Shown: one piece after another, positions 1 through 64,000 of the stretch
Layout of the letters: each line of letters starts with the position of its first letter
How positions within the stretch are numbered: position 1 is the first letter of the stretch
Source of the DNA: Chloroflexota bacterium
Lineage (GTDB): Bacteria; Chloroflexota; Limnocylindria; QHBO01
Assembly (NCBI GenBank): GCA_040905185.1
Contig: JBBDRZ010000007.1
Location: 408,206 to 472,205 of the forward strand
Reading direction: 5' to 3'
DNA length: 64,000 nucleotides
The notes under the pieces: generated by a model
Database searches by the model: none
What the model was told of the DNA's origin: nothing
Seen by the model: only the letters and a program-made list of their open reading frames with translations
Translations under genes and position numbers: made by a program

Positions 1-347
1 TCCTCGCCTTCGGCATCAAGTCGCACATCTACGAGAATCGAATGCGCGGCAAGCTGACGAAGATCCTGCCCGACGGTAAGGGCGGCATGCGGGAGTACCC
101 CGTCAAGCAGATGCACACGTTGCGCGTAACGCGTGAGTCGCGACTCCGCTTCGAAAAGGAGATCGGGTTCGCTCCCGAAAGCCCAAAGGCCGAGAAGCTC
201 CGCCAGGTGAATTCATCGGTCGGGACATACAGCGATGAACTGATCGACGAGTTCCGCTCGATCACGCCGCTGGGCCGCGAACCGGTCTTCGATCTGACCG
301 AGCGAGCGACCCAGCACTTCGTTGCAAACGGGTTTGTAATCCATAAT
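1..347 (+). mobile_element. C-terminal portion of an intein inside nrdJ, with a homing-endonuclease-like tail
   Basis: PVFDLTERATQHFVANGFVIHN ends in His-Asn (codons 342-347) and is followed by +1 Cys (348-350), the canonical C-terminal splice junction. Upstream, LRVTRESRLRFEKEIGF..SPKAEKL resembles the end of a LAGLIDADG endonuclease insert. The N-terminal junction is outside the window. Confidence 0.8.
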
Positions 348-2234
348 TGCAGCGAATTTATGTACATGGACGACACGTCCTGCAACCTCGCCAGTTTGAA
401 TCTCATGAAGTTCGTGGACGAGCGAGGTGAGTTCGCCATCGAGGACTTCCGGCACGCCGTCCGGGTCGTGTTCACCGCGCAGGAGATCATCGTCGACAAC
501 GCCTCGTACCCCACCGAGAAGATCACGGCCAACTCGCGAGCGTACCGACCCATCGGGATTGGTTTCGCCAACCTCGGCGCGGTGCTGATGAACCGTGGCC
601 TTGCCTATGACAGCGACGAAGGTCGGGCGTACGCAGCGGTCATCGCCGCCCTCGAGCAGGCGGAGTCGGGATTGCAGAGCGCGCGCATGGCGCGCGACCA
701 GGGCGGACCGTTCGCCGGGTACGGGATCAACCGAGAGCCGTACCTGAAGGTCATGGGCATGCACCGCGACGCAGCCTACCGGCTCGACCGACAGGTCATC
801 CCCACCGATCTTCTGGACGCGACTCTCACTGCATGGGACGACGTCCTTGCATTGGGCGAGGAACACGGCTTCCGCAACGGGCAGTTCTCAGTCACTGCCC
901 CCACGGGGACCATATCGTTCCTGCTCGACTGTGACACCACGGGAATTGAGCCGGACATCGCGCTCATCAAGTACAAGCGCCTGGTGGGTGGCGGCTACCT
1001 GAAGATCGTCAACAACACGGTGCCTCACGCCCTGAAGCGGCTGGGCTACAGCGCCGCGCAGGCAGAGGAGATCGTCGCCTACATCGACGAGCAGGAGACC
1101 ATCGAGGGCGCGCCGCACCTCCTCGACGAGCACCTGGCGGTGTTCGACTGCGCCTTCAAGCCCGCCAACGGGCATCGGTCCATTCACTACAACGGCCATC
1201 TCAAGATGATGGCCGCGGTCCAGCCGTTCATCAGCGGGGCCATCTCCAAGACGGTGAACATGCCGGAGGCCAGCACCCCGGAGGAGATCGCCCAGGTCTA
1301 CATCGATGGCTGGAAGCTGGGCCTGAAGGCCATCGCCATTTACCGCGACAACTCGAAGCGTTCGCAGCCGCTGAACGTGAAGAAAGAAGGCTCCCAGGGA
1401 GCGGCGGGCACCACGGCCGTTGCGGGCACAACGGTCGCCGCCGCTCCCCCCCAACCCTACCGACGCCGCCTGCCGGATGAGCGGGCCTCCATCACCCACA
1501 AGTTCAACGTGGCGGGGCACGAGGGGTACCTGACCGTCGGCCTGTACGAGGACGGGCAGCCGGGCGAGATCTTCCTGCGCATGGCCAAGGAGGGGTCGAC
1601 CATCAGCGGGCTCATGGACGCGTTCGCCACCGCGGTCAGCATCGCGCTCCAGTACGGGGTGCCGCTGCCGGACCTCATCAACAAGTTCAGCCACCTGCGC
1701 TTCGAGCCGGCGGGATTCACGACCAACCCGGACGTGCCCATGGCCAAGAGCCTGGTGGACTACATCTTCCGGTACCTGGCGACCAAGTTCCTGAGCAGGG
1801 CGGAGCAGGACCAGGTGGGAGTGGTGAATCGGCAGATGACCCTTGCCGAAGCGGATGCTGTCCGTGGGGAGGCTGCCGATGGGGACGCAGCCTCGGCAAG
1901 CTCGGCAGCGCCGCCCCCGGCAGCCCAGACCTCGGTCGACTCGGCTAAGGCACAGGGCGCTGAGGAGTCCCCGCAGGACAGCGTGTCAGGGACCGATGTT
2001 GACGGGGAGGAGGCAGTACCGGAGCCGTTGCCGGGGTTGATGGATGGGTTGAAGATCGTGGCCCAGCACAACGGCCACGGTTTCACACGGGAAGAGCGCC
2101 TGTCAGCCGGTCAGCCGACCGTGATCTTCGATACGGCCGATTCGCCCGCATGTACCGATTGCGGCTCGATCATGGTCCGCAACGGCAGCTGCTACAAGTG
2201 CCTGAATTGCGGTTCAACTTCAGGTTGTAGTTGA
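1..2234 (+). CDS. nrdJ: Class II (adenosylcobalamin-dependent) ribonucleotide reductase, 5'-truncated by the window edge and interrupted by an intein
   Basis: The frame is open from nt 3, so the start lies left of the window. After the intein the extein resumes CSEFMYMDDTSCNLASLNL. Later motifs are IAIYRDNSKRSQPL and HKFNVAGHEGYLTVGLYEDGQPGEIFL. The C-terminal Cys-rich tail CTDCGS..CYKCLNCG is typical of NrdJ. Confidence 0.9.
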   Translation, partial: LAFGIKSHIYENRMRGKLTKILPDGKGGMREYPVKQMHTLRVTRESRLRFEKEIGFAPESPKAEKLRQVNSSVGTYSDELIDEFRSITPLGREPVFDLTERATQHFVANGFVIHNCSEFMYMDDTSCNLASLNLMKFVDERGEFAIEDFRHAVRVVFTAQEIIVDNASYPTEKITANSRAYRPIGIGFANLGAVLMNRGLAYDSDEGRAYAAVIAALEQAESGLQSARMARDQGGPFAGYGINREPYLKVMGMHRDAAYRLDRQVIPTDLLDATLTAWDDVLALGEEHGFRNGQFSVTAPTGTISFLLDCDTTGIEPDIALIKYKRLVGGGYLKIVNNTVPHALKRLGYSAAQAEEIVAYIDEQETIEGAPHLLDEHLAVFDCAFKPANGHRSIHYNGHLKMMAAVQPFISGAISKTVNMPEASTPEEIAQVYIDGWKLGLKAIAIYRDNSKRSQPLNVKKEGSQGAAGTTAVAGTTVAAAPPQPYRRRLPDERASITHKFNVAGHEGYLTVGLYEDGQPGEIFLRMAKEGSTISGLMDAFATAVSIALQYGVPLPDLINKFSHLRFEPAGFTTNPDVPMAKSLVDYIFRYLATKFLSRAEQDQVGVVNRQMTLAEADAVRGEAADGDAASASSAAPPPAAQTSVDSAKAQGAEESPQDSVSGTDVDGEEAVPEPLPGLMDGLKIVAQHNGHGFTREERLSAGQPTVIFDTADSPACTDCGSIMVRNGSCYKCLNCGSTSGCS

Positions 2235-2267
2235 CTCGATAGTCCACGTCCGTACAGCACCTCAGCC

Positions 2268-2942
2268 ATGGCACGCAGAACGCTAAGAGTCACAACTCGA
2301 GTCAACCTTCGCTACAGAGTTGAGGTACGACGGCGGCTCACATATCGACTCGAGCCCCAGAGGATCTCAACGGGCTCGGTTCCGGTTAGAGTCCCTCGGT
2401 TAGTGACGACGTCTGTCGCCCCAGTAGCAAGTCATCGGGAGGCGATCTACTCCGCACCTCTCGGCCCGATCCGCCGCGCGGCGGATGAGTACACCGAAGC
2501 TTTGCCGGATCCGCTGTCTCCAGAGGACAAGCCCTTTGATTGCTTCATCTGCTACGCGATCCCAGACGAGGAGGACGTGGTGGCGCCGTTGGTGGAACTG
2601 CTCCGCGATCGGAATCTGACCGTGTGGGCGGGATTGGATCTAACGATCGGCTCGCCCCTCGGACGGAAGATCGATCAGGGGCTGCGTGCCAGCCGGTTCG
2701 GCGTCGTAGTTCTGTCGCCAGCGTTCTTTGATGGCGGTGGGTGGCGGAAGCTCGAACTGGACGCTCTCATGGGTATTGAGGCTCGCGGTTCTGACCCGGT
2801 CATCCTGCCTATCTGGCACAACGTCACCGCAGCGGAGGTAGCCGCGCATAGCCCAATCCTCGCTGGAAAGCTCGGACGCAGCACTGCTACCCAAACGCTG
2901 GAACAGATCTCAGAGGAGATTGCCGAGGTCGCTCGAATTTAG
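2268..2942 (+). CDS. TIR-domain protein (standalone)
   Basis: 224-aa ORF. Residues ~95-220 read KPFDCFICYAIPDEEDVVAPLVELLRDRNLTVWAGLDLTIGSPL..SRFGVVVLSPAFFDGGGWRKLELDAL..PVILPIWH, the bacterial TIR pattern including W...EL. The first ~90 aa are Arg-rich with no recognisable domain, so the true start is uncertain. Confidence 0.8.
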   Translation: MARRTLRVTTRVNLRYRVEVRRRLTYRLEPQRISTGSVPVRVPRLVTTSVAPVASHREAIYSAPLGPIRRAADEYTEALPDPLSPEDKPFDCFICYAIPDEEDVVAPLVELLRDRNLTVWAGLDLTIGSPLGRKIDQGLRASRFGVVVLSPAFFDGGGWRKLELDALMGIEARGSDPVILPIWHNVTAAEVAAHSPILAGKLGRSTATQTLEQISEEIAEVARI

Positions 2943-3193
2943 TTCTGGTCATGTGGCCGATTCGGCCCATGCACAAGACTGGAACTTCTCCTAATTCTGG
3001 GCGTGGGCGGTCTCGCGTCACGAGCGACTCCTGCGCCTGTACGGACGGTGATCTCGGCCACAGCCTCAAGGACGGACCCCGATCACGGTGGGCAAGGGCG
3101 CTGCCCGAGGGCCTAGCAGCAGCGGCTGCAGTTGAACTCCCTGAGGGCTCGAGTTCAGCTTCCGGGATCTTCACGAACGAACAGGGATCGACC

Positions 3194-4141
3194 TCAGTCG
3201 CTAGTGACTGCGTCGCCGCTGGACGGGAGAAGAACGGAACTTTCGGGATACAGCTCGCAGATCCGACCTGACTGCCAATCATGCGCGCGGACGAGACTTA
3301 GGTTCCTTGGCCGCGGACCATCTGGAACACCCCTCTCAAATATCAGATCGAAAATGAGCCCTTCAGACCGATGGATCGTCCCCGAGATTTCCGGTCCACC
3401 TATTGCGATGATGAGGTGGTCATTCTCAGGGATGTCCTTGGTAGCGACTCGCGACAGCAGGTCCGCCCGAAGTTCGGATTCGTAGAGTGTTTCCGAGTAG
3501 AACAGGACCAGATCGAAGCGGCTGCCGGCGTCAGTACGTGGTATCCCCAGCGAGCCTCCCGACGTGTAGAAGGCGAAACCCTTCGGCAAGCGCAAACCTG
3601 GAAGCTCGATCTGGGTAGGCAGTGGGCCATCGGGTAGAGAGAAGACCATCTCCCGGGGATCGCAGGCGGCAAGATAATCGATTAGTTCTCTTTCGGCGAC
3701 GGGGTCCGCCAGCGGCAGTCCTTGCGTTGCCTCGCCGTCATACCGCCACATGAAAACCGTCCACCCGTCGAGATTCCGAAACGGCTGACCAGACTCGACT
3801 ATCCGGCGCAGAAGCCGCATCGTGAGTGCATTTGAAAATCGTCGCGTCCGCGTCATCAGTTGAGTGAGTTCAATCCCCACCGAAGTCCCGTCCACCGACG
3901 TTGCCTCAAGATCTGGCGGATTGCTTCCTTTGGACGCGGGGCCCGTGTATTCGTCACGTCCCAACGTCGCGGCAAGGTCGACTCGGTACTTAGAGAAGTG
4001 CGAAATCTCGAGCTGAGCCTTCGATTCGAACGGCGCCGATGCCTGCAGTGCCTGATCCAGCCCCACGACAATGATCCGTTCCCCGGAGGGCCCTTCAGCG
4101 CTTAGGAACACTGGGGAGACTTCTCGAGCGGCTCCTGACAT
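3194..4141 (-). CDS. Hypothetical protein, last gene of the defence-like operon; possible PD-(D/E)xK-type nuclease
   Basis: 315-aa ORF that overlaps the upstream ORF by 47 nt if ATG 4141 is used. No family recognised. PPDLEATSVDGTSVGIELTQL weakly resembles a restriction-endonuclease-fold core. Confidence 0.55.
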   Translation of the reverse strand: MSGAAREVSPVFLSAEGPSGERIIVVGLDQALQASAPFESKAQLEISHFSKYRVDLAATLGRDEYTGPASKGSNPPDLEATSVDGTSVGIELTQLMTRTRRFSNALTMRLLRRIVESGQPFRNLDGWTVFMWRYDGEATQGLPLADPVAERELIDYLAACDPREMVFSLPDGPLPTQIELPGLRLPKGFAFYTSGGSLGIPRTDAGSRFDLVLFYSETLYESELRADLLSRVATKDIPENDHLIIAIGGPEISGTIHRSEGLIFDLIFERGVPDGPRPRNLSLVRAHDWQSGRICELYPESSVLLPSSGDAVTSD

Positions 4142-5984
4142 GTGCGCTCGTGGTTGGATTCATGAATTGCACATACGCACCTTTCATGCCGCGGGTGAGG
4201 AGGACGCGGTAGGTGCGCTTGACGAGGTCGGTGAACTGGGCGCCGCTGCGCTTGACGATGGAGTCATGAGACTCAGAGGGGTCGCCGATCCAGGATTCTG
4301 AGGCGGGGTCCCAGCGGAGGTCGCGGCCGAAGATCACGCCGACGTAGTCGAACTCGAAGCCCTGGGCGGTGTAAATGCAGCCGACCTGATCGATGCCGCG
4401 GGGATCGGACGCCCAGTAGCGCTCCTGGGGGATGCCATCGGCGAGGCGGCCGGCATCGGACCTGGCGTTCCAGGGCATCTGCCAGGTGCCTACCTTTACA
4501 TCGGGGACGAGGGTGCCGTCATCGAGCGGATCGGACCAGGGCCAGCAGAAGCCGGCGACCAGGCGGGCTGTGGTGTTCGGCTCTGCGGCCTTTGATCGGA
4601 TCAGGGCGTCGAGCTGCTCGACCGAGTCGACGATGCGGAAGTCGAACGCGTCGTCGCCCTCCCAGATCGGGTGGGCCGTCTCGGCCAGGCCAAGGGTGTG
4701 GTCGACCCAGCTGACGAAGGCCTCGGAGCCGGCGCAGCGGAACTGGGTCTCGAGCTCGAACTCCTGGATCTCGGCGCTGGCCCGGGCGGCGGCCTCCTTG
4801 ATCAGGTTGACGCTGCCAACCTCGTTGGGGCGGACGACCTGGAGGTCGTCGATGAAGAACACCGTGGTCTTGGCGGCATTCACGAGCTCGTCGATCTGGG
4901 GCAGATCGGTCTTGGCGGCTTTGGGTGTGAATCGACTGGCGGAGGTCTCGCGGATGCGGTGCGCTTCGTCCAGGATCAGGACGTCGACGTCGTTGGGATC
5001 GGCGGCGCCGAACTGATTGAAGTAGGCGAACTGGGCGCGGGCGCGCCTTCCGACGATGCGGCGGATGTTCTCGGTGAACGCCTTGCTGCCGGTGGCGTGC
5101 TGGGCGTTGTAGCCGTCGCGGGCGAGGCGGCCGACGAGGTGGAGGGCGATGACCGACTTGCCGGTGCCGGGACCGCCCTTGACGAGCATCACGGCCTTCG
5201 TCGTGCGGTGGAAGCCCTCGCGGGCGGCGGCGAGGACGGACTCGAAGACGACGAATTGCTCGTCGAGGAGGATGAACTCCTGCTGGCCGGCAACCATCTC
5301 GGCTGTGTGGTCGAGCAGCTTCTTCGAGGGCTTGTACTTCGAGTCGAGGACCTTGGCCATGACAGGGACACCATCGCCTTCTGAGAGGCGCTCATTCAGG
5401 AACTCGGCAAGCTCGGTTGACTGATCGCCGGTGAAGAGCGGATTGGTCTTCAGGTACTCGGCGTGGCGGTCGGCAAATAGCTCCTCGGTCGGGTCGTACT
5501 GCATGTTGTGGAGCCAGCTCACACCCGCGAGACCGATTCCGTCGTCGTAGAAGGCGGTGTGGTTGTCAAGCAACCATTGCTCGTAGAGGCCGACCTGGAC
5601 CGACGGGTGGGGGACGGGGCGGAGCCGTTGCCCCACGAACGTTTCTACACAGCCCTCCGCGTTTGAGCGTGCCGTCGCGCCCCACTGCTTCAGTTCGACG
5701 ATGACCGCGTTTTCGGAGTCGTTCTGGGCGTGGCCTGTCAGCAGGGCGTCGAGTCGCCGACTGGTGTTGCCCAGCTGGTACTCGAGGATCACGCCGTGGT
5801 CGTCGAGATCGGCCTGGCTGATCAACAAGGCCAGCGACGTCAGGCTGTTCTGCCAGCTCTCGTATTCCGCCGCGCCCGGCCTGTGACCGATCTGCGCGAT
5901 GTACTCCCCGCGCACTTTCTCGGCGATCCGATGCATCCGGGCATCGGTCAGGAACAGATCGGTCGACTCTGCGTAGAGCCTCAT
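4095..5984 (-). CDS. DUF2075-family (Schlafen-helicase-like) ATPase with an N-terminal nuclease-like domain
   Basis: 629 aa. Walker A is VKGGPGTGKSVIAL and Walker B is VLILDEAHRI. The C-terminal CIYTAQGFEFDYVGVIFG and the N-terminal RRLDALL..AVIVELKQW (PD-(D/E)xK-like) fit the family. ATGA overlap with the upstream gene at 5981-5984. Confidence 0.85.
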   Translation of the reverse strand: MRLYAESTDLFLTDARMHRIAEKVRGEYIAQIGHRPGAAEYESWQNSLTSLALLISQADLDDHGVILEYQLGNTSRRLDALLTGHAQNDSENAVIVELKQWGATARSNAEGCVETFVGQRLRPVPHPSVQVGLYEQWLLDNHTAFYDDGIGLAGVSWLHNMQYDPTEELFADRHAEYLKTNPLFTGDQSTELAEFLNERLSEGDGVPVMAKVLDSKYKPSKKLLDHTAEMVAGQQEFILLDEQFVVFESVLAAAREGFHRTTKAVMLVKGGPGTGKSVIALHLVGRLARDGYNAQHATGSKAFTENIRRIVGRRARAQFAYFNQFGAADPNDVDVLILDEAHRIRETSASRFTPKAAKTDLPQIDELVNAAKTTVFFIDDLQVVRPNEVGSVNLIKEAAARASAEIQEFELETQFRCAGSEAFVSWVDHTLGLAETAHPIWEGDDAFDFRIVDSVEQLDALIRSKAAEPNTTARLVAGFCWPWSDPLDDGTLVPDVKVGTWQMPWNARSDAGRLADGIPQERYWASDPRGIDQVGCIYTAQGFEFDYVGVIFGRDLRWDPASESWIGDPSESHDSIVKRSGAQFTDLVKRTYRVLLTRGMKGAYVQFMNPTTSAHVRSRSRSLPSVPKR

Positions 5985-7153
5985 CCGCCGGCTCTCGCAT
6001 ATAGCTGCTTCACGGCATCGTCGAGGTGGGCAGTCAGATAATTTACAAGCGAGTCGAAGTTGCGCCAGCCTAGCCGCCGAAGCACGCCTACCAAGAGCTG
6101 GGTGCCAGTCACCGAAGCGCCGCGCGGGGAGAGGGTGGTTTCTATGCTCGCCGTCGCCTCAACTTCGCTCCGGTCTGGGAGCAACGGGTCCGTGAAGCCT
6201 AGTGCGGACGCCGGCGGACTAACTCGCCACCTCGATCCATATTGCATTTGGAGTTCTACGCGCAGAGGCGGGGCGGCCGCACAGACCCTTTCGAGTGCGA
6301 TCTCGCCAAACACAAGCCTTCGCGAGATCTCCCGAAGCAGCGACTCCGTTGTTTCGACCAGGTCCACCTGGGCTTCCAGCGGCTGAGGGCGTGCGACGTA
6401 TTGATGCCTCACGAAGGCCTCGTCCCCAACCGCTGAGGTAAGCGTGCGATCAGGGCGTTCGGCTTCAAGGACGTACTCGCTTCCTCGTGGCTTGCCCTCC
6501 CACTGATCGTGTTCGAGCGCCGTCGCCGCAATTATGTCGAGAGATCGATCTGTCTCCGGATCGAAGCGGCTTCGCGGGACTGCTGCAATGGGCCACATGT
6601 GAAGGAAGAAGCCCGGTGAGCCGTACATGGTGGCGCTCGTGACACGACGATGCAGCGCGAGCACGCTTGGGTTGCCCATTGCCCGCTCTTTGAACCAAAC
6701 CTCCAGCAGTTCCGGGGGCGCCGGGCGGTTCTGGTCCCCAACTCGGACCAGCACTCCGTGATCGCGATGCCAAATCGGGGGTTGAACGGATGGGCCAATG
6801 GCGACAACAAGCAAGGCTTGCCCGGTCGCGGGGTTGGTGACCTGGGCAATCGACATAGCGAACCCCGGCGTGCAATAGGCCCAAATCGTGCTCTGAGCGG
6901 CCGCACGCGGGTCGCCTGACAGTCCATCCCAAGTGCCAGGGACTGCTGGATTATCGGCCTCGCGGACTCCGAGGACGATGGTGCCACCAAGTCCGTTGGC
7001 CATGGCAGCGGCTGTTGCGGCGAATGTTGGCGAGACCCGGTCCTTGTAGTCGAGCCGTGCGTCCTCTGTGAGGCCGTGCTCAAGGAACGCGAGGAGCCGC
7101 GCCCAGTCGAGTGTTTCTAATGGTTCGAGCGCTGGGTGGAGCCCTGGAGTCAT
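5981..7153 (-). CDS. AlbA_2 (Schlafen-core-like, divergent AAA-4) domain protein
   Basis: The ORF runs 5981-7201. The ATG at 7153 forms an ATGA overlap with the stop of the 7150-7422 ORF, so it is taken as the start. LTEDARLDYKDRVSP..AAAMANGLGGTIVLGVRE..LLVVAIGPS..VLVRVGDQNRPA fits the AlbA_2 pattern E..lEfK..aNt.GG.l.iGV. The C-terminal ~220 aa are unassigned. Confidence 0.75.
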   Translation of the reverse strand: MTPGLHPALEPLETLDWARLLAFLEHGLTEDARLDYKDRVSPTFAATAAAMANGLGGTIVLGVREADNPAVPGTWDGLSGDPRAAAQSTIWAYCTPGFAMSIAQVTNPATGQALLVVAIGPSVQPPIWHRDHGVLVRVGDQNRPAPPELLEVWFKERAMGNPSVLALHRRVTSATMYGSPGFFLHMWPIAAVPRSRFDPETDRSLDIIAATALEHDQWEGKPRGSEYVLEAERPDRTLTSAVGDEAFVRHQYVARPQPLEAQVDLVETTESLLREISRRLVFGEIALERVCAAAPPLRVELQMQYGSRWRVSPPASALGFTDPLLPDRSEVEATASIETTLSPRGASVTGTQLLVGVLRRLGWRNFDSLVNYLTAHLDDAVKQLYARAGG

Positions 7154-7422
7154 CCAGTTAGCCGGCGCAATTCTTCCATCCCAGCCGCAGTGATCCGACA
7201 ATGGCCGTCACTTGCGTGATCTGTCAATGTCTCGGCGAAACCCTCCGCGAAACCTTCGATCAGGAGGTCGATGAGGGAGGCCTTCACCGCCTCGCGGGAA
7301 ACCCCTGCCCGTGCTGCGACATCCGCCATATCGAGGTGGAGGATCTCGGACGTTGTCTCTTGGCGGTGCGCCATTTGCCGGAGAGCCATCAGGATTTCCC
7401 GTCGGATCGTGGTTTCGTCCAC
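7150..7422 (-). CDS. Small helix-turn-helix-like protein, first gene of the operon
   Basis: 90 codons. GTG start with AAGGAGGT 5 nt upstream. LHLDMADVAARAGVSREAVKASLIDLL is HTH-like. Confidence 0.55.
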   Translation of the reverse strand: MDETTIRREILMALRQMAHRQETTSEILHLDMADVAARAGVSREAVKASLIDLLIEGFAEGFAETLTDHASDGHCRITAAGMEELRRLTG

Positions 7423-7424
7423 GC

Positions 7425-7763
7425 TTACCTCCTTGGTTCTTGCTGCTTCTCGCAGGTCCCTGAGCGGAGGGCGGCGATGATGGTGCTGACCGTGTCCGGG
7501 ACGCGGCCCTCGTGGCGGGCGGTGTTGGTCAGGTAGGCGTAGGTCGCCTCAGCCGAGGGGCCCCAGTGCCAGGTGTCCTCGAAGGCCAGCAGCTGGGCAT
7601 CGGAGCGGTTGCCCGACTCGTCGCGGAAGATGACGTTGTAGTCGCGGTTCGAGGTGAACGGCGGGTCGAGGTAGATGAGGTCGACGCTGGCGTCGGGCAG
7701 GTAGCGGCGCAGGATGTCGAGGTTGTCGCCGTAGTAGCGGACGTTGGTGGCGAGCTCGGTCAT
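7425..7763 (-). pseudogene. R1: N-terminal fragment (112 codons) of a beta-class N6/N4 DNA methyltransferase
   Basis: MTELATNVRYYGDNLDILRRYLPDASVDLIYLDPPFTSNRDYNVIFRDESGNRSDAQLLAFEDTWHWGPSAEATYAYL.. carries motif IV (DPPF) but no AdoMet-binding half. The ORF stops at 7425 inside the Shine-Dalgarno region of the next gene. Confidence 0.85.
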
Positions 7764-7825
7764 CGGTCCCCCCGCGTGGGCGCTAGCGGGTATGTGGGAG
7801 AGCCTAGCAGCGGGGGCAAGGGCTC
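7764..7825 (-). promoter_or_regulatory. Leader A: conserved promoter/5'UTR module of the repeat family
   Basis: Minus strand reads CTTGCCCCCGCTGCTAGGCTCTCCCACATACCCGCTAGCGCCCACGCGGGGGGACCGATG. This contains an extended -10-like TGC-TAGGCT (plus coordinates 7801-7806), about 37 nt of UTR, and a G-rich SD before the ATG. Near-identical copies lie at 20140-20200 and 26925-26985. Confidence 0.45.
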
Positions 7826-7859
7826 GGCAGGTAGCTTGCGCCTAGGCTAGGCTTGATCC

Positions 7860-8168
7860 ATGACGATCCGGATCGATCCTAAGGCCATCAGCACGGAGGC
7901 GCTGGCCGACTTCGCCAGCCGGCATGGCGTGCTGCGCGTTGCATTGTTTGGGTCGGCCGCGCGAAATGAGCTGCGACCCGCGAGCGACGTGGACGTGGTT
8001 GTCGACTTCGCTGCTCAATCGACGGCTGGCCTGTTCGAGCAGGTCCGGATGGCGGACGAATTGGAGAACCTATTCGGGCGGCCGGTCGACCTGGTCACCC
8101 GCGACGGCCTGCGTCCGCATGTGAGGGCGACGGTCGAACGCGAGGCGATCGTGTTGTATGAGGCGTGA
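7860..8168 (+). CDS. mntA: Nucleotidyltransferase-domain antitoxin (MNT)
   Basis: LFGSAARNELRPASDVDVVVDF is the GS..(D/E)xD nucleotidyltransferase motif. It overlaps the downstream HepT gene by 11 nt. TAGGCT TAGGCT lies directly upstream (7836-7850). Confidence 0.85.
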   Translation: MTIRIDPKAISTEALADFASRHGVLRVALFGSAARNELRPASDVDVVVDFAAQSTAGLFEQVRMADELENLFGRPVDLVTRDGLRPHVRATVEREAIVLYEA

Positions 8169-8496
8169 CGACGAACGCCTGATTGACATCCGCGATGCGG
8201 CTCGGGCCACGCGCCGCTTCGTCAAAGGCCGGACCGCGGAGGACGTCGCCACCGACGAACTGCTTGCCGCGGCCCTGATGCAGAAGATCATCGTCATCGG
8301 TGAGGCCGCAGGCCGGGTCTCCGAGTCTCGTCAGGCAGAACTGCCACAGCTGCCATGGCGCGAGATGATCGGCATGCGCAACCTGGTCACCCACGACTAC
8401 TGGCGGGTCGATCCAGCCATCCTGTGGCGGACCGTCAAGGGCGATATCCCCAAGCTGCTGAAGCAGTTGGAGCAAATCGGTCTACCTGAGGCTTAG
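8158..8496 (+). CDS. hepT: HepT (DUF86, HEPN) toxin
   Basis: 112 aa with MRNLVTHDYWRVD, the Rx4HxY HEPN motif, paired with MNT. Confidence 0.85.
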   Translation: MRRDDERLIDIRDAARATRRFVKGRTAEDVATDELLAAALMQKIIVIGEAAGRVSESRQAELPQLPWREMIGMRNLVTHDYWRVDPAILWRTVKGDIPKLLKQLEQIGLPEA

Positions 8497-8717
8497 CCCT
8501 TCAAGCGACTCGGTCCCCAGTGCCAGGTGTCCTCGAAGGCCAGCAGCTGGGCATCGGAGCGGTTGCCCGACTCGCCGCGGAAGATGACGTTGTAGTCGCG
8601 GTTCGAGTTGAACGGCGGGTCGAGGTAGATCGGGTCGACGCTGGCGCCGGGCAGGTAGCGGCGCAGGACGTCGAGGTTGTCGCCGCAGTAGAGGACGCTG
8701 GTGGCGAGCTCGGTCAT
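8493..8717 (-). pseudogene. R2: methyltransferase N-terminal fragment (74 codons), with leader B at 8718-8775
   Basis: MTELATSVLYCGDNLDVLRRYLPGASVDPIYLDPPFNSNRDYNVIFRGESGNRSDAQLLAFEDTWHWGPSRLKG*. I count about 11 mismatches to R1 over ~220 nt. The longer ORF-track call (to 9209) is an upstream read-through artefact. Confidence 0.85.
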
Positions 8718-8877
8718 CTGTCCCCCCGCATGGGCCGTGCGGGTACTCCGCGCCGAGCGTAGCGGGCCGAGAGCCGTTTGGGAAGGCTTTCTGGCCGCGT
8801 TGGAGCGGCCTTCTAAGGCGCGGAGATGGTGCAGCGGGCGAGGCGGAGGGCTGGAGGTGCCCAGCGCTGTTCGGAGC

Positions 8878-10752
8878 CTACGCTCGAGCTCGCTGGCGTC
8901 GGAGGGCGAGAGCCAGCAGCGCCGTGAGCGTGGCGATGACGGCGAGAGCGCCTGCGGCCAGGGCCCAGTCCGATGCTCCGCCGGACGGCGGCGAAGCCGA
9001 CGGCGCCGCTGACGGTGGAGTCGTGGCCAGGGGGCTCGGGGGTGCAGTGACCGTGACCGAGGCACGGTTGCCGGTGGCGCCCTGGCAGTTCGAGGTGACG
9101 AAGACGGGCTCGGCAGCCGCCGTCGTGATGCGGTTGGGGCCGATGCGGACGTCGTCCACGACATTGTCCTGCGCCGTGGGCCACAGGCCGCCGATGACGG
9201 CAATCCCAAGGTGGTCGGTCTCGATCACGTTGCCGTCGATGGCCACGTCGCGGATGAGGTTGCCGCGTCCGGACAGGCCCCCGCCCAGGAGGCCGATCGC
9301 GCTGGCAATCGTCGTCCCGTCGCAGACATCGGCGTCGGGCGAACCGTCGATCGTGAACTCGTTGGATCTGATGACCACGCCGGTGATCTGGTTGTCCTCC
9401 GCGGGTCGATCCAGGTACGAGTAGCTCGAGCCGTTGGAAACATGCACCGCGGACCCAAACGGGGATCGGGACGATCGAACGACGTTCTCCTCGATCACGA
9501 GCCCCTCGATCCGGTTCCGGCTGCCCCCGTTGTGACCGGCCTGGACCTCGATGGCCACCGGCATGTCGCCCTCGATGGTGTTGCCGCGCACGACCACGTC
9601 GCGCACGGTGTTGTCGTCCATGTAGCGCACCGGCGGACCGATCGCGATCTCGGCCGAGTCGCTGCCGGCCTCGACCGTGATTCCCACGCAACAGAACTCG
9701 CCTGCCTGAGGTGCGAGCCGGAGCTGGTTGTCGAGAATGCGGACGTGCCCGAGGAGGCCCTGCTGCGCTCGGTTGCCGCCGGCACCCACCTGGATGCCGC
9801 CGTCGGGGGAGCCCTCGATGACGTTCCCGATGATCAGGAGATCGGAGATCTGGGCACCGGTCGAGTCGCCCGCCGACTCGGCGTTGATTCCGGGACCCAG
9901 GGCCGGCCCGCTGATCCGGATCCGGTTGTCGGCGATGGTTGCTCCCTCGACCCGATCGCCGTCCCCGGCGACGAAGAACATGATGCCGTGTTCCTCGGCC
10001 TCGATGGTGTTGCCGCTGATGGTCGTGTTCAGCCAGAGGTCGTGGCTTGCGCACGGTACGCCGCAGGCCGCCGCGCCGATCGAAATGTCGATGCCATCGA
10101 AGACGTCGCGCATCACCAGCCCGCTGAGGGTGTTGTCGGCGAACGTCTGGCCCGGCACGAGCGGTTCGGGAGGAGGGCCGATGATGGCGCCCTGCTCGAA
10201 CCCCTCGATGGTAAGCCCGACGATGCGGTTGCCGCTCGAAGCGACGTGCAGGCCGGTGCCGATCTCGGTGTCCGGGTGGATGGTGATGTCCGGACTGCCG
10301 TCTCTGTCGATGTCGCCATCGATATCCACGCCGCCACCGACCATCGCGGGCAACTGTCCCGAGAGGCGGATCACGCTCCCGGCGAGCGCTGCAGCGAACC
10401 GAATCGCATAGGTGCCGGGGTCGTTGTTGGTGGCCTCGATCGCCTCGCGCAGCGAGATGCCGTCAGGGCTCGGCCGGGCGCGGAGGCCCTCGACTTGAGC
10501 GACGTCTCCGTTGACCACGTCCGTGCCGTTGGTCACGAGCACCTCGTCCAGCAGGCCTGCCACGGTCGTAGGGACCGACCCGGGTCCAGAGACGAATGTG
10601 AGCGCGGCAGCGGCGAGTATCGCGACCACCGCCCCGAGCCACAGGCGGCGGGCGAGTGGGGTCGCCGCGGTCATCCCGGCTGCGAAGTGTAGGTCGGGGG
10701 AAGTCGATCGGGACCGCGACCGGCGACAAGAGCGGGTGGCGAGCTCGGTCAT
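8878..10752 (-). CDS. Secreted/anchored right-handed parallel beta-helix repeat protein
   Basis: 624 aa with an N-terminal hydrophobic segment (RRLWLGAVVAILAAAALTF). The body has many G-N/D-rich beta-helix-type repeats (NTISGNTIE, IADNRIRI, IIGNVIEG, VRGNTIEG). A Pro/Ala/Ser linker leads to a C-terminal TM plus RRQRARA. The first 6 codons (MTELAT) belong to repeat R3. An alternative start is the ATG at 10674. Confidence 0.7.
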   Translation of the reverse strand: MTELATRSCRRSRSRSTSPDLHFAAGMTAATPLARRLWLGAVVAILAAAALTFVSGPGSVPTTVAGLLDEVLVTNGTDVVNGDVAQVEGLRARPSPDGISLREAIEATNNDPGTYAIRFAAALAGSVIRLSGQLPAMVGGGVDIDGDIDRDGSPDITIHPDTEIGTGLHVASSGNRIVGLTIEGFEQGAIIGPPPEPLVPGQTFADNTLSGLVMRDVFDGIDISIGAAACGVPCASHDLWLNTTISGNTIEAEEHGIMFFVAGDGDRVEGATIADNRIRISGPALGPGINAESAGDSTGAQISDLLIIGNVIEGSPDGGIQVGAGGNRAQQGLLGHVRILDNQLRLAPQAGEFCCVGITVEAGSDSAEIAIGPPVRYMDDNTVRDVVVRGNTIEGDMPVAIEVQAGHNGGSRNRIEGLVIEENVVRSSRSPFGSAVHVSNGSSYSYLDRPAEDNQITGVVIRSNEFTIDGSPDADVCDGTTIASAIGLLGGGLSGRGNLIRDVAIDGNVIETDHLGIAVIGGLWPTAQDNVVDDVRIGPNRITTAAAEPVFVTSNCQGATGNRASVTVTAPPSPLATTPPSAAPSASPPSGGASDWALAAGALAVIATLTALLALALRRQRARA

Positions 10753-10810
10753 CGGTCCCCCCGCGTGGGCTGCGGGTATCGGTTTCGATAGCGTACAGCC
10801 GGGGTACGAG
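10735..10810 (-). repeat. R3: leader C plus the first 6 codons of the methyltransferase module
   Basis: ggtggcgagctcggtcatcggtccccccgcgtgggc.. matches R1, R2 and R9. The distal part diverges and carries TACGCT instead of TAGGCT. Confidence 0.75.
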
Positions 10811-10834
10811 CCTGGGAAGGTGTCTACCTGGCCC

Positions 10835-11905
10835 TCACGGCTGGTTCAGCACATCCAGGAGCGTGTCCTCGGCGGCGGCCTGGTGAGCCGTGCTGAGGTA
10901 CTCGGCGTTGGGGATCCCCTCCACCGGTCGGGTGAATCCGACCTCCGGTCCCTCCACCTCCTCGACCTCGATCCGCGCCGGGCTGAACTCCCCAAGCGGG
11001 TAGCGGGCGGCCATGGCGGCTGCCAGCGGATCCCAGAGGTAGTAGGTGCCGTCGGTCATGAACGGATGGGTGGCGAACATCTCGGCCAGGATCTGTGCCC
11101 CGGTCGCGGTGGCCTCGTCCCGGACGCGCTGTGCGTAGTCCGCTGTGACCGGCACCTGGTTGGTCCCGTCGAGGCTGACGAAGCGAACCGTCAGGCCGGC
11201 ATCGAGGACCGCCTGGGCGGCCCGCGGATCGACGTAGATGTTCCATTCAGCGACATGGTTGTCGGCCGGCCCCCCGAACGCCACGTTGCCGGGGACGTGC
11301 AGCGCACCGCCCATGACGTACACCGACTCGATCTGCGTGGCCAGCTCCGGATGCGCGTCGAGGGCATCGCCGAGGTTTGTCATCGGGCCCAACGTCAGCA
11401 CCCGCAGCCCGGCCACCTGGGCAGCGGTGTCGGCCATGAGCTCGACCGCTGTGCCGCCCGTGGGCTGGCGCGACGTCGCGGGTAGGGTGAGACCCGACCC
11501 GGCATCCGCGGCGGCCCGCCAATCGTCGGGGAAGGCGTGGTCCCCGGTGAGCGGAGTTTCACGGCCACAGGCGACCGGGATACTCGGCGCCTGGAGTCGC
11601 TCGAGGAGGCGGAGGACGGTGTCAACGCCGCCTTCGCAGTGCGCTTCCCCCGTGCCCGAGACGGTGATTGCCGCGATCTCCACCTGCGGTGACTCGACCA
11701 GGAAGGAGATGGCAACGATGTCATCGGGGGCGACATCGGTGTCGACCAGGAGCGGGATGGCCGCTTGTGGCGAGGTCGATGCGGCCGGGGACCCCGACAT
11801 GGACCCGGAGCACGCTGAGAGACTCGCCACCAGGACGAGCAGCGCGATCTTCCTTCCCACGTCAGGAAGTATGCCGCCGCGCCACCAATCGATGGTGTCC
11901 ACCAT
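10835..11905 (-). CDS. Inosine/uridine-preferring nucleoside hydrolase family lipoprotein
   Basis: LLVDTDVAPDDIVAI is the DxDxxxDD motif, with GPMTNL and AEWNIYVDP also present. Start taken at MVDTIDWW.. followed by the lipobox-like LSAC. The ORF-track extension to 12208 was rejected. Confidence 0.85.
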   Translation of the reverse strand: MVDTIDWWRGGILPDVGRKIALLVLVASLSACSGSMSGSPAASTSPQAAIPLLVDTDVAPDDIVAISFLVESPQVEIAAITVSGTGEAHCEGGVDTVLRLLERLQAPSIPVACGRETPLTGDHAFPDDWRAAADAGSGLTLPATSRQPTGGTAVELMADTAAQVAGLRVLTLGPMTNLGDALDAHPELATQIESVYVMGGALHVPGNVAFGGPADNHVAEWNIYVDPRAAQAVLDAGLTVRFVSLDGTNQVPVTADYAQRVRDEATATGAQILAEMFATHPFMTDGTYYLWDPLAAAMAARYPLGEFSPARIEVEEVEGPEVGFTRPVEGIPNAEYLSTAHQAAAEDTLLDVLNQP

Positions 11906-11996
11906 CCTCTTGGCGCCTGGTGGTCGACTGAGGGCCACACGGGCACGGCCTCTTTCTGCGATCCTACCGGTTGACGCTTTGATTTCCGGAGTGAAT

Positions 11997-12953
11997 ATGA
12001 CCATGCGCGCATTTGCCGTCGATGCGTTCGGAACCCCCGGCTCCGTTCGTGATTTGCCCCTTCCCGAGCCCGAGGAGGGCGAGATCCGGGTTGCGGTCCG
12101 GGCGGCGGGCGTCAATCGGATGGACCCGGTGTACGTCGGTGGGATGGCCAAGGACTGGATGGAGCATCGGTTCCCGTTGGTGCCGGGAATCGACCTCGCC
12201 GGGGTCATCGACGAGGTCGGGGCCGGCGTGAGCGGGCGGTCGGTGGGGGACGAGGTCTATGGCGTTGCGGCCAAGCCGTTCGTCGGTGCCGGCACGTTTG
12301 CCGAGTACGTGGTGGTCGGCAGCGGAAGTGTTGGCCCCAAGCCCCGCGGGCTAAGCTTCGTCGAGGCGGCGGCGGTGCCGCATGCCGCGTTGACCGCGCT
12401 CGGGCTGGTCGAGGCCGTGGATCCTCAGCCGACCCAAACGGTGGTCGTGATCGGAGCCTGCGGCGGCGTGGGTAGTCATGCCACCCAACTCGCGGCGGCC
12501 CGCGGCGCGGTGGTCATTGCGCTGACCGGGCCGGGCGGCACCGACCAGGCGCGCCAACTTGGCGCGTCGGAGGTTCTCGACTACACCAGCGACGACATCG
12601 GTACGGCGCTGTCCGAGCGCCATCCCGATGGCATCGACGCGCTCATTGCGACCCACGCTGACGAGGAGCTGATCGCGGCCATCGCCCGCCGTATGCGAGC
12701 CGGTGGAGCCGTCGCGTCCTCAGCGATGGGCGGCCACGGACTGGCCGGCGCGCTGGCCGACGTGGGCGTCTCGTTTGCCCAGGTGAACCGGCTATCTCCT
12801 GAGCGGCTGGGCGATCTGACAGAGTTATTCGAGAGTGGCCGCCTCAAGCCCGTTCCCATCACCACCTACCCGCTCGAGGAGGCGGGCGACGCGGTTGCCG
12901 CCATCGCCGACGGCCACACCCGCGGGAAGCGCGTGGTCGTCATTTGGGAGTGA
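11997..12953 (+). CDS. Zinc-type alcohol dehydrogenase / NADPH:quinone oxidoreductase family (MDR)
   Basis: MTMRAFAVDAFG..EGEIRVAVRAAGVNRMD..VVVIGACGGVGSHATQLA. The in-frame ATG at 11997 is used. The upstream 250 codons of the ORF-track call are antisense to the hydrolase gene. Confidence 0.85.
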   Translation: MTMRAFAVDAFGTPGSVRDLPLPEPEEGEIRVAVRAAGVNRMDPVYVGGMAKDWMEHRFPLVPGIDLAGVIDEVGAGVSGRSVGDEVYGVAAKPFVGAGTFAEYVVVGSGSVGPKPRGLSFVEAAAVPHAALTALGLVEAVDPQPTQTVVVIGACGGVGSHATQLAAARGAVVIALTGPGGTDQARQLGASEVLDYTSDDIGTALSERHPDGIDALIATHADEELIAAIARRMRAGGAVASSAMGGHGLAGALADVGVSFAQVNRLSPERLGDLTELFESGRLKPVPITTYPLEEAGDAVAAIADGHTRGKRVVVIWE

Positions 12954-13008
12954 CCAGCGAGTCGGGCTGTGGACCTACGAGGAGATGGCGAGCGCCAGGC
13001 CTGACGCA

Positions 13009-13245
13009 TCACGCTTTCTTCGAGGTGAACTCCGTTTGTTTGACCACCTTGCCCGCCCGATCGTAGGTGCGCCAGGTGCCGACCTGCTTGCCACGATCGA
13101 ACGTGCCGCTGCGCATCAGAGAGCCATCGGTCCGATAGAAGGACCAGGCGCCGTGCATCTCGCCGTCCAGGCGGAAGCCCGTGTACCTGGTCTTGCCGTT
13201 GGCGTAGTGATCGGTGTCCTCGACGGGCGTGCCGGCCTTGGCCAT
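13009..13245 (-). CDS. MORN-repeat (YwqK-like) small protein
   Basis: MAKAGTPVEDTDHYANGKTRYTGFRLDGEMHGAWSFYRTDGSLMRSGTFDRGKQVGTWRTYDRAGKVV. It begins 8 nt after the stop of the upstream oxidase gene. Confidence 0.65.
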   Translation of the reverse strand: MAKAGTPVEDTDHYANGKTRYTGFRLDGEMHGAWSFYRTDGSLMRSGTFDRGKQVGTWRTYDRAGKVVKQTEFTSKKA

Positions 13246-13253
13246 TTGGAATC

Positions 13254-14669
13254 TCAGCCGGGGCGGATGTTCTGGTTCAGCCGGAACAGGTTCCTGGGGT
13301 CGTACTTCGTCTTCAGGGCCTTGAGGCGGTCGTACTTGGCCGGGCCGTAGGCCTGGCGGATGCGCTCCTCGCCCTCGTCCATGAGGAAGTTCACGTAGAC
13401 CCCGGTGTGGTACGGCACCAGGGCATCCCACAGGCCGCGTGACCAGGCGCGCTCCTCGTCGAAGCCCTCGGCCGTGGTGGTAGTGGCGTTGATGTTGAAC
13501 GTATGCCCGGCCCGGCGGCCGCTGAACACCGTCTCGTCGTCGTCCACCCGCGCGACCGCGCCGCCGAGCTGGAAGATCGGGAAGGTGTTGATCTTCGACT
13601 TCATGCGCAAGGCATGGTCAGCGGTGATGTCGATGACCTCGTCGCTGAGCTCCGCCACGTCGCAGGAGCGGAAGTAGTACCACCAGCCGGAGGGCAGCGA
13701 GGCGTCGAACAGGGCCTGGAGGTCGACGAACCGGGAGGGGCGGCAGAGGTCGAGCAGCGGTGACCCGAAGGCCCGCATCGGGCTCACGAAGCGCTCGCCG
13801 TCCTCGATGGGTCCGGCGTAGCAGACCGCCACCGAGACGACCGGCCGCCCGTGCAGCTCCGGCGGGATGATCGGGATCGGCGCGGCATACCGATGGACGA
13901 CGATGGTGGTCAGCTCGTCGGGCGCATCGGCGATCCAGTCGCGATAGAAGCGCAGGACCCGCGGCGAGTCCTCCATCGGCCAGAAGATCGGACCCGCCAG
14001 GACCATCGGCCCCACCGGGTTCAGACGGAACTCGAACTCGGTCACGATCCCGAAGTTGCCGCCGCCCCCACGCAGGCCCCAGAACAGGTCCGCGTTCTCG
14101 GTGGCGCTGGCTCGGACGAGGTCACCCGAGGCGGTAACGACATCGGCAGACAGCAGGTTGTCGATGGTGAGGCCGTACTTGCGCATCAGCCAGCCGATCC
14201 CACCGCCCAGGGTCAGCCCTGCCAGGCCGGTGTGGGTCACGATCCCGGCCGGCACCGCCATACCGAACGCCTGGGTTTCGTGGTCCAGCTCGCCAAGGCG
14301 GACGCCCGCCTGAGCGCGAACCGTGCGCCGATCGGGGTCCACGCGGATCCCGTTCATGAGGCCCAGGTCGATGACCAGCCCGTCGTCGCAGACGGACAAG
14401 CCGGGGAAGCTGTGCCCGCCACCCCGCACCGCGACGAGGATCCCGGTGTGGCGTGCGAAGCGGACCGCGGCGATGACATCCGCGACGCCCGTGCAGCGCG
14501 CGATCAGCGCCGGACTGCGGTCAATCGATCCGTTCCAGACCGCCCGGTGCTCGTCATAGGCCCGGTGGTCGGGACCGATCAGCTCGCCGCGAAAGGCGTG
14601 CCGCAGCTCCGCCAAGGCAGTCTCGTCGAGCCGGGCAACCGGGACCTCAGCCTGGGTCGTGACGCTCAC
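13254..14669 (-). CDS. FAD-linked oxidase (FAD_binding_4 / BBE-like)
   Basis: 471 aa with VRGGGHSF, GGIGWLMRKYG and LRGGGGNFGIVTEFEF, and a C-terminal KYDPRNLFRLNQNI typical of the BBE-like end. GTG start. Confidence 0.85.
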   Translation of the reverse strand: MSVTTQAEVPVARLDETALAELRHAFRGELIGPDHRAYDEHRAVWNGSIDRSPALIARCTGVADVIAAVRFARHTGILVAVRGGGHSFPGLSVCDDGLVIDLGLMNGIRVDPDRRTVRAQAGVRLGELDHETQAFGMAVPAGIVTHTGLAGLTLGGGIGWLMRKYGLTIDNLLSADVVTASGDLVRASATENADLFWGLRGGGGNFGIVTEFEFRLNPVGPMVLAGPIFWPMEDSPRVLRFYRDWIADAPDELTTIVVHRYAAPIPIIPPELHGRPVVSVAVCYAGPIEDGERFVSPMRAFGSPLLDLCRPSRFVDLQALFDASLPSGWWYYFRSCDVAELSDEVIDITADHALRMKSKINTFPIFQLGGAVARVDDDETVFSGRRAGHTFNINATTTTAEGFDEERAWSRGLWDALVPYHTGVYVNFLMDEGEERIRQAYGPAKYDRLKALKTKYDPRNLFRLNQNIRPG

Positions 14670-14750
14670 CGCCGGTCCGTGTCATCGCTTATCGGTTCCC
14701 TCGTGGGCGCTGCGAATGTCGGTTTCACGGCAGCCTAGCAGCGAGGCAAT
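14670..14750 (-). promoter_or_regulatory. Leader F: diverged copy of the repeat-family leader, upstream of the FAD-oxidase gene
   Basis: Minus strand reads ..CGCTGCTAGGCTGCCGTGAAACCGACATTCGCAGCGCCCACGAGGGAACCGATAAGCGATG... It has the same CGCTGCTAGGCT and CGCCCACG.GGG.ACCGAT blocks as leader A. Confidence 0.4.
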
Positions 14751-14795
14751 TGGCTGGTAAGGGCCGACGGCCAATCTGGCCTTGTGCCCACCGTC

Positions 14796-14927
14796 ATGCG
14801 AGCCGGTCCGTATCGGTTCGTCATCTGGAGCACTGAACTGCCCGAGCCCGAGCATGTGCACGTGGAGTATCGTCGGCTCGTAGCGGCGCACCGGCCAGAA
14901 CTCAAGGAGCGGTGGCGTGGCGACTAG
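14796..14927 (+). pseudogene. DUF4160-like remnant with an internal deletion
   Basis: MRAGPYRFVIWSTELPEPEHVHVEYRRLVAAHRPELKERWRGD* has the EP.H.HVE core and the ..EL.E.W tail of DUF4160 but only 43 codons. Confidence 0.5.
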
Positions 14928-15143
14928 CCGCGTTCGAGCGACCGACGTCAAGGTCGGGCGCGCGCACCTGGACGTGTCGTTCAGCGATGGGCGTTCGGTT
15001 CGAGTCCCATCTCGTGGTATCCGCGGCTGGCCGCCGGGTCAGCGGAGAAACGTCGGCACTGGCGCCTGATCGGTCGAGGGATCGGGATCCGGTGGGCAGC
15101 GGGGGCAAGCGATGGGCGGGTAATCGAGTCGTACGAGCCTTGA
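14917..15143 (+). pseudogene. DUF2442-like gene with a frameshift near 15008
   Basis: One frame reads ..VKVGRAHLDVSFSDGRSVRVP. The next frame reads SWYPRLAAGSAEKRRHWRLIGRGIGIRWAAG..VIESYEP*. Together they fit the DUF2442 pattern (..f.DGr...vPl.wyPrL..a..e.R..w.liG.G.gI.W). Confidence 0.55.
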
Positions 15144-15158
15144 CCGCACGTTTGGGCG

Positions 15159-15359
15159 GTGCTGAAGGTCAGGGACGCGCTTCGACGGTTGCGGGCTGCT
15201 GGTTGGATGGAGGTCCGGAGGAGCGGGAGCCACCGCCAGCTCCAACATCCAGAGCGACCAGGGACCGTGACGGTTTCCGGCAAACCCGGCGATGACCTGC
15301 CTCGCGGAACCTGGCGCAGTATCCTGCGCCAGTCGGGCCTGGATGAGGATCGAAGGTGA
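15159..15359 (+). CDS. hicA: HicA toxin
   Basis: VRDALRRLRAAGWMEVRRSGSHRQLQHPERPGTVTVSGKPGDDLPRGTWRSILRQSGL is the YcfA/HicA pattern. GTGA overlap with hicB. Confidence 0.85.
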   Translation: MLKVRDALRRLRAAGWMEVRRSGSHRQLQHPERPGTVTVSGKPGDDLPRGTWRSILRQSGLDEDRR

Positions 15360-15562
15360 AATACGCCGTCGTCTATGAGCAGACGCCAAGGAACTGGGCT
15401 GCCTACGTGCCCGAACTGCCGGGCTGCGTGGCCACGGGGAAAACGAGACCTGAGGTCGAGCGCCGCATTCGGGAAGCGATTGCCCTCCACCTGGAGGCCA
15501 TGCGAGCGAGCGGTGAAGTGATCCCGGCCTCGAATGCTGGAGTCGAGCTGGTCGACGTCTAG
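15356..15562 (+). CDS. hicB: HicB antitoxin (UPF0150 type)
   Basis: MKYAVVYEQTPRNWAAYVPELPGCVATGKTRPEVERRIREAIALHLEAM. Confidence 0.85.
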   Translation: MKYAVVYEQTPRNWAAYVPELPGCVATGKTRPEVERRIREAIALHLEAMRASGEVIPASNAGVELVDV

Positions 15563-15592
15563 CCCGTCGCGATCTCGGTCCAGCGAGGAACG

Positions 15593-15750
15593 ATGCTGCC
15601 AGCCGCGCAACCCACCTGCTTCCTGATCGCCGATATCTCCGGCTACAAGGGCTACCTTGCCGACGTCGAGCTGGACCACGCACAGGACATCCTCGCGGAC
15701 CTCATCGGCGCCGTCATCACGGCGCTCCGACCCCGGCGGCCCGTGCGCTC
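15593..15750 (+). pseudogene. 5' fragment of a DUF2652-like gene
   Basis: CFLIADISGYKGYLADVELDHAQDILADLIGAVITAL resembles the DUF2652 N-terminus. Only ~50 codons remain before the sequence runs into repeat R4. Confidence 0.5.
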
Positions 15751-15800
15751 GTTGGAGTCGCGGTTCGAGTTGAATTCGGGGTCGAGCTCGGTCATCGGTC
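15751..15800 (-). repeat. R4: short form of the methyltransferase module
   Basis: gttggagtcgcggttcgagttgaattcggggtcgagctcggtcatcggtc has the NSNRD-coding part joined directly to the MTEL/ATG part. It has the same architecture as R6. Confidence 0.6.
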
Positions 15801-16781
15801 TGGGACGCTGTCGGCGGGTCGGGGGTCCAACTTGTCCGGCAGACGAAACCGCGTCGCCAGGCTCTTATCCATGAAGGCTGTGACCGTCGCGATCTGCTCT
15901 CCATCCACGGTGAGCAGGTGCAACCCGGTGAACCAATAGTGATCGCCATCGCGTTGGTAGACGGCGACTGCCGGTCCGCCGTTGGCCTCGGTGGTCACGC
16001 CCCGCCACCGGTCTGCCGGCCCGTCCATGATGCCGTCGGCGAGGAAGGCCCGGATGGCGGCGTGACCGAATGATGCGACAGGGATTGGAGGCATCTCCAG
16101 CTTGGCGTCCGACTTCAGGGTGGCCATGAGGGCGTCGATGTCGTTCGCTTCCCAGGCGGCGATGTAGCGGCGCAAGAGGCGCGTTGTCTGCACGTTCTGC
16201 TGGCTTGGCGCCGATGCGGGGGTGTACCTCGCGCTCATCGTGCGCCTGGCTCGGTGCAGGAGGCTGTTCACCGCTGAAACCGAGATTTCGAGGCTGGCTG
16301 CCGTCTCCGACGCCCGCAGGGCGAGCACGTCACGGAGGATGAGGACGGCACGCTGGCGGGGTGGCAAGCGCTGAAGGGCGACGAGGAAGGCGAGCGAGAC
16401 GCTCTCCCGAAGTTCGTACGTCGCGGCCGGATCCGATGCGACATCGGCCAGGAATTCGTCCGGAAGCGCTTCCAGCCAAAGCGTTTTGCCGCCGGCGTCC
16501 TGGCCGACCGCGGAGGGGAGCGTCCGTTCGGGCCGGTCACGAAGCGCATCCAGGCACGCCCGGGTTGCGATGCGCCGCAGCCACGTCCGCAGTCCGGCCT
16601 CGCCTCGGTAGTCGGCGCGCCCACGCCACGCCTTCACCAGCGTCTCCTGCACCAGGTCCTCGGCGTCGTGAAGGGAACCGGTGAAGCGGTAGCAGTGCAG
16701 CAGCAGGTCGTGACGCAGCGGCTCGGTCATCGGTCCAAAGGTCGCGTCGTCGAGGGTCACCAGGGCTTGGTCCTGCGCCAT
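15792..16781 (-). CDS. ECF-type sigma-70 factor with a C-terminal SnoaL/NTF2-like domain
   Basis: HCYRFTGSLHDAEDLVQETLVKAWRG is region 2, and LPPRQRAVLILRDVLALRASETAASLEISVSAVNSLLHRARR is region 4. The C-terminal half is NTF2-like. The start is uncertain (ATG 16781 or 16730; the ORF track goes to 16850). The stop TGA lies inside R4. Confidence 0.8.
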   Translation of the reverse strand: MAQDQALVTLDDATFGPMTEPLRHDLLLHCYRFTGSLHDAEDLVQETLVKAWRGRADYRGEAGLRTWLRRIATRACLDALRDRPERTLPSAVGQDAGGKTLWLEALPDEFLADVASDPAATYELRESVSLAFLVALQRLPPRQRAVLILRDVLALRASETAASLEISVSAVNSLLHRARRTMSARYTPASAPSQQNVQTTRLLRRYIAAWEANDIDALMATLKSDAKLEMPPIPVASFGHAAIRAFLADGIMDGPADRWRGVTTEANGGPAVAVYQRDGDHYWFTGLHLLTVDGEQIATVTAFMDKSLATRFRLPDKLDPRPADSVPDR

Positions 16782-16852
16782 GCGCACAGTTTCGCCCAAC
16801 GGCTCCGTCAATGACAGCACAGGACCATGTTCATTGGAAGTCGGAGGCACCC

Positions 16853-17158
16853 ATGCAGTACATCACCATCGTTCGCGGCCGTCTCAAGGACGCGGACCAA
16901 GCCGCCGCTCAGAAGTCCCACGACGCGATCGTCGACTCCGTCCGTCCGCGAAGTGAGCCGATGGGCGCGGTTGGCCACCAGGCCTACGCCGATGTGCAGG
17001 ATCCGGGAAGTTTCGTGGCGATCGACCGATGGAGCAACATCGAGGGGCTCCAGCAGTTTCTCGGCGACCCGAGCGTGCAGGCGCAGCTCGGTAGCATGTT
17101 CGATGGCCGGCCGGAGGTAACAGTCGTGGCCGAGCGCGAGGGCTGGCGCGCCTTCTAG
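16853..17158 (+). CDS. ABM (antibiotic-biosynthesis-monooxygenase-like) small protein
   Basis: MQYITIVRGRLKD..GHQAYADVQDPGSFVAIDRWSNIEGLQQFL. Start chosen at the second ATG of the ORF. Confidence 0.55.
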   Translation: MQYITIVRGRLKDADQAAAQKSHDAIVDSVRPRSEPMGAVGHQAYADVQDPGSFVAIDRWSNIEGLQQFLGDPSVQAQLGSMFDGRPEVTVVAEREGWRAF

Positions 17159-17161
17159 CAA

Positions 17162-17200
17162 GGGTCGAGGTAAATCAGGTCGACGCGGGCATCGGGCAGG
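17162..17200 (-). repeat. R5: internal fragment of the methyltransferase module (DPPF..LP region)
   Basis: gggtcgaggtaaatcaggtcgacgcgggcatcgggcagg aligns with gggtcgaggtagatcaggtcgacgctggcgtcgggcagg of R9 and R10. Confidence 0.6.
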
Positions 17201-17207
17201 TTTGAGC

Positions 17208-17407
17208 CGCCCCACTTTCACGCTCGCTATGCGGACAGCAGTGCCGTTTTCGAGATCGCCTCGCTGGCCCTCGTTAAGGGTGACCTGCCCGGCCGTGCGC
17301 ACGGGCTTGTCGTGGAGTGGGCATGCGTACACCAGGGCGAGCTGGCCGAGGACTGGGAACGGGCTCGGCGAGGGGAGGCGCTCGTGCCCATCGATCCGCT
17401 TCGGTAG
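17208..17407 (+). pseudogene. DUF4160, 5'-truncated at the R5 junction
   Basis: PHFHARYADSSAVFEIASLALVKGDLPGRAHGLVVEWACVHQGELAEDWERARRGEALVPIDPLR* is collinear with the intact paralogue at 27022-27294. The N-terminal ~25 codons are missing. Confidence 0.6.
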
Positions 17408-17416
17408 TATCGGCGC

Positions 17417-17710
17417 ATGCTTGAAGTGCGGTCGGTCCAGCCGTTGGACCGGTACTGGCTGCGTCTGACCCTGTCCAACGGCGATGTCGTAGAGCGCGAC
17501 GTCGAGGCCGTCCTGCGAGGTCCGTTGTTCGCCCCAGTTCGTGAGCAGCGTGCGGTGTTCGAGGCCGCCTTCGTCGACGGCGGCACGGTGGCGTGGCCCG
17601 GGGAGGTGGACATCGCGCCCGAAACGATCATCTGGGACGGACCCGAGCCGGTGGCCGCGCCGGCCCACCCGCCGCAGCGCCTCAAGATACGGGTCGTCGA
17701 GTTGAATTAG
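17417..17710 (+). CDS. DUF2442-like protein
   Basis: MLEVRSVQPLDRYWLRLTLSNGDVVERDV..VAWPGEVDIAPETIIWDG parallels the N-terminal half of 27305-27880. The last codons (RVVELN) come from repeat R6. Confidence 0.65.
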   Translation: MLEVRSVQPLDRYWLRLTLSNGDVVERDVEAVLRGPLFAPVREQRAVFEAAFVDGGTVAWPGEVDIAPETIIWDGPEPVAAPAHPPQRLKIRVVELN

Positions 17711-17730
17711 GCGAGCTCCGTCATCGGTCC
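17691..17730 (-). repeat. R6: short form of the methyltransferase module
   Basis: gggtcgtcgagttgaattaggcgagctccgtcatcggtcc has the same junction type as R4. Confidence 0.55.
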
Positions 17731-17734
17731 ATGT

Positions 17735-19012
17735 TCAGGATAGAGTCGCGCGGAGGAACCGGCGGAATTCGCGATTGAGTTCGTCGCCGGCCTGGACGCT
17801 GCTCATGTGGCCGACGCCTGGGAGAACGACCAGCCTCGATTCGGGGATCGCATCGTGGATGTCCTCGGCGACGTCCAACGAGGCCCGCACATCTCGATCG
17901 CCGTATACCAAGAGTGTCGGGACGCGGATCTTTGGCAACACATCACGCAGATCGGCTTCCGCGAGCGACCGCGCCATGGTTCGGAATCCGTCCGGATGGA
18001 ATTCACCCATGATCGCCGAGAAGCCGTTGACCACCGCCTCCGGTGTTGTATCCGGGAAGAGGGTGGGGATCATGGCCTTCACGAACCCAGCGGGCGACTT
18101 GTCGGCCAGTTCCAGACTCGTACGGAGGCGCTCCTCGGCGACTTCGGCCGGGAGGGAACCAGTCCAGCCGGCGTATGCGCCCGCGAGAATCAAGGTCCGC
18201 GGAACGGTGGGATGGCGGCGATAGAGCTCGAGCGCCAGGGCACCACCGAACGAGAGTCCAGCGATGTGCGGTTGCTCCAGATCGAGGGCGCCGATGAACG
18301 CGGCCAGGCAATCGGCGTAGTCCGGCATCCGGAATGACGCCGGAGGATCCTTCGACCGGCCGGCGCCCGGTGCGTCCCACGCCACGACGGTGAATTCATC
18401 GGACAGCCCGTCGATCTGGCGACGCCACTCCCGGCTGTCGCCAACGAATCCATGCAGGAGAACGAGAGGGGGGCCGGATCCTGCACGCTCATATGCGATC
18501 TCCAGCCCCCTGACTTCTACGCCCTCCATGGAGTAACTATCGGCCAGTGCGCCGCGAGCCGTCGCGGAAGGTGACGTGAAGCCCTTGGTGTCGTTCGCCA
18601 CGAGGAACTTGTGTTCTCGGGTGCCGAGGTCAGGCACGCTGAATACGGCCATGGCTGTGCGGAGGATCGGGATGTCGCCTGGATCCGAAACAGCGGCGTG
18701 GAGGTCCGCTGAGTCTTCAGCCAGCTCCACCCAGATGACCCGGTCCCAGAGGGGTTGGAACCGTTGATCGGTTTCGTCGGGCGTGTGCGACCCCAGCTCG
18801 TGGCGGTTCAGGGTCACGCGGCATTCGTTGCGAATGTACTCCGACAGGACACAGTCGAAGACGCCGGCGACCGCCGCCTCAACCGTCTTGATGCTCCCGG
18901 AGCTTTCGTGGGTGCCCAGGAACGCGCTAACCAGAACGCGTGTGTCGAGGACCGCGAGCCACCGCTGGGCCGGCCTGCCGTTGCTCGCGAATGGCCGCCA
19001 CGACCTGTTCAT
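17735..19012 (-). CDS. Single ORF joining a PIN-domain toxin (N-terminal ~150 aa) in frame to an alpha/beta hydrolase (C-terminal 264 aa)
   Basis: The PIN part is WLAVLDTRVLVSAF..ILRTAMAV..HKFLVANDTKGF. The hydrolase part begins at MEGVEVRGLEIAYERAGSGPPLVLLHGF (ATG 18529) and includes GLSFGG and GHM. There is no stop between them. The PIN start is uncertain because it overlaps the antitoxin ORF. Confidence 0.7.
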   Translation of the reverse strand: MNRSWRPFASNGRPAQRWLAVLDTRVLVSAFLGTHESSGSIKTVEAAVAGVFDCVLSEYIRNECRVTLNRHELGSHTPDETDQRFQPLWDRVIWVELAEDSADLHAAVSDPGDIPILRTAMAVFSVPDLGTREHKFLVANDTKGFTSPSATARGALADSYSMEGVEVRGLEIAYERAGSGPPLVLLHGFVGDSREWRRQIDGLSDEFTVVAWDAPGAGRSKDPPASFRMPDYADCLAAFIGALDLEQPHIAGLSFGGALALELYRRHPTVPRTLILAGAYAGWTGSLPAEVAEERLRTSLELADKSPAGFVKAMIPTLFPDTTPEAVVNGFSAIMGEFHPDGFRTMARSLAEADLRDVLPKIRVPTLLVYGDRDVRASLDVAEDIHDAIPESRLVVLPGVGHMSSVQAGDELNREFRRFLRATLS

Positions 19013-19334
19013 CGGTCAATGGCACCCTGGCACCGCGCGAACGAGCGGCGCGAAATTCCCAGACGCCCGCCAGCGCGCTGGCCGGGATGCGCCGGCGTCC
19101 CAGTGGGTGGGCGCGCTCCGCGGGGAGCCAGCCCGCGTCCACCCAGTTCCGGACGGTCTGGGTCGACACATCCAGCGCTCGTGCCACCTGAGCGGTGGTC
19201 CACAGCGTGTCGTCCGGGGATCGGGCAAGGTCAAGAATGCGGACCAGGATGCGTGCTGCCTTTGGCCGTGTCCGGCGCAACTCCTCTGTGGCTTCCTCGA
19301 GTTCATCAATGTCCGCAGCTGTCAGTGAATACAT
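18927..19334 (-). CDS. Excisionase/MerR-type HTH protein, putative antitoxin of the PIN module
   Basis: TTAQVARALDVSTQTVRNWVDAGWLPAER. It lies directly upstream of and overlaps the PIN ORF. Confidence 0.65.
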   Translation of the reverse strand: MYSLTAADIDELEEATEELRRTRPKAARILVRILDLARSPDDTLWTTAQVARALDVSTQTVRNWVDAGWLPAERAHPLGRRRIPASALAGVWEFRAARSRGARVPLTDEQVVAAIREQRQAGPAVARGPRHTRSG

Positions 19335-19427
19335 ATCGGCCCCTTGCGTACCTCGGGGAGCATGGTGGCAGGAAAGTCAACCCGCGGGCGGGGTCACCGC
19401 CAGGGTCAACTCAGAGACGCAGCCAGC

Positions 19428-19670
19428 CTAGGGAGGTCCCGTTAGATCGCGCTTATCGGCGCTCGGGCCCCAGTGCCAGGTGTCCTCGAAGGCCAGGAGC
19501 TGGGCATCGGAGCGGTTGCCGGACTCGTCGTTGACGATGACGTTGGAGTCGCGGTTCGAGGTGAACGGGGGGTCGAGGTCGACGAGGTCGACGCTGGCGT
19601 CGGGCAGGTAGTGGCGCAGGATGTCGAGGTTGTCGCCGGAGGAGAGGACGTTGGTGGCGAGCTCGGTCAT
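19428..19670 (-). pseudogene. R7: methyltransferase N-terminal fragment (80 codons), no leader
   Basis: MTELATNVLSSGDNLDILRHYLPDASVDLVDLDPPFTSNRDSNVIVNDESGNRSDAQLLAFEDTWHWGPSADKRDL... Its ATG lies 4 nt after the stop of the upstream lipoprotein gene. Confidence 0.85.
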
Positions 19671-19674
19671 CGGT

Positions 19675-20139
19675 CTATTCGGTGACGGTGTACGGGCCGA
19701 CGAGGAAGATGCTCAGGACGGCATCCTCCGAGGCCGTGAGGCGCGCGCAGATGACGGCATGGCTGTCGGGCGTCAGGGTCGCTTCGATGGTGCCTGATCC
19801 CATGGGTTGGAGCAGCAAACGGCCGACCTCGGTCACCGATGACGGGATGCCCTGGGGCGGCTGGCCGGCTGCGATCCGGGCCTGCTCCTCAGCGATGTGG
19901 GCGACGAGCTCAGGAAACGACGAATCGAGCCGGACGAGCTCGAAATTGCCGAGGGATCCGGATTCGTTGCGGATGGCAATCGAACTCGCGCCTGGGGCCA
20001 ATGTTTCGGCGCCTGTGCGTTCGCACGTCTCATCGGTCAGGACCACGGTAGGCGGCTCGGCCAAGCCAGGTGCAGCACAGGCGGCAACGATCAGCAGGAC
20101 GAGGACAAGTCCCCGGATGTTGCGAGATGGCGTGCGCAT
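19675..20139 (-). CDS. Putative lipoprotein, unknown function
   Basis: MRTPSRNIRGLVLVLLIVAACAAPG has a signal peptide plus a lipobox-like VAAC. Its ATG sits exactly where the methyltransferase ATG sits in other copies of the leader. The ORF-track extension to 20703 was rejected. Confidence 0.65.
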   Translation of the reverse strand: MRTPSRNIRGLVLVLLIVAACAAPGLAEPPTVVLTDETCERTGAETLAPGASSIAIRNESGSLGNFELVRLDSSFPELVAHIAEEQARIAAGQPPQGIPSSVTEVGRLLLQPMGSGTIEATLTPDSHAVICARLTASEDAVLSIFLVGPYTVTE

Positions 20140-20200
20140 CGGGTCCCCCCGCGTGGGCCTAGCGGGTATCGGTATCGGCAAGCCTAGCAGCGGCGGGCAA
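20140..20200 (-). promoter_or_regulatory. Leader D (R8): repeat-family leader driving the lipoprotein gene
   Basis: Minus strand reads CTTGCCCGCCGCTGCTAGGCTTGCCGATACCGATACCCGCTAGGCCCACGCGGGGGGACCCGATG. TAGGCT is at plus coordinates 20181-20186. Confidence 0.5.
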
Positions 20201-20277
20201 GCGTAGGTCATCCCCTGGTAAGCGCTGCGTGAGTCACGCCCTCGACACTGGCCGCAGAATCGTTCCTTCGACATGGA

Positions 20278-20583
20278 TTGGATGACTTTCCTCCCGGGTT
20301 CACCTGGGATCGGCGTAAGGCACGCGACAACAAGCGCAAGCATGGCGTGTCGTTCGAGGCTGCAGCATCGGTCTTCGACGACTCGGCGGCCCTGCTCGAG
20401 GGGGATCTCTTCCATTCGCGAGACGAAGGTCGGGATCGCCTGGTTGGACGAACTGATCGCGGTATCGCTGTCGTGGTTGCGTTCACCGTGAGAGGGGATA
20501 CCATTCGGATCATCTCCGCACGGCTCGCCAGACGAAGCGAGCGCCTCAGGTATGAAGCAGAAGCGCGACGGCGCGGATTCTGA
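20278..20583 (+). CDS. brnT: BrnT (DUF497) toxin
   Basis: FTWDRRKARDNKRKHGVSFEAAASVFDD..IRIISARLARRSERLRY. TTG start. Confidence 0.8.
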   Translation: MDDFPPGFTWDRRKARDNKRKHGVSFEAAASVFDDSAALLEGDLFHSRDEGRDRLVGRTDRGIAVVVAFTVRGDTIRIISARLARRSERLRYEAEARRRGF

Positions 20584-20749
20584 GCTCGAACGAACCTTCG
20601 ACTTCTCGAAGGCCCGGCCGAATCCGTACCTGGGCTGGTCGCGGCGCGCCAAAGGCAGGCCCAGCCCGGTGCCTGGCCCGGCAGCCAGGGACGGGGTCCC
20701 CATCTCGCTGCCCCCCGATTGGGAGCGCCGCCCAAAGAGCCCGCGCTAG
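20552..20749 (+). CDS. Possible degenerate BrnA-like antitoxin
   Basis: Position (overlapping the brnT end) and FDFSKARPNPY fit BrnA. The remainder is Pro/Arg-rich with no recognisable RHH domain. Confidence 0.3.
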   Translation: MKQKRDGADSELERTFDFSKARPNPYLGWSRRAKGRPSPVPGPAARDGVPISLPPDWERRPKSPR

Positions 20750-20780
20750 ACGAGGAACGGGCAGGCCATCGCGACTGCGG

Positions 20781-21056
20781 CTAGGTCCTCCGGCGATGGA
20801 CCTCGAAGCCGGCGGCTTCATCGACCAGGTCTTCCGGGACACCCAGGACCCCGGCCAGACCAATGTCCTCGTCGAGATCGGGCCAGCGGGCGGCGGTACC
20901 GAAGGCCGTGATCTGCCAATTCGCCCGTTGGGCGGGCGTCGCGTCCCGGAGGCGCGGGAATCGCTCGAGCGGCACGCTAATCTCCCGGCCGTCGCTGAGG
21001 AGCAGGTAGACGCGGCTGGCGCGGAAACGGATCGACGTCAGGAGCGCGGGCGGCAT
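20781..21056 (-). CDS. DUF2442-like protein
   Basis: MPPALLTSIRFRASRVYLLLSDGREISVPLERFPRLRDATPAQRANWQITAFGTAARWPDLDEDIGLAGVLG. Start taken at the internal ATG because the ORF-track N-terminus is antisense to the fragment at 21090-21203. Confidence 0.6.
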   Translation of the reverse strand: MPPALLTSIRFRASRVYLLLSDGREISVPLERFPRLRDATPAQRANWQITAFGTAARWPDLDEDIGLAGVLGVPEDLVDEAAGFEVHRRRT

Positions 21057-21089
21057 GGGTCCCTGCTCAGCCAAAGATCGCATACCACC

Positions 21090-21203
21090 CCGGAGCTTCA
21101 GCACGAAGCCCAGCGGGCGATTCAGGACACCATGTGGCCGGATCCGAGCCAGCCGCGGCATTTCGACAACCTGGCCCTGTTCATCGTTGGGGTCCGCGCC
21201 TGA
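21090..21203 (+). pseudogene. 3'-end fragment of a class I SAM methyltransferase gene, a duplicate of 28621-28734
   Basis: ccggagcttcagcacgaagcccagcgggcgattcaggacaccatgtggccggatccgagccagccgcggcatttcgacaacctggccctgttcatcgttggggtccgcgcctga aligns base-for-base, with scattered mismatches, to the last 114 nt of the 27931-28734 gene. Confidence 0.7.
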
Positions 21204-21209
21204 CGCTGC

Positions 21210-23291
21210 TCACGGTGCGGGGCCGAAGTCCTGCTTCTTGAAGATGACCCAGTCGCCGGTACCGTCGGCCGCCGATGCCTCAACCCGATAGAAGGTGACG
21301 AACTGCCGGAGCGCATCGCCGTTGGCATCGAATCCGACGCTGCCGAGGACGGTCTCGAAGCGCTGCTCTGGATTGGCGACATACTCGCGGAGCCGCTCGC
21401 GCACCACAGTGGCCGACGGACCGCTGGAAGCGATGCCGCGCATCGCGGCGGTGATGATCTCGACGCACGCGTAGCCTGCGGCGGCGTACTCGTCCGGTTC
21501 GGTCCCGAACTCCTCCCGATACGCATCGATGAAGCTGGCCTTGGGGTCGGGAAGCGAGGCGTGAGCGGCGTAGGAGCCCACGGCTGCCTCGGCGCCGGTC
21601 TGCTCGAGGTAGGAACCGGAGTCGCTGCCGCTTCCATCGAGGAGGAAGTCCCAGGTCAGGAGCGGTGTTGCCAGGCGGCCGGCGTCGGCCATGGCTCGCC
21701 GCAGCGCGACCCCGCCGGTATCGGTTTCGCCGCCAAAGAAGACCACATCTGGGGGGTTGAGCTCGTCGGCCAAGGGTGCCAGGAGCGCTCGCGGGTCCGC
21801 ATTGGGGTTCAACGCGCGACGCAGGGTGGTGCCGCCCAGGGCCTGGAACTCGTCCTCGAATGGATCGGCGATGACGCGCCCAACCCCGGTGTCGTCGATG
21901 ACCAGGGCGAATCGGGCGGCCAGGTTATGGTAGGCGAACGAGGCCAGCGCCACGGCCTGGATGTCGTCTGCCGGGGCCATGCGGAAGAAGTTGATTGCCT
22001 CCGGGCGCACCGACCGGACGTCCAGGGCGCCGTCGCGCGGCTTCGTCAGTCCGGGATGCGTGGCGGCCGGGCTGCACTCCAGCAGGCCAGCCTGGTTGGT
22101 GATGGGTATCGCGCTGAATGCGACGGCCGATCCCCAGGGCCCGACCATCGCGATGGTGGTGGGATCGTTGACGAATGCCTCGGCATTTTCGGCACCCTGC
22201 CCCGGGTCCTGGGCGTCGTCGAGGATCTCGAGCGCGAGGGTCGAGCCATCCAGGCCACCGGACGCGTTGAAGTCATCGACGGCCAGCTGGACCGCGTTGC
22301 GGACTGGTTCTCCGAGATCTGCGCCGGGACCCGAAAGTGGGAGGTCCACGCCGATCGTCCAGACCATGGGTGGCAGCGTCTGTTTGCCTTGGGCCATCCA
22401 GATGACGGCCAAGATTGCGACCAGGCCCATGGCTGCCGCGCCGATGAGGGCGGGGCGCCGGCGGTCTCGCGCAACCTTGGGGATCTCGCCTGTGGCGGGG
22501 CCAGGCGCAGCATCGGCTTGGATTGCTTCGGCTGGTGCGGCGGGCGGCTGCTTCGCAGGGAGGTCGAGGGCGGGGTCCTGCTGGAGGACCTGCTCATGAA
22601 CTCGCCGCAGCTCGGGTGACGGATCGATTCCCAGCTCCTCGACGAGCGTGGTGCGGGCCCGGTGGAACGCGGCCAGCGCGTCACCCTGCCGGCCGGATCG
22701 GTACAGCGCCAGGATGAGCAGTGTCCAGAAGCGCTCACGAAGCGGGTATTCCTGCGTGAGGCCCTCCAGGACCGGGACCGATTCACGATGACGCCCCAGG
22801 TCGATCTCGGCTTCCGTGCGGTCTTCCAGGGCGCTCAGTCGCTGCTCCTCCAGGCGGGTGATGGCCGGTCGGAGGGCGTCGTAGTCGACGAGGTCTGACA
22901 GCGCCCCGCCCCGCCACAGCCCGAGTGCCTCGGTCAGACGGGCGACGGCGGTCTCGCGGTCGGGGGCACGGTTGGCTCCGTCCAGGAGGTCGGCGAAGCG
23001 GAGCGCGTCGATCTCATCCCGCCCGGCGACGAGGATGTAGCCGGGGGGCCGCGCCTGGATCCGACCGGCTCCCAGGAGCTTGCGCAGCCTCGAGACATAC
23101 GAGAACAGGGCCTGGCGCGCCCCATCGGGAGGCTCGTCACCCCAGATCTGGTCGATGAGGCGATCGGTGGAGACGACGCGATTCGCCTCGAGGATGAGGA
23201 AGGCCAGGACCAGCCGCTGCCGTGGGCCCCCCAGGGCCAGGGCCGCTCCACGGTCGATGACCTCGAGCGGACCGAGGATGCGGAACTCCAC
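21210..23291 (-). CDS. SARP (OmpR-type wHTH + BTAD) regulator fused through a TM segment to a periplasmic Leu/Ile/Val-type solute-binding domain
   Basis: The N-terminus is MEFRILGPLEV..RQRLVLAFLILEANRVVSTDRLIDQIWGDEPP. The BTAD part includes LRERFWTLLILALYRSGRQGDALAAFHRARTTLVEELGIDPSPEL. The TM is ALIGAAAMGLVAILAVIWMA. The type-1 PBP part includes IGVDLPLSGPGADLG..VGPWGSAV. Confidence 0.85.
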   Translation of the reverse strand: MEFRILGPLEVIDRGAALALGGPRQRLVLAFLILEANRVVSTDRLIDQIWGDEPPDGARQALFSYVSRLRKLLGAGRIQARPPGYILVAGRDEIDALRFADLLDGANRAPDRETAVARLTEALGLWRGGALSDLVDYDALRPAITRLEEQRLSALEDRTEAEIDLGRHRESVPVLEGLTQEYPLRERFWTLLILALYRSGRQGDALAAFHRARTTLVEELGIDPSPELRRVHEQVLQQDPALDLPAKQPPAAPAEAIQADAAPGPATGEIPKVARDRRRPALIGAAAMGLVAILAVIWMAQGKQTLPPMVWTIGVDLPLSGPGADLGEPVRNAVQLAVDDFNASGGLDGSTLALEILDDAQDPGQGAENAEAFVNDPTTIAMVGPWGSAVAFSAIPITNQAGLLECSPAATHPGLTKPRDGALDVRSVRPEAINFFRMAPADDIQAVALASFAYHNLAARFALVIDDTGVGRVIADPFEDEFQALGGTTLRRALNPNADPRALLAPLADELNPPDVVFFGGETDTGGVALRRAMADAGRLATPLLTWDFLLDGSGSDSGSYLEQTGAEAAVGSYAAHASLPDPKASFIDAYREEFGTEPDEYAAAGYACVEIITAAMRGIASSGPSATVVRERLREYVANPEQRFETVLGSVGFDANGDALRQFVTFYRVEASAADGTGDWVIFKKQDFGPAP

Positions 23292-23331
23292 GTCTCGATC
23301 CTAACCCGCCCTCCGTGCCCCTCGGCACCGT

Positions 23332-23371
23332 CTGCAAGCGTCTCGCAAGCTGTCCGCAGGTCCGCTGCAAG
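23332..23371 (+). promoter_or_regulatory. Four heptamer direct repeats at exact 11-bp phasing (candidate SARP box)
   Basis: CTGCAAG (23332), TCGCAAG (23343), CCGCAGG (23354) and CTGCAAG (23365). They lie between the SARP gene start (23291, minus) and the PD40 gene start (23443, plus). Confidence 0.55.
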
Positions 23372-23442
23372 GGGGCGCCTTGATCGTGCCCGCACAGCGC
23401 CAGTGAGGCGCCTCGCACGAGGCGTCTCGAAAGGAGACGGAG

Positions 23443-24396
23443 ATGCAACTGAGGTTTCGCGTGATATCCGGGGTGGTGGTCGCGGCAGTCGCGGTCGGCT
23501 GCAGCGCGAGCGCCAGCCCCACGCCGTCCGGGTCGGCGAGTGAGCCGGCCGCGGCCTCGACCGCGCCGGTGGAAACCGCCGAGCCGGCGCCGGCGGCGTT
23601 CGCCGACGGGAAGGTCGCGTTCAGCAGCGAGCGGGGCGGGAACCAGGACATCTACCTGGCACTGCCCGACGGCACCCTGGTCCAGCTCAGCGACGACCCG
23701 GCTGCCGACGCACAGCCCGTGCTGTCGCCCGACGGTAGCCGGCTGGCCTTCGCCAGCGATCGGGACGGGGACTTCGAGATCTACGTCATGAACGCCGACG
23801 GGACCGATGTGACGGCCCTGACCGCGGACACCTCCGGCGATGGGTTCCCCGCCTGGTCACCGGACGGCAGCCGGATCGCGTTCGTCAGCGATCGTGACGG
23901 CAACGCGGAGATCTACGTGATGAACGCCGATGGAAGCGGGGTGGCCCGGCTCACCGATGATCCCGCCAATGATTTCGCGCCGGACTGGTCGCCAGACGGC
24001 TCACGCATTGCCTTCGACCGGGACCTGGGTGGCGTGAACTTCGAGATCGTCGTCATCAACGTGGACGGGTCCGGGCAAGTCCAGCTGACCGATGATCCGG
24101 CCAGCGATCAATCGCCGGCGTGGTCTCCAGATGGCAGCCAGATCGTCCTCTTCAGCGACCGGGACGGTAACTTCGAGATCTATGTGATGAACGCCGATGG
24201 CTCATCGGTCGTTCGCCTGACTGACGATGCCGCCGATGATGTTGCACCCGCCTGGTCGCCGGACGGAACGCAGCTGGTCTTCGTCAGCACCCGAGACGGC
24301 AACGAGGAGATCTACGTGATGAATGCCGATGGATCCGATGCCGTCCGCGTCACGAATGATCCAGCCGATGATGGCGACCCGTCCTGGGGAGCCTGA
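23443..24396 (+). CDS. TolB-like PD40 beta-propeller repeat lipoprotein
   Basis: The signal/lipobox is VAAVAVGCSAS. There are seven-fold ..P.WSPDGS.IAF.SDRDGN.EIYVMNADGS.. repeats. SD GAAAGGAGA lies upstream. Confidence 0.85.
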   Translation: MQLRFRVISGVVVAAVAVGCSASASPTPSGSASEPAAASTAPVETAEPAPAAFADGKVAFSSERGGNQDIYLALPDGTLVQLSDDPAADAQPVLSPDGSRLAFASDRDGDFEIYVMNADGTDVTALTADTSGDGFPAWSPDGSRIAFVSDRDGNAEIYVMNADGSGVARLTDDPANDFAPDWSPDGSRIAFDRDLGGVNFEIVVINVDGSGQVQLTDDPASDQSPAWSPDGSQIVLFSDRDGNFEIYVMNADGSSVVRLTDDAADDVAPAWSPDGTQLVFVSTRDGNEEIYVMNADGSDAVRVTNDPADDGDPSWGA

Positions 24397-24424
24397 GCCA
24401 GCGATAAGCACGCAACGTCCGCCA

Positions 24425-24560
24425 CTATTCGGTGAATGAGGTCTCGTTGACGACCTTGCCGGAGCGGTCGTAGGTGCGCCAGGTGCCAACCTGCTTTCGA
24501 CGATCGAATTTGCCGCTGCGCATCAGAGAGCCATCGGTCCGATAGAAGGACCAGGCGCCG
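24425..24560 (-). pseudogene. 3' fragment of a MORN-repeat gene, paralogue of 13009-13245
   Basis: It encodes GAWSFYRTDGSLMRSGKFDRRKQVGTWRTYDRSGKVVNETSFTE* with no start codon. Positions 24512-24559 are identical to 13105-13152 (48 nt). Confidence 0.7.
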
Positions 24561-24597
24561 GCCGTAGAGGAGCCGAGGAGCGTGTTTTTGTCTGCCC

Positions 24598-25668
24598 TCA
24601 GCGCACGGAGGCGAGCGGCTGCTTTGCCAGGTTGGTGACGCGCCGGTCGATGAGGCGGCTCAGGAGCTGAGGGTCGGCCGCAACCAGGTCGCGCAGGAGG
24701 CGGACCAGCTCAGGGTCGAACTGTCGGCCGGCGTGCCGCTGAAGCTCGGCCACGGCCCACTCGACGCTGCGCGCCGGCTTGTATGGCCGACGACTGGTGA
24801 TGGCGTCGAACGCATCCACGACGCGGACGATCCGAGCCTCGAGCGGGATGCGGTCGCCCTTCAGTCCATCGGGATAACCACTCCCGTCTAGGTTCTCGTG
24901 GTGCCAGCGCGCGATGCGCCGCGCGCTCTCGAAGCCAACGCCCTGGGACAGGATCGCCTCCCCGAAGATCGGGTGCTGGCGCATGAGTGCCCATTCGTCG
25001 TCGGTGAGCGGGCCGGGCTTGAGCAGGAGGGCGTCTGGAATGTGCAGCTTGCCAACGTCATGGAGCATCGCGCTCCAGCCGATGTTCGCCGCATCTTCCG
25101 GGCCGAGGCCGGCGGCGGTCGCCACCTCCTCGGCGAGCAGCTGAACGCGGACGATGTGATCGCCGGTGTCGGAATCCTTGGCCTCCGCTCCCCGGGCCAG
25201 GGCCACCATGCCGTCCCGCTCGCGCTGTGCGATTTCGATGGCAGCGGTCCGCCAGCCGAGGGCCGCCTGTCGGGCGCGGTCAAACAGGACCCCGGTGATC
25301 GTGCCGACGGCCACGAACATCACGGCACGGATGAGCCAGGCATCGACCTGCTCGGTCCCGCCCGGCAGCCTCAGCCAGAAGGCCAGCGGACCGAGCAGCA
25401 CCGACACCGCCAGGCTCACCGGCAACGCCCCGCGCCAGCCGTAGGCGTAGGCCGCGATGAGGATGGGCAGATAGCCCAGGTGGTTCAGCGGGTTTGGCGA
25501 ACCGCCCGTCAAGCGGACCGCGGCGAACGCAACAAGGGCCGTGATAGGGATCAGCGCTCCGGCGGCGAGCGCCTGCCAGCTGGTGCGGGCCCCACGCCCG
25601 AGGCCGGACTTGGCCGACAGGACCTGCGCGAGTTCGCGGGTGGCGGCCCGTCTCCCTTCGAGGGTCAC
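24598..25668 (-). CDS. Membrane-anchored HD-GYP domain phosphodiesterase
   Basis: N-terminal TM helices, then HDVGKLHIPDALLLKPGPLTDDEW..MRQHP..HHENLDGSGYPDGL. GTG start. Confidence 0.85.
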   Translation of the reverse strand: MTLEGRRAATRELAQVLSAKSGLGRGARTSWQALAAGALIPITALVAFAAVRLTGGSPNPLNHLGYLPILIAAYAYGWRGALPVSLAVSVLLGPLAFWLRLPGGTEQVDAWLIRAVMFVAVGTITGVLFDRARQAALGWRTAAIEIAQRERDGMVALARGAEAKDSDTGDHIVRVQLLAEEVATAAGLGPEDAANIGWSAMLHDVGKLHIPDALLLKPGPLTDDEWALMRQHPIFGEAILSQGVGFESARRIARWHHENLDGSGYPDGLKGDRIPLEARIVRVVDAFDAITSRRPYKPARSVEWAVAELQRHAGRQFDPELVRLLRDLVAADPQLLSRLIDRRVTNLAKQPLASVR

Positions 25669-25740
25669 CGGAGCATTGTCGCGCGAGCACCTGTGCTGGC
25701 CTAGCCGCCGTAGGTCCCATGGCTCGGCGGTACCAGCGTC

Positions 25741-26097
25741 CTAGATGCGCTCTTTCACCGCGGTCAGCTCGCCGCCCGCATTGCCGGTGTTGACGGTCCC
25801 GGCAGGCTCGATCAGAAGAACCTCTACCGCGGAGTCGGCACGGGGGCGATGCTCGACTCCCTTCGGCACGACGAACAGCTCGCCGGGGCCGAGCTCAACC
25901 TCGCCGTCCCGCATCTGGATGGCCAGTCGACCCTTGAGGACCAGGAAGAACTCGTCGGTGTCGGCGTGCTCGTGCCACACGAACTCACCCTGCGCCTTGG
26001 CGACCTGGATGTCGTAGTCATTGAGTTTGGCGACGATCTTGGGGCTCCAGAGGTCGTCAAAGAGCGCGAGTTTCTCGTCAAGGTTGACCTTGTTCAT
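25741..26097 (-). CDS. Cupin-domain protein
   Basis: [61 protein letters not shown] lies upstream. Confidence 0.75.
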
Positions 26098-26121
26098 CGG
26101 ACCTCCTCCTCGGTCAACGGT

Positions 26122-26802
26122 TCACAACTGCCAGTACTCGCTCGTGAGGCCCATGGCGGCGAAGTGGTCGAGCAGCTCCTGCTTCGCGGGGCGCGCGTAG
26201 TCGAGGGCCAGCTTGCGGGCGTAGATCGGGATGCTCAGGGCATGGACCTGATCGGGCGTCAGCGATGCGGCGGCTTGGGCCGGGGCACCCAGGTCTGAGG
26301 CGTCGCGATGCTCCGGGGACGCAAAGAACACCATCGTGTTCGAGCAGGTGGTGATGATGTCCTCCCACCATTGGGTGGGGCGCAGGGCGAGGTAGACCAG
26401 CGCGTCGCGGGGCGCGACGTGGGCGGCGCGCCCATCGGTCATCTGGATCTCGATGGGTGCCGCGCAGTGGTGGCAGAACGAGTCGACCCGGACGTCGTCA
26501 CCGAGCATGGCGTGGAAGGCGATGGCGTCCCACGAGCAGTTCGCGAAGTATTGGCGGTCGCGGACGGTGACGCGGAAGGGCGTGGCGACTGCCGAGAACG
26601 GGAAGGCCATCAGGATGCGGGCCGTGCCCTTCACCAGGGCGATGTGGCGGGCCGCTTCCAGCGTGCGCAGCACCTCGGTCGCGTCGTCCCGCGACAGGGA
26701 GAACGCCGTCATCACCTGCTCCACGACCGGCGGGGCTGCATGGTCCACGAACTGATCGAAGATGAACTTGCGCACGCGTTGGGGAAGCAGGTCGTCGCTC
26801 AT
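26122..26802 (-). CDS. Organomercurial-lyase (MerB)-like protein
   Basis: An N-terminal wHTH-like region is followed by FPFSAVATPFRVTV..YFANCSWDAIAFHAMLG..VDSFCHHCAAPI, which resembles the MerB core. Its ATG overlaps (ATGA) the stop of the R9 fragment ORF. Confidence 0.6.
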   Translation of the reverse strand: MSDDLLPQRVRKFIFDQFVDHAAPPVVEQVMTAFSLSRDDATEVLRTLEAARHIALVKGTARILMAFPFSAVATPFRVTVRDRQYFANCSWDAIAFHAMLGDDVRVDSFCHHCAAPIEIQMTDGRAAHVAPRDALVYLALRPTQWWEDIITTCSNTMVFFASPEHRDASDLGAPAQAAASLTPDQVHALSIPIYARKLALDYARPAKQELLDHFAAMGLTSEYWQL

Positions 26803-26924
26803 CGCGAGGCGGCCACGAACGGGGGGTCGAGGTAGATCAGGTCGACGCTGGCGTCGGGCAGGTAGCGGCGCAGGATGTCGAGGTTGTCGCCGTAGAACAG
26901 GACGCTGGTGGCGAGCTCGGTCAT
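26799..26924 (-). pseudogene. R9: methyltransferase N-terminal fragment (41 codons)
   Basis: MTELATSVLFYGDNLDILRRYLPDASVDLIYLDPPFVAASR*. Homology to other copies ends just after DPPF (~26816). Confidence 0.8.
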
Positions 26925-26985
26925 CGGTCCCCCCGCGTGGGCCTGCGGGTTTTGTGGGGAGAGCCTAGCAGCGGGGGCAAGGCAT
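26925..26985 (-). promoter_or_regulatory. Leader E of the repeat family
   Basis: Minus strand reads CTTGCCCCCGCTGCTAGGCTCTCCCCACAAAACCCGCAGGCCCACGCGGGGGGACCGATG. TAGGCT is at plus coordinates 26962-26967. Confidence 0.45.
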
Positions 26986-27021
26986 CGGCTAGTAATCGGG
27001 CGATCAGCGCGCGTGCGGACC

Positions 27022-27294
27022 ATGGGCCGTGTGCCCGAGATCAGCCGGTTCCTCGGTATCGTGATCGCGATGCGTTACCGAGAACATGCTCCTCTTCATT
27101 TCCATGCAGCGTACGGCGGGCGGCGGGCGAGCTTTGCAATCGATCCGATTGTCGTCCTGAAGGGACGCTTGCCCGGTCGCGTGCTGGGACTGGTCGTGGA
27201 ATGGGCCAGCGAGCATCAACCCGAACTCATCGAAAACTGGGGTCTCGCCGCGCGCAAGGAGACCCTCAGGCGGATCTCACCGCTCGAGGAGTAG
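27022..27294 (+). CDS. DUF4160 protein (intact copy)
   Basis: MGRVPEISRFLGIVIAMRYREHAPLHFHAAYGGRRASFAIDPIVVLKGRLPGRVLGLVVEWASEHQPELIENW. Confidence 0.75.
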   Translation: MGRVPEISRFLGIVIAMRYREHAPLHFHAAYGGRRASFAIDPIVVLKGRLPGRVLGLVVEWASEHQPELIENWGLAARKETLRRISPLEE

Positions 27295-27304
27295 GATCGG
27301 ATGA

Positions 27305-27880
27305 ATGACGCTTCAGATCAGCTCCGTTGAGGTGCTACCAGGGTTTCGCGTGAGGCTCCGCCTGTCGGACGGTTCGTACGTCGAGCGGGGCCTCCGCCGC
27401 GTTATCAGTGGAGGTGTCTTTGAACCGCTTCGGCAGGATTACGACCTGTTCCGTCGGGTACGCGTGCGACGAGGAGTCCTGACCTGGCCGGGCGGCGTTG
27501 ATCTCGATCCCGAGACGGTGATCTGGGGAGGCGCCCCGCCCGTTGATAACGTGCGCCCGGCGCCGTGGCTTGACGTGCGCGACCCGATCAGCGATCCGGA
27601 TCCGGACAGCACGATCCGTGCCCGCGTCGCCCAGGTCGAGAACGACTGGCTGGTCGTCACCCTGGAGAGCGGAGAGACCCTCCGCGTTCCGCTCTCCTGG
27701 TTCCCGACGTTGGTGGCGGCGACGCCGGAGCAGCGGCAGCGATCAAGACTCTTCGGTCAGGGCGTCGGGATCCGGTGGGATGAACTTGACGAGGACCTGT
27801 CCGTGGAGGGCCTGGTTCGGTCGGCTGCGTGGGTTGGATTGCAGACCACATCGCCAGGAGATCAGGCGTCTCCGCGTTAG
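27305..27880 (+). CDS. Tandem DUF2442-like protein
   Basis: The N-terminal half is VEVLPGFRVRLRLSDGSYVERGL..LTWPGGVDLDPETVIWGG. The C-terminal half is LVVTLESGETLRVPLSWFPTLVAATPEQRQRSRLFGQGVGIRWDELDEDLSVEGL. Confidence 0.7.
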   Translation: MTLQISSVEVLPGFRVRLRLSDGSYVERGLRRVISGGVFEPLRQDYDLFRRVRVRRGVLTWPGGVDLDPETVIWGGAPPVDNVRPAPWLDVRDPISDPDPDSTIRARVAQVENDWLVVTLESGETLRVPLSWFPTLVAATPEQRQRSRLFGQGVGIRWDELDEDLSVEGLVRSAAWVGLQTTSPGDQASPR

Positions 27881-27930
27881 GCCAACGCCGACTCAGGGAT
27901 CGTCGCGCGTGGGTGAATGAGGGCTGGCCG

Positions 27931-28734
27931 ATGAGCGACCTGGAAGAAGGACTGGCCTGGCAGGTTGGGGTCTGGGATCGCATGTCCCAGGTCTACCGGA
28001 GCGAGATCGATCGCCGGCTGGTACCCGTGGTGGACCAGGTCCTTGCCCGGGCTGGACTCCAGCCGGGCGAGCGGGTACTCGACCTGGGCACCGGGACGGG
28101 GGCCGTGGCCGAGAAGGCGGCCCTCGCGGTGGGGGCTGATGGGCACGTCCTCGCCGTCGATCCCAGCCCCGAGATGCTCGCGCTGGCCGGGCGACGGGCG
28201 GACCAGGCATCGGTCAGGTTCCAGCTGGTGGAAGGGTCGGGGGAGAGCATTCCCGCCGCCGACGGGTCCTTCGACGTGATCCTCGCTTCGCTGTCGTTGA
28301 TGTTCGTCATCGACCGAGGCGCCGCTGCGCGGGAGATGGCGCGCGTCCTGCGGTCAGGCGGTCGCCTGGTTGCTTCGGTGTGGGCGGGGCCCGAGCGTTG
28401 CGATCTCGTCCTCTTCCAGCGAACCGTCAGCCAGTTCGCCCCTCGGCCCCCGGTTCAGGGCGTTGGTCCCGGCGCGCTGGCCGATCCGCAGCCATTCCTC
28501 GAGGAGCTGGCACGGGTCGACATTTCGGCACGCGTGGAAACCGAGATGACCGGGTTCGACTTCCCGAATCTGAACTTCGCGTGGGACGTGCTCGCCGGGG
28601 TGACCGCGGCATCGCTGACCCCGGAGCGTCAGCGCGAAGCCCAGCAGGCGATCCAGGACACGATGTGGCCGGACCCCAGCCAGGCCCGGCATTTCGACAA
28701 CCTGACCCAGTTCATCATCGGGGTCCGCGCCTGA
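27931..28734 (+). CDS. Class I SAM-dependent methyltransferase
   Basis: ERVLDLGTGTGAVA (motif I) and FDVILASLSLMF. Start taken at the ATG at 27931. Confidence 0.8.
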   Translation: MSDLEEGLAWQVGVWDRMSQVYRSEIDRRLVPVVDQVLARAGLQPGERVLDLGTGTGAVAEKAALAVGADGHVLAVDPSPEMLALAGRRADQASVRFQLVEGSGESIPAADGSFDVILASLSLMFVIDRGAAAREMARVLRSGGRLVASVWAGPERCDLVLFQRTVSQFAPRPPVQGVGPGALADPQPFLEELARVDISARVETEMTGFDFPNLNFAWDVLAGVTAASLTPERQREAQQAIQDTMWPDPSQARHFDNLTQFIIGVRA

Positions 28735-28794
28735 GGTTTCGACGCCACAGCGAGGGCGGTAGCATCGGGGGGTTCGTTTCTTCCGGCTTAGGAG

Positions 28795-29844
28795 ATGCCC
28801 ATGCGATACGGAGTCGTCGCCGAGAATCCATTGGAATGGGCGCTCCTCGCGTCGGGCATTGCACCCACGCCGCTCATCGACGGCTGGGCGCCAGCCTTCG
28901 GCCGCGCCCTGGCGGCGGCCACTGACCTGGGGATCTTCGAGGCGTTGAAGGACGGTCCACGACAGGCTGGTGCGGTGGCCGCAGCCTGCAGGACGAGCCC
29001 CCGGCCCACTGAGAAGCTGATGAACCTCCTGGTAGCGCAGCGCTACCTCTCCGAACGGGGTGGCGAGTACGCCCTGCGGCCCATCGCCCGCCGCTGGCTG
29101 CTTGCCGATGCGCCCGGATCGGTCAAGGACATGATCGGCATGAAGGCCCTGGAATGGCGCTGGATCGAGCAGTTCGACGAATTCGTGCGAACCGGTCGCC
29201 CCCTCGACGTCCACGGCGCCATGAGCCCGCACGACTGGGAGCTCTACCAACGCGGGATGCGGGCCCAGGCGAGTCAGATCGCCGGTGAGGTGGCCCGCCG
29301 CACGCCAATCCCGGCGGGCGCGACGGAGATGCTCGACATCGGCGGTTCGCACGGGTATTTCTCGGTGGCGTTCTGCCGTCGGTACCCACGCCTGCGGGCC
29401 ACCGTGTTCGATCTGCCGGCAGCGGTGGAGCACGCTGCCCCGATTCTGGCCAGGGAGGGCATGGGGGATCGGGTGGTGCACCAGGCCGGCGACGCCTTGA
29501 CCGATGACCTGGGTGAGGCCCGTTACGACCTCATCTTCATGATGAGCCTCGTTCATCACTTCGACGATGCGACGAACCGCCGGCTGGTCCAGCGAGCTGT
29601 CCGGGCGCTTCGTCCTGGGGGCATCCTCGCCATCGGAGAAGCCATTCGGCCCCCATCACCCGCAAAGGCGCAGCTGATCGACGCCTTCTTTGATTTCTAC
29701 TTCGCGGTGATCAGCAAGTCGGGGACGTGGACCTTCGAAGAGATGGGCGATTGGCTCCGCGACGCCGGGCTCAGCCTGCGGAAGCCGATTCGCCTCCGAT
29801 TCGCGCGGAATGTGGGACTGGTGGCCGGCGACCGACCTGACTGA
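28795..29844 (+). CDS. O-methyltransferase (family 2 type, with N-terminal dimerisation/wHTH region)
   Basis: LGIFEALKDGP.., MLDIGGSHGYFSVAFCRRYPRLRATVFDLP, DLIFMMSLVHHF. The stop abuts repeat R10. Confidence 0.8.
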   Translation: MPMRYGVVAENPLEWALLASGIAPTPLIDGWAPAFGRALAAATDLGIFEALKDGPRQAGAVAAACRTSPRPTEKLMNLLVAQRYLSERGGEYALRPIARRWLLADAPGSVKDMIGMKALEWRWIEQFDEFVRTGRPLDVHGAMSPHDWELYQRGMRAQASQIAGEVARRTPIPAGATEMLDIGGSHGYFSVAFCRRYPRLRATVFDLPAAVEHAAPILAREGMGDRVVHQAGDALTDDLGEARYDLIFMMSLVHHFDDATNRRLVQRAVRALRPGGILAIGEAIRPPSPAKAQLIDAFFDFYFAVISKSGTWTFEEMGDWLRDAGLSLRKPIRLRFARNVGLVAGDRPD

Positions 29845-30020
29845 AGGCGAGGAGCTGGGCATCGGTCGGGTTGCCGGACTCGTCTTTGAAGATGAGGTTG
29901 GAGTCGAGGTTCGAGTTGAATGGCGGGTCGAGGTAGATCAGGTCGACGCTGGCGTCGGGCAGGTAGCGGCGCAGGATGTCGAGGTTGTCGCCGTAGTAGA
30001 GCGGTGGCAAGCTCGCCGAG
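29843..30020 (-). pseudogene. R10: internal methyltransferase fragment lacking a start codon
   Basis: It encodes ..YYGDNLDILRRYLPDASVDLIYLDPPFNSNLDSNLIFKDESGNPTDAQLLAF... The 5' end is degenerate (ggtggcaagctcgccgag in place of ggtggcgagctcggtcat). Confidence 0.75.
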
Positions 30021-30132
30021 CACGTCCACGGCATATGAAAAAGCGCAGCCCCGAGGTTGAGGACACGTTTGCATTCGTGCTCGACCTATCCCCGACGGCC
30101 TCGAGGAAATGCGCGACTCGGGTCGCCGCGCG

Positions 30133-30528
30133 CTAGGTGGTAACGAGAGCCTTCGGTTTTGAGACGCGCCACTGCAGGAACGCGATGAAGAATGGAATGA
30201 GCAACTCGAGCACCGTCATCGCGACAAAGAACGTATTGGGCCAACCGACCATGGCAACTGAAACGAGGCGCGCCAGCCCGCCGACAAGAAACGTGAGGGC
30301 CAGGAAATACACAACCATGCTCTTCCGTTCGATGTCCCTGATGCACCACAGAAGGGCCACCCCGTAGGCCGCGAATAACGTGGCATAGAAGCGATCTTCA
30401 CTGTCCATCGTGGCATTAACAGGAATCGACCCCGGTATTGCCGCGGGGCCAAGGACAATATGCAGCGCCGCGATGGAGATGGCCGATACGCCGAACAAGG
30501 CGAGGAACACTTGAAGGGTCAGTTTCAT
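30133..30528 (-). CDS. DUF4345-like small membrane protein
   Basis: 131 aa with four hydrophobic helices (MKLTLQVFLALFGVSAISIAALHIVLGP..). SD AAGGAG lies 6 nt upstream. It looks clearly AT-richer: one 60-nt line (30181-30240) counts 31 G+C. Confidence 0.6.
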   Translation of the reverse strand: MKLTLQVFLALFGVSAISIAALHIVLGPAAIPGSIPVNATMDSEDRFYATLFAAYGVALLWCIRDIERKSMVVYFLALTFLVGGLARLVSVAMVGWPNTFFVAMTVLELLIPFFIAFLQWRVSKPKALVTT

Positions 30529-30584
30529 TACCGCTCCTTGCTGAATGCCTAGCCGAACAACTCCTTCCGTTCCGTGCCCTGCTT

Positions 30585-30620
30585 GTTGAGGACGCTGGTG
30601 GCGAGCTTGGTCATCGGTCT
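30585..30620 (-). repeat. R11: start-proximal fragment of the methyltransferase module
   Basis: gttgaggacgctggtggcgagcttggtcatcggtct aligns with R2's gtagaggacgctggtggcgagctcggtcat. It opens a 21-codon ORF (30549-30614, MTKLATSVLNKQ..) that ends 20 nt before the DUF4345 gene. Confidence 0.55.
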
Positions 30621-30812
30621 ACCGGAACCACTATTATCCGCTAGCGCGACCGACCGGAGGCGGGCCTGGGCGATGCTGCTCCGGAACGCCCATCTCGCGA
30701 TACCAATCCCGCGCAAGCAATACCTCCGAGGAAAGGTCGGCCACGACCGCTTCCGGAATCAGGATCGGGTCCCAGCCGGCGAGGAACCGGATCGGTCACG
30801 AGGCGACGTGAA

Positions 30813-31280
30813 TCATGTGTCTCGTGGTTCGAGGCTGACGACCTGCGTTTGTCGTGACCGCCTGGCGGCCAATGCATCGAGACCCTTGTCGTAGGCGGCC
30901 CACGTGGCCCACAGCCGAGAACGCTCGTCGCCCACCGCGGCTCGTACATGGACGGGGCGCGACCCATCGGTCAGGTCGACGGTGGCGTCGGGATGAGCCT
31001 GCACGTTGAGCCACCAGGCAGGCTCGGGATCGGCCCAGCCGTTCATGGCCATCGTGACCAGGTTGGGGCCGTCCTCGTAGTAGCCGTGGATGGCCACCCG
31101 CTCCGCGCCCGTGCGGCGCCCGACCGTCCGGAGTCGCATCAGGCCGTAGCTGTCGGCCGTCGGGCTTCGCAGGCCGAATCTACCGCCCGTGACGGAATAG
31201 ATGGCTCGGTGGACCACCCAGGCGGCGCGGATGAACCAGCGTGGAGGAAGTCGCGGGGCACGCTCGGGTCCTTCAGACAT
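30813..31280 (-). CDS. Deazaflavin (F420)-dependent nitroreductase family (DDN/DUF385-like)
   Basis: LMRLRTVGRRTGAERVAIHGYYEDGPNLVTMAMNGWADPEPAWWLNVQAHPDATVDL. Confidence 0.8.
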   Translation of the reverse strand: MSEGPERAPRLPPRWFIRAAWVVHRAIYSVTGGRFGLRSPTADSYGLMRLRTVGRRTGAERVAIHGYYEDGPNLVTMAMNGWADPEPAWWLNVQAHPDATVDLTDGSRPVHVRAAVGDERSRLWATWAAYDKGLDALAARRSRQTQVVSLEPRDT

Positions 31281-31337
31281 GTGGCCTACCTCGTTTCGGC
31301 ATCGACTGAGCCGGCAGAGGTGCGGCGGCGAGAGCGC

Positions 31338-31430
31338 CTACGTCTTCTTAGTCCCGGACTTGGCGGTGTCCTTCTTATCCTTCTTCTTCTTCGTGGCCTT
31401 GCTCTTTGAGCCAGGTCCCTTGTCGCCCAT
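31338..31430 (-). CDS. Small lysine-rich protein (30 aa), not in the ORF track
   Basis: MGDKGPGSKSKATKKKKDKKDTAKSGTKKT*. SD GAGGAG lies 7 nt upstream of the ATG. Read manually from the reverse complement. Confidence 0.45.
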   Translation of the reverse strand: MGDKGPGSKSKATKKKKDKKDTAKSGTKKT

Positions 31431-31528
31431 GTCAGTCTCCTCGCGTTTGGACTGTCGACACTGCGCGTCGGCTCATCGGTATCGTGCGCCGCGGGGTCAA
31501 GCCCGGGGATCGCATGATGGAGATCGAT

Positions 31529-32500
31529 TCAGGTCGCGCGGTCAGCGATGACGGTCAGGACGACGTTTCCGGTCTTCTGGCCCGTCTCGACGTAGCGGGT
31601 CGCCTCGATGACGTCCTCCAGCGGGTAGCGGCGGTCGATGACCGCGCGGTACTTGCCGGCCTCGATGAGCTCCTTGAGGAAGAGGACGTCCTGCTTCGTA
31701 TACCGAGGGATGCCCATCTTGACCTTCTTGTCGCCGATCCACCTCGTGAGAAGGAGCAGGAGGGGAACGTGCCACATGAACCCCAGGTCCGTTTCGATGA
31801 AGGTCCCGCACCGCTTGAGTGAGCGCCTGGACCGTCTGAACGAGTGCTTGCCGACGCTGTCGAAGATGACGTCGTAGGTCTTGCCGTTCCTGGCGAAGTC
31901 CTCCTTGGTGTAGTCGAGGACCGCATCGGCTCCGAGCGATCGCATGAGCTCGACGTTCTTGGTAGTGCACACGGCGGTGAGGTGGGCACCGGAGTGCCTG
32001 GCCAGCTGCACTGCTGCCGTGCCGATGGATCCCGAGGCGCCATAGATGAGGACGGTCCGCCCCTTCAGGGGACCCGCCTTTCGGAGGCAGGCCAGCGCGA
32101 GGCTCACGCCGTCGTAGACTGCGGCCGCTTCGTCGAAGGTCATGCTGGCTGGCTTATGCGCCAAGGCGCCGCTCTCCCGGATGCAGACGTACTCCGCGTG
32201 GGCGCCGGAGCCCGTGCCGCCGAAGACGTGGTCACCGACCTTGAACTCGGTGACGGCTGAGCCGACGGCCTCGACCGCACCGGCGAAATCCGTGCCGAGG
32301 ATCTTGTTTCTGGGCCGGAGAAGGCCGGTGACGAAGCGGCTGATGAAGTATTCGGCGCTGCGGAGGCCGGTGTCTGTCCGGGTCACCGTCGTGGCGTGGA
32401 TCTTGACGAGGACTTCATCGTCCTTGGGCACCGGCTGCTCGACCTCCTCGATTCGGAGGATGTCCGGAGGCCCGTAGCGGTCGTGCACGACCGCCTTCAT
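31529..32500 (-). CDS. NAD(P)-dependent medium-chain dehydrogenase/reductase (quinone oxidoreductase-like)
   Basis: MKAVVHDRYGPPDILRIEEVEQPVP..VLIYGASGSIGTAAVQLA. Confidence 0.85.
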   Translation of the reverse strand: MKAVVHDRYGPPDILRIEEVEQPVPKDDEVLVKIHATTVTRTDTGLRSAEYFISRFVTGLLRPRNKILGTDFAGAVEAVGSAVTEFKVGDHVFGGTGSGAHAEYVCIRESGALAHKPASMTFDEAAAVYDGVSLALACLRKAGPLKGRTVLIYGASGSIGTAAVQLARHSGAHLTAVCTTKNVELMRSLGADAVLDYTKEDFARNGKTYDVIFDSVGKHSFRRSRRSLKRCGTFIETDLGFMWHVPLLLLLTRWIGDKKVKMGIPRYTKQDVLFLKELIEAGKYRAVIDRRYPLEDVIEATRYVETGQKTGNVVLTVIADRAT

Positions 32501-32567
32501 CGGTTCACGTCAGCCTCTCGACCCGCTGCATGCCGGGCCCTGAGAAGCCAGGCATCGGAGGACAGGG

Positions 32568-32952
32568 TCAGGCAACGACCATCTTCCAGAAGGAGTCCTT
32601 GCGCGACACAAGGCCGCCGCGGAACGTCCACAGGTCGCAGCCTCGGTACTCGAGCCGCTGCCCGTCGGCGGTGGTACCGGTCAGGGTCCACTCCGAGACG
32701 CCACGGTCTCCAGTGACGAAATGCGTGTCCTGGCCGTAGTGAACGTTGGGGATGTCCCGTAACCGGCCTTCCATGGCCTCGCGCACGGCCTGCTTGCCCT
32801 CATGGCGCCGTCCCCAGGCCTCCGGTCCGCGCGGAGACTCGAAGCCCGGCGTCATCGGTGAAATAGGCCATGAACCCGTCGAGGTCGTGTCGATTGAAGG
32901 CCACGACCATGTCCTTGAGCATTTCGACCGCGGACTCGTTCGCCATGGTCAT
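32568..32952 (-). pseudogene. SnoaL/NTF2-like gene with a single-nt frameshift near 32850
   Basis: One frame reads MTMANESAVEMLKDMVVAFNRHDLDGFMAYFTDDA (from ATG 32952, SD GAGGAGA). The next frame reads FESPRGPEAWGRRHEGKQAVREAMEG..VSRKDSFWKMVVA*. The span is 385 nt, which is not a multiple of 3. Confidence 0.65.
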
Positions 32953-32960
32953 CGTCTCCT

Positions 32961-35117
32961 CTACGGCTGCGCTTCGGATTCGGGGAGCTTTGCGTTTCGG
33001 GAGTTGAACGCGACCCGGAAGAGTCGATATTCGCGGACGCCCTCGGCGGCGAGCACGGCGGAAAGGACCACTGTTTCGGCGGCGAGGATCCATCCGATCG
33101 CAGCCGGGACCAGGAGCGCGGCCGCGACTGGCACCAGCACCAGGACAAGCGCACCCACGACGGCAACCGTGACGCCCGATGAGGTTCGGCCGGTGATCTT
33201 CCTGGTTGCGACCAGCGTGCTCTGGGAATCTTCGGTGCCGGCGAAGGTCGAGCCACCGCTCGAGAGGACCGCGAGGCTCAGCATCGCGAGGAAGCCGCTG
33301 CCGAGCACGTAGGCCGTGGCGAGCATCGGACCGTGGGCGAGCCACACCACGGCAAAAGCCGCGCCTGTTATGAGGACCACCAGCGCACCGAGCGCATACC
33401 ACGGCAATGTCCAAAGCGGCCGTCGAATCCCTCGGAAATAGGTGGTCTCGTCCGCCCCCATGAGCGCGTTCCACCCCAGGCTGACCGGCAGCCAGGCGAG
33501 GACGCCCAGGACCGCCACGCCGATGAAACCGGCGAGGACGACCACCCATTCGGGAGGCGCGTCGAAGAACGCGTCGACCAGGGGGAGGTTGAGGGCGCTC
33601 ACGAACTCGATCAGGCCGCTTCCGAAGGCGGGGGTCAGCCAGGCGTAGACCCATCCGGCCACGACGGCGCCGCCCACGAACACCCGCATGGTCAGCAACA
33701 GGAGAACGCGCGCGTGCCGTCGCATGGCAGCTACCTGGAGTCGCGGATCCGTCAGTGGTGCCGCGTACGCCTTCGGGCCGCCGAGCGCGAACAGGCGTGA
33801 GGCCACGATGGCGACGAACTCGGTGGTGTTCCTCCAGTAGACGACGTGATCCCAGATTGTGGAGGCGAGGTTTCGGATCTTGTACGAGCGGATCTGCTTG
33901 CCGGCCACGTCCAACGGCCCCACCGGCGCCGGGTCCGCCGATGCCCACAGGTCCAGCCACTCCAGTCCCGGCTCCACCGCAACCACCTTCGCCCAGTCCG
34001 ACTCGATGTCCTCCCCGGATTCGGTCCAGATGCGTCTGGCGGAGTTGAGCAGGGCGAATTCGGCGATGACGGCGAGGAGAACGGGGACGGCGATGAGCGG
34101 CCAGGGAGCCGCAGCCAAGAACGTCAGCCCTGCTACCACGAGGAAGGCCGCACTGCCGATGGCAGACAGCGTCTGCACTGCCGTCTGGGACCCCCGCGCC
34201 ATGGTCAGGACGAACGTGAGCTTCCGCACCGCCTGGCCGTAGGTGACGAACAGACCGATGGGCGCCGGCTTCGGCGACCCCTCCTTGGGGGCAGCCGGAC
34301 GATCGGTCAGCTCATGCTTCAGGGCGTACCACGATACGGCTGTCCCCTGGGAGTGGGCGACCACGGCGACGGTGGCGCATTCGCGGAGCAGGACCTGCAG
34401 GTCTGACCGCACCTGGGTTGCCATGGCGCCGAAGCGGATGGGGCTCCGGGTCAGGACGTAGGCGTCTCCGAACCCGTTCGCCAGGCCTCGCTGCAGCGAG
34501 CGGGCGAGGTCCGCCATGAAGGGGAGCCGGGTGATCGCGAGCAGGACGAGGGCCAGGGCGAGCGCGGTGACCACCAGCCCCATGATCGCCGCTCCCAGCA
34601 GCATGACCGTGCCGGCGAGGAGCGTGACCGGGATGAGCGCCAGGCGGAGAAGCCGGGGGACCGATTCGCCGATTTCCATTCGGTTCACGATGCCCGCCAC
34701 CTGGGTCGCAAAGACCCACGGTCCGACGGTGACCGCCCATCCGGCCAGCTCAGCGTAGGTTGCCGGTCGGAAGACGTCAGCCCACGAGGATTCGGCGACG
34801 ATCCAGTGTGCCGGCGCGCCCGTGCCGGTCGGCGGTGTGATCCGGACCACCGCATGAGCGGTCGGTATGCCATCACTGGATACCTGCCGAAGGGCGACGT
34901 CGAGCACGTCCACCCCGGCGCCGCCGGGCCCTCCCGGGCTCTCAACTCGGCGCCTGAGCCATCGGAAGATGTAGTCACCCTCCTCGGTCAAGGTGTCGCC
35001 GCGCATCTGCTCGCCGATGCCGTGGACGAGAAGGATCCCGAGGTTGTATTTGCGCCGGAGCCCGAGTCGCCGGCGACTGTCCTTGATCCCCTCGTCCAGC
35101 TCAGCGGATTGCAGCAT
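32961..35117 (-). CDS. Large polytopic membrane protein with alpha/beta-hydrolase (lipase-like) signatures
   Basis: The start at MLQSAELDEG.. gives 718 aa. LGILLVHGIGEQ and VAVVAHSQGTAVS (a GxSxG-type elbow) are separated and followed by many TM helices. No family name recognised. Confidence 0.6.
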   Translation of the reverse strand: MLQSAELDEGIKDSRRRLGLRRKYNLGILLVHGIGEQMRGDTLTEEGDYIFRWLRRRVESPGGPGGAGVDVLDVALRQVSSDGIPTAHAVVRITPPTGTGAPAHWIVAESSWADVFRPATYAELAGWAVTVGPWVFATQVAGIVNRMEIGESVPRLLRLALIPVTLLAGTVMLLGAAIMGLVVTALALALVLLAITRLPFMADLARSLQRGLANGFGDAYVLTRSPIRFGAMATQVRSDLQVLLRECATVAVVAHSQGTAVSWYALKHELTDRPAAPKEGSPKPAPIGLFVTYGQAVRKLTFVLTMARGSQTAVQTLSAIGSAAFLVVAGLTFLAAAPWPLIAVPVLLAVIAEFALLNSARRIWTESGEDIESDWAKVVAVEPGLEWLDLWASADPAPVGPLDVAGKQIRSYKIRNLASTIWDHVVYWRNTTEFVAIVASRLFALGGPKAYAAPLTDPRLQVAAMRRHARVLLLLTMRVFVGGAVVAGWVYAWLTPAFGSGLIEFVSALNLPLVDAFFDAPPEWVVVLAGFIGVAVLGVLAWLPVSLGWNALMGADETTYFRGIRRPLWTLPWYALGALVVLITGAAFAVVWLAHGPMLATAYVLGSGFLAMLSLAVLSSGGSTFAGTEDSQSTLVATRKITGRTSSGVTVAVVGALVLVLVPVAAALLVPAAIGWILAAETVVLSAVLAAEGVREYRLFRVAFNSRNAKLPESEAQP

Positions 35118-35300
35118 TCCGCAGAGCCTAACAGCGGCCGGTTGAGCCCACGGCCCGCCGGCCGCCACCGGAGAGCGGGACGACGACCTCTCGGTTCGAG
35201 GGCGTGTTTCGCAGCTGGACCGATCCGTGTCCAGATTGATGATACTGTAGCCTCGACCTCCAGGGATCTCCGGGGGCTCTGGAGGGATGCGGGGTAACTG

Positions 35301-35579
35301 ATGCCTGTCGTGACGCGGGTCAGGAAGGTCCAGGCACCAGACGGCAGGCACGAGCACATTGGGGGTGTGTGCACGGCCGACGGCACGTATTTCTCACGTC
35401 AGCAGGTCGCGGCCGCGATAGACGCCGGGGAAGCGTGGTGGTCGGAGGGCGCGGGCACACGAGCGCGCATCCGCAAGGCACCCTATTGCCCGTACTCCGA
35501 GTGCCTGACCTTTCCGTACCTGACCACGGCACCGGACCACACCACCGCGAATAACCTGGAGAACCTCCCAGGATGCTGA
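35301..35579 (+). CDS. DUF3892-like small protein
   Basis: GRHEHIGGVCTADGTYFSRQQVAAAIDAGEAWWSEG..YLTTAPDHTTANNLENLPGC. Confidence 0.65.
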   Translation: MPVVTRVRKVQAPDGRHEHIGGVCTADGTYFSRQQVAAAIDAGEAWWSEGAGTRARIRKAPYCPYSECLTFPYLTTAPDHTTANNLENLPGC

Positions 35580-35641
35580 ACGGAGGCCGGGCCGCATGCC
35601 GCTGCTATCTGTGGGGGATCAGGTCTTGGTCGGGCGCCGGC

Positions 35642-35761
35642 TTATGGCCAGCCGCCCTTGTCGTTGTCAGCCAGGACGGTGGCCACCGAGGCCAACGCCA
35701 TGAGCACAGCAAGTGACCACGCAAAGACAATGGGACGGATCTTTCGGATCCAGGTAGCCAT
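35642..35761 (-). CDS. 39-codon ORF encoding a signal-peptide-like pre-peptide, not in the ORF track
   Basis: MATWIRKIRPIVFAWSLAVLMALASVATVLADNDKGGWP*. SD GGAAGGAG lies 7 nt upstream. A possible signal-peptidase site (VLA|D) would leave DNDKGGWP. Confidence 0.45.
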   Translation of the reverse strand: MATWIRKIRPIVFAWSLAVLMALASVATVLADNDKGGWP

Positions 35762-35836
35762 GGGCCGGCTCCTTCCCGGCACGCCTCATGGCCCGGCCCC
35801 CGATTCGAGGGGTCGCACAGGCGACCTCTGGGCGCC

Positions 35837-35866
35837 AGCGTATGTGGGCGATTCGGCGGGTGTCAA
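35837..35866 (-). promoter_or_regulatory. Sigma70-like promoter for the small pre-peptide ORF
   Basis: Minus strand has TTGACA (plus coordinates 35861-35866), then 18 nt, then TACGCT (plus coordinates 35837-35842), roughly 70 nt upstream of the ATG at 35761. Confidence 0.4.
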
Positions 35867-35908
35867 GTATTTATATAGTCGTGGGGCCGTTGTGGGTCGG
35901 CCCGGGAA

Positions 35909-35930
35909 TCAAGTGGCGGTATAGTCGCGG
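35909..35930 (+). promoter_or_regulatory. -10 element placed for a leaderless XRE-TPR transcript; second copy of a 22-nt direct repeat
   Basis: TATAGT at 35920-35925 lies 7 nt before the ATG at 35933. TCAAGTGGCGGTATAGTCGCGG repeats TCAAGTATTTATATAGTCGTGG at 35863-35884. Confidence 0.4.
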
Positions 35931-35932
35931 CG

Positions 35933-37255
35933 ATGGGCGCAGTCCGGTCGACCCGGCGCAAGGCCCGGGTCGTCAACGTGGTCAACAATCGGCCGCTGGC
36001 GCAGGCCATTGGCGCGAACGTGCGCCGCCTGCGGACGTCGGCCAACCTCACCCAGCGCCAGCTCGCACAACCGCGCTATACGCCGGCCTACGTCAGCGCG
36101 CTGGAGAACGGCCTGGCCAAGCCGTCCATGGCTTCGCTCCACTACTTCGCCGAGCGGCTGAGGGTCCCGATTGGGGCGTTCCTCCCTCCCGAGCCTGGCC
36201 AGGCGGACCGGTTGGAGGCGGATCTCCGACTCGCGTCGGGCGACTATGAGAGTGCGTTGTCGGCATATCGGAGCCTGCTCGAGCAGGCGGCCGGCGAGCG
36301 AGCTCGGGCGGAGATCCTGCGTGGCATGGCCGAGAGCCTGTGCCGGCTGCGGCGCGGAGCCGAGGCGATCGGTCCCGCAGCGGAGTCCGTGGCGATTCTC
36401 GAGCGGCTACCTCGGGCCGCCGATGAGGCCTATGCGAGCTACTGGCTGGCGTATGCCCACCAACTAGCCGATAACTCGCCTGAGGCGCGCGCTATCCTCA
36501 AGTCGCTGCTGGATCGCGTCCGCCAAGGTTTGGACGTGCTCCCGGACTTCAAGTTCCGGGTCCTGGTGGCGCTTGCCAACGTCGAGGGCTGGGAAGGGGA
36601 ACACGACCGAGCGCTCGCGTATCTGGAGGAAGCCAGAGGCCTGGTCGCCGACCTCGATGAGTTCCGGCGGGCGACACTCCTGTGGAACCTGTCGCGCAGC
36701 TACGGAGACGTCGGTGATGATGAGGCCTCGTTCCGTTCGGGGAGCCAGGCGCTGGGGATCTTCCAGGTGCTGGAGGCGAAACAGGAGGTCGCGTCGCTCG
36801 AAAACACGTTGGCCTTGACCATGCTCCGGCTTGGCAATCTCGCCCGGGCTCGCGAGTTCGCGGACCAGGCCCGTCAGCATGCCGACGTGATGCCGGCAGC
36901 CACCTTCCTGCCCCATGTGCTGGACACCGAGGCTCAGATTGCGCTGGCCCGGGGGGAACCTGAGTTGGCGCTGGAGAAACTGGCGGAAGCGGCGCGAGAT
37001 GCCGAGGGTGGGAGGAATCCAGAGGCTGCGGCCGCGATTCACCACACCCGCGCCCGCGCACTGGCCGCGCAGGGCCAGGCAGATCAGGCGGTGGTCGAAT
37101 ACGACCAGGCCGCGCAGGCGTATCGGGATCTTGGCTTCACCGGCCGCCTGCGGCCGGTGCTCTCGGAATGGGCAGAGCTGTATGGCCAGATCGGCAAGCC
37201 GTCCGAGGCGGTCGAGCTCTACCGCGAGGCGCTGGCCCTCAAGCCGCGACGGTAG
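35933..37255 (+). CDS. XRE-family HTH regulator with a C-terminal TPR domain
   Basis: AIGANVRRLRTSANLTQRQLAQPRYTPAYVSALENGLAKPSMASLHYFAERLRV is the HTH_XRE part. It is followed by ~350 aa of TPR-like helical repeats. Confidence 0.85.
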   Translation: MGAVRSTRRKARVVNVVNNRPLAQAIGANVRRLRTSANLTQRQLAQPRYTPAYVSALENGLAKPSMASLHYFAERLRVPIGAFLPPEPGQADRLEADLRLASGDYESALSAYRSLLEQAAGERARAEILRGMAESLCRLRRGAEAIGPAAESVAILERLPRAADEAYASYWLAYAHQLADNSPEARAILKSLLDRVRQGLDVLPDFKFRVLVALANVEGWEGEHDRALAYLEEARGLVADLDEFRRATLLWNLSRSYGDVGDDEASFRSGSQALGIFQVLEAKQEVASLENTLALTMLRLGNLARAREFADQARQHADVMPAATFLPHVLDTEAQIALARGEPELALEKLAEAARDAEGGRNPEAAAAIHHTRARALAAQGQADQAVVEYDQAAQAYRDLGFTGRLRPVLSEWAELYGQIGKPSEAVELYREALALKPRR

Positions 37256-37304
37256 CGGGGTCGGTGGCGACAGTCATCGGCCAGAAGCTGGTGGTAGCCA
37301 CCCG

Positions 37305-38018
37305 CTAGCCGACCAGGCGTGCCGTCACGCGGCCGTCAGGGGTGACCGACACCGCGGTCGGCACCAGGACGATTCCGTATTTACGCGCTAGCTCGGGACG
37401 CTCACGGACATCCACGGTCACCAGCCGACGGCCATCGGCTCGGAAGTCGTCGATCATGTCGCGGCAGTCCGTGCACAGCGGATGGCTGAAGGCCACCACC
37501 AGCTCGCCATCCAGCGGCAACTCGGCGCCCATGTCAGCCAGCTCGATGCGGTCGAACTGCTGGGCACGGATTCCGCGCAGCCGCGCGCCAATCCGGTACA
37601 TCTCGCAGCCCACGCACAGCCCGGTGCTGGCGGCCAGCAGGGCCAGCCCGGCGACCAGCACGCCGAGCGCCGCGCCCAGCGTCGTCAGTCCAATCGCGTA
37701 GGCGACGGTGGCGGTGCCCAGCACCACCAGGCCGACCTGGTTGGCGAAGCGGGGCGGGCGACTGTCCTCGATCGGTCCTTCGCCGATGCGCGGCTGGACC
37801 AGTTCGAAATAGGCCACACAGGCCACGCAATAGCGGCGTCCGAACCGAAGCCCGATCGCGAGTTGGAGCGCGAGGAGGGCCAGGATCGGCCACCACCCGG
37901 TGAGCACGGCGACCACCGAGAGGCTGCCGATGGCTGCCTGGTTGAATCGCGGCGCACGGGCGTCGATGACGTCGAGGTCGCGGTAGGGATCTGCGGTTCG
38001 AACGACGGGAGTGGGCAT
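37305..38018 (-). CDS. DUF4395 membrane domain fused to a thioredoxin-like domain
   Basis: APRFNQAAIGSLSVVAVLTGWWPILALLALQLAIGLRFGRRYCVACVAYF.. is the membrane part. The C-terminal part is VVAFSHPLCTDCRDMIDDF..VTVDV..ELARKYGIVLVPT. Confidence 0.7.
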   Translation of the reverse strand: MPTPVVRTADPYRDLDVIDARAPRFNQAAIGSLSVVAVLTGWWPILALLALQLAIGLRFGRRYCVACVAYFELVQPRIGEGPIEDSRPPRFANQVGLVVLGTATVAYAIGLTTLGAALGVLVAGLALLAASTGLCVGCEMYRIGARLRGIRAQQFDRIELADMGAELPLDGELVVAFSHPLCTDCRDMIDDFRADGRRLVTVDVRERPELARKYGIVLVPTAVSVTPDGRVTARLVG

Positions 38019-38278
38019 GGGTCGCCTCGCGTGGAAACGTGGAGGGAAGGCGGCGACCGACCGGGATCGGTCTCGAGCGGGCGGGAGGAAGGGCCGGGGC
38101 GTCGCTTGGGAGCGACGTTCGCGCGCACACGGCGCGGGTCAGGCGAGAGGGATCCTCCCGCCTAGCGACAGGCGCAAGAGCAAGCGGCGTGCGTTCGCAG
38201 GCTGGTCATGTTGCTGGCCGCCAAGCCTACGCCTCTGCCGCCGCATCGGCAAACGGCGGGCTTGACCGGGGTGGGTGT

Positions 38279-39442
38279 TCATGCGTTCTGCGTTGTCCTC
38301 GTGATCGCCGAGGCGAGGCGGGCACCTGCTTCGGCCAGGACATCAGGAGGGTGCATGCTGAACGCCAGGCGGAGTGCGTTCGGCGCCTCGTTCGGGTCCA
38401 AGAAGAACACACGAGCGGGCAGGAATTCCATTCCGCTCGCACTGGCCACGGGGAGGAGCTTCTCGCCGCTCGTGCCGCTCGGGAGTTGCATCCAGACGAA
38501 GTACCCGCCGGCAGGGACGGACCACGACACGGTCTCGGGCATGTGCTCGGCGAGGCTCTGCAGTAGCCGATCGCGTTGAGTGCGGTAGGCGGCACGAAAT
38601 CGATCGACCTGATGCGCGTAGTGACCGGCGGCCGCATATTCGGACAGGACGGTCGCCGCGAAGTGGGTCGTGCCACCACCCGAATCGAGCAGGCCGCCGG
38701 CCACCATCCGGGCCACGACTCCCGCGTCGGCCGTGATGTATCCCACGCGGAGGCCCGGCGCGACCGACTTCGCGAAGCTTCCGAGCCTGATCACGGACGA
38801 GCTGGTGTCCGATGCCCAAAGGGAGGCGGGGGCTGGACCATCGTACGAGAGCTCCCGGTAGGTGTCGTCCTCGACGATGAGGAGCTCCTCCCGCGCGGCA
38901 AGCGCAAGCAGCTCCGCGCGCCGCTCGTCCGGCATGACGCGGCCAGTGGGATTGTGGAAGGTCGGGATCGTGTACAGGAGTCGGGGCCGCTGTTGGCGCT
39001 GGCGGAGCTGCGTCACGACCCGCGCGAGCTCATCTGGCAGGACCCCGCCGGCATCTGACTCGACACCCACCAACTGGACCGGGTGGTCCCGCAGGATGCG
39101 CATCGCGAGGTGGTAGGTCGGCACGTCGATGAGGACGGTGTCGCCGGGGTCAAGTGAGAAAGAGGCCGCCAGATCGAGTCCCTGGGAGGCACCGCTGGTG
39201 ATGACGACCTCTGCGGGGGACGGGGCCCGTCCATCGGTCTGCCCCAGGCGGCCGCAGATGAATTCGATCAGCGGCGGCGGCCCTGCCGGCTTGCCGTAGG
39301 CGAGCATCTCCGGCCCGTATCGGTCCATTGCCCGCTCCGCCGCTGCGCGCAGCTCCCGCACCGGCAGGAGGGTCGGATCCGGGTGCCCCCACGCCAGGTC
39401 GATGACGCCGGGGACCGGCTGGAACTGCGTCAGTTCTCCCAC
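38279..39442 (-). CDS. PLP-dependent aminotransferase (class I/II fold)
   Basis: 387 aa with GASQGLDL, YTIPTFHNPTG and SFAKSVAPGLRVGY (Schiff-base Lys context). Confidence 0.85.
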   Translation of the reverse strand: MGELTQFQPVPGVIDLAWGHPDPTLLPVRELRAAAERAMDRYGPEMLAYGKPAGPPPLIEFICGRLGQTDGRAPSPAEVVITSGASQGLDLAASFSLDPGDTVLIDVPTYHLAMRILRDHPVQLVGVESDAGGVLPDELARVVTQLRQRQQRPRLLYTIPTFHNPTGRVMPDERRAELLALAAREELLIVEDDTYRELSYDGPAPASLWASDTSSSVIRLGSFAKSVAPGLRVGYITADAGVVARMVAGGLLDSGGGTTHFAATVLSEYAAAGHYAHQVDRFRAAYRTQRDRLLQSLAEHMPETVSWSVPAGGYFVWMQLPSGTSGEKLLPVASASGMEFLPARVFFLDPNEAPNALRLAFSMHPPDVLAEAGARLASAITRTTQNA

Positions 39443-39529
39443 GGCTGGCGAGTATACGGACGACTTTCATCCGCGCCGATGAGCGCACCCGCGCCGATGT
39501 GGGTCCCACTCGGCTGATAGGCTGGCGGC

Positions 39530-40006
39530 GTGTCGTACGAGAGCCACGTGGGAGAAATCAGCGCGATCTACCGAGCTGCGTCAGCTGTGCCGGGCATTCG
39601 CGGCCCGAACAGCTCGATGTTGTTCGTGGCGCCGGGATCGATGACGAGACGCCAGTTCGGCATGTTCCGACGCGACATGAAGGCGCGGTCCGGCGGCCCC
39701 GATACCCATATCCATCGGACCTTCTCCGAGTCCTTCTACGTCCTACGGGGAACAGTCCGCTTCTATGACGGGACGGGTTGGGTAGACGCGACCGCCGGGG
39801 ACTTCCTGTACGTGCCGAAAGGCGGGATCCACGCCTTCCGCAACGACTCCGACAAGCCGGCTTCGATGCTGATTCTCTTTGCCCCAGGCGCGGCCCGCGA
39901 GCGCTACTTCATGGAGGTTGATGAGATTGCCAGATCCGGCAGGCAGCTGAGCGACGCGGAGTGGACCGAGCTCTGGGCTCGCCACGACCAGTACATGGTC
40001 GGCTGA
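39530..40006 (+). CDS. Cupin-domain protein
   Basis: GGPDTHIHRTFSESFYVLRGTVRFYDGTGWVDATAGDFLYVPKGGIHAFRN. GTG start. Confidence 0.7.
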   Translation: MSYESHVGEISAIYRAASAVPGIRGPNSSMLFVAPGSMTRRQFGMFRRDMKARSGGPDTHIHRTFSESFYVLRGTVRFYDGTGWVDATAGDFLYVPKGGIHAFRNDSDKPASMLILFAPGAARERYFMEVDEIARSGRQLSDAEWTELWARHDQYMVG

Positions 40007-40089
40007 TTGCGCGGTTAGGGACCCTCCATCAGGTCGAACGTTTGCTTGGTCACTGGTAGCGGAGGCACTCGAGAGATAGTCCGCAGCCC

Positions 40090-40380
40090 TTGACATCTTG
40101 GCAACTCGGGTGTCACCATTCGCCCGTGAGTGACACTAACGTACTGTCGGTGGGACCAAAGGGTCGGGTCGTCATTCCGGTCGAGATCCGACGCCAGCTG
40201 GGCCTCGAGGAGGGGAGCCAGCTTGTCGCGCTGGTGGAAGGCGAGGGTGTGCTGCTTCTGCCGCGAGATGCCGTCAAAGAGCGGCTGCGGGGCATGTTCG
40301 CCGGTGTCCGGACCAGCATGGCCGAGGAACTGATCCGTGATCGGCGGGCTGCGGCCGCAAAGGACTCGCGGGACCGGTGA
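40090..40380 (+). CDS. vapB: AbrB/MazE/SpoVT-type antitoxin
   Basis: LSVGPKGRVVIPVEIRRQLGLEEGSQLVALVEGEGVLLLP. The likely true start is the GTG at 40126 (VSDTN..). GTGA overlap with vapC. Confidence 0.75.
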   Translation: MTSWQLGCHHSPVSDTNVLSVGPKGRVVIPVEIRRQLGLEEGSQLVALVEGEGVLLLPRDAVKERLRGMFAGVRTSMAEELIRDRRAAAAKDSRDR

Positions 40381-40751
40381 TGGCCGTCGTCGATGCTTCT
40401 GTCGTCCTGGCGTGGCTTCAGGATGAGTCCGGAAGTGATGAGGCGGAGCCGCACCTGATGGAGGGGACCATCGGCGCCGCCAACTGGTCCGAGGTGCTTC
40501 AGAAGGCCCGACAGCATGGTGGACAGCCGGCGCTGGTCGCGCGCCTGCTGAGTTCCTTCGGCCTCCAGGTAGCCGACGTGACAGGCGCGGATGCGGAACG
40601 AGCGGCGGAGCTGTGGACTTCGGGGTCAGACCTCTCGCTGGCCGACCGGCTATGCCTCGCCCTTGGCCTGCGGCTCGGCGTTGCCGTCGTCAGCACCGAT
40701 TCGGCGTGGAAGTCCGTCCCTGATGGTCCTGCGGTGATCCTGATCCGGTAA
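40377..40751 (+). CDS. vapC: PIN-domain toxin VapC
   Basis: MAVVDASVVLAWLQDE..LSLADRLCLALGLRLGVAVVSTDSAW. Confidence 0.8.
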   Translation: MMAVVDASVVLAWLQDESGSDEAEPHLMEGTIGAANWSEVLQKARQHGGQPALVARLLSSFGLQVADVTGADAERAAELWTSGSDLSLADRLCLALGLRLGVAVVSTDSAWKSVPDGPAVILIR

Positions 40752-40782
40752 GAGCTCGAGCATGACCCAGCCGGACATGGGG

Positions 40783-40835
40783 AGGCCACGACTCCCGAGC
40801 CGGCGCGGTTGCCCGTTCCGGGGGAGTCGTGGCCT
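40783..40835. terminator. Hairpin between convergent genes (possible bidirectional terminator)
   Basis: aggccacgactccc (40783-40796) and gggagtcgtggcct (40822-40835) form a perfect 14-bp inverted repeat around a 25-nt loop. No U-tract follows. Confidence 0.4.
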
Positions 40836-40847
40836 ACAGGGGTAGGG

Positions 40848-41153
40848 TTACGCGAGGACAGGCGTTCCGTGCAGGAAGGCCAGGTCGCCGACGTAGCTGG
40901 TGATCAGCTGGACGCGGTCAGAGATGTTCTCCTTGACCCAGTTTGAAGACAGAGTCACAGACTTCTCAGCCTGCTCACGCGTCTCCCAAACGGTGACAGA
41001 AGCAACCTTGCGGCTGCCGATGTCGGCCACTCCGTACTCGATGAAGCCAGGCTCCTTCGAGAAGCGGGGGAGCATGCCGTCCTTGGTCAGGCCGGCAAGC
41101 TCCTGGAAGCTGCCCTTGGTGATGTCGTAGATGGCAAGTCGAATGTGCTTCAC
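40848..41153 (-). CDS. Small ABM/Dabb-like protein, paralogue A
   Basis: MKHIRLAIYDITKGSFQELAGLTKDGMLPRFSKEPGFIEYGVADIGSRKVASVTVWETREQAEKS... It is collinear with 41399-41707. Confidence 0.55.
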   Translation of the reverse strand: MKHIRLAIYDITKGSFQELAGLTKDGMLPRFSKEPGFIEYGVADIGSRKVASVTVWETREQAEKSVTLSSNWVKENISDRVQLITSYVGDLAFLHGTPVLA

Positions 41154-41398
41154 GATGTTCTCCTTGAGGGGATTCGGCTAAGTCGATACGAAGCGAAGTT
41201 CGCTCGTGACCGACTTCATTCGAAGGTCAGGAGATCAGACGGTTCGCAGCCTCGCAGCCGTTGATGGAGATCATAGCATAGATCCTTCGTGACAGTCTAG
41301 TTACAGACTTGAGACTAACTCTACGAGGGATGCGGAAAGGCCACCGCTTCCGATCCGGCGGAGCCTCGCCGGTGGGGCCGTGGCCCATGGGTTAACGG

Positions 41399-41707
41399 TT
41401 ACGCGTAGACAGGGCTGGCGGCCAGGAAGGCCATGTCACCCACGTACGTGGTCACCAGGCGAACCCGGTCAGTGACGTTGTCCTTGACCCAGCTTGAGGC
41501 CAGGTGGACCGACTTCTCCGCCTGCTCACGCGTCTCCCAGATCGTGATGGAGCAGAGCTTGCGGTTGCCGATATCGGCGACTCCGTACTCGACGAAGCCC
41601 GGCTCCTTCGAGAAGACCGGAAGCATGCTGCCCTTGGCCAAGTCGGCAAGCTCCTCGAAGTTGCCCTTGGTCAGGTCGTAGATCGCGAGTCGAATGTATC
41701 GCTGCAT
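41399..41707 (-). CDS. Small ABM/Dabb-like protein, paralogue B
   Basis: MQRYIRLAIYDLTKGNFEELADLAKGSMLPVFSKEPGFVEYGVADIGNRKLCSITIWETREQAEKS... Confidence 0.55.
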   Translation of the reverse strand: MQRYIRLAIYDLTKGNFEELADLAKGSMLPVFSKEPGFVEYGVADIGNRKLCSITIWETREQAEKSVHLASSWVKDNVTDRVRLVTTYVGDMAFLAASPVYA

Positions 41708-41775
41708 GTCGTTCTCCTTCTGCAGGTCGGGCTATTCTAACATCGTGATAGGCTAGCGTCGAGTTAGCGGCGAGC

Positions 41776-42219
41776 ATGTCAGAGGAGATACGAGTGCCAC
41801 GAGTTGAGTTTGAGGCGGAAACCGAGGAGGAGCTGGTGTCCCTGGTCTGGCGATGGGCGATGGGACCCAGGCGGGATCAGCTGCACAGCGGTGCGGCGGA
41901 GGCCGGCGACGAGACCGAGCTGCGTCGGAACCAGCTGGCAGTCGTGCTGCGCACCATCCACGGTGTGGACAGCCGTCGCCTGGTGCGCGAGGTCGCCGAG
42001 CTCTCCCTGGCCGACCAATCGCTCGTCCTGGACGAAGCGCTGAAGGAGCGGTACGGGAAGCAGACCGGGACCGCGTTCGCCGGGATCGTCGCCGGCCCGA
42101 ACAAGGTGATGCGCCGCGTCGCTCGGCGCGATCTGCTGGTCTGGGATGCCGCCTCGGGCGGCTATCGGATGCATCCGGCCGATGCCGAGATCGTGCTCGA
42201 GACCTGGTCCCAGGCGTAG
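41776..42219 (+). CDS. Hypothetical protein
   Basis: 147-aa ORF, no family recognised. The opposite-strand ORFs of equal length look like shadows. Confidence 0.4.
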   Translation: MSEEIRVPRVEFEAETEEELVSLVWRWAMGPRRDQLHSGAAEAGDETELRRNQLAVVLRTIHGVDSRRLVREVAELSLADQSLVLDEALKERYGKQTGTAFAGIVAGPNKVMRRVARRDLLVWDAASGGYRMHPADAEIVLETWSQA

Positions 42220-42233
42220 CACCGGTCGACGAA

Positions 42234-42662
42234 ATGGCGAACGCGGCTACCATCGGTGCTGCAATGACTCAGTCGATCCCCGAGGACCTCACCGACCTTC
42301 TGACCACGAACGTCCTGGGCCATGTATCCGCGATCCGGCGCGACGGCACGATTGCGCAGTACCTGATGTGGGTCGACTACGACGGGAAGCACGTCCTGAC
42401 CAGCTCCATGGTCGGCTCGCGCAAGGCCGCGAACTGGCGGCGCAATCCCCAGTTCAGCCTCTCGGTGGTGGACCGCGACGACGACTGGCGCTTCCTGATC
42501 ATTCGCGGCCGAGTAGTCGAAACCCGGCCCGACGAGGGGCTGGCATTCATCGACAAGATGTCCCTGCGCTACACGGGCCAGCCGTACCGATTCCGGGAAC
42601 GCCCCCGCGAGATCTTCGTGATCGAGCCGGACTACGTGCGCGCCTCCGGCGGCCGGGTTTAG
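42234..42662 (+). CDS. PPOX-class (pyridoxamine-5'-phosphate-oxidase-like, probably F420-dependent) protein
   Basis: LTTNVLGHVSAIRRDGTIAQYLMWVDYDGKHVLTSSMVGSRKAANWRRNPQFSLSVVD..FLIIRGRV. Confidence 0.75.
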   Translation: MANAATIGAAMTQSIPEDLTDLLTTNVLGHVSAIRRDGTIAQYLMWVDYDGKHVLTSSMVGSRKAANWRRNPQFSLSVVDRDDDWRFLIIRGRVVETRPDEGLAFIDKMSLRYTGQPYRFRERPREIFVIEPDYVRASGGRV

Positions 42663-42671
42663 CCCTCCCGG

Positions 42672-44681
42672 TCAGTCCTGCCAGTGAAGTGAGGCGACCT
42701 CGGCCGCATCCTTGATCCCTTTCAACGCCACGGACCGGGACTCAGAGACCGAAACGGAAATGGCGCCCGCCGCCTGAAGAGTCTGCCTCGTCACCAGGAT
42801 CTCGTCCCGGTCTGCGAGTGCCCCCACCCTGGCCGCCTCGTGGACGCCTTTGCCCCGGTAGTTCCCGCCGCTGTGGGTCGCCTCGGCCGTGTGCAGCCCG
42901 ATCCGCACCCACGGAGCGAACCCTGCCTTTCTGCGGTGCGCAGTCAGCGTCCGTTGGATGGCGACCGCGCTTTCAACCGCGCCTCGCGCCTCCCCGAACG
43001 CCACGAAGAACCCGTCGCCGGCGTGGCTGACCTCCTCCCCTCCGTGGCGGGCGAACAACGATCGGAGGGTCTTGTCGTGCCAACCGATGAGCTCCACCCA
43101 GGCCTGGTCACCGATGGCCTCGATCAGGTCGGTTGAGCTGACCATGTCGGTGAACATGAACGTCTTGACCTGGCGTACACCCGTCAAGGGCTTAGTGGCG
43201 GTGTAGCGCTCCAGCATCGCGTCGACCCGGTGAATGTCGGGGAGCGCCCCCAGCCGTTCGAAGGTCGATCGCGCTGCTTCCAGAACCTGAATGGATGCCG
43301 TCTCATCGCCAGCAGCCCGATACGCCTCGCCCATCCGCGCTCGGACCAGGGCCCCCTCGTACGGGGCCCCGACGGTCTGCCACAGCTGCCGACCGCGCTC
43401 GAGGCTCTCGATCGCGGCGGGCGCGTCTCCCTGCGCCAGCTGGACCGATCCGCGGGCGGTCGCGGCTGCGGCCCGGAGGGCTGTGGACCCGAAGTGGTCG
43501 GCGATTGCCTCGAGCTCAGCGGCAGCGGCAATGGCCGTTTCGTGGTCTCCAGTGGCCAATGCGATGTCCACCTGGGCCGGCAGCAGGTGCCCTCGCCCGA
43601 GCGGCTCCTTGGCGCTGTCGCCGCTGACGGCAAGGGGTGCGTCCGCTTCCGAGAGGGCGCGTTTGATCGAGCTTGCTGCCGCGGTTTGATCGCCCTGCGC
43701 CAGCCGCAGGAGGGCGAGGCCGGGCTGAGGATCCCGTCCGAATTCGAAGGCGCGCTGGAAGGCCTCCTCGGCAGCCGCGAAGTCGCCCATTCGGAGCCTG
43801 ACCTCCCCAACCTCGTAGTAGCCCCACCCCGCCGGGACGAGAAGACGGAATCGCTCCAGCTCGACACAGGCCTCGCGAGCCTCCCGTTCGGCCTCGGGCC
43901 AGGTCCCACGCAGGCGCATGATCTCGGCCCGATGGACGCGGCAAATGCCGGGATAGCCGGCGATTCGCTGGCTCCGCAACTGGCGATCGGCCTCTTCGGT
44001 CCATTCGACGGCGCGCTGCCAGTCGGCGAGGTCTCGACAGGCGTCGATCGTGCTGCAGTACACGTTGGCTGTTGCCCACGGATGGAGCTCCCCTCCCATG
44101 GCTGCGATGGTGGACTCGTCGATAAGAGCCATGCCGGCGGCGACGTCTCCCTGTTTCAGGAGCGCGCGGCCCTTGAGATTGAGGCCCAGCGCTTCCCCAT
44201 CCCGGCTGCCATACAGCCGGGCCAGCTCAATCGCCTCATCCGCGGCCCGCAGACCATCCTCGAGTTGGCCCGCCATGATCAAGCGAAACGCCTTGAGTCC
44301 CGCCTGGAAGCCGTGAACGGCCGATCGTGGTTCCTCCTCGAGGAGCCGCTCGGCCCGACTCATCCAGCCGCCGCCGACCGGCCCCGCGAGCCGCTGGAAG
44401 GCGGACTCCGCGAGCCTGAGGGCCATCCGCGCCGCTTCCAGCCGGTTACCCGCTTCCAGGTAGGCGGCGTAGGCGCGCTCGAATGCATCGTCGCGCTCGT
44501 CCAGGTGGCCCGACCACCACGCCGCTTCAGCCAGCAGTTCGAGGTCGCCAGGAGTGAGTGGCCCAACCTTTTCGGCTTCGTGAAACAGGTCACGCGCCTC
44601 GTCCCAGGCACGCCGGACCAGCGCACCCCTGGCCGTTTGCAGGGACGTCTCCGTCGCCTGGCCCATACCCGCTCCTGACAT
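42672..44681 (-). CDS. TPR-rich protein with a C-terminal class III adenylate/guanylate cyclase domain
   Basis: VKTFMFTDMVSSTDLIEAIGD..GGEEVSHAGDGFFVAFGEARGAV..VRIGLHTAEA..GKGVHEAARV. Confidence 0.85.
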   Translation of the reverse strand: MSGAGMGQATETSLQTARGALVRRAWDEARDLFHEAEKVGPLTPGDLELLAEAAWWSGHLDERDDAFERAYAAYLEAGNRLEAARMALRLAESAFQRLAGPVGGGWMSRAERLLEEEPRSAVHGFQAGLKAFRLIMAGQLEDGLRAADEAIELARLYGSRDGEALGLNLKGRALLKQGDVAAGMALIDESTIAAMGGELHPWATANVYCSTIDACRDLADWQRAVEWTEEADRQLRSQRIAGYPGICRVHRAEIMRLRGTWPEAEREAREACVELERFRLLVPAGWGYYEVGEVRLRMGDFAAAEEAFQRAFEFGRDPQPGLALLRLAQGDQTAAASSIKRALSEADAPLAVSGDSAKEPLGRGHLLPAQVDIALATGDHETAIAAAAELEAIADHFGSTALRAAAATARGSVQLAQGDAPAAIESLERGRQLWQTVGAPYEGALVRARMGEAYRAAGDETASIQVLEAARSTFERLGALPDIHRVDAMLERYTATKPLTGVRQVKTFMFTDMVSSTDLIEAIGDQAWVELIGWHDKTLRSLFARHGGEEVSHAGDGFFVAFGEARGAVESAVAIQRTLTAHRRKAGFAPWVRIGLHTAEATHSGGNYRGKGVHEAARVGALADRDEILVTRQTLQAAGAISVSVSESRSVALKGIKDAAEVASLHWQD

Positions 44682-44721
44682 CGCGGTGAACTCTAAGCCT
44701 AGATCGTTGATCTACCTAGGG

Positions 44722-45261
44722 TCACGGATCAGTCAGCTCGACGAGCCTGACGACGGTCCTCCAGTTGCGAAGCGTGCTTGTCGTTCCCAACTTCGAGTCA
44801 AAGTACGCGTTGGTGAGCCTGGACCGCGCCACACCGTGCGGGAGTCGCAGATAGATCTCGCGACCGTGGACCGCGAACTCGTCAGGTGGCGAGCGATTCG
44901 GGTCCAGCGTGGCAACTTTCGTGGGCCTTGGTTTGGCGGCCAGGAACGCGACATGCAGTATCCCGGTGTCGGACTCCTTGGGCAGGAACGGGTTGCCCTT
45001 CGCGGCAGCATGAAGTTCGGCTGCCGTCCGAGTGACGACGGGGACGCGGAGGTCGAATTGGTCCGAGATGGCCTTCTCGATAACGGCGGGAATCTGAAGG
45101 GCCCGGTTTGGGGTCGCTCGGAAGATGACGTTCCCACTCTGGACGTACGTCTGGACATCGGTGCAGCCCGCATCGGTAAAGAGCGCGCTGAGGCTCCTCA
45201 TCGGCAGGCGGTTCTTGCCTCCGACGTTGATCCCGCGCAGCAGCGCCACGTGGACGGTCAT
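44722..45261 (-). CDS. DUF1697 protein
   Basis: MTVHVALLRGINVGGKNRLPMRSLSALFTDAGCTDVQTYVQSGNVIF. Confidence 0.75.
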   Translation of the reverse strand: MTVHVALLRGINVGGKNRLPMRSLSALFTDAGCTDVQTYVQSGNVIFRATPNRALQIPAVIEKAISDQFDLRVPVVTRTAAELHAAAKGNPFLPKESDTGILHVAFLAAKPRPTKVATLDPNRSPPDEFAVHGREIYLRLPHGVARSRLTNAYFDSKLGTTSTLRNWRTVVRLVELTDP

Positions 45262-45267
45262 GGCGTC

Positions 45268-45633
45268 CTAGTCGCGGGGCCGGCAGGAGACCCACACCAC
45301 CTGGCGCCAGGTCGAGCCCCCGACGCTGACCTCGAGGGCCGCGAAGGTGATCGGCCCCACCTCGGTGTTCGATGGTGGCAGGCAGTCCGGCCGGCCCCCG
45401 AAATGCGAGGTCCCGGTCGCGTCCTCCCAGCGGATGTCGAGGGGGATACCGTAAGTCCACCCATCGGCCTCGATCCCGATCGTCTGATCGGTCGATGATG
45501 CCATCCCGGTGTGGAGGGACACGCCGGCGCGAGCGGAGCCGACGAGGAAGCCCGCTAGGAACAGGACGAGCCCAACGATCCCGACCAGGACCCACCGGTA
45601 GCGACGCGCGGAGCCGGCCAGCGGGGCAGACAC
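45268..45633 (-). CDS. Hypothetical single-pass membrane protein
   Basis: The GTG start sits 5 nt after the upstream stop. VSAPLAGSARRYRWVLVGIVGLVLFLAGFLVG (TM) is followed by a ~80-aa extracytoplasmic domain. Confidence 0.5.
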   Translation of the reverse strand: MSAPLAGSARRYRWVLVGIVGLVLFLAGFLVGSARAGVSLHTGMASSTDQTIGIEADGWTYGIPLDIRWEDATGTSHFGGRPDCLPPSNTEVGPITFAALEVSVGGSTWRQVVWVSCRPRD

Positions 45634-45638
45634 GGCCG

Positions 45639-45959
45639 TCAGTCGGCGGCGGCCAGTTCGCGCGAGAGATCCAACGCGATGGAGTGCGCCTCCGTGATCA
45701 GCTCGTGGAACCGATCGGTCACGGCCCGGCCCTGCTCCTCGGTCTCGGCGTTGCCGTTGAAGGGGTGGAAGACCAGGTCGTACAGGCTGCCCGCGGATCC
45801 GAAGGCAGCCAGGAAGTGGTCCAGCCCCCATCCGTCCCGGGCGCGGACCGCCCGGGCATCCGCCTCGATCCAGTCCGCCCAGTGCTCCTCGCCGTGATCG
45901 CGCAGGAGCACGACCACCTCGTCCATGAGGTTGGCGAGGTGATCGACGCTATGGGTCAC
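45639..45959 (-). CDS. Hypothetical protein
   Basis: 106-aa acidic ORF, no family recognised. It sits in an operon with 45268-45633. Confidence 0.5.
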   Translation of the reverse strand: MTHSVDHLANLMDEVVVLLRDHGEEHWADWIEADARAVRARDGWGLDHFLAAFGSAGSLYDLVFHPFNGNAETEEQGRAVTDRFHELITEAHSIALDLSRELAAAD

Positions 45960-46120
45960 AGGCTATCTTGCCCCGCTTGAGCGCACGGCTGATGCGCATT
46001 CTCGGCATAGGTACCTGGTCCGGCCGAATAGCGGCAAACCGTCGTCACCCCTGAAACCGAAACCGATGACCTAGGGCAGAAAGGTACGGGCCGCGTCAGG
46101 GTTGTGGCCGTCTGCTGGGC

Positions 46121-46131
46121 GCTGCTAGGTT
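46121..46131 (+). promoter_or_regulatory. Extended -10-like element GCTGCTAGGTT
   Basis: It has the same CGCTGCTAGG(C/T)T block as the repeat-family leaders, about 34 nt upstream of the TTG start at 46165. Confidence 0.35.
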
Positions 46132-46164
46132 GGGCCCCGATCCCACCGCGGAAAGGAGGCCCCC

Positions 46165-46386
46165 TTGTTTCATAGGCCGACGCGAGCCCTGCTCGCCCTC
46201 CTCCTGCCAGTGATCGTGATGATCGCCTTCTCCGCCAGCGCCCTGGCCGCCGGTCCCGGCGGGAAAGTGGACATCTGCCACTGGGCGAACCACAAGTACG
46301 TCGAGATCAACGTTTCCGAGAACGCCATGCCCGCGCACCTGCGCCACGGCGACGTTCTCGCCGACGAGTACGGGGACTGCCCGTAG
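46165..46386 (+). CDS. Small secreted two-Cys protein
   Basis: TTG start with GGAAAGGAGG upstream. The signal peptide is ALLALLLPVIVMIAFSASALA. The mature ~45 aa read GPGGKVDICHWANHKYVEINVSENAMPAHLRHGDVLADEYGDCP. Confidence 0.6.
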   Translation: MFHRPTRALLALLLPVIVMIAFSASALAAGPGGKVDICHWANHKYVEINVSENAMPAHLRHGDVLADEYGDCP

Positions 46387-46467
46387 TCCAGCCCGCGGGC
46401 TGATCGACTGACCAACTCCACCCAGTGGCGCCCTCCCGGGCGCCACTGCCGTCTCAAGCCCCGGGGG

Positions 46468-47625
46468 GTGCTTCTGACCGTGCCCGTCAACACACCCGTG
46501 ACCGGTCCAACCGTTTCCATCGTCATGCCCTGCCTCAACGAGGAGGAGACGGTGGGCGTGTGCGTCACCAAGGCGCGCGGATGGCTGTCCGCGTCCGGAG
46601 TCCTGGGCGAGGTGATCGTGGTGGACAACGGATCCACTGACCGATCCATCGAGGTGGCCGCCCGCGCCGGTGCACGCGTCGTGGAGGAGTCGGTGCCCGG
46701 CTACGGACAGGCGTACCAGCGCGGCTTCGCCGAGGCGCGCGGGGAGTACATCGTGATGGGCGACTCCGACGACACGTATGACTTCAGCAACCTGACGCCC
46801 ATGCTGGAACCGCTGAACCATGGCTCCGACCTGGTCCTCGGGAATCGGTTCACGGGTGGGATCCAGGACGGGGCGATGCCCTGGGCGCATCGGTACATCG
46901 GCAGCCCGATCATCAACTCCCTCATCCGGCTGTTCATCGGCGCCGACATCGGGGACAGCCAGAGCGGATTTCGCGCATTCAAGGGCAACCTCGCCGAGCG
47001 CCTCCGCCTCCGATCGGGAGGGATGGAGTTCGCCTCCGAGATGATCGTGCGGGCCGCTCGGGCCGGGCTCAAGATCACCGAGGTCCCGGCTTCGTACGGC
47101 ACCCGACGCGGCGAGAGCAAGCTGAGCACGGTCCGGGATGGCTGGCGTCATCTCCGATTCCTGCTCCTGGCAGCGCCCGACTTCCTGTTCATCCTGCCCG
47201 GCCTGACGCTGGCCGTCCTCGGGGTGGCGACGTTCGTCGTCTCGTTTGCCGCACCGGTCGGAGTCGAGATCGGCTCGCTGACGTGGCAGCCGGTATTCGC
47301 GGCCACCATCTTCCTGGCCATCGGCGCCAACACGCTGCTGCTGGGCACGATCGCGAAGCTGCACGGCTGCGCGATGGGCCTGCTCCACGAGGACCGCTGG
47401 GTCAGGCTCTATCGGCGCCTGTTCCGGCTCGAGGGCGTGCTCGCCCTCGCGGTCCTGATGCTCCTGGTGGGCGCCGCCCTGGATGCGGGGCTCTTCTGGG
47501 TCTGGGCTTCGGGGATGCACCACCCGCTCGGGCTCCAGCTCGCGTCGCTGGCCCAGACGCTGCTAATCGTCGGCGCCGAGCTGGGCATGGCCGCGTTCCT
47601 GGTCGTGACGATCGACCCGCCGTGA
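46468..47625 (+). CDS. Family 2 glycosyltransferase with C-terminal TM helices
   Basis: VSIVMPCLNEEETV, VVDNGSTDRS, VMGDSDDTYD, and four C-terminal TM segments. Confidence 0.85.
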   Translation: MLLTVPVNTPVTGPTVSIVMPCLNEEETVGVCVTKARGWLSASGVLGEVIVVDNGSTDRSIEVAARAGARVVEESVPGYGQAYQRGFAEARGEYIVMGDSDDTYDFSNLTPMLEPLNHGSDLVLGNRFTGGIQDGAMPWAHRYIGSPIINSLIRLFIGADIGDSQSGFRAFKGNLAERLRLRSGGMEFASEMIVRAARAGLKITEVPASYGTRRGESKLSTVRDGWRHLRFLLLAAPDFLFILPGLTLAVLGVATFVVSFAAPVGVEIGSLTWQPVFAATIFLAIGANTLLLGTIAKLHGCAMGLLHEDRWVRLYRRLFRLEGVLALAVLMLLVGAALDAGLFWVWASGMHHPLGLQLASLAQTLLIVGAELGMAAFLVVTIDPP

Positions 47626-48836
47626 GCGACCGATATCGGCGGCGGCTGCGGATCGCCTACGTCTACGACGCGCTGTACCCGTGCCTGATGGGGGGCGCCG
47701 AGCGGCGTTTTCTCGAGCTCGCTCAGCGGCTCAGCGACCGGCACGAGGTGCACTACATCACCTGGAAGTTCTGGGAAGGCCCATCGGATACGACCCAGGA
47801 TGGGATCGCCCTGCATGGTGTGGGCGCGCCCCAACGCATGTACGGCGCCGATGGCAAACGGACCGTGCACGAGGCGGTCAGCTTCGCCGCTCGCCTCATG
47901 CCTGCCGTTCGGGGTGGTCGCTACGACGTCATCGATTGCGCCGCCACGCCGTACGTGCCGCTGTACGCCTGCTCGCTCGCGACGCGCTTCACAAAGACGC
48001 GGGTCGTGGCGACGTGGCACGAATTCTGGGGCGACCATTGGGAGGAGTACCTGGGCCATCGAGGGAAGGTGGCACGAGTTGCCCGATGGACCGAGTCCGG
48101 GGCCGTGCGGCTCGGTGACCGGCAGGTCGCCGTGTCTCCGTTCACCGCCGACCGGCTGGCCGACGCCGGGCTGCCAGAGGATCGGATCCGGGTGGTGGGC
48201 AATGGACTGCCCCTGGAGGCGTTCGCCACCGCGCGGAGCTCCGGGGTCACCTCCGATATCGTCTTCGTGGGTCGGCTGATCGAGGACAAGCGGGTCGATC
48301 TCCTGATCGACGCCGTGGACCGGTTGCGGGCCGAGTTCCCCACCCTGCGCTGCCTCGTGATCGGGGACGGCCCCGAGCGCCGGCAGCTGGAAGCCCAGGT
48401 CGCGGAGCTCGGTCTGGGACAGCAGGTCTGGTTCCTGGGGCATGTCAGCGAAGCCGAGAAGCTCTCCCTGCTCAAGGCTTCTCAGATATTGGTCTTGCCA
48501 TCGGTGCGCGAGGGCTTCGGCATCGCGGCCGTCGAGGGGCAGGCGGCCGGCCTGGTGCCGATCGTCATCCGCAGCCCGTTCAGCGCGGCCCCGGGCCTGA
48601 TTCGCGACGGGGTGGATGGCCTGGTGTGCGATCCGAGCGCCGACGCGCTGGCCGGCGCGCTGCGCTCGCTCCTGGGCGATCAGTTCCGGATGGACCTCAT
48701 GCGCGCGGCCGCGACCCAGTCCGCGCAGCGCTGGGACTGGGATCGGGTCACCCTCGAGATGGAACAGGTCTACCTCGAGGTGGCACGACCCGAGGAGTCG
48801 GCCGAGGCTCGACTGCGGAGGCTGTCATGGCGTTGA
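47622..48836 (+). CDS. Family 4 (GT-B) glycosyltransferase
   Basis: The GTG start overlaps the upstream stop (GTGA). LRIAYVYDALYPCLMGGAERRFLELA..VFVGRLIEDKRVDLL..PSVREGFGIAAVEGQAAG. Confidence 0.85.
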   Translation: MSDRYRRRLRIAYVYDALYPCLMGGAERRFLELAQRLSDRHEVHYITWKFWEGPSDTTQDGIALHGVGAPQRMYGADGKRTVHEAVSFAARLMPAVRGGRYDVIDCAATPYVPLYACSLATRFTKTRVVATWHEFWGDHWEEYLGHRGKVARVARWTESGAVRLGDRQVAVSPFTADRLADAGLPEDRIRVVGNGLPLEAFATARSSGVTSDIVFVGRLIEDKRVDLLIDAVDRLRAEFPTLRCLVIGDGPERRQLEAQVAELGLGQQVWFLGHVSEAEKLSLLKASQILVLPSVREGFGIAAVEGQAAGLVPIVIRSPFSAAPGLIRDGVDGLVCDPSADALAGALRSLLGDQFRMDLMRAAATQSAQRWDWDRVTLEMEQVYLEVARPEESAEARLRRLSWR

Positions 48837-50995
48837 CCGCAGATCCGGCGCGCGTCGGGCGCGTATGGCTTCCACGCCTGAATCGGTCCGACCCGTTCCT
48901 GATCATGCTGGCCGTGCTCGGCGGGCTGGTCGTGGTGATGGCGTCGACCTCCCTGGGCAGCGGCGACTACGGCCAGTGGTTGATGGCTGCGCGGCCGTTC
49001 AACGGTCTCAGCATGCCTGACTACCGAGCTGCATCTGCCGTGCCGCCTGTCGTGCCCTTCCTGCTCGCACTGCTCGTGAGCGTCGTGGGCGATGCGCTTG
49101 TCGCCATTCGGCTATTCGCGGTGCTCATCCTCTGCGCGCTGGGCGCGAGCGCGTACGTCGCCGCCGCGACCCTGTTTCGCTCGCGAAGGGCGGGACTGCT
49201 GGCCACCGTGCTGGCCCTGGTGGTCGTTGATCAGTTTCTGGACCTCCTCGCGTTCGGCGGTCTGCTGCAGGCCACCGCCATCGTCTTCGCCTGGCTCACC
49301 GTAGCCGCCTACTTCCGCGCCGCGCATGGCTCACAGCCGGCGTGGGTGTGGTGGACCGTCGGTGCCGGATGCGTGGGTCTGACCGCGCTGACACACATGG
49401 GAACGGCATACATCCTCGTGCCCACCGGGTGCGCGGTCGCGATCATCGCCGCGCGGCACGCTGGGTCGAGTCGATCGGAGCGCCTCATCCGCTTGGCGCC
49501 CCTCGGCTTCGTCCTGCTGGGTGCGATGGTGTTCTGGATCGTGGTCTTGCTGCCGGGCGGCACCGACCTGATCCGCAACCCCGCCAGCCTCGACTACCGA
49601 GGCCCGGACCGGCTGATCGATAACCTGACCGGGTACTGGCCGACGGCTCTGGTCGCCGTCGGCGGTCTGGCGGCCGTCGTCCTCGGCTCGTTGCTCGAGC
49701 GTATTCGAGGGCGAAACGGGCCATGGATCGTGCTGGCCACCTGGACCGCCATCACGCTGGCGGTACTGTTGGCCGCGGTGCTGACCCGCGCCGCGACCGA
49801 CTACCCGCGGTTTGCGACACCCGTCTTGGCGCCACTGGTGATCGGCGCCGCAGGGGCAGTGTCGGTCGCCATGCGCATCGTCAGTGGCTGGCTCGCGACC
49901 AGCACCCGATGGGGCACCGCGCTCGGATGGTCGCAAGCAGCCCTCGTCGCCGTGGTCGTCGTCGGCGCGCCCCTGGCCGTAGACAGGTTCAAGACCGAGG
50001 CGAACGGCTATCAGCTTCGGGATGCCGCCAGCCTCAGCCAAGCCGTGTCCTGGATGGATGCCAACCTGAGCCCACAGGCAACAGTGCTGGCGCCGGTCCG
50101 CGAGGCCAAGTGGATCGAGGGCTTGACCGGTCGTGCGGCCCTGTTCAGCAACGCATTTCGCTACAGCTTCCGCGCCGAGGAGTGGCAGCGCAGCCTGGCC
50201 GCCGACTCGCTGCTCCGTAGCAGCGGAGCCCTCGTCAATCAGTTCTTCTTCGCCCGTCTCACGGCCGATGGCAGCGATCCGTTCGCGGCGCGTGGGCTCG
50301 TTGTCGCCGCGAACCACGGCGGCGAGTACCTCGACCTGCTCACCACGGTTCCTGGCCGCACCCGGATCCTTGGTGCTGCTTCCGACCAACCCATACTGGC
50401 AACGCTTGCGAACCTGGCCCCGGCCGGCAGGGAGGTGACCATCACCCCGGCCGAGCTGCAGGTTACGACCAGCTGGACCGGTGAGCGCCAGGGCGTGCCG
50501 GTGACCTATCGCCAGTCGGTGATGCTGCGGCAGGATTCATCGGTTCTTGATCTGCGCCTGTCCATCGAGACGACCTTGCCGGTGGAGGGTCTGCAGTTCG
50601 AGCTGCGGCCGGCTGCCGGGATCCGGAGCAGCGAGGTCAACGTCGACGGACAAGTGGCCACGATCTCGTTCATCCGGATCGGGTCTGGCGAGCCGCAGCT
50701 CCGGGTGGTCCTTGCCGGGAGCGAGGGCGTCCTACGGCCGACCGCGACTGGTGGGTTGCGCATCCGGTCCAGCGAGACACAGGTGCGCGTGTTGATCACC
50801 GATCTCACGGCCGCCAGCTCGCCCAGCGTCCAGCTTCAATGGCTCGACCCCGAGCAGCTCATCGAGCGCTACGGCGTGCAGGCTGTGCTCCTCGCGCGAG
50901 ATCCGACCCTGGACGGGCGCCGCGCCCGAATGGAGGCGCTCGACTTCCAGTTGGTCGGGGATTACGGGACATACGTGTTGTTGGTGCGGCCGTGA
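48827..50995 (+). CDS. Large polytopic membrane protein with a C-terminal extracytoplasmic domain (possible GT-C-type glycosyltransferase)
   Basis: The ATG at 48827 overlaps the upstream gene by 10 nt. About 12 predicted TM helices in the first ~400 aa are followed by a ~320-aa soluble domain. The family call is tentative. Confidence 0.6.
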   Translation: MALTADPARVGRVWLPRLNRSDPFLIMLAVLGGLVVVMASTSLGSGDYGQWLMAARPFNGLSMPDYRAASAVPPVVPFLLALLVSVVGDALVAIRLFAVLILCALGASAYVAAATLFRSRRAGLLATVLALVVVDQFLDLLAFGGLLQATAIVFAWLTVAAYFRAAHGSQPAWVWWTVGAGCVGLTALTHMGTAYILVPTGCAVAIIAARHAGSSRSERLIRLAPLGFVLLGAMVFWIVVLLPGGTDLIRNPASLDYRGPDRLIDNLTGYWPTALVAVGGLAAVVLGSLLERIRGRNGPWIVLATWTAITLAVLLAAVLTRAATDYPRFATPVLAPLVIGAAGAVSVAMRIVSGWLATSTRWGTALGWSQAALVAVVVVGAPLAVDRFKTEANGYQLRDAASLSQAVSWMDANLSPQATVLAPVREAKWIEGLTGRAALFSNAFRYSFRAEEWQRSLAADSLLRSSGALVNQFFFARLTADGSDPFAARGLVVAANHGGEYLDLLTTVPGRTRILGAASDQPILATLANLAPAGREVTITPAELQVTTSWTGERQGVPVTYRQSVMLRQDSSVLDLRLSIETTLPVEGLQFELRPAAGIRSSEVNVDGQVATISFIRIGSGEPQLRVVLAGSEGVLRPTATGGLRIRSSETQVRVLITDLTAASSPSVQLQWLDPEQLIERYGVQAVLLARDPTLDGRRARMEALDFQLVGDYGTYVLLVRP

Positions 50996-52026
50996 CCGCG
51001 CCGCCTCACCCGCCGACCGTTCTCCCGGAACCGATCCTGGTGGTCGGCGGCTACGGCTACCGGAACGTCGGTGACGAGGCGATCCTGGCCAGCCTGCTGC
51101 GGACCCTGGAGGGGCGGCGAGTGACCGTCGTTTCGCGCCTGCCCGCCGAGACGGCGGCGATGCACGAGGTCCGAGCCGTCCCCATCACCGCGGCAGCAGG
51201 CGAGCTCCTCAGCCACCGGACGCTGGTCATCGGCGGCGGCGGCTTGTTCGGCGCGGACATGGGGCTGGTCGGCCGACTGCTGCCAGCGTACGGTCTGGCA
51301 GCCTCCGTGATCGGCGTCACGGTGGTGCTGCACGGCGTGGGTGTCGACCGAGCCCTCCCCGCTACCACGGCATTCGCGCTGCGGCACCTCGCCCGGCGCT
51401 CGGCCCAGGTCCTGGTTCGCGATCGACGCTCGGCGGAGGTGCTGCGCGATTGGGGGGTGGACGCCGCGATCGGCCCCGACCTGTCAGCCTGGCTGCCGGC
51501 GGCCCCTCCCGCCGTTGGCGCCGCCCTGCTGCGATCCGCGGGGCTTGACCCCCGGCGACCGATCGTGGGACTGAGCCTGACCGCGGTGAATCCGGAGGTG
51601 GCCGGGGCGGTGCTGGACGTGGTCGAGGAATGCATCGACGCGCTTCCCGAGCTGCAGTTCTGCTTCATCCCGATGAGCCAGCACCCGTTCGTGGCCGGGC
51701 ACAACGACCTCCTCATGGCCCGCCAGCTCCAGGCGCGTCAGCCGCGCCTCCGCGTCCTCGAGGGCACCCCTCATCCGGCGCAGGTCCTGGCGGCCTTCGG
51801 GCACCTGGCCGCCGCGGTGTGCATGCGTTACCACAGCCTCCTGTTCGCGACTCGGGCTGGCGTCCCCACCATCCCCATCGCCTACGCGGACAAGTGCCGG
51901 ACCTGGCTGGCCGAGCGCGGCGAGACCGCGGTCGAACCTGGCGCGGCCGCGCTCATCGGTCACATCCGGCGTCTGGTGCCGGTCCGCAAAGCGGCCTCAG
52001 TGCCGGTCCGCAAGGCTGCCTCGTGA
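50992..52026 (+). CDS. Polysaccharide pyruvyl transferase family protein
   Basis: GTGA overlap with the upstream stop. ILVVGGYGYRNVGDEAILASLL.., RYHSLLFATRAGVPTIPIAY. Confidence 0.7.
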   Translation: MTAPPHPPTVLPEPILVVGGYGYRNVGDEAILASLLRTLEGRRVTVVSRLPAETAAMHEVRAVPITAAAGELLSHRTLVIGGGGLFGADMGLVGRLLPAYGLAASVIGVTVVLHGVGVDRALPATTAFALRHLARRSAQVLVRDRRSAEVLRDWGVDAAIGPDLSAWLPAAPPAVGAALLRSAGLDPRRPIVGLSLTAVNPEVAGAVLDVVEECIDALPELQFCFIPMSQHPFVAGHNDLLMARQLQARQPRLRVLEGTPHPAQVLAAFGHLAAAVCMRYHSLLFATRAGVPTIPIAYADKCRTWLAERGETAVEPGAAALIGHIRRLVPVRKAASVPVRKAAS

Positions 52027-52961
52027 CGGCGCGCAACCTGGCCCGCTGGGGGATCGGGATCGTGATCCTGGTGGCCTTGGTCCTGACCTTCGATGCGACC
52101 GGCATCGGTGCCCGGTTGGCCGACGCCAGCCTGCCGTTGGTGGCGTTCGGGGTCGTCGGCCTGTCGTCGCTGCACCTGCTCGGGGCCGCCACCTGGCGAA
52201 CCCTGGCGCGACGCCTGGTCGGTCTCCGTCTCGACTGGTGGCCGACCGTCCGCCTCTACTACGCGGCGCAGGCGGTGGGCGGGTTCACGCCCGCCAACCT
52301 CGGGAGCGATGCCTACCGGGTGGTCGCCGTGCGCGGCTCGGGGGAGGGTGTCCGGACCGCGGTCCTGCCGATCGTGGTCCAGCGTGCAACGAGCTACCTG
52401 GCGGTGAGCCTCGTGGGCGCGGCTGCGCTGCTCATCGCATCCCGACCGACGGACTTCGCTTTTGGGCTGACCATCGGCGCGGTGGCCCTGGCCGGGGTCG
52501 CTCTCGGCGTCGCCAGTCTGGTATCAGTCGGTCCGGGCCGGCTGCGGCCCCTGCGCGACCGGCTGCTCGGCCCGGATGCGCCTGACCGCCGGCGGTTGGC
52601 GGGCGCGGTGGGCATCGGTCTGGCGCTCGGGGTCCTCTTCCATGCCATGGGGGTCGGCCTGACCTTCCTCGTGGTCCTGTCGGTCGACCCCGGCGCGGCG
52701 TCGCTTGCGGCGCTGGCCGCGGTGGCGGTGGCCCGAGTCAGTCTCCTGATCCCGCTTACGCCGAGTGGCCTCGGGGTCCAGGAGGCCGCTCTGGCGTTGC
52801 TGTTCGTCGGCATCGGGCTACCGGCCGAATCGGCGATCGCGGCTTCTCTGCTGGCCCGTCTGTCGCTGGTACTGACCGCGGCAATCGGTGCCGCAGTGCT
52901 CCTGCTGCCGGCCGGCCAGGCGGCGATCGCGGGAGGTACCGCCAGCGCGGGTCGGCGCTAG
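52023..52961 (+). CDS. Flippase-like / lysylphosphatidylglycerol-synthase-TM-region family membrane protein
   Basis: GTGA overlap with the upstream stop. There are 8 or more TM helices, and TPANLGSDAYRV and LIPLTPSGLGVQEAAL are present. Confidence 0.65.
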   Translation: MTARNLARWGIGIVILVALVLTFDATGIGARLADASLPLVAFGVVGLSSLHLLGAATWRTLARRLVGLRLDWWPTVRLYYAAQAVGGFTPANLGSDAYRVVAVRGSGEGVRTAVLPIVVQRATSYLAVSLVGAAALLIASRPTDFAFGLTIGAVALAGVALGVASLVSVGPGRLRPLRDRLLGPDAPDRRRLAGAVGIGLALGVLFHAMGVGLTFLVVLSVDPGAASLAALAAVAVARVSLLIPLTPSGLGVQEAALALLFVGIGLPAESAIAASLLARLSLVLTAAIGAAVLLLPAGQAAIAGGTASAGRR

Positions 52962-53009
52962 ATCAGACCCGGCCACGTCGTATCGGTTCGCGGGCGCTAC
53001 CCTGTCGCC

Positions 53010-53669
53010 GTGCGGGCGCTCATCTTCGACCTGGACGGAACCCTCATCGACACGGTCTATGCCCACGTGTTCGCCTGGCAGCGCGCGCTGGCCGAGGCCG
53101 GGATGCCCATCGAGGGCTGGCGGATCCATCGGCGGATGGGGATGAGCGGCGGGCTGTTCACGCGGGCCGTGGCCCGCGAGCTGGGGCGCCCGCTCAGCGA
53201 CCAGGAAATCGAGGACGTCCAGCAGCGCCATGGCCAGCTGTTTCGCGAGCAGCTGGCCGAGCGGCGGCCGTTGCCGGGAGCGGTGGACCTGCTTCGCCAC
53301 TTGCGCGAGGCCGGCGTGCCGTACGGGATCGCCACCTCCGGGCGGCGGCCGGAGATCGACGACTCGCTCGAGGCGCTAGGCGTGGGCGAGGGCGTGGTTG
53401 TCGTGGAGCGCGGCGATGTCTTGCGCGCCAAGCCGGAACCTGACCTGTTCCTGGCCTGTCAGGAGCGGATGGGGGTCCAGATCCGCGACGTGACCGTTGT
53501 CGGCGACGCGGTGTGGGACCTGTTGGCCGCGCGACGGGCCGGGATGCTGTCGGTCGGCCTGCTGACCGGGGGCTACGGGGAGGACGAGCTGGCGCAGGCC
53601 GGGGCGTTCCGCGTGTACCGCGACCCGGCCGAGCTGGACGCCTCGCTGGACGAGCTGGGGATCGGCTAG
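53010..53669 (+). CDS. HAD-superfamily hydrolase (phosphoglycolate-phosphatase-like)
   Basis: LIFDLDGTLIDT, IATSGRR, VVGDAVWDLLAARRAG. Confidence 0.85.
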   Translation: MRALIFDLDGTLIDTVYAHVFAWQRALAEAGMPIEGWRIHRRMGMSGGLFTRAVARELGRPLSDQEIEDVQQRHGQLFREQLAERRPLPGAVDLLRHLREAGVPYGIATSGRRPEIDDSLEALGVGEGVVVVERGDVLRAKPEPDLFLACQERMGVQIRDVTVVGDAVWDLLAARRAGMLSVGLLTGGYGEDELAQAGAFRVYRDPAELDASLDELGIG

Positions 53670-53709
53670 GGACGCGGCGTCACGGCCTGATTAGAGAGGT
53701 AGCGACCGC

Positions 53710-55464
53710 ATGAGCCCGCGACCAGACAGCCGCACGCGCCCGTGCAACGTCCTCGTCATCGGGACCGGCGGGGCCGGCCTCAGAGCCGCGATTGCGGCCC
53801 GCCAGGCCGGCGTCGACGTCGTGGTCATCGGCAAGCGGAGCCGACTGGACGCCCATACCGTGCTCGCCGCCGGTGGGATCAATGCCGCGCTTGGCACTGT
53901 TGACCCGGAGGACTCGTGGCAGCAGCACTTCGCAGACACCATGCGCGAGGGCTATTACCTGAGCGATCCGCGCGTGGTCGAGATCATGACCCGTGAGGCA
54001 CCGGCGGCAATCAATGAGCTGGCTGACTGGGGCTGCCCGTTGGCCCGCACCAGCGACGGCAGGCTTGACCAGCGCTTCTTTGGCGCCCACACGTACCGGC
54101 GCACCTGCTACGCCGGGGACTACACCGGGCGGGCTGTCCTTTCTACGCTGGCCGAACAAGTGCAGAAGCTGGATATCCCGGTGATCGAGGACCAGTACGT
54201 CTCGCGCCTGCTCACCGCCGACAGCCAGTGCTTCGGCGCGCTGGCGTTCGATCTCCACACCGGGGATCGCACGGTCTATGAAGCCGATGCGGTCGTGGTG
54301 TGCGGCGGTGGGCATACACGCATCTGGCGTCGCAGCTCTTCGCGGCGCGACGAGAACTACGGCGAGGGTATGTGGCTCGCATTCCAGGCCGGGGCACGGC
54401 TGATGGACATGGAGCTCGTCCAGTTCCATCCCACCGGGATGCTGCTGCCCGAGGAGGCCGCCGGAACCCTGGTCACCGAGGCCGTGCGGGGCGAGGGCGG
54501 GCGGCTGTACAACGCCAAAGGCGAGCGCTTCATGCAGCGCTACGACCCGCAGCGGATGGAGCTGGGCAGTCGCGACCGCGTCGCCCTGGCCAACTACACC
54601 GAGATCAAGGAAGGTCGGGGCGGTCCCAACGGCGGCGTCTTCCTCGACGTGACCCACCTCGGCAAGGACGTCATCCTCGAAAAGCTGCCGCGAATGTACC
54701 GCCTATTCGTGGAGTATCAGATGCTCGACATCGCCAAGGAGCCGATGGAGGTCGCGCCCACGGCTCACTACTCGATGGGCGGGATCGTGGTCGACCCGCC
54801 GACCCACGCCACCGAGGTTCACGGACTATGGGCCGCTGGCGAGTGCACGGCGGGACTACACGGCGCCAATCGGCTGGGTGGCAACTCGCTGGTGGACACC
54901 TTGGTGTTCGGGCGTCGTGCCGGTGAGGCAGCGGCGCGATTTTCGCTGGAACGCGAATCGCAACTGCGCGCCAAACGAGTCGTCGAGGAGGCACACGCCT
55001 ACCTCGACAGCATGATCCACAAGGGGACCGAGCTCAGCCGGGCAGTACAGCGCGAGATCAGGAACCTGATGTGGGATTACTGCGGTGTGGTACGTGAAGC
55101 CGGCGACATGGAGCGAGCCCTCGGGATGCTGGACGAGGTCCGCTCGACGCTGCCGAGCGTCGACGTGCGGCCCAGCGAGGAGGGTTGGGGCGACCTGGCC
55201 CACATCCTCGACGTGGAGGCGATGCTGGGCACCGCCGAAGCCACCCTGCGGGGGGCGATCGCGCGCGAGGAGACCCGTGGGGCCCACAACCGCTCGGACT
55301 TCCCGGATCTGGATCCCGAGATGGAGGTTAACTTCATCGTCGCGCGCGGCAGTGATGCCAGGATGACCCTCGAACCTGCATCCGTTCCGCTCGTCTCCGA
55401 CGAGCTGAGATCTTGGCTCCCGCGAGGTGGGGATCCAGAACCCGCGGGAAGGCTGTTGGAATAA
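53710..55464 (+). CDS. Orphan SdhA/FrdA/NadB-family FAD flavoprotein
   Basis: VLVIGTGGAGLRAAI, VQFHPTGM, RGEGGRLYNAKGERFM, APTAHYSMGGI. No Fe-S or membrane-anchor subunit genes are adjacent. Confidence 0.85.
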   Translation: MSPRPDSRTRPCNVLVIGTGGAGLRAAIAARQAGVDVVVIGKRSRLDAHTVLAAGGINAALGTVDPEDSWQQHFADTMREGYYLSDPRVVEIMTREAPAAINELADWGCPLARTSDGRLDQRFFGAHTYRRTCYAGDYTGRAVLSTLAEQVQKLDIPVIEDQYVSRLLTADSQCFGALAFDLHTGDRTVYEADAVVVCGGGHTRIWRRSSSRRDENYGEGMWLAFQAGARLMDMELVQFHPTGMLLPEEAAGTLVTEAVRGEGGRLYNAKGERFMQRYDPQRMELGSRDRVALANYTEIKEGRGGPNGGVFLDVTHLGKDVILEKLPRMYRLFVEYQMLDIAKEPMEVAPTAHYSMGGIVVDPPTHATEVHGLWAAGECTAGLHGANRLGGNSLVDTLVFGRRAGEAAARFSLERESQLRAKRVVEEAHAYLDSMIHKGTELSRAVQREIRNLMWDYCGVVREAGDMERALGMLDEVRSTLPSVDVRPSEEGWGDLAHILDVEAMLGTAEATLRGAIAREETRGAHNRSDFPDLDPEMEVNFIVARGSDARMTLEPASVPLVSDELRSWLPRGGDPEPAGRLLE

Positions 55465-55465
55465 C

Positions 55466-55521
55466 GCGCGTCCGGACCGGCCACCCTGGACGCGTCGCTC
55501 GACGAGCTGGGGATCGGCTGA
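55466..55521 (+). repeat. Duplicate of the last ~36-55 nt of the HAD gene, including a stop codon
   Basis: ctggacgcgtcgctcgacgagctggggatcggctga (55486-55521) versus ctggacgcctcgctggacgagctggggatcggctag (53634-53669) gives 4 mismatches in 36 nt. Weaker similarity extends ~20 nt upstream. Confidence 0.65.
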
Positions 55522-55522
55522 C

Positions 55523-56005
55523 TTAGCCCGTCTCACCCTCGTGCGTCCGCCGCAGCCGGCTGCCCACGCCGGATGCCACCCGGCGCGCGACCCGGCCAGC
55601 TCCCCGGGCCAGGATGCCCGCCCCGCGCCGCCCGAGCCGCAGACCGGTACGCCCCATCCACGCGTAGCAGGCGCGAATGGTCGCCAGGTCGTCCTGGATA
55701 TCGCCCGCCGCCAGATCGGCCGAGGCCAGCGCGGCCGCCCGCTCCGCCGGGGTCAGGCTCCGCAGCGCCAGGCTGAGGGCGAGCAGCACGGCCGCGGCGT
55801 CGTCAAGCTGGCCAGCCACCGGAATGAACCCCGGGACGAGATCGATCGGGGACAGGACGTAGATCACGGCCGCTGCCAGGGCCGCCCGACGCCGGCCGGT
55901 GACCTTCGGATGGCGGCTGAGGGCCCACGCCAGGCGGCCGTAGCGCGGCAGACGCCGGACAAGCGCCCCGAACCGTTGGCGCGGAAACGGATCGTCGGCG
56001 CTCAC
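55523..56005 (-). CDS. DUF1232 (YkvA-like) membrane protein
   Basis: AAAVIYVLSPIDLVPGFIPVAGQLDDAAAVLLAL. Confidence 0.7.
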   Translation of the reverse strand: MSADDPFPRQRFGALVRRLPRYGRLAWALSRHPKVTGRRRAALAAAVIYVLSPIDLVPGFIPVAGQLDDAAAVLLALSLALRSLTPAERAAALASADLAAGDIQDDLATIRACYAWMGRTGLRLGRRGAGILARGAGRVARRVASGVGSRLRRTHEGETG

Positions 56006-57057
56006 GGCTTCAGCTCCACCGGGATGATGGTCAGATCGCGAACCTCCCCGATGCGCAGGATACGGACCGGCAGCGGACGCCCGATCGTCTCGCCCACCAT
56101 CAGGCGCTGGAGGTCGCTCGCATCGCCCACCGGCTGACCGTCGACGTCGAGGACCAGGTCGCCGTCGCGCAGACCGGCTGCCTCGGCCGGGCTGTTGGGC
56201 ACGACCTCGGTCAGGCCGATCCCCGCCGCCCGATTCAGGGCCCGAGCCACGCGCGGCGGAAGCGGCCGGCGCATGCCGGCGATGCCCAGGAATGCGCGGC
56301 GGAAGCGCCCATCGCGCATGAGCGCACCGATGATCCGCCGGCTGGCGGCGTTGATGGGCACCGCCAGCCCGACACCGATGGCCGCGACTGCGGTGTTGAT
56401 TCCCACCACCTGACCGTTGGCATCCGCCAGCGCCCCGCCGGAGTTGCCGGGGTTCAGGGCGGCATCGGTCTGGATGACGTTCTCGACGATGCGAGTCGCA
56501 CTGCCGGTGCCGGTCGGCAGTGAGCGCCCCAGGGCGCTGACCACCCCCGCCGTCACCGAGCCCGCCAGTCCCAGCGGGGAACCGACCGCCACCACCAGCT
56601 GGCCCACCCGGAGCCGATCCGCATCCCCCAGCTCGGCGGCCTCGAGCCGGCCGCCGTCGACCCGGACGACAGCCATGTCGGACAGCGGGTCGCGGCCGAC
56701 GATCTCGATCGGCAGCTCGCGCCCGTCGGAGAAGGCGGCCACCCCCTCGCGCGCGCCTGCCAGGACGTGGGCCGAGGTCAGGATGTACCCGTCCTGGCTG
56801 ACCACCACGCCGGAGCCGAGACCGGCCCGATCCCGCCGGGCGCTCGCGCGTCCCACCCGGAGCAGGACGACCTGGCGCAGAAGCCGCTCCGCGACCGCGG
56901 TCACGATGCGTGAGTAGGCATCGAGCGGGTCGGTGTCAGCGTCCGGGGGAGTCGCTTGCGACGCAGGCTGGCTGGCGTCGATCGCGTCGCCCACCAGTCG
57001 GAGTCGGGGCGCGGAACGGCCGGGCGCGGAACGGCCGGGGGTGGAGCGTGGCGGCAT
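56002..57057 (-). CDS. htrA: HtrA/DegP-family trypsin-like serine protease with a PDZ domain
   Basis: GSGVVVSQDGYILTSAHV, DMAVV, NPGNSGGAL, and a C-terminal PDZ (GIGLTEVVPNSPAEAAGLRDGDLVL). Start taken at ATG 57057 to avoid overlap with the permease stop (the ORF track goes to 57087). Confidence 0.85.
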   Translation of the reverse strand: MPPRSTPGRSAPGRSAPRLRLVGDAIDASQPASQATPPDADTDPLDAYSRIVTAVAERLLRQVVLLRVGRASARRDRAGLGSGVVVSQDGYILTSAHVLAGAREGVAAFSDGRELPIEIVGRDPLSDMAVVRVDGGRLEAAELGDADRLRVGQLVVAVGSPLGLAGSVTAGVVSALGRSLPTGTGSATRIVENVIQTDAALNPGNSGGALADANGQVVGINTAVAAIGVGLAVPINAASRRIIGALMRDGRFRRAFLGIAGMRRPLPPRVARALNRAAGIGLTEVVPNSPAEAAGLRDGDLVLDVDGQPVGDASDLQRLMVGETIGRPLPVRILRIGEVRDLTIIPVELKP

Positions 57058-57062
57058 GGTGA

Positions 57063-57854
57063 CTACTCCTGGCGGTTGAAGCCCCACACCGCCGCGCCAA
57101 GCAGGACGATGGCGAAGGCCGCCATCAACGCCACCTCCTCGGGCAGGGTCATGATGTGGCCGCCCACGGTAACGCCCAGTGACGCGGCAGCGTCGCTGCC
57201 CAGGAACACCTGGCGGATGGCGTCCACCCCATACGTCAGCGGGTTGAACTTGCTGAGGACCTGGAGCCAGTCGGGCGCCTGGTTGACCGGGAAGAAGACC
57301 CCGGCCAGGAAGATGAGCGGGAAGATCAGGAGCTGGATGATGAGCTGGAAGCCCTGCTGCGAGCGCATGAAGCTGGCGACCAGGATCCCCAGCCCGGACA
57401 GGGCGATGGACAGCACGAAAACGACCGGGACGAGGAGGGCCACCATCCCGACATCCAGGTCGACGCCGACGACGGGCGCGATGAGCAGCATCAGGAACAC
57501 CTGGAGCACGGCCACCACGCAGGCGCCGATCGCCTTGCCCAGCACGATCCCGGCCCGCCCCAGGGGCGCCACCAGCAGCTCGCGCAGGAAGCCGAACTCG
57601 CGGTCCCAGACCACGCTGACCCCGGCAAACAGCGAGGTCGTCAGCACGCCCATGGCGATGATCCCGGGGTACATGAACTGGATGAAATCCACCCCCGGCG
57701 CCAGCGAGCCGATCAGGTTCCCGAAGCCGGCCCCGAAGATGACCAGGAACAGCAACGGCTGGGCGAATGAGCCCACGAGCCGCGACCTCTCGTTGACGAA
57801 GCGCAGCAGCTCGCGGTAGGACACGACCCAGGTCCCGCGCCAGATCTCGGTCAT
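57063..57854 (-). CDS. ABC-2 type transporter permease
   Basis: 263 aa, six TM helices, YRELLRFVNERSRLVGSFAQPLLFLVIFG. Confidence 0.85.
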   Translation of the reverse strand: MTEIWRGTWVVSYRELLRFVNERSRLVGSFAQPLLFLVIFGAGFGNLIGSLAPGVDFIQFMYPGIIAMGVLTTSLFAGVSVVWDREFGFLRELLVAPLGRAGIVLGKAIGACVVAVLQVFLMLLIAPVVGVDLDVGMVALLVPVVFVLSIALSGLGILVASFMRSQQGFQLIIQLLIFPLIFLAGVFFPVNQAPDWLQVLSKFNPLTYGVDAIRQVFLGSDAAASLGVTVGGHIMTLPEEVALMAAFAIVLLGAAVWGFNRQE

Positions 57855-57875
57855 CGGCTCATCCTGGTCATCGGT

Positions 57876-58856
57876 TCATCGACTTTGGCGGCCCCGGAAG
57901 CGCGCCATGCGCGCCACGAGCTGCTCCTGCGAGTCCAGCTCCTCGTCGCGAATCTCGCGACCGGTCAGGTGCAGGAACACGTCGTCCAGGGTCGGCTGCC
58001 GCACCGTGACCGATGCCAGCGGCTGGCTGAAAGTGCGGACGAACTCGGGAAGGAACTCGGGCCCGTGGGACACGGTGAAGCTCACCGTCCCGTCGCGGAC
58101 GGCAGCCTCGGTCCCGTACCGCTCGCCGATCTCGATCGCCGCGGCCTGGTTGTCGGCTGCCGCGATGGTCACCAGGTCACCTCCCACGGAACGTTTCAAC
58201 CCGTTGGGCGTGTCCAGTCCCACGATCCGGCCGTGGTCGATGACCGCGATCCGGTCGCTGTGCTCGGCCTCGTCCATGTAGTGCGTGGTCAGGAAGATGG
58301 TCAGCCCCTCCTGCTCGCGCAGCGCGCGCAGGTAGTCCCAGATCAGGCGTCGGGTCTGCGGGTCCAGGCCCAGGGTGGGCTCGTCCAGAAACAGCACTTT
58401 GGGGTGGTGGAGCAGGCCGCGAGCGATCTCCAGGCGACGCTTCATGCCGCCCGAGTACTTCCGCACGTCGCCCTTCCGGCGGTCGGTCAGGTCGACCATG
58501 GCCAGCAGCTCGGTCATGCGCTGCTCCCGCAGCCCGGCGGGGATGCCGTACGCGTACGCGTGGAAGCGGAGGTTCTGCTCCGCGGACAGGTACTCGTCCA
58601 GGGTGGTCTGCTGAAAGACCAGACCGATGGAGCGGCGGACCTCGCTGCGCTCGTGGCGCACGTCGAAGCCGTTGACCCGCGCGGATCCGGCGCTGGGGGC
58701 AATGAGGGTGCAGAGCATGTTGATGGTCGTCGTCTTGCCCGCCCCATTGGGGCCCAGGAAGCCGAAGATCTCGCCCGGCTCCACGCCGAACGTCACGCCC
58801 TTGACCGCCTCGATCTCGCCGAAGTGCTTGGCGAGGCCGTCGACCTCGATGATCAT
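57876..58856 (-). CDS. ABC transporter ATP-binding protein (DrrA-like)
   Basis: GFLGPNGAGKTTT (Walker A), YSGGMKRRLEIA (signature), VLFLDEPTLGLD (Walker B). Confidence 0.9.
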   Translation of the reverse strand: MIIEVDGLAKHFGEIEAVKGVTFGVEPGEIFGFLGPNGAGKTTTINMLCTLIAPSAGSARVNGFDVRHERSEVRRSIGLVFQQTTLDEYLSAEQNLRFHAYAYGIPAGLREQRMTELLAMVDLTDRRKGDVRKYSGGMKRRLEIARGLLHHPKVLFLDEPTLGLDPQTRRLIWDYLRALREQEGLTIFLTTHYMDEAEHSDRIAVIDHGRIVGLDTPNGLKRSVGGDLVTIAAADNQAAAIEIGERYGTEAAVRDGTVSFTVSHGPEFLPEFVRTFSQPLASVTVRQPTLDDVFLHLTGREIRDEELDSQEQLVARMARFRGRQSR

Positions 58857-58987
58857 TCGGCGCTCAGAGTACCGGCGAATGCCGATCCTGTCTGATCAGC
58901 CCTCCGACTGGCTCACGGGGCCGCTGATGGGCAGGGCCCAACGACGCCCTCTGATGATCACCGTCGCATGGTACCGAGCGCGAGACG

Positions 58988-60085
58988 ATGAACACCGGCG
59001 CAACCCGTACCCTATTGAAGGTCATGAAGCGCGGGTCGTGGACGAGCCTGGCCCTGAGCCTCGCCCTGGCGGCATGCTCGGTCCAGTCCGCGTCGCCCAC
59101 CCCGGTCGGCTCGCCGTCGCCATCGACCCGGGTCGAGAGCTCGGAGCCTGCGGCCAGCCCTTCCCCGACCCCGTTGGGCGAGATGACCTTCGCGGTGGAC
59201 ACCTATCCGGTCCCCGCCGGGTCGGCGCCGCACGACGTCGCGCCGGCCGCCGACGGTGGAGTCTGGTACACGGCGCAGCGCAGCGGCGAGCTGGGCTGGC
59301 TGGATCCGGACACCGGAGAGGTGCGCGAGGTGGCGCTGGGGCCCGGCTCTTCTCCGCACGGAGTGATCGTCGGCCCCGACGGGGCGCCCTGGATCACGGA
59401 TAGCGGGCTGAACGCCATCGTCCGCGTCGACCCGGAGACCTTCGCGGTCACCATCTACCGGCTGCCGGGTTCCACGCCCGGCGCCAACCTGAACACGGCC
59501 GCCTTCGACGGCGACGGGATCCTGTGGTTCACCGGCCAAGCCGGCTACTACGGATCTCTGGACCCGTCTAGCGGCGCCATTGAAGTCTTTCCCGCTCTGC
59601 GTGGCGCCGGTCCGTACGGGATCACCGCCACGCCGTCCGGGGACATCTACTACAGCTCGTTGGCGGGCAGCTATCTGGGCGCGGTCGACACGATGACAGG
59701 GGCGGTCACGGTCCTGGATCCCCCGACCGTGGGGGCGGGTGCGCGGCGCGCCTGGTCGGACTCGCGGGGACGCATCTGGGTGGCGGAGTGGTTCGTCGGC
59801 CAGGTCGCGGTCTACGAACCCGCGACCGGCGCCTGGCAGGAGTGGCCCCTGCCCGGGGCAGCCCCGCAGGCATACGCGGTGTACGTCGACGAGACCGATG
59901 CCGTCTGGCTCACCGATTTCGGCGCCAACGCCATCGTCCGCTTCGACCCGGAGACCGAAACGTTCCGATCCTTCCCGCTCGAGAGCCAGCCAGCGAACGT
60001 GCGCCAGCTCCTGGGCCGACCGGGTGAGGTATGGGGCGCCGAGTCTGCTGCCGACCAGCTGGTGGTGGTGCGCTTCGGCTACTGA
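58988..60085 (+). CDS. Streptogramin-lyase (Vgb)-like beta-propeller lipoprotein
   Basis: The lipobox is LALSLALAACS. Repeated ..GP.GI....DG..W.T......I.R.DP.TG... blades are present (PHDVAPAADGGVWYT.., PHGVIVGPDGAPWITD..). Confidence 0.65.
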   Translation: MNTGATRTLLKVMKRGSWTSLALSLALAACSVQSASPTPVGSPSPSTRVESSEPAASPSPTPLGEMTFAVDTYPVPAGSAPHDVAPAADGGVWYTAQRSGELGWLDPDTGEVREVALGPGSSPHGVIVGPDGAPWITDSGLNAIVRVDPETFAVTIYRLPGSTPGANLNTAAFDGDGILWFTGQAGYYGSLDPSSGAIEVFPALRGAGPYGITATPSGDIYYSSLAGSYLGAVDTMTGAVTVLDPPTVGAGARRAWSDSRGRIWVAEWFVGQVAVYEPATGAWQEWPLPGAAPQAYAVYVDETDAVWLTDFGANAIVRFDPETETFRSFPLESQPANVRQLLGRPGEVWGAESAADQLVVVRFGY

Positions 60086-60102
60086 CCACCCAGGCACCCC
60101 CC

Positions 60103-60260
60103 AAGACCGAAGAATTCAAGATCACCGGTGACGAGCTGCTGGCCCAAGTTCCGGGAGCTCGTCCACGAGGGCAACGTCCGTCGCCTGATTATCAAGAGCG
60201 ACTCGGGGATCAAGCTCCTCGAGGTGCCGTTGACGATCGGCGTGATCGGCGCTGCGACTG
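60103..60260 (+). pseudogene. DUF4342-like remnant (no start, frameshifted, 3'-truncated)
   Basis: One frame reads TEEFKITGDELLAQV. The next frame reads RELVHEGNVRRLIIKSDSGIKLLEVPLTIGVIGAA. Together they fit the DUF4342 N-terminal pattern. Confidence 0.5.
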
Positions 60261-60350
60261 ACAACCGGCGGCTCAGGGCAGCTGGGCCGCCCTCAACAGG
60301 TCGTTCAGGATCTCGGCCGCACTCCGCGCCCGGGACTGTTCCACGCGCGG

Positions 60351-60779
60351 TCAGACCCAGACCGATACGACGACCGCCACGATGATCAGCCCCACCACGT
60401 GGTACGTGCCGGTGATCGCGAACCACACCCACGGCTGGGGAAGATTTGGTGTGAACGTCGCATCCACGGCGGTTCGGGCCAGTGCATAGCCGATACCGAC
60501 CACGAGCCCCAGGATGATCCCGCTCTCGAGTGTGTTCGACCCGGTGGCTGCCGCCAGCATGCCGGTTGCCACGGCCATCACCAGGTACGCGACCGCCGGG
60601 ATCGCATAGGTGGTGATCCGCATCTGGGGCGGCGTCGCCTCGGGATCCCACCCGATCGACCGTTGCCACGCTCGGCCCAGCAGTGGCGGGGCATACCAGA
60701 TGGCACCCAGCACGAAGTAGATAGCGGCTCCCACGAAGACCGCCAACCAGTTGAGTTGACCGACCATGTCCAGGCTCAT
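60351..60779 (-). CDS. DUF1761 membrane protein
   Basis: MSLDMVGQLNWLAVFVGAAIYFVLGAIWYAPPLLGRAWQRSIGWD... Internal ATG used; the ORF-track N-terminal extension was rejected. Confidence 0.7.
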   Translation of the reverse strand: MSLDMVGQLNWLAVFVGAAIYFVLGAIWYAPPLLGRAWQRSIGWDPEATPPQMRITTYAIPAVAYLVMAVATGMLAAATGSNTLESGIILGLVVGIGYALARTAVDATFTPNLPQPWVWFAITGTYHVVGLIIVAVVVSVWV

Positions 60780-60856
60780 GACGCCCTCCGAATCGATTCC
60801 ATCGGCCCACGAAAGCCGACCGGTGCAGGGTAGTCCGCGGGCGTCCCGCGGACCAG

Positions 60857-61417
60857 ATGGAGGCAAGGCCTCCAACCGGGTACGATCGGCGTATCGTGAC
60901 CTTCCAGCTCGAAGACACCTTCGCGCTCCTCGAGCGCACGCCGCGTGCCCTGCGTGAGCAGCTGGTGGGCCTGCCGGTGGCATGGACCGAGTCGCGACCG
61001 GACCCCGAGAACTGGAGCGCGTACCAGGTCGTCTGCCACCTCGCCTACATCGAGGAGAACGACTGGCTCGTCCGCGCCCGTCTCATCCTTGAGCAGGGAC
61101 CCACCCAGGCCTTTCCTCCCGTCGACCACGGCGACCAATCGGCTCGCTATGCCGGCCAGTCGCTGGAGCTCGTCCTCGACCAATTCACCCGACTCCGGAG
61201 CGGCAACCTGGAATCTGTCCGCTCCCTCCTGACCGATGCCGGGGTGCTGGACCGACGCGGACTCCACCCGACCCTGGGCGAGGTGACCATGCGCGAGCTG
61301 CTGGCCACGTGGGTCGTACACGACCTCAATCACCTGCGCCAGGCGCAGCAAGCCATGGCGGTCCGATATTCGGAGGACGTTGGCCCGTGGAAGGCCAACC
61401 TTGGGATACTGAGCTGA
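60857..61417 (+). CDS. DinB-superfamily protein
   Basis: NWSAYQVVCHLAYIEENDWLVRARLIL.., ELLATWVVHDLNHLRQA. Confidence 0.7.
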   Translation: MEARPPTGYDRRIVTFQLEDTFALLERTPRALREQLVGLPVAWTESRPDPENWSAYQVVCHLAYIEENDWLVRARLILEQGPTQAFPPVDHGDQSARYAGQSLELVLDQFTRLRSGNLESVRSLLTDAGVLDRRGLHPTLGEVTMRELLATWVVHDLNHLRQAQQAMAVRYSEDVGPWKANLGILS

Positions 61418-62598
61418 TGCTGGCGCGAAGCGTTCGGATTGCCGCTCTTGGCGCCCTGGCCCTGATCCTGGTCGGCGTCGGCGCCGTCATGGCCGGTGGC
61501 GACGTGGAGGACAAGCTGCGCACCGGCGATACGGTGACCGTGGACGCGGGCGAGGTGGTGGCGCACGACCTGTACGTGTTCGGTGGGGAAGTCATCGTGG
61601 ACGGCACGGTTGAAGGCGACCTCGTCGTGGCCTCGGGCACGGTCACCATCAACGGCTCGGTGCTCGGAGACCTGGTGGCGGGCTCGGGTGAGCTATTCGT
61701 CCATGGCACGGTCGACGGGGACGCTCGGGTGGGCGCCGGACGGATCAGTCTCACTGGTTCGGTGGGCGAGGACCTGCTGGCCGGAGCCGGCCAGATCGAT
61801 GTCGCGGCCAGCGGGTCTGTGGGGGAGGACCTGATCTTCGGGGCGGGTGACGTCACCGTGAGCGGCGCCATCGCCGGAAGCGTGTACGGGACCGCAACGA
61901 CCTATTCGTCTCGGAACGGATCGGTGGCTGGCAGCGAGAATGTGACCCTCGACACCGGGTTCGAGCCGTCTGAACCGGCGCTGTCGGAACCGGTCCGCAT
62001 CGCGGCAGACGCCCTCCGCCAGCTGCTCACCGTGGTCCTGTTCGGCGCCGTTGGGCTGTGGCTCGTCCCGGGCGCGCTCCGTGCCTCGGAAAGCGCACTC
62101 CGCCGACGTCCGCTGGCCTCGGTCGGGATGGGCATCGGCATCCTGGTCGGCTACATCATCCAGTTCATCGCGGTGATCCTGCTCATGATCCTGGTCGGGG
62201 TCGCCCTGGGATCGGTCACGCTGGATGGCCTGGCGGGGATCGCCATCTGGGCCGGGATCGTGGACCTCATGATCAGCACCCTCGCCCTGGTGGTCGCCGC
62301 CTCGTTCGTGGTGGATGCAGTGGTCGGCCTGGCCCTGGCCCAGCTGGTGGCGCGTGGCTGGGCGCAGAGCCGCTGGCAGGAGCTGTTCCTTCTGGTCGTC
62401 GGGGCGCTGATCGTGGTGGCCGCGACCTCGCTGCCCGAGATCGGCGGCATCGTGAAGCTGTGCGTCATCGTCCTGGGCTTGGGGGCCATGACCGTGGCGG
62501 CGGCCGAGGCCTGGCAGCGGCGCCACCCACCGGCTGCCCCGTCGTGGGGAGCGCAGGTCGCAGCGCCCACTCCACCGGCCCCACCAACTCCGGGCTGA
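61417..62598 (+). CDS. Membrane protein with a bactofilin-like (polymer-forming cytoskeletal) repeat domain and C-terminal TM helices
   Basis: The ATG overlaps the upstream TGA by 1 nt. The repeats are V.G.V.GDL.. (VDGTVEGDLVVASGTVTINGSVLGDLVAGSGELFVHGTVDGDARVGAGRISLTGSVGEDLLAG..). About five TM helices and a Pro-rich tail follow. Confidence 0.6.
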   Translation: MLARSVRIAALGALALILVGVGAVMAGGDVEDKLRTGDTVTVDAGEVVAHDLYVFGGEVIVDGTVEGDLVVASGTVTINGSVLGDLVAGSGELFVHGTVDGDARVGAGRISLTGSVGEDLLAGAGQIDVAASGSVGEDLIFGAGDVTVSGAIAGSVYGTATTYSSRNGSVAGSENVTLDTGFEPSEPALSEPVRIAADALRQLLTVVLFGAVGLWLVPGALRASESALRRRPLASVGMGIGILVGYIIQFIAVILLMILVGVALGSVTLDGLAGIAIWAGIVDLMISTLALVVAASFVVDAVVGLALAQLVARGWAQSRWQELFLLVVGALIVVAATSLPEIGGIVKLCVIVLGLGAMTVAAAEAWQRRHPPAAPSWGAQVAAPTPPAPPTPG

Positions 62599-62607
62599 GC
62601 AGCGACC

Positions 62608-63270
62608 GTGTCGAACGCTACCCTCGGCCTGCCCGACGAGCTCCACGCCTATCTGCTCGACGTGGGCGTGCGAGAGCCGGATCTCCTCCGCCAGCTCCGC
62701 GCCGAGACGGCCGCCATGCCGGAGCATGACATGCAGATCGCGCCCGAGCAGGGCGCGCTCATGGCGCTCCTGGTCGAGCTCACCGGCGCTCGTCGCTGCC
62801 TCGAGGTGGGCACCTTCACCGGCTACTCGTCACTCAGCGTGGCCCTGGCCCTGCCGGCTGACGGCCGGCTCGTGTGCTGCGACCTCAGCCGCGAATGGAC
62901 CGATGTCGCCCGCCGCTACTGGGCCCAGGCGGGCGTGGCGGACAAGATCGAGCTGCGGCTGGGCCCCGCCCTGGACACCCTGCACGCGATGGTGGCTGAA
63001 GGGCTGGCCGGCACGTTCGACTTCGCGTTCCTGGACGCCGACAAGGACAACTACCCCGCCTATGCCGACCGGATCCTGACCCTGCTCCGGCGCGGCGGGC
63101 TGATGGCCATCGACAACGTGTTCTGGGGCGGCGAGGTGGCGCAGCCCGAGGTCGACAACGTCTCGGTGCGCGGCATTCGGGAGCTGAACCGCATGCTCGC
63201 CTCCAACGAGCGGGTCAGCCTGTCCATGGTACCCATCGCGGACGGCCTGACCCTGGCCCGCAAGCGGTAG
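62608..63270 (+). CDS. Class I SAM-dependent O-methyltransferase (caffeoyl-CoA OMT-like, family 3)
   Basis: CLEVGTFTGYSSLSVALAL, FDFAFLDADKDNYPAY, GGLMAIDNVFWGG. Confidence 0.85.
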   Translation: MSNATLGLPDELHAYLLDVGVREPDLLRQLRAETAAMPEHDMQIAPEQGALMALLVELTGARRCLEVGTFTGYSSLSVALALPADGRLVCCDLSREWTDVARRYWAQAGVADKIELRLGPALDTLHAMVAEGLAGTFDFAFLDADKDNYPAYADRILTLLRRGGLMAIDNVFWGGEVAQPEVDNVSVRGIRELNRMLASNERVSLSMVPIADGLTLARKR

Positions 63271-63285
63271 CGGCGGGGCGGCCGC

Positions 63286-64000
63286 TTGGAGATCACCGCC
63301 CCCACCATCCTGGAGATCGGCGCCCTGCTGCTGGCCGCTGCAGCCGCCGGGTGGGCCGCGCGGCGGGTCCATCTGCCTGCGGTCGTGGGCTACCTGGCGG
63401 TCGGCCTGGCGGTGTCTCCCTTCACACCGGGATTCGTGGCGGATCCGGAGCAGCTGCACCTCCTGGCCGATATCGGCGTCATCCTCCTCCTGTTCGAGGT
63501 CGGGATCGAGATCGACGTCTTCACGCTCCGCCGTGAGCAGCGGGCCCTGGTGTGGACGGCCCCTCTCCAGATGGTGATCACCGCCGTGGCCGGAATCGGG
63601 ATCGGGCTCATGACCGGGATCGGTCCGGTGGCCGGCGCGGTGCTTGGGCTGGCGGTCGCCTTCTCGTCAACCGTCGTCGTGATCAACATCACCCGCAGCC
63701 GCCGCCGGACGACCGATCCCCCCACCGAGCTGGCGCTGGTGGGCTGGGCCATCCTCCAGGACGTGACCGGCGTGATCCTGACCGGGATCCTGATCGCGGC
63801 CATCGGCGCCGAGGACCGGCCCTGGTACCTGACGCTCATCGGTCTGGCGGCGTTCATCGGCCTGGCTGTCGCGGCCGCCTGGGTCCTGCCGCGGGTCCTG
63901 CGCGCGGTGCACTCCGACAAGGACCTGTTCCTGGTGGTGACGATCGGGGCGGGGCTGGCAATCGCGGGCCTGGGTGGACTGGTCTTCCAGATTCCCATGG
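63286..64000 (+). CDS. Cation:proton antiporter (Kef/CPA2-type), 3'-truncated by the window edge
   Basis: Not in the ORF track because there is no stop in the window. From TTG 63286 it reads LEITAPTILEIGALLLAAAAAGWAARRVHLPAVVGYLAVGLAVSPFTPGFV..LADIGVILLLFEVGIEID... The 63390-63998 minus ORF is its antisense shadow. Confidence 0.8.
   Translation, partial: MEITAPTILEIGALLLAAAAAGWAARRVHLPAVVGYLAVGLAVSPFTPGFVADPEQLHLLADIGVILLLFEVGIEIDVFTLRREQRALVWTAPLQMVITAVAGIGIGLMTGIGPVAGAVLGLAVAFSSTVVVINITRSRRRTTDPPTELALVGWAILQDVTGVILTGILIAAIGAEDRPWYLTLIGLAAFIGLAVAAAWVLPRVLRAVHSDKDLFLVVTIGAGLAIAGLGGLVFQIPM

Follow-up and report, generated by a model that had tools for sequence, protein, structure and literature searches.

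We analysed a window of 64,000 nucleotides (the whole stretch of DNA under study) from a metagenome-assembled genome of an uncultured Chloroflexota bacterium, in which a cassette hotspot lies between nrdJ and the remnants of a DNA methyltransferase gene. An ORF check of the window retrieved four minus-strand open reading frames, g1 to g4, where a first-pass annotation of the same DNA had placed them. The features of the locus are:

42-2234, plus strand: nrdJ, flank of the locus
2268-2942, plus strand: TIR-domain gene, ThsB-like / PDC-S66-like
3194-4141, minus strand: g4, 315 aa, member of an uncharacterised family
4095-5984, minus strand: g3, 629 aa, predicted nuclease-helicase with a DUF2075/SLFN-g3_helicase ATPase
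5981-7153, minus strand: g2, 390 aa from ATG, predicted prokaryotic Schlafen (AlbA_2) nuclease
7150-7422, minus strand: g1, 90 aa, GTG start, probably a winged helix-turn-helix protein
7425-7763, minus strand: methyltransferase fragment itself, 112 codons, ending 2 nt before g1
7425-7800, minus strand: leader plus this 112-codon N-terminal fragment of a beta-class DNA methyltransferase (DPPF motif)

The four minus-strand genes are tightly coupled, as the first-pass annotation had noted. Sequence read-outs place the stop of g1 and the start of g2 in one ATGA (7153-7150), and the stop of g2 and the start of g3 in another (5984-5981), while g3 and g4 overlap by 47 nt if g4 starts at the ATG at 4141. 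The public record has g4 start at the GTG at 4066 (290 aa). The upstream start, and hence the 47-nt overlap, is supported because homology with g4 relatives reaches upstream to residues 9-25 of the 315-aa form. The g2 ORF has an alternative opening, a TTG at 7201. Judging from sequence, g1 to g4 are real genes and not chance ORFs, since g2 and g3 pass the Pfam gathering thresholds, the overlaps among g1-g3 recur in other loci, and g4 has 202 homologues in an exhaustive HMMER search. The locus had also been described as an AT-richer patch. This holds for the TIR gene, g4, g1 and g2, whose G+C content is 59-63% (GC3 of 0.63-0.67) against a window mean of 67%, but not for g3, which has 65% G+C and a host-like GC3 of 0.87. 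A scan for promoters and terminators yielded fewer sites than shuffled controls and was uninformative.

ORFs and domain matches confirmed the flanks that had been proposed, i.e. nrdJ, the TIR gene and the truncated methyltransferase. The proposed defence-island context was borne out by the TIR/ThsB-like gene, an MNT-HepT pair and the methyltransferase fragment nearby; the cassette array also holds non-defence genes (MerB, methyltransferases and a sigma factor). The 5' fragment of the methyltransferase is present in at least 10 direct copies in the window. One of them precedes g1, and the GGAGG ribosome-binding site of g1 sits within its last codons. The same fragment is found directly upstream of g1 in two related loci, L002 and L003. 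We also asked if the repeat array could have arisen by an integron-like mechanism. This was not supported: the 3' edges of the repeats differ among copies, and a Pfam scan of the 10 large ORFs of the array retrieved no integrase. The TIR gene is convergent with g4, and is therefore a separate unit outside the operon. It matches the TIR_2 and ThsB models, and no SIR2, Macro or SLOG gene was found among the called genes within 10 kb of it. We thus rejected its assignment to Thoeris, as the ThsB-type match comes with no ThsA gene.

The AlbA_2 domain that had been recognised in g2 was retrieved by profile search (PF04326, 41.7 bits for a cutoff of 25.3, E 1.9e-10, model positions 1-117 of 118), and all g2 homologues carry the same family in their precomputed annotation. 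The catalytic-type motif E30-x4-D35-x-K37 (E30-DARL-D35-Y-K37, at 7043-7066) and E65 are invariant in all 7 aligned homologues. The motif of prokaryotic Schlafens (pSlfn) is defined as Ex4(E/D)xK (PMC13056530), and the counterpart residues are E17-D22-K24 in CbCash (PMC13462974), which is also the best PDB sequence match of g2. Domain and motif together support the assignment of g2 as a prokaryotic Schlafen nuclease. Its C-terminal domain (about residues 180-390) lacks sequence annotation; it is predicted to fold with a pLDDT of about 85-95, and confidence is low for the AlbA_2 part of the model. Fold matches of the model are weak (AdoMetDC, TBP and RnlA, E >1e-3, TM 0.2-0.3), and we regard a TBP-like fold of the C-terminal domain, which they suggest it may have, as a lead rather than a finding. 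The AlbA_2 proteins retrieved by a metagenome scan with the g2 alignment were all distant (27-32% identity) and had no g3 in their vicinity, and a scan of viral contigs gave zero relatives of g2 and four of g3. A sister clade of g2 (P0008, P0160) lies directly upstream of a helicase-containing operon (SNF2 / DUF1156 / DUF499).

Prokaryotic Schlafens have been published as a defence family (pSlfn, Perez Taboada et al. 2026, PMC13056530), and one of them, Cash, is CRISPR-associated (PMC13462974). The product of g2 shares with these systems the AlbA_2/Schlafen nuclease domain with its Ex4(E/D)xK motif, an extra C-terminal domain that is a candidate sensor, and the location in a defence island. 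Linkage to a DNA methyltransferase recalls the published pSlfn 'cluster 4', whose C-termini are unknown. However, the published systems are single polypeptides, whereas g2 is always preceded by a separate small gene, probably of the winged-helix type, and overlaps a gene for a DUF2075 nuclease-helicase in five of six loci. Neither paper (PMC13056530, PMC13462974) mentions a helicase partner, and the C-terminal domain of g2 differs in having no sequence match and only weak, TBP-like fold matches.

The small upstream gene has six orthologues (58-67% identity), all of them directly before g2 with a 4-nt overlap. Its description as a small HTH protein is in part sustained: profile searches gave winged-helix matches, but all of them were below threshold, and g1 is probably a winged helix-turn-helix protein. 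Neither g1 nor g2 nor g4 matched NCBIfam, and PHROGs gave no match for any of the six proteins scanned. We infer that g1 is likely to regulate or neutralise g2. A small, probably winged HTH gene placed upstream of g2, with a 4-nt overlap in six loci, resembles the arrangement of type II toxin-antitoxin pairs. The likeness is limited by the sub-threshold HTH assignment and by the putative nature of the neutralisation. Moreover, conservation in g1 is highest in an acidic C-terminal segment (EG.AE.FA.T.TD.A.DGHC.IT, invariant in the six orthologues), which has no known counterpart in such pairs.

The DUF2075 ATPase reported in g3 was recovered as a full-length match to PF09848 (DUF2075/SLFN-g3_helicase, E 7e-84, 282.5 bits, model positions 1-351 of 354). 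The domain covers residues 263-606 and includes Walker A (GGPGTGKS, 270-277) and Walker B (D339-E340); GGPGTGKS and DEAH are invariant in 82 homologues. The N-terminal residues E68, D79, E97-x-K99 and Q100 are equally invariant in the 82 homologues, but the profile of this domain gave nothing significant against PDB, Pfam and PADLOC. Hence, the PD-(D/E)xK-like segment noticed earlier stands at the level of its motif, which points to a putative nuclease domain. A nuclease joined to DUF2075 is the architecture of Nhi and Nhi-like proteins, which are single-gene defences (10.1101/776245, 10.1101/2022.05.11.491447). The closest known systems are indeed Nhi (Staphylococcus epidermidis SERP2475; Bari et al. 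2022), Nhi-like (Millman et al. 2022) and AbiO. They resemble g3 in combining an N-terminal domain of the nuclease type, putative in g3, with a DUF2075 (PF09848) helicase/ATPase in one protein, and also in that the g3 family mostly occurs without Schlafen partners. The match to the curated PADLOC Nhi model PDLC02372 (E 3.8e-11) is not full-length, with only positions 180-329 of 470 aligned. AbiO aligns in a similar partial way, and g3 matches these two models in its Walker A-B region only. For PDC-S41, the alignment is restricted to the last 70 model positions. The nuclease domain of g3 also differs in showing no detectable sequence similarity to known families. Finally, this very widespread nuclease-DUF2075 family is usually accompanied by a translationally coupled upstream partner, undescribed for Nhi. 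A MazG-like gene occupies this slot in 40 of 84 loci, and our literature search found no paper naming MazG together with DUF2075. Other neighbours of g3 in other genomes include HNH and PLD-helicase-DUF3427 restriction-type genes. The distribution of the family is patchy, crosses phyla and domains, and involves varying partners.

A word-indexed search suggested that g4 is an orphan, which the 202 homologues retrieved by HMMER overturned. It had been called nuclease-like. The family motif PPD...(E/D)xTQ (PPD77...E91-x-T93-Q94 in g4) does recall PD-(D/E)xK nucleases, but the family profile retrieved nothing significant, and no nuclease fold or family, from PDB, Pfam and PADLOC. Single-sequence structure prediction reached a pLDDT of 34.7. 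A phmmer match of g4 to a designed Kelch protein was discarded as spurious, since the family profile did not reproduce it. The four g4 relatives examined in their context are among unrelated genes, in no obvious conserved operon, and no homologue other than the copy in the window was found beside g2 or g3.

We then analysed the co-occurrence of these genes across loci. The order g1-g2-g3, with 4-nt overlaps, is found in five of the six informative related loci (L001, L002, L003, L097 and L098). In the sixth, L008, g1-g2 are followed by an unrelated gene of 347 aa and g3 is missing. Among 80 other genomes with a g3 homologue (50-89% identity), none has g1, g2 or g4 within 7 kb of it, and the closest relatives of g3, in L009 (87.6%) and L010 (89.7%), lack g1-g2. 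Unrelated genes lie downstream of g3 in L002, L003, L009 and L010. The pairwise identities of g1, g2 and g3 are congruent among loci, and the GC3 of g3 (0.82-0.87) differs from that of g1 and g2 (0.56-0.73) in every locus examined. Although g2 has diverged to 50-62% identity, its 4-nt start/stop overlap with g3 has been kept across the five loci. These patterns do not agree with the initial proposal that the four genes form a conserved unit. The gene g4 is absent from all other g1-g3 and g3 loci and, on this gene content, is not a conserved part of the g1-g3 operon. The AlbA_2 and DUF2075 halves are not a general pair either, given the absence of the Schlafen gene around g3 in the 80 genomes and of g3 in L008. 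The remark that the arrangement has no name still applies, as the PADLOC models hold no matching named multi-gene system. The coupling of g1, g2 and g3 is new, but confined to few relatives, and both of its halves (the Schlafen-type RNase, and the nuclease with a Schlafen-type helicase) are already known as single-gene phage defences.

The explanation that we favour, with a probability of roughly 0.55, is that the locus is a composite of known types of anti-phage modules, separable but transcribed together, in a cassette hotspot beside nrdJ. One module would consist of g1 and g2. By analogy with characterised pSlfn and Cash proteins, triggering of the C-terminal sensor of g2 would make it cleave tRNA and arrest translation, and the translationally coupled winged-helix protein g1 would regulate the transcription of g2 or neutralise its product. 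The other module would be g3, a Nhi-like protein in which a PD-(D/E)xK-type nuclease and a DUF2075 SF1-type ATPase/helicase would target phage DNA or replication intermediates. The three genes would have been inherited together in one small clade, probably on one transcript, resulting in a layered defence at the levels of DNA and tRNA, and each module could exist and work without the other. Under this explanation, g4 would be one more gene that moves independently, and that became part of the transcript in this genome alone. Gene structure, domain identities, conserved motifs and co-occurrence counts are observations here, whereas tRNA cleavage, the targeting of DNA, the role of g1, co-transcription and defence itself are inferred. 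The separability of the modules is supported by the 80 g3 genomes without g1, g2 or g4, by L009 and L010 without g1-g2, by L008 without g3, and by the difference in GC3. Yet, the conservation of the g2/g3 overlap across five loci exceeds simple adjacency in an island and hints at stoichiometric co-expression. Similarly, the filling of the coupled slot upstream of g3 by other genes elsewhere suggests that g3 may work with a partner, and the sister clade of g2 also lies directly before a helicase-containing operon.

These last observations are those expected if g2 and g3 were an obligate 'split long Schlafen', in which g3 would sense phage DNA or replication intermediates and activate the g2 RNase in trans, through a complex, while g1 would tune expression or keep g2 inactive. 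In human SLFN11, the tRNase is switched on when the fused helicase domain binds ssDNA. Eukaryotic group III (long) Schlafens (human SLFN11, SLFN5 and SLFN13) combine a PF04326 core with a PF09848 helicase, in the same N-to-C order as the 5'-to-3' order found here, and have an antiviral role, putative for our locus. PF09848 is the Pfam family of their helicase domain, and the profile of the ATPase half of g3 matches SLFN11. The congruent phylogenies of g1, g2 and g3 fit this reading, as does an upstream slot that holds possible growth-arrest effectors, MazG-like elsewhere and a pSlfn here. So does the speculation, in the discussion of PMC13462974, that RM-associated Schlafens sense the products of DNA cleavage. 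However, the SLFN11 match is marginal (E 0.01), covers the Walker region only and is not retrieved by a single-sequence search with g3, and nothing shows common descent of the two arrangements. The genes here are two, with a stop/start overlap, instead of one polypeptide; g3 has an extra N-terminal nuclease-type domain, and g2 has another C-terminal domain, itself a candidate sensor, where the SLFN linker would be (the profile search gave no match to the SWADL linker domain). Together with the published single-gene defence by pSlfn and by Nhi-type proteins, the relatives of g3 that have 87-90% identity but no g1-g2, g1-g2 without g3 in L008, and a codon usage that suggests different histories for g3 and g1/g2, this makes obligate cooperation rather unlikely. 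A broader version, in which the nuclease-DUF2075 family is a hub sensor with a swappable coupled effector slot (filled by a MazG-like NTP pyrophosphatase in roughly half the genomes and by a Schlafen tRNase here) and the helicase controls the AlbA_2 RNase in trans as a bacterial 'split long Schlafen', is a speculative idea that we hold to be unlikely.

Extending the system to all four genes, with g4 as an integral nuclease-like effector or accessory subunit, would account for the 47-nt overlap backed by the N-terminal homology of g4, for its PD-(D/E)xK-like motif and for the low GC3 that it has in common with g1 and g2. It is nevertheless very improbable given that g4 homologues are missing from every other g1-g2-g3 and g3 locus, that genes downstream of g3 are unrelated in four of these loci, that g4-family genes elsewhere are in no obvious conserved operon, and that searches gave g4 no nuclease fold or family. 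One may also ask if the locus is concerned with immunity at all, or with DNA repair as a housekeeping function or the regulation of transcription. Annotations often present AlbA_2/HTH proteins as regulators, and DUF2075 proteins as generic ATPases. For about 30% of pSlfn genes, no known defence gene lies nearby (PMC13056530), and the presence of MerB, methyltransferases and a sigma factor in the same array points in the same direction. On the other hand, both g2 and g3 retain intact nuclease motifs that do not vary, the immediate neighbours are the TIR/ThsB-like gene, the MNT-HepT pair and the methyltransferase remnant, and g3 has restriction-type neighbours elsewhere and a patchy distribution across phyla and domains with varying partners. 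A role outside defence seems to us extremely unlikely.

Even if the modules are independent, as in the composite that we favour, the locus provides a new operonic context (a small, probable wHTH gene, a pSlfn and a Nhi-like gene) for the recently founded pSlfn family. If g2 and g3 did cooperate, the halves of long Schlafens would already be genetically linked in prokaryotes, and the locus would offer a tractable bacterial model of a Schlafen-type helicase gating a Schlafen RNase, a question that is open for human SLFN11. The hub-sensor idea, if true, would mean that the locus follows the logic of the fused antiviral proteins of the SLFN11 type in animals, and may represent the raw material of their evolution. 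The locus also brings to light a cassette hotspot that is punctuated by repeated 5' fragments of a methyltransferase gene. A full-length methyltransferase gene is found in L101, where it is followed by a gene of 120 aa and then by an AlbA_2 gene.

Four tightly coupled minus-strand genes at 3194-7422 had been read by the first-pass annotation as a split Schlafen-like operon in a defence island. We recovered these four ORFs (g1 to g4) at exactly those coordinates, and saw both ATGA overlaps in the sequence, at 7153-7150 (g1/g2) and 5984-5981 (g2/g3). The features of the locus are as follows.

7425-7763, minus strand: DNA methyltransferase N-terminal fragment, 112 codons, ending 2 nt before g1
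7150-7422, minus strand: g1, small putative winged-HTH protein, 90 aa
5981-7153, minus strand: g2, Schlafen (AlbA_2) protein, 390 aa counted from ATG
4095-5984, minus strand: g3, DUF2075 ATPase with a putative nuclease domain, 629 aa
3194-4141, minus strand: g4, uncharacterised protein, 315 aa
2268-2942, plus strand: TIR gene, convergent with g4; nrdJ is the next gene beyond

The methyltransferase fragment also holds the GGAGG ribosome-binding site of g1, and therefore five ORFs lie head to tail. In the public record, g4 begins at GTG 4066 (290 aa). However, its relatives align (tblastn) from residues 9-19 onward in the 315-aa form, which precede that codon; the originally proposed ATG 4141 is the better call and gives the 47-nt overlap between g3 and g4. 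In the GTDB genome set, the nearest relatives of the window genes are in Chloroflexota/Chloroflexia MAGs.

The g2 protein matches Pfam SLFN_AlbA_2 above threshold (41.7 versus 25.3 bits). Its motif E30-x4-D35-x-K37 is invariant in 7/7 homologues, all those found among 5.8 billion proteins, and is the Ex4(E/D)xK signature by which prokaryotic Schlafen (pSlfn) nucleases are defined (PMC13056530). The best PDB sequence match is CbCash, a CRISPR-associated Schlafen, but it is weak. In an AlphaFold model made from an alignment of seven sequences, the AlbA_2 part is poor and the C-terminal domain (180-390) is confident (pLDDT about 85-95). Foldseek returned weak matches only for this domain (AdoMetDC, TBP, RnlA). 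These matches hint at a TBP-like fold, taken here as a lead only; TBP-like domains belong to the published fusion partners of pSlfn (PMC13056530).

The g3 protein matches SLFN-g3_helicase (DUF2075) over the whole model (E 7e-84). Walker A GGPGTGKS (270-277), Walker B D339-E340 and an N-terminal set, E68, D79 and E97-x-K99-Q100, are invariant in 82 homologues; the spacing of this set is as expected for a PD-(D/E)xK nuclease. Because profile searches of the N-terminal domain against Pfam and PDB gave no significant match, the nuclease assignment is based on this motif together with fusions between DUF2075 and PD-(D/E)xK domains that have been described before (PMC6765204). The resulting architecture, an N-terminal nuclease followed by DUF2075, is the same as in Nhi (10.1101/776245) and in the Nhi-like protein described by Millman et al. 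(10.1101/2022.05.11.491447), both single-gene defences. The PADLOC models Nhi, AbiO and PDC-S41 each align with only a portion of g3. Human SLFN11 was reached at E 0.01 only, with a profile built from the ATPase half. The kinds of components, pSlfn and Nhi-like, are already known.

Winged-helix matches of g1 are sub-threshold only: HTH_Crp_2 in 4/6 orthologues (best E 2.3e-4), DprA_WH and Rv2175c_wHTH. Against PDB it matches Lrp, IclR and GntR-type regulators at E 0.17-0.9, and its most conserved stretch is an acidic C-terminal segment. A word-indexed search had made g4 look like an orphan, which was overturned by an exhaustive HMMER search (202 homologues, 84 at E < 1e-10). The family has no relative in Pfam, PADLOC, PHROG or PDB. 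It conserves GxDPPDF...VGx(E/D)xTQ...RR, with D211 and W264 invariant (290-aa numbering), a motif that resembles a PD-(D/E)xK core with Thr replacing Lys. Four relatives seen in context lie among unrelated genes with no obvious conserved operon, in some places near toxin-antitoxin pairs. No g4 relative is close to any other g2 or g3 gene. Of the initial reading, the domain calls, the gene coupling and the defence-island setting stand; a conserved four-gene system does not.

Seen from g2, the only close homologues (50-62% identity) are metagenomic. In every g2 locus, g1 lies directly upstream with a 4-nt overlap. In the window and in four compared loci (L002, L003, L097, L098), g3 follows g2 with a 4-nt overlap, whereas in L008 an unrelated 347-aa gene takes its place; the g1-g2-g3 triad is thus found in 5/6 informative loci. 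Pairwise identities of all three genes give the same grouping (L002 with L003, the window outside), so the triad genes were inherited together. Divergence is much faster in g2 (50-56% identity) than in g3 (76-88%). This kind of locus is so far confined to six metagenomic loci of one lineage. Neither of two Schlafen papers (PMC13056530, PMC13462974) names any helicase gene, DUF2075 or other, as a partner, and our literature search found no paper with both AlbA_2 and DUF2075.

Full-length g3 relatives are far more widespread, with more than 560 stretches (50-89% identity) across many bacterial and archaeal phyla in species-representative genomes. None of g1, g2 and g4 occurred within 7 kb of them in the 80 retrieved loci (tblastn; HMM of the g2 family). 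In L009 (g3 87.6% identical to that of the window) and L010 (89.7% to L002 and L003), g1-g2 are missing, but the g3 genes nest among triad-associated g3 in a neighbour-joining tree, implying at least two losses or replacements. The commonest partner of g3, revealed by neighbour clustering, is a MazG-like pyrophosphohydrolase of about 122 aa, directly upstream in 40/84 loci and separated from g3 by -4 to +30 nt. The pairing spans many bacterial and archaeal phyla. This partner has no match in PADLOC, no paper with both MazG and DUF2075 was found, and the pair may be an undescribed two-gene system. Other proteins in the same slot include a TPR protein (L016, L018, L045), an ion channel-SHOCT protein (L010) and a protein of 452/454 aa that carries a D...ExK motif (L009, with a 4-nt overlap, and L031). 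The latter lies downstream of g3 in L003 and L012 and is a recurrent partner in this Chloroflexota lineage; its motif LRPDG...ALVECK is PD-(D/E)xK-like, and the family has no match in Pfam, PADLOC or PHROG. HNH and PLD-helicase-DUF3427 restriction-type genes are also frequent neighbours.

L017 6605-6997, and 39 further loci among L009-L088: MazG-like NTP pyrophosphohydrolase gene, upstream of g3
L003 3525-4883; L009 5640-7004; L012; L013 (two copies); L031: 452/454-aa protein family

Homologues of g3 also occur on viral contigs: one on a contig labelled as a giant-virus MAG (IMG/VR GVMAG-S-1041346-124; L109 4620-6482; 40% identity over full length) and others on three further viral contigs (47-51%).

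A more distant sister clade of g2 (P0008, P0160) shares about 29-35% identity with it and aligns along the whole protein. Its genes immediately precede an SNF2 helicase-NOV_C, DUF1156 and DUF499 operon, a BREX/DISARM-like restriction-type module.

L004-L007 10001-14216; L110 639-9859: sister-clade AlbA_2 gene (406 aa) with SNF2 helicase-NOV_C, DUF1156 methylase and DUF499

In L004-L007 the helicase is split, with a DDE transposase inserted. Another locus, L101, encodes a full-length methyltransferase (553 aa; N6_N4_Mtase plus Mrr-like C-terminus), 62% identical at its N-terminus to the window fragment, then a 120-aa gene and an AlbA_2 gene. Both contexts fit the published adjacency of many prokaryotic Schlafens with unknown C-termini to restriction-modification-type systems (PMC13462974).

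We favour reading the locus as a co-transcribed stack of separable modules (probability roughly 0.55). On a single predicted transcript, g2 would act as an abortive effector that cleaves tRNA and has a sensor domain of its own, and g1 would be its regulator or neutraliser; g3 would be an Nhi-like nuclease-helicase acting on phage DNA, and g4 an addition made at this locus. As the main alternative, the locus would encode an obligate split long Schlafen, with g3 switching on g2 in trans. The conservation of the overlaps, the partner slot seen in the g3 family and the helicase operons beside the g2 sister clade speak for it, but the g1-g2 and g3 modules each occur apart, each kind (pSlfn, Nhi-type) is sufficient alone in published systems, and the codon usage of g3 differs from that of g1 and g2; we consider it doubtful. 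That the locus encodes a bacterial helicase-gated Schlafen RNase, inside a family built of a hub and swappable effectors, seems unlikely.

Composition agrees with a mosaic make-up. GC3 is 0.82-0.87 for g3 in L001 (the window locus), L002, L003, L009 and L010, 0.84 for nrdJ and 0.94 for the methyltransferase fragment, against 0.56-0.77 for g1, g2, g4, TIR and other partners. The histories of such conserved anchors and of the variable cassettes seem to differ, possibly through GC-biased gene conversion at recombination anchors. At least 10 copies of the 5' end of one DNA methyltransferase gene occur in the window, all in the same orientation and only between 7.4 and 30.6 kb.

7400-7800, 8512-8745, 10735-10779, 15750-15818, 17162-17201, 19465-19675, 20137-20169, 26817-26958, 29843-30015, 30590-30619: methyltransferase 5'-end copies

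Each copy has a leader of 18-70 nt, a start codon and 10-112 codons (MTELATNV.YYGDNLDILRRYLPDASVDL.YLDPPF...), with a roughly fixed 5' edge and a variable 3' edge. Three sites share an exact 36-nt core, against a chance expectation of none. Copies also occur in L010 (6), L002 (2), L003, L012, L014 and L009, and L101 has the gene at full length. Downstream of the g1-g3 cassette, L003 and L002 retain a C-terminal remnant that the window lacks there. The cassettes between copies vary and comprise MNT-HepT, a beta-helix protein, sigma factor-SnoaL, PIN-hydrolase plus HTH, a SARP regulator, an HD protein, MerB and methyltransferases. A scan of 10 large ORFs of the array found no integrase. Either tandem accretion or cassette shuffling through homologous recombination at a methyltransferase gene may have produced the array.

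The MNT/HepT toxin-antitoxin pair (7860-8496, plus strand) sits between two copies, on the strand opposite to them. The TIR protein is stand-alone, with no ThsA gene nearby; its C-terminal half matches the PADLOC PDC-S66 (E 4.8e-42) and ThsB models. A TIR protein 47% identical to it adjoins a g3 homologue in an Acidobacteria MAG (L042). The variable region is bordered by nrdJ in L001, L002, L009, L010, L011, L012 and L031; the window gene (1-2234 and beyond the window start; L001 11833-16002) encodes 1389 aa, including an intein with a LAGLIDADG homing endonuclease domain.

Follow-up and report, generated by a model that had tools for sequence, protein, structure and literature searches.

The window, i.e., the whole 64-kb stretch of DNA that was analysed, derives from Ca. 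Limnocylindria (Chloroflexota), an uncultured lineage whose class members are known from soil and sediment. It contains a divergent pair of genes. The regulator gene (35933–37255, plus strand) encodes a protein of 440 aa and is defined by its ORF, its Pfam domains, an AF2 model, and the family alignments A1 and A2. The propeptide gene (35642–35761, minus strand) consists of 39 codons and a stop, MATWIRKIRPIVFAWSLAVLMALASVATVLADNDKGGWP, and is defined by its ORF, its orthologues, and a profile match at E 6e-17; its ATG lies at 35761–35759 and its stop codon at 35644–35642. The original prediction had placed a divergent 39-codon ORF 172 bp from the regulator; the ORF and the opposite strand hold, but the start-to-start gap is 171 bp. 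Orthologues of the small ORF are present at related loci (L001–L003, L006–L009, and L086), and an identical 39-aa protein is already contained in a public protein collection (P0134).

The regulator is composed of an N-terminal XRE-type HTH (about residues 20–83) followed by 18 helices, which form approximately nine TPR-like repeats. Pfam recognizes HTH_31 (residues 26–79), HTH_3, and several TPR families, among which TPR_12 reaches E 2e-20, in agreement with the predicted HTH_XRE and TPR architecture of the 440-aa protein. The AF2 model (pLDDT 91) displays a five-helix HTH and the 18 further helices, the sequence shows no sign of a signal peptide or of a membrane-spanning segment, and the HTH is the best-conserved region in the family alignments. 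Assignment to the NsdA family of TPR regulators (NCBIfam NF053720) was rejected, since the match scores 32.8 bits, below the cut-off of 75, and covers residues 328–438 only.

The expression signals of the small ORF are distinct. A Shine-Dalgarno (SD) sequence, GGAAGGAG, is located 7 nt before the ATG (35769–35776, minus strand), as originally described, and SD sequences of the AGGAG/GGAGG type are found 6–10 nt upstream of the peptide ORF in 58 of 61 family loci. An alternative GTG start would extend the product to 46 aa; the SD precedes the ATG only. The putative promoter (35837–35866, minus strand) is composed of a −35 element, TTGACA (35866–35861), an 18-nt spacer, and a −10 element, TACGCT (35842–35837). 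It is conserved in the orthologues, and most clades carry a peptide promoter of the same layout, with TTGAC/T, 17–18 nt, and then TAsnnT. Thus, the TTGACA-N18-TACGCT promoter of the original prediction is present, although its −10 element matches TATAAT at only three of six positions, which explains why a consensus scan for promoters and terminators between 35500 and 36000, in which nothing was called, was silent on it. Additionally, a metatranscriptome contig of 178 nt with 97% identity spans 35631–35800, that is, the small gene alone. A GC-rich hairpin, GGGCGGCTGGCCATAAGCCGGCGCCC, predicted from the alignment fold with no covariation, extends across the stop codon (35632–35657, minus strand) and may represent the 3' end of a short peptide transcript, as the metatranscriptome contig ends at 35631.

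Judged from its sequence, the encoded protein is constructed like an exported propeptide. Codons 1–31 (35669–35761, minus strand) specify a predicted Sec-type signal peptide with the basic n-region MATWIRKIR, a hydrophobic core, and a c-region in which V-L-A is followed by D, so that the positive n-region, the hydrophobic h-region, and the small residues at −3 and −1 expected of a Sec/signal peptidase I substrate are all found. Cleavage after V-L-A would release the octapeptide DNDKGGWP (codons 32–39; 35645–35668, minus strand). The peptides of the family share this organization, in which a basic N-terminus and a hydrophobic stretch of about 20 residues lead to an Ala at −1 and a core ending in an aromatic residue and Pro. 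In alignments A3/A4, which hold 43 distinct peptides, the Arg closing the n-region and the Ala at −1 are invariant and Pro is found at +8 in 90% or more; among 164 distinct peptides counted, most have V, A, G, or T at position −3. The distance from the invariant Ala to the aromatic-Pro end is fixed at 8 residues across the family, with tails of 8–9 residues, and the window's own clade displays DNDKGGWP, DNGKGSWP, DNDKGSWP, DNTKGSWP, and DNSKGSWP.

The pairing of the two genes is conserved well beyond the window. Among 91 loci (90 related loci and the window), the peptide gene adjoins the regulator gene in 77, always on the opposite strand, with about 49 divergent pairs, 16 convergent pairs, and 12 divergent mini-ORFs. 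The remaining 14 loci comprise 13 cut contigs and one Gaiellaceae protein of 28% identity. Since a hand-made motif scan had been designed after the data were seen, we relied on a profile search of all six-frame segments. The peptide profile matches 65 of the 91 loci, including the window, each time beside the regulator and on the opposite strand, and the six-frame translation of the loci and the 64-kb window (~0.4–0.5 Mb) yielded no other match at E < 1e-3. This confinement to regulator-adjacent, opposite-strand sites places the small ORF far beyond chance. The reading frame, the SD, the A-x-A site, and the aromatic-Pro end are kept across regulators that are only 45–50% identical, which supports the small ORF as a real gene. 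The flanking genes vary from locus to locus and no third gene is conserved; hence, the two genes form a conserved cassette that behaves as a module independent of its surroundings.

Both the tail type and the gene arrangement follow the regulator tree, i.e., the peptide co-diversifies with its regulator. Public data already contain 260 predicted small proteins of the peptide family, the named ones bearing a hypothetical or generic label; these named proteins are from Limnocylindria or Limnocylindrales, bar one labelled Patescibacteria. A scan of viral contigs retrieved no relative of the regulator family, leaving a phage link unsupported. When charge complementarity between receptor and peptide end was sought in receptor columns tracking the C-terminal class of the peptide (..WP vs ..P[RHK]), the best columns were explained by phylogeny; the acidic residues 203 and 292 are kept in lower-clade regulators whose peptides lack a basic end. 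Position 169 alone has a possibly independent association with the C-terminal class, on which we do not rely.

Selection on the small ORF was proposed at the outset as a check by Ka/Ks, and the outcome differs between clades. Outside the window's clade, the peptide has pN/pS values of 0.38–0.53 with pS of 0.37–0.62 (regulator pS 0.54–0.62), which supports protein-level selection on the peptide in these clades. In the window's own clade, pN/pS is 0.63 and pS merely 0.11, compared with 0.43 for the regulator; the synonymous sites are abnormally conserved, so that this ratio gives no clean answer. Nonsynonymous changes in this clade are located in the n-region, in the late part of the h-region, and in the tail, and codons 11–22 are invariant. 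The low pS implies that some constraint besides the protein acts on the DNA of the small ORF. Furthermore, the peptide mRNA contains a segment of 5' UTR (35787–35816, minus strand) that is hyper-conserved, with a column identity of 0.96 vs 0.85–0.90 in the flanking coding DNA across nine orthologous loci.

Such conservation of nucleotides would be expected if the gene encoded a small hydrophobic peptide resembling type I toxins, or a dual-function RNA, with control at the RNA level and conservation reflecting RNA–RNA pairing. The short discrete RNA contig covering the small gene is compatible with this reading, as is the convergent orientation of the small gene and DUF3892, which makes antisense read-through possible. 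However, the predicted fold of the small-gene region has an MFE no better than that of shuffled sequences (z −0.18), a compensatory change was seen in 0 of 71 predicted pairs of the alignment fold, and no Rfam family passed its gathering threshold in the window, the one hit in the region, sucA-II, being at chance level (E 1.3). RNA structure, which type I systems conserve together with an overlapping or adjacent antisense RNA, was thus rejected as the cause of the hyper-conservation. Synonymous divergence is, moreover, normal in the other clades, and type I toxins neither pair with HTH-TPR regulators nor possess an A-x-A site and a conserved short tail; accordingly, we regard this reading as highly improbable.

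The hydrophobic stretch raises a different possibility, which the original prediction had put on an equal footing with a propeptide, namely that the product is a single-pass membrane micro-protein whose transmembrane helix is functional, for instance by partnering a transporter or protease or by tethering the regulator to the membrane, the tail being incidental. The stretch of about 20 residues has transmembrane length, and its conservation within clades, which in the window's clade extends even to synonymous sites, is unusually high for a mere export signal. Between clades, on the other hand, it is alike in composition only, whereas the A-x-A site and the aromatic-Pro end persist, and in all clades the invariant Ala at −1, the mostly small residue at −3, and the fixed 8-residue spacing to aromatic-Pro speak against this reading.

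A derived clade also bears on this question. Its members contain only a 12-codon ORF, for example MRSAHTGGGWPS and MRRASTGGSWPS, which has an SD and the tail but no hydrophobic segment and which still adjoins its regulator; in the regulator tree, this clade is the sister of the GGGDFP clade with a support of 100/100. The loss of the hydrophobic segment from this entire clade, with the tail retained, points to the tail rather than to a membrane helix as the functional part. The membrane reading is thereby weakened, and we consider it improbable. The loss of the export signal also suggests that, in this clade at least, the peptide may act inside the cell.

The intergenic region contains a candidate operator. 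A family-specific box of 10 bp, AATACTTGAC (35862–35871, minus strand), overlaps the −35 element of the peptide promoter. Its consensus, AATASTTGAY, has a single match in the 64-kb window, where 0.01 is expected, and this match lies on that −35 element. The motif is present in 48 of 87 loci, with one copy per locus in 46, and is mostly located at the peptide promoter on the peptide-gene strand, convergent loci included. In the scheme proposed below, the regulator would bind this box. The box is also included in the first copy, CGGGTGTCAAGTATTTATATAGTCGTGG (35857–35884, plus strand), of the 28-nt direct repeat D1, which is conserved in the orthologues; the second copy, CGGGAATCAAGTGGCGGTATAGTCGCGG (35903–35930, plus strand), follows at a spacing of 46. 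Within the second copy, TATAGT (35920–35925) is positioned 7 nt before the ATG of the regulator; this spacing implies that the regulator mRNA is leaderless and that autoregulation is possible.

We propose, with a probability of roughly one half, that the locus is an RRNPP-like two-gene signalling cassette of receptor and propeptide in Ca. Limnocylindria, in which re-import and binding of the peptide are presumed. The small gene would be transcribed from its own promoter into a short mRNA, and its strong SD would direct synthesis of the 39-aa pre-peptide, which would be exported by Sec and cleaved by signal peptidase I after V-L-A to yield DNDKGGWP. The octapeptide would accumulate outside the cell and then be taken up, probably by an oligopeptide permease, to bind the concave face of the TPR superhelix of the regulator. 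Binding is postulated to alter the occupancy by the HTH of the AATACTTGAC box on the −35 element of the peptide promoter and may also affect a degenerate second copy of the box at the leaderless promoter of the regulator. The outcome of the altered occupancy would be a feedback loop.

A circuit that runs one way only would account equally well for the gene pairing, the box at the promoter, and the features of export. In such a circuit, the regulator acts on its neighbouring gene without having the secreted peptide as a ligand; the peptide would serve as an effector or as a signal with another reader, for example a membrane sensor, another organism, or a metal, and the TPR domain would sense something else. 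The best structural matches of the regulator are generic TPR scaffolds, the column search offered no convincing specificity-determining contact, and peptide–TPR contact is presumed in our scheme, all of which leaves room for such a circuit. Nevertheless, three features argue against it: the type of tail changes in step with the clade of its regulator, the two genes travel together through unrelated contexts in which no third gene is conserved, and the leaderless 12-codon variant beside its regulator is hard to square with a purely extracellular effector. A one-way arrangement is therefore considered rather unlikely.

Extending the proposed signalling cassette to the whole family, we tentatively suggest, with a confidence just short of even, that Limnocylindria possess a large, undescribed family of cytoplasmic receptors for peptide pheromones, built of an XRE-type HTH and ~9 TPRs, with the C-terminal x6-[FWY]-P core of a cis-encoded propeptide as the ligand. 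This family would include many 'pherotypes', switches between divergent and convergent arrangements, and one leaderless lineage of 12 residues, and would represent a deep sister group to the RRNPP receptors of Bacillota or else an independent invention. Cytoplasmic TPR-receptor peptide quorum sensing is regarded as a hallmark of Bacillota, their phages, and their plasmids. If the proposal is correct, RRNPP-type quorum sensing is not confined to Bacillota, and peptide communication extends to an abundant, uncultured class of soil and sediment Chloroflexota; the cassette would also be relevant to the question of an ancient or a convergent origin of RRNPP systems. The 8-residue peptides, one soluble regulator, and a 28-bp operator would provide simple reagents for organisms that are not yet cultivable, and the 12-codon variant would constitute a natural experiment in which a secreted signal turns intracellular or is differently exported.

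In the literature consulted, RRNPP systems are described for Bacillota only (PMC10075063), and no description of such systems in Chloroflexota or Limnocylindria was found, consistent with the initial remark that they are not established in high-GC lineages; the loci of the cassette belong to MAGs of Ca. Limnocylindria/Chloroflexota and thus lie outside the Bacillota range of RRNPP(A). Two of the features by which RRNPP(A) systems are recognized are present here, as a TPR superhelix follows an XRE-type HTH and the propeptide gene is adjacent and co-inherited. The sequence of the propeptide would also fit a third feature, export and maturation to a peptide of about 5–10 residues, although one clade has no signal peptide. 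In profile comparisons, the regulator matches the PlcR HTH (3e-10), NprR (1e-6), and RapH (1e-6), and kinesin light chain at 2e-13. A Foldseek search with the regulator model ranks LGN/Pins first, PlcR at 21, and Rap from 32 onward; the whole chain of the PlcR-PapR-DNA complex (3u3w_A) is aligned over 279 columns at E 8e-8 with a TM of 0.64 by target, and several Rap-Phr complexes are also aligned. Since generic peptide-binding TPR proteins (LGN/Pins, kinesin light chain) score above every RRNPP receptor, including PlcR, Rap, and NprR, and since no RRNPP-specific Pfam model, Rgg- and ComR-specific ones included, matches the regulator at E ≤ 0.1, we regard common ancestry with the RRNPP receptors as a possibility only.

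In its overall build, the regulator is similar to NprR of the Bacillus cereus group, which has about 420 aa and likewise combines an XRE-type HTH with about nine TPRs; the regulator profile matches the TPR region of NprR (5dbk, E 1e-6; 4gpk, 4e-5). NprX, too, resembles the peptide described here, being a propeptide of ~40 aa that carries a Sec-type signal peptide and yields an active peptide of 7–8 residues. However, nprX lies downstream of nprR on the same strand, whereas the peptide gene here is always on the strand opposite to the receptor gene; the active part of NprX lies within the pro-region, whereas the conserved unit here is the extreme C-terminus; and NprR belongs to Bacillota and the present cassette to Chloroflexota, with a sequence similarity no better than that to generic TPR proteins.

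PlcR, likewise of the Bacillus cereus group, is an HTH and TPR activator that binds a box at its target promoters, including that of its own peptide gene, and a box is similarly situated here. Its peptide PapR is a propeptide with a signal peptide, of which the C-terminal heptapeptide is the signal. PlcR, with 5 TPRs and about 285 aa, is nevertheless smaller than the present regulator with ~9 TPRs and 440 aa. PlcR has a palindromic box, in contrast to AATAsTTGAC with its variable upstream half, and gene order and strand also differ.

In the PrgX-PrgQ system of the Enterococcus faecalis plasmid pCF10, the genes are divergent with close promoters, as are the receptor and peptide genes of the window, and the peptide is formed by the last 7 residues of its small precursor. 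PrgX is, however, plasmid-borne and controls conjugation, whereas no link to mobile elements was found for the present family, which has no viral-contig match and occupies variable chromosomal contexts.

The gene arrangement is shared with Rgg-SHP and ComR-ComS/XIP of streptococci, in which the peptide gene likewise lies beside the receptor gene on the opposite strand, in a divergent or convergent orientation; in the Rgg/SHP groups, the short peptide genes encode active C-terminal segments of 7–9 residues. The regulator profile also matches the ComR HTH (5fd4, E 2e-5). SHPs are hydrophobic and are processed by Eep and PptAB, unlike most of the peptides described here, in which a canonical Sec signal with an A-x-A site precedes a polar tail rich in Gly and Pro. 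The leaderless 12-codon variant, in turn, parallels ComS and SHP, both of which lack a Sec signal.

The regulator gene (35933-37255, + strand; 440 aa by ORF reading) and the 39-codon peptide ORF on the - strand (ATG 35761-35759, stop 35644-35642; product MATWIRKIRPIVFAWSLAVLMALASVATVLADNDKGGWP) are separated by 171 bp from start codon to start codon. The peptide ORF is preceded by a Shine-Dalgarno (SD) sequence, GGAAGGAG (35776-35769, -), located 7 nt 5' of the ATG, and by a promoter on the same strand with a -35 element TTGACA (35866-35861), an 18-nt spacer and a -10 element TACGCT (35842-35837). Thus, the elements named by the original prediction, i.e., an HTH and TPR regulator, an opposite-strand small ORF, an SD and TTGACA-N18-TACGCT, are all present in the sequence. 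The -10 element is weak, agreeing with the consensus at 3/6 positions, and is kept in orthologues; a consensus promoter scan does not call this promoter. Pfam matches of the regulator comprise HTH_31/HTH_3 at residues 26-81 and several generic TPR families, among them TPR_12 (E 2e-20). The NCBIfam matches are all sub-threshold, the top one being the NsdA family (32.8 bits vs a cut-off of 75), and the peptide ORF has no Pfam match.

The peptide gene converges on a 92-aa DUF3892 gene (35301-35579, +); the latter lies beside the pair in all close orthologous loci, which belong to the window's own clade, and is absent there in more distant clades. The ORF at 32961-35357 (-), 798 aa from its first GTG, contains many hydrophobic segments and has no match in Pfam or NCBIfam; in the related locus L086, a 794-aa gene that likewise lacks a Pfam match is located further off, with inserted genes between. 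Convergent with the regulator gene, 37305-38018 (-) encodes a 237-aa protein with a DUF4395 membrane domain (E 2e-28) and a weak C-terminal thioredoxin-like region.

The nearest loci in species-representative genomes are from Ca. Limnocylindria MAGs, whose regulators show 83-87% identity. Among the candidates scored in a protein search with the regulator, 524 were relatives; the best 120 of these range from 98% down to ~44% identity, and those with names are Chloroflexota or Limnocylindria. Ninety related loci were gathered, 5 from genomes, 80 from metagenomes and 5 from long contigs, and a profile made from the peptides identified first was run against the six-frame translations of all loci and the window, cut into stop-to-stop segments of 25 aa or longer. 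It yielded 62 matches at E < 1e-3, along with three of three in loci added later; all of them adjoin the regulator on the opposite strand, and no other segment scored below E 0.3. Approximately 49 of the peptide genes are divergent and upstream of the regulator, and 16 are convergent, just beyond its stop codon. The original prediction left open whether the small ORF is conserved beside orthologous regulators; with the window counted, it is kept there in 77/91 loci. In 13 of the other 14, the contig ends within ~230 nt of the expected gene site, the promoter box still being visible in two of them and the first 22 peptide codons in one; the remaining locus encodes a Gaiellaceae protein, 28% identical. 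The genes around the pair vary from locus to locus. On this comparative evidence, the small ORF is evidently a real gene that always travels with the regulator. In some relatives, the surroundings of the cassette are of the defence-island type (L087 5095-7017 and vicinity; L086 57-6272), including an OLD-like TOPRIM/AAA_15 nuclease, SIR2_2, RAMA/HSDR_N and many small unknown ORFs, which suggests that the cassette sits in variable accessory regions.

Alignment of 43 distinct peptides revealed a basic N-terminus ended by an invariant Arg, a ~20-residue hydrophobic stretch, an invariant Ala at -1 and, 8 residues past this Ala, a Pro in at least 90% of peptides, with an aromatic residue (mostly F, W or Y) directly before it. 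Signal peptidase I follows the (-3, -1) rule, in which both residues are small; of 164 distinct peptides, most have V, A, G or T at -3, and the predicted site fits this rule. The tails fall into two classes, one of exactly 8 residues with a W-P end, which is the window's type, and one of at least 9 residues ending in [FYWML]-P-[RHK], at times with 2-3 residues more. An AGGAG/GGAGG-type SD is located 6-10 nt 5' of the peptide start in 58/61 loci. When a public protein collection was searched with the peptide profile, restricted to similar lengths, 260 family proteins were found, the best 120 being mostly 37-45 aa. The named proteins among the matches listed all carry a hypothetical or generic label and are from Limnocylindria or Limnocylindrales, bar one Patescibacteria label. 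This protein (P0196, MRTTRILRTLMVAGTAAALSILSIVSTVMAATGGGDFPRLR) is assigned to a 'Patescibacteria group bacterium' MAG; since all other named members listed are Limnocylindria, the assignment probably reflects misbinning or mislabelling.

Substitution patterns differ among clades. Peptide and regulator pS are 0.37 and 0.54 in the GGGDFPR clade, 0.62 and 0.62 in the convergent ..WP clade, and 0.56 and 0.58 in the ..YP[HR] clade, with peptide pN/pS values of 0.38, 0.53 and 0.39, respectively, so in these three clades the peptide gene behaves like coding DNA under purifying selection. The Ka/Ks check attached to the original prediction is uninformative for the window's clade alone (pN/pS 0.63; pS about 0.11, regulator about 0.43), because its synonymous sites are abnormally conserved. 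Across its nine loci, hardly any change is seen in codons 11-31 (35669-35731) and a part of the 5' UTR (35787-35816), and the nonsynonymous changes are located in the n-region, late h-region and tail. As regards an RNA cause of the hyper-conservation, Rfam returned no match, the fold energy is not better than that of shuffles (z -0.18) and none of the 71 predicted pairs covaries; the same results speak against a type I toxin or dual-function RNA, which is very improbable. A sediment metatranscriptome (run X25) contains a 178-nt contig, 97% identical, that spans 35631-35800 and comprises the peptide gene, a leader of ~40 nt and 11 nt beyond the stop, ending one base past a GC-rich hairpin formed across the stop codon. 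The run holds nothing on the regulator or DUF3892, and this one assembled contig from a relative weakly supports a short, relatively abundant peptide-gene transcript.

In most clades, the region 5' of the peptide gene contains a T-rich/AATA-[CG]-TTGA-[CT] box followed, after 17-18 nt, by a -10 element TA[CG]nnT, and this layout also occurs at convergent loci, where the peptide promoter and the regulator promoter are far apart. AATASTTGAY has a single match in the 64-kb window (35862-35871, -; 0.01 expected). It occurs in 48/87 loci, in single copy in 46 of these and mostly on the peptide-gene strand at the peptide promoter, as well as in three loci added later. Being rare per locus and placed at the peptide promoter, it is not a general promoter motif of the window's organism. 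The HTH is the best-conserved part of the regulator family; most simply, the box, which overlaps the -35 element, would be the operator of the regulator. A direct-repeat search in the window's clade revealed a degenerate second copy (35903-35930, +), in which TATAGT lies 7 nt 5' of the regulator ATG; this implies a leaderless regulator mRNA and possible autoregulation.

A maximum-likelihood tree was built from 66 regulators, leaving out the loci with GSGGPP-[FMLW]-P-[RHK] tails, whose regulator reading is broken. Gene arrangement and tail type follow the clades of this tree: the window's half carries the ..GSWP, x-P-x-P-WP and P-P-[VIY]-P-[RK] types, and the other half the GGGDFP-R(xx), GGGT-x-[YF]-P-[HR] and 12-codon GGGWP-x types. 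At regulator residue 169 (36437-36439), directly before the invariant Y170-W171, all window-half members whose peptide ends in P-[RK] have R or K, and all those whose peptide ends in W-P have S, N, G or A; this may be a specificity position, confounded by phylogeny.

The 12-codon type belongs to one regulator clade, in which an ORF with an SD and without a signal peptide occupies the divergent position (MRSAHTGGGWPS, MRHASTGGGWPV, MRTASCGGGWPR, MRDCSTGGGWPF, MRRASTGGSWPS). All 12 clade loci whose flank is long enough carry it, and a scan of both strands of every locus gave no further copy. The clade is sister to the GGGDFP clade (support 100/100), and this position inside the tree indicates that the signal-peptide loss is derived. 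That one lineage deleted the whole hydrophobic segment and kept the tail and its position argues for the tail as the functional unit of the peptide gene. It also argues against a single-pass membrane micro-protein, the alternative raised by the original prediction, which is now unlikely. In the same clade, a palindrome GTCAA-N7-TTGAC is conserved directly 3' of the regulator stop (locus L034, 3772-3960; also L036, L045, L050, L052, L053, L054 and L065), followed by a TTGACA-N18-TAGGCT promoter (+) and ~150 nt, almost invariant, with a hairpin GGGATCGGAG..CTCCGATCCC; this segment is a candidate small RNA or regulator-target transcript.

The AlphaFold2 model of the regulator (110-sequence alignment; pLDDT 91, pTM 0.76) consists of a five-helix HTH followed by 18 helices forming ~nine TPR-like repeats. 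Foldseek against the PDB placed peptide-binding TPR scaffolds on top (LGN/Pins, E 4e-9), with PlcR bound to PapR7 and DNA (3u3w_A) at rank 21 (E 8e-8, 279 aligned columns, TM 0.64 by target) and, also behind these scaffolds, PlcR-PapR 2qfc and several Rap-Phr complexes (4gyo, 6t46, 8rsv). Owing to this predicted architecture and these structural matches, the modeled fold has the look of an RRNPP receptor. The sequence profile of the regulator best matches kinesin light chain (2e-13), and also the PlcR HTH (3e-10), NprR (1e-6), RapH (1e-6) and the ComR HTH (2e-5). Common ancestry of the regulator with the RRNPP receptors is a possibility.

An RRNPP-like circuit is the most likely reading, with a probability of roughly 0.5. 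Beyond the observed pairing, layout, peptide build, box and fold, it would entail cleavage, uptake, binding and a sign of regulation: Sec would export the pre-peptide, the cut would follow V-L-A, and the octapeptide DNDKGGWP would re-enter the cell and bind the TPR domain of the regulator, which would act at the peptide promoter's box and perhaps also at its own promoter. A one-way circuit, in which the regulator controls a secreted peptide acting elsewhere, is the main rival, possible but less probable; it accommodates all results equally well except the co-diversification and the leaderless variant, which fit it less well.

In the literature searched, RRNPP systems are described for Bacillota only (PMC10075063; PMC9765709), and no paper ties RRNPP or peptide quorum sensing to Chloroflexota or Limnocylindria. 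Compared with NprR-NprX, PlcR-PapR, Rgg-SHP and ComR-ComS, the cassette belongs to another phylum, carries a Gly/Pro-rich tail with a fixed aromatic-Pro end and its own putative operator, and shares no detectable specific homology. In receptor architecture and propeptide type, it is closest to NprR-NprX and PlcR-PapR. Its layout, with an opposite-strand peptide gene either divergent or convergent, and its leaderless short variant are closest to Rgg-SHP and ComR-ComS.
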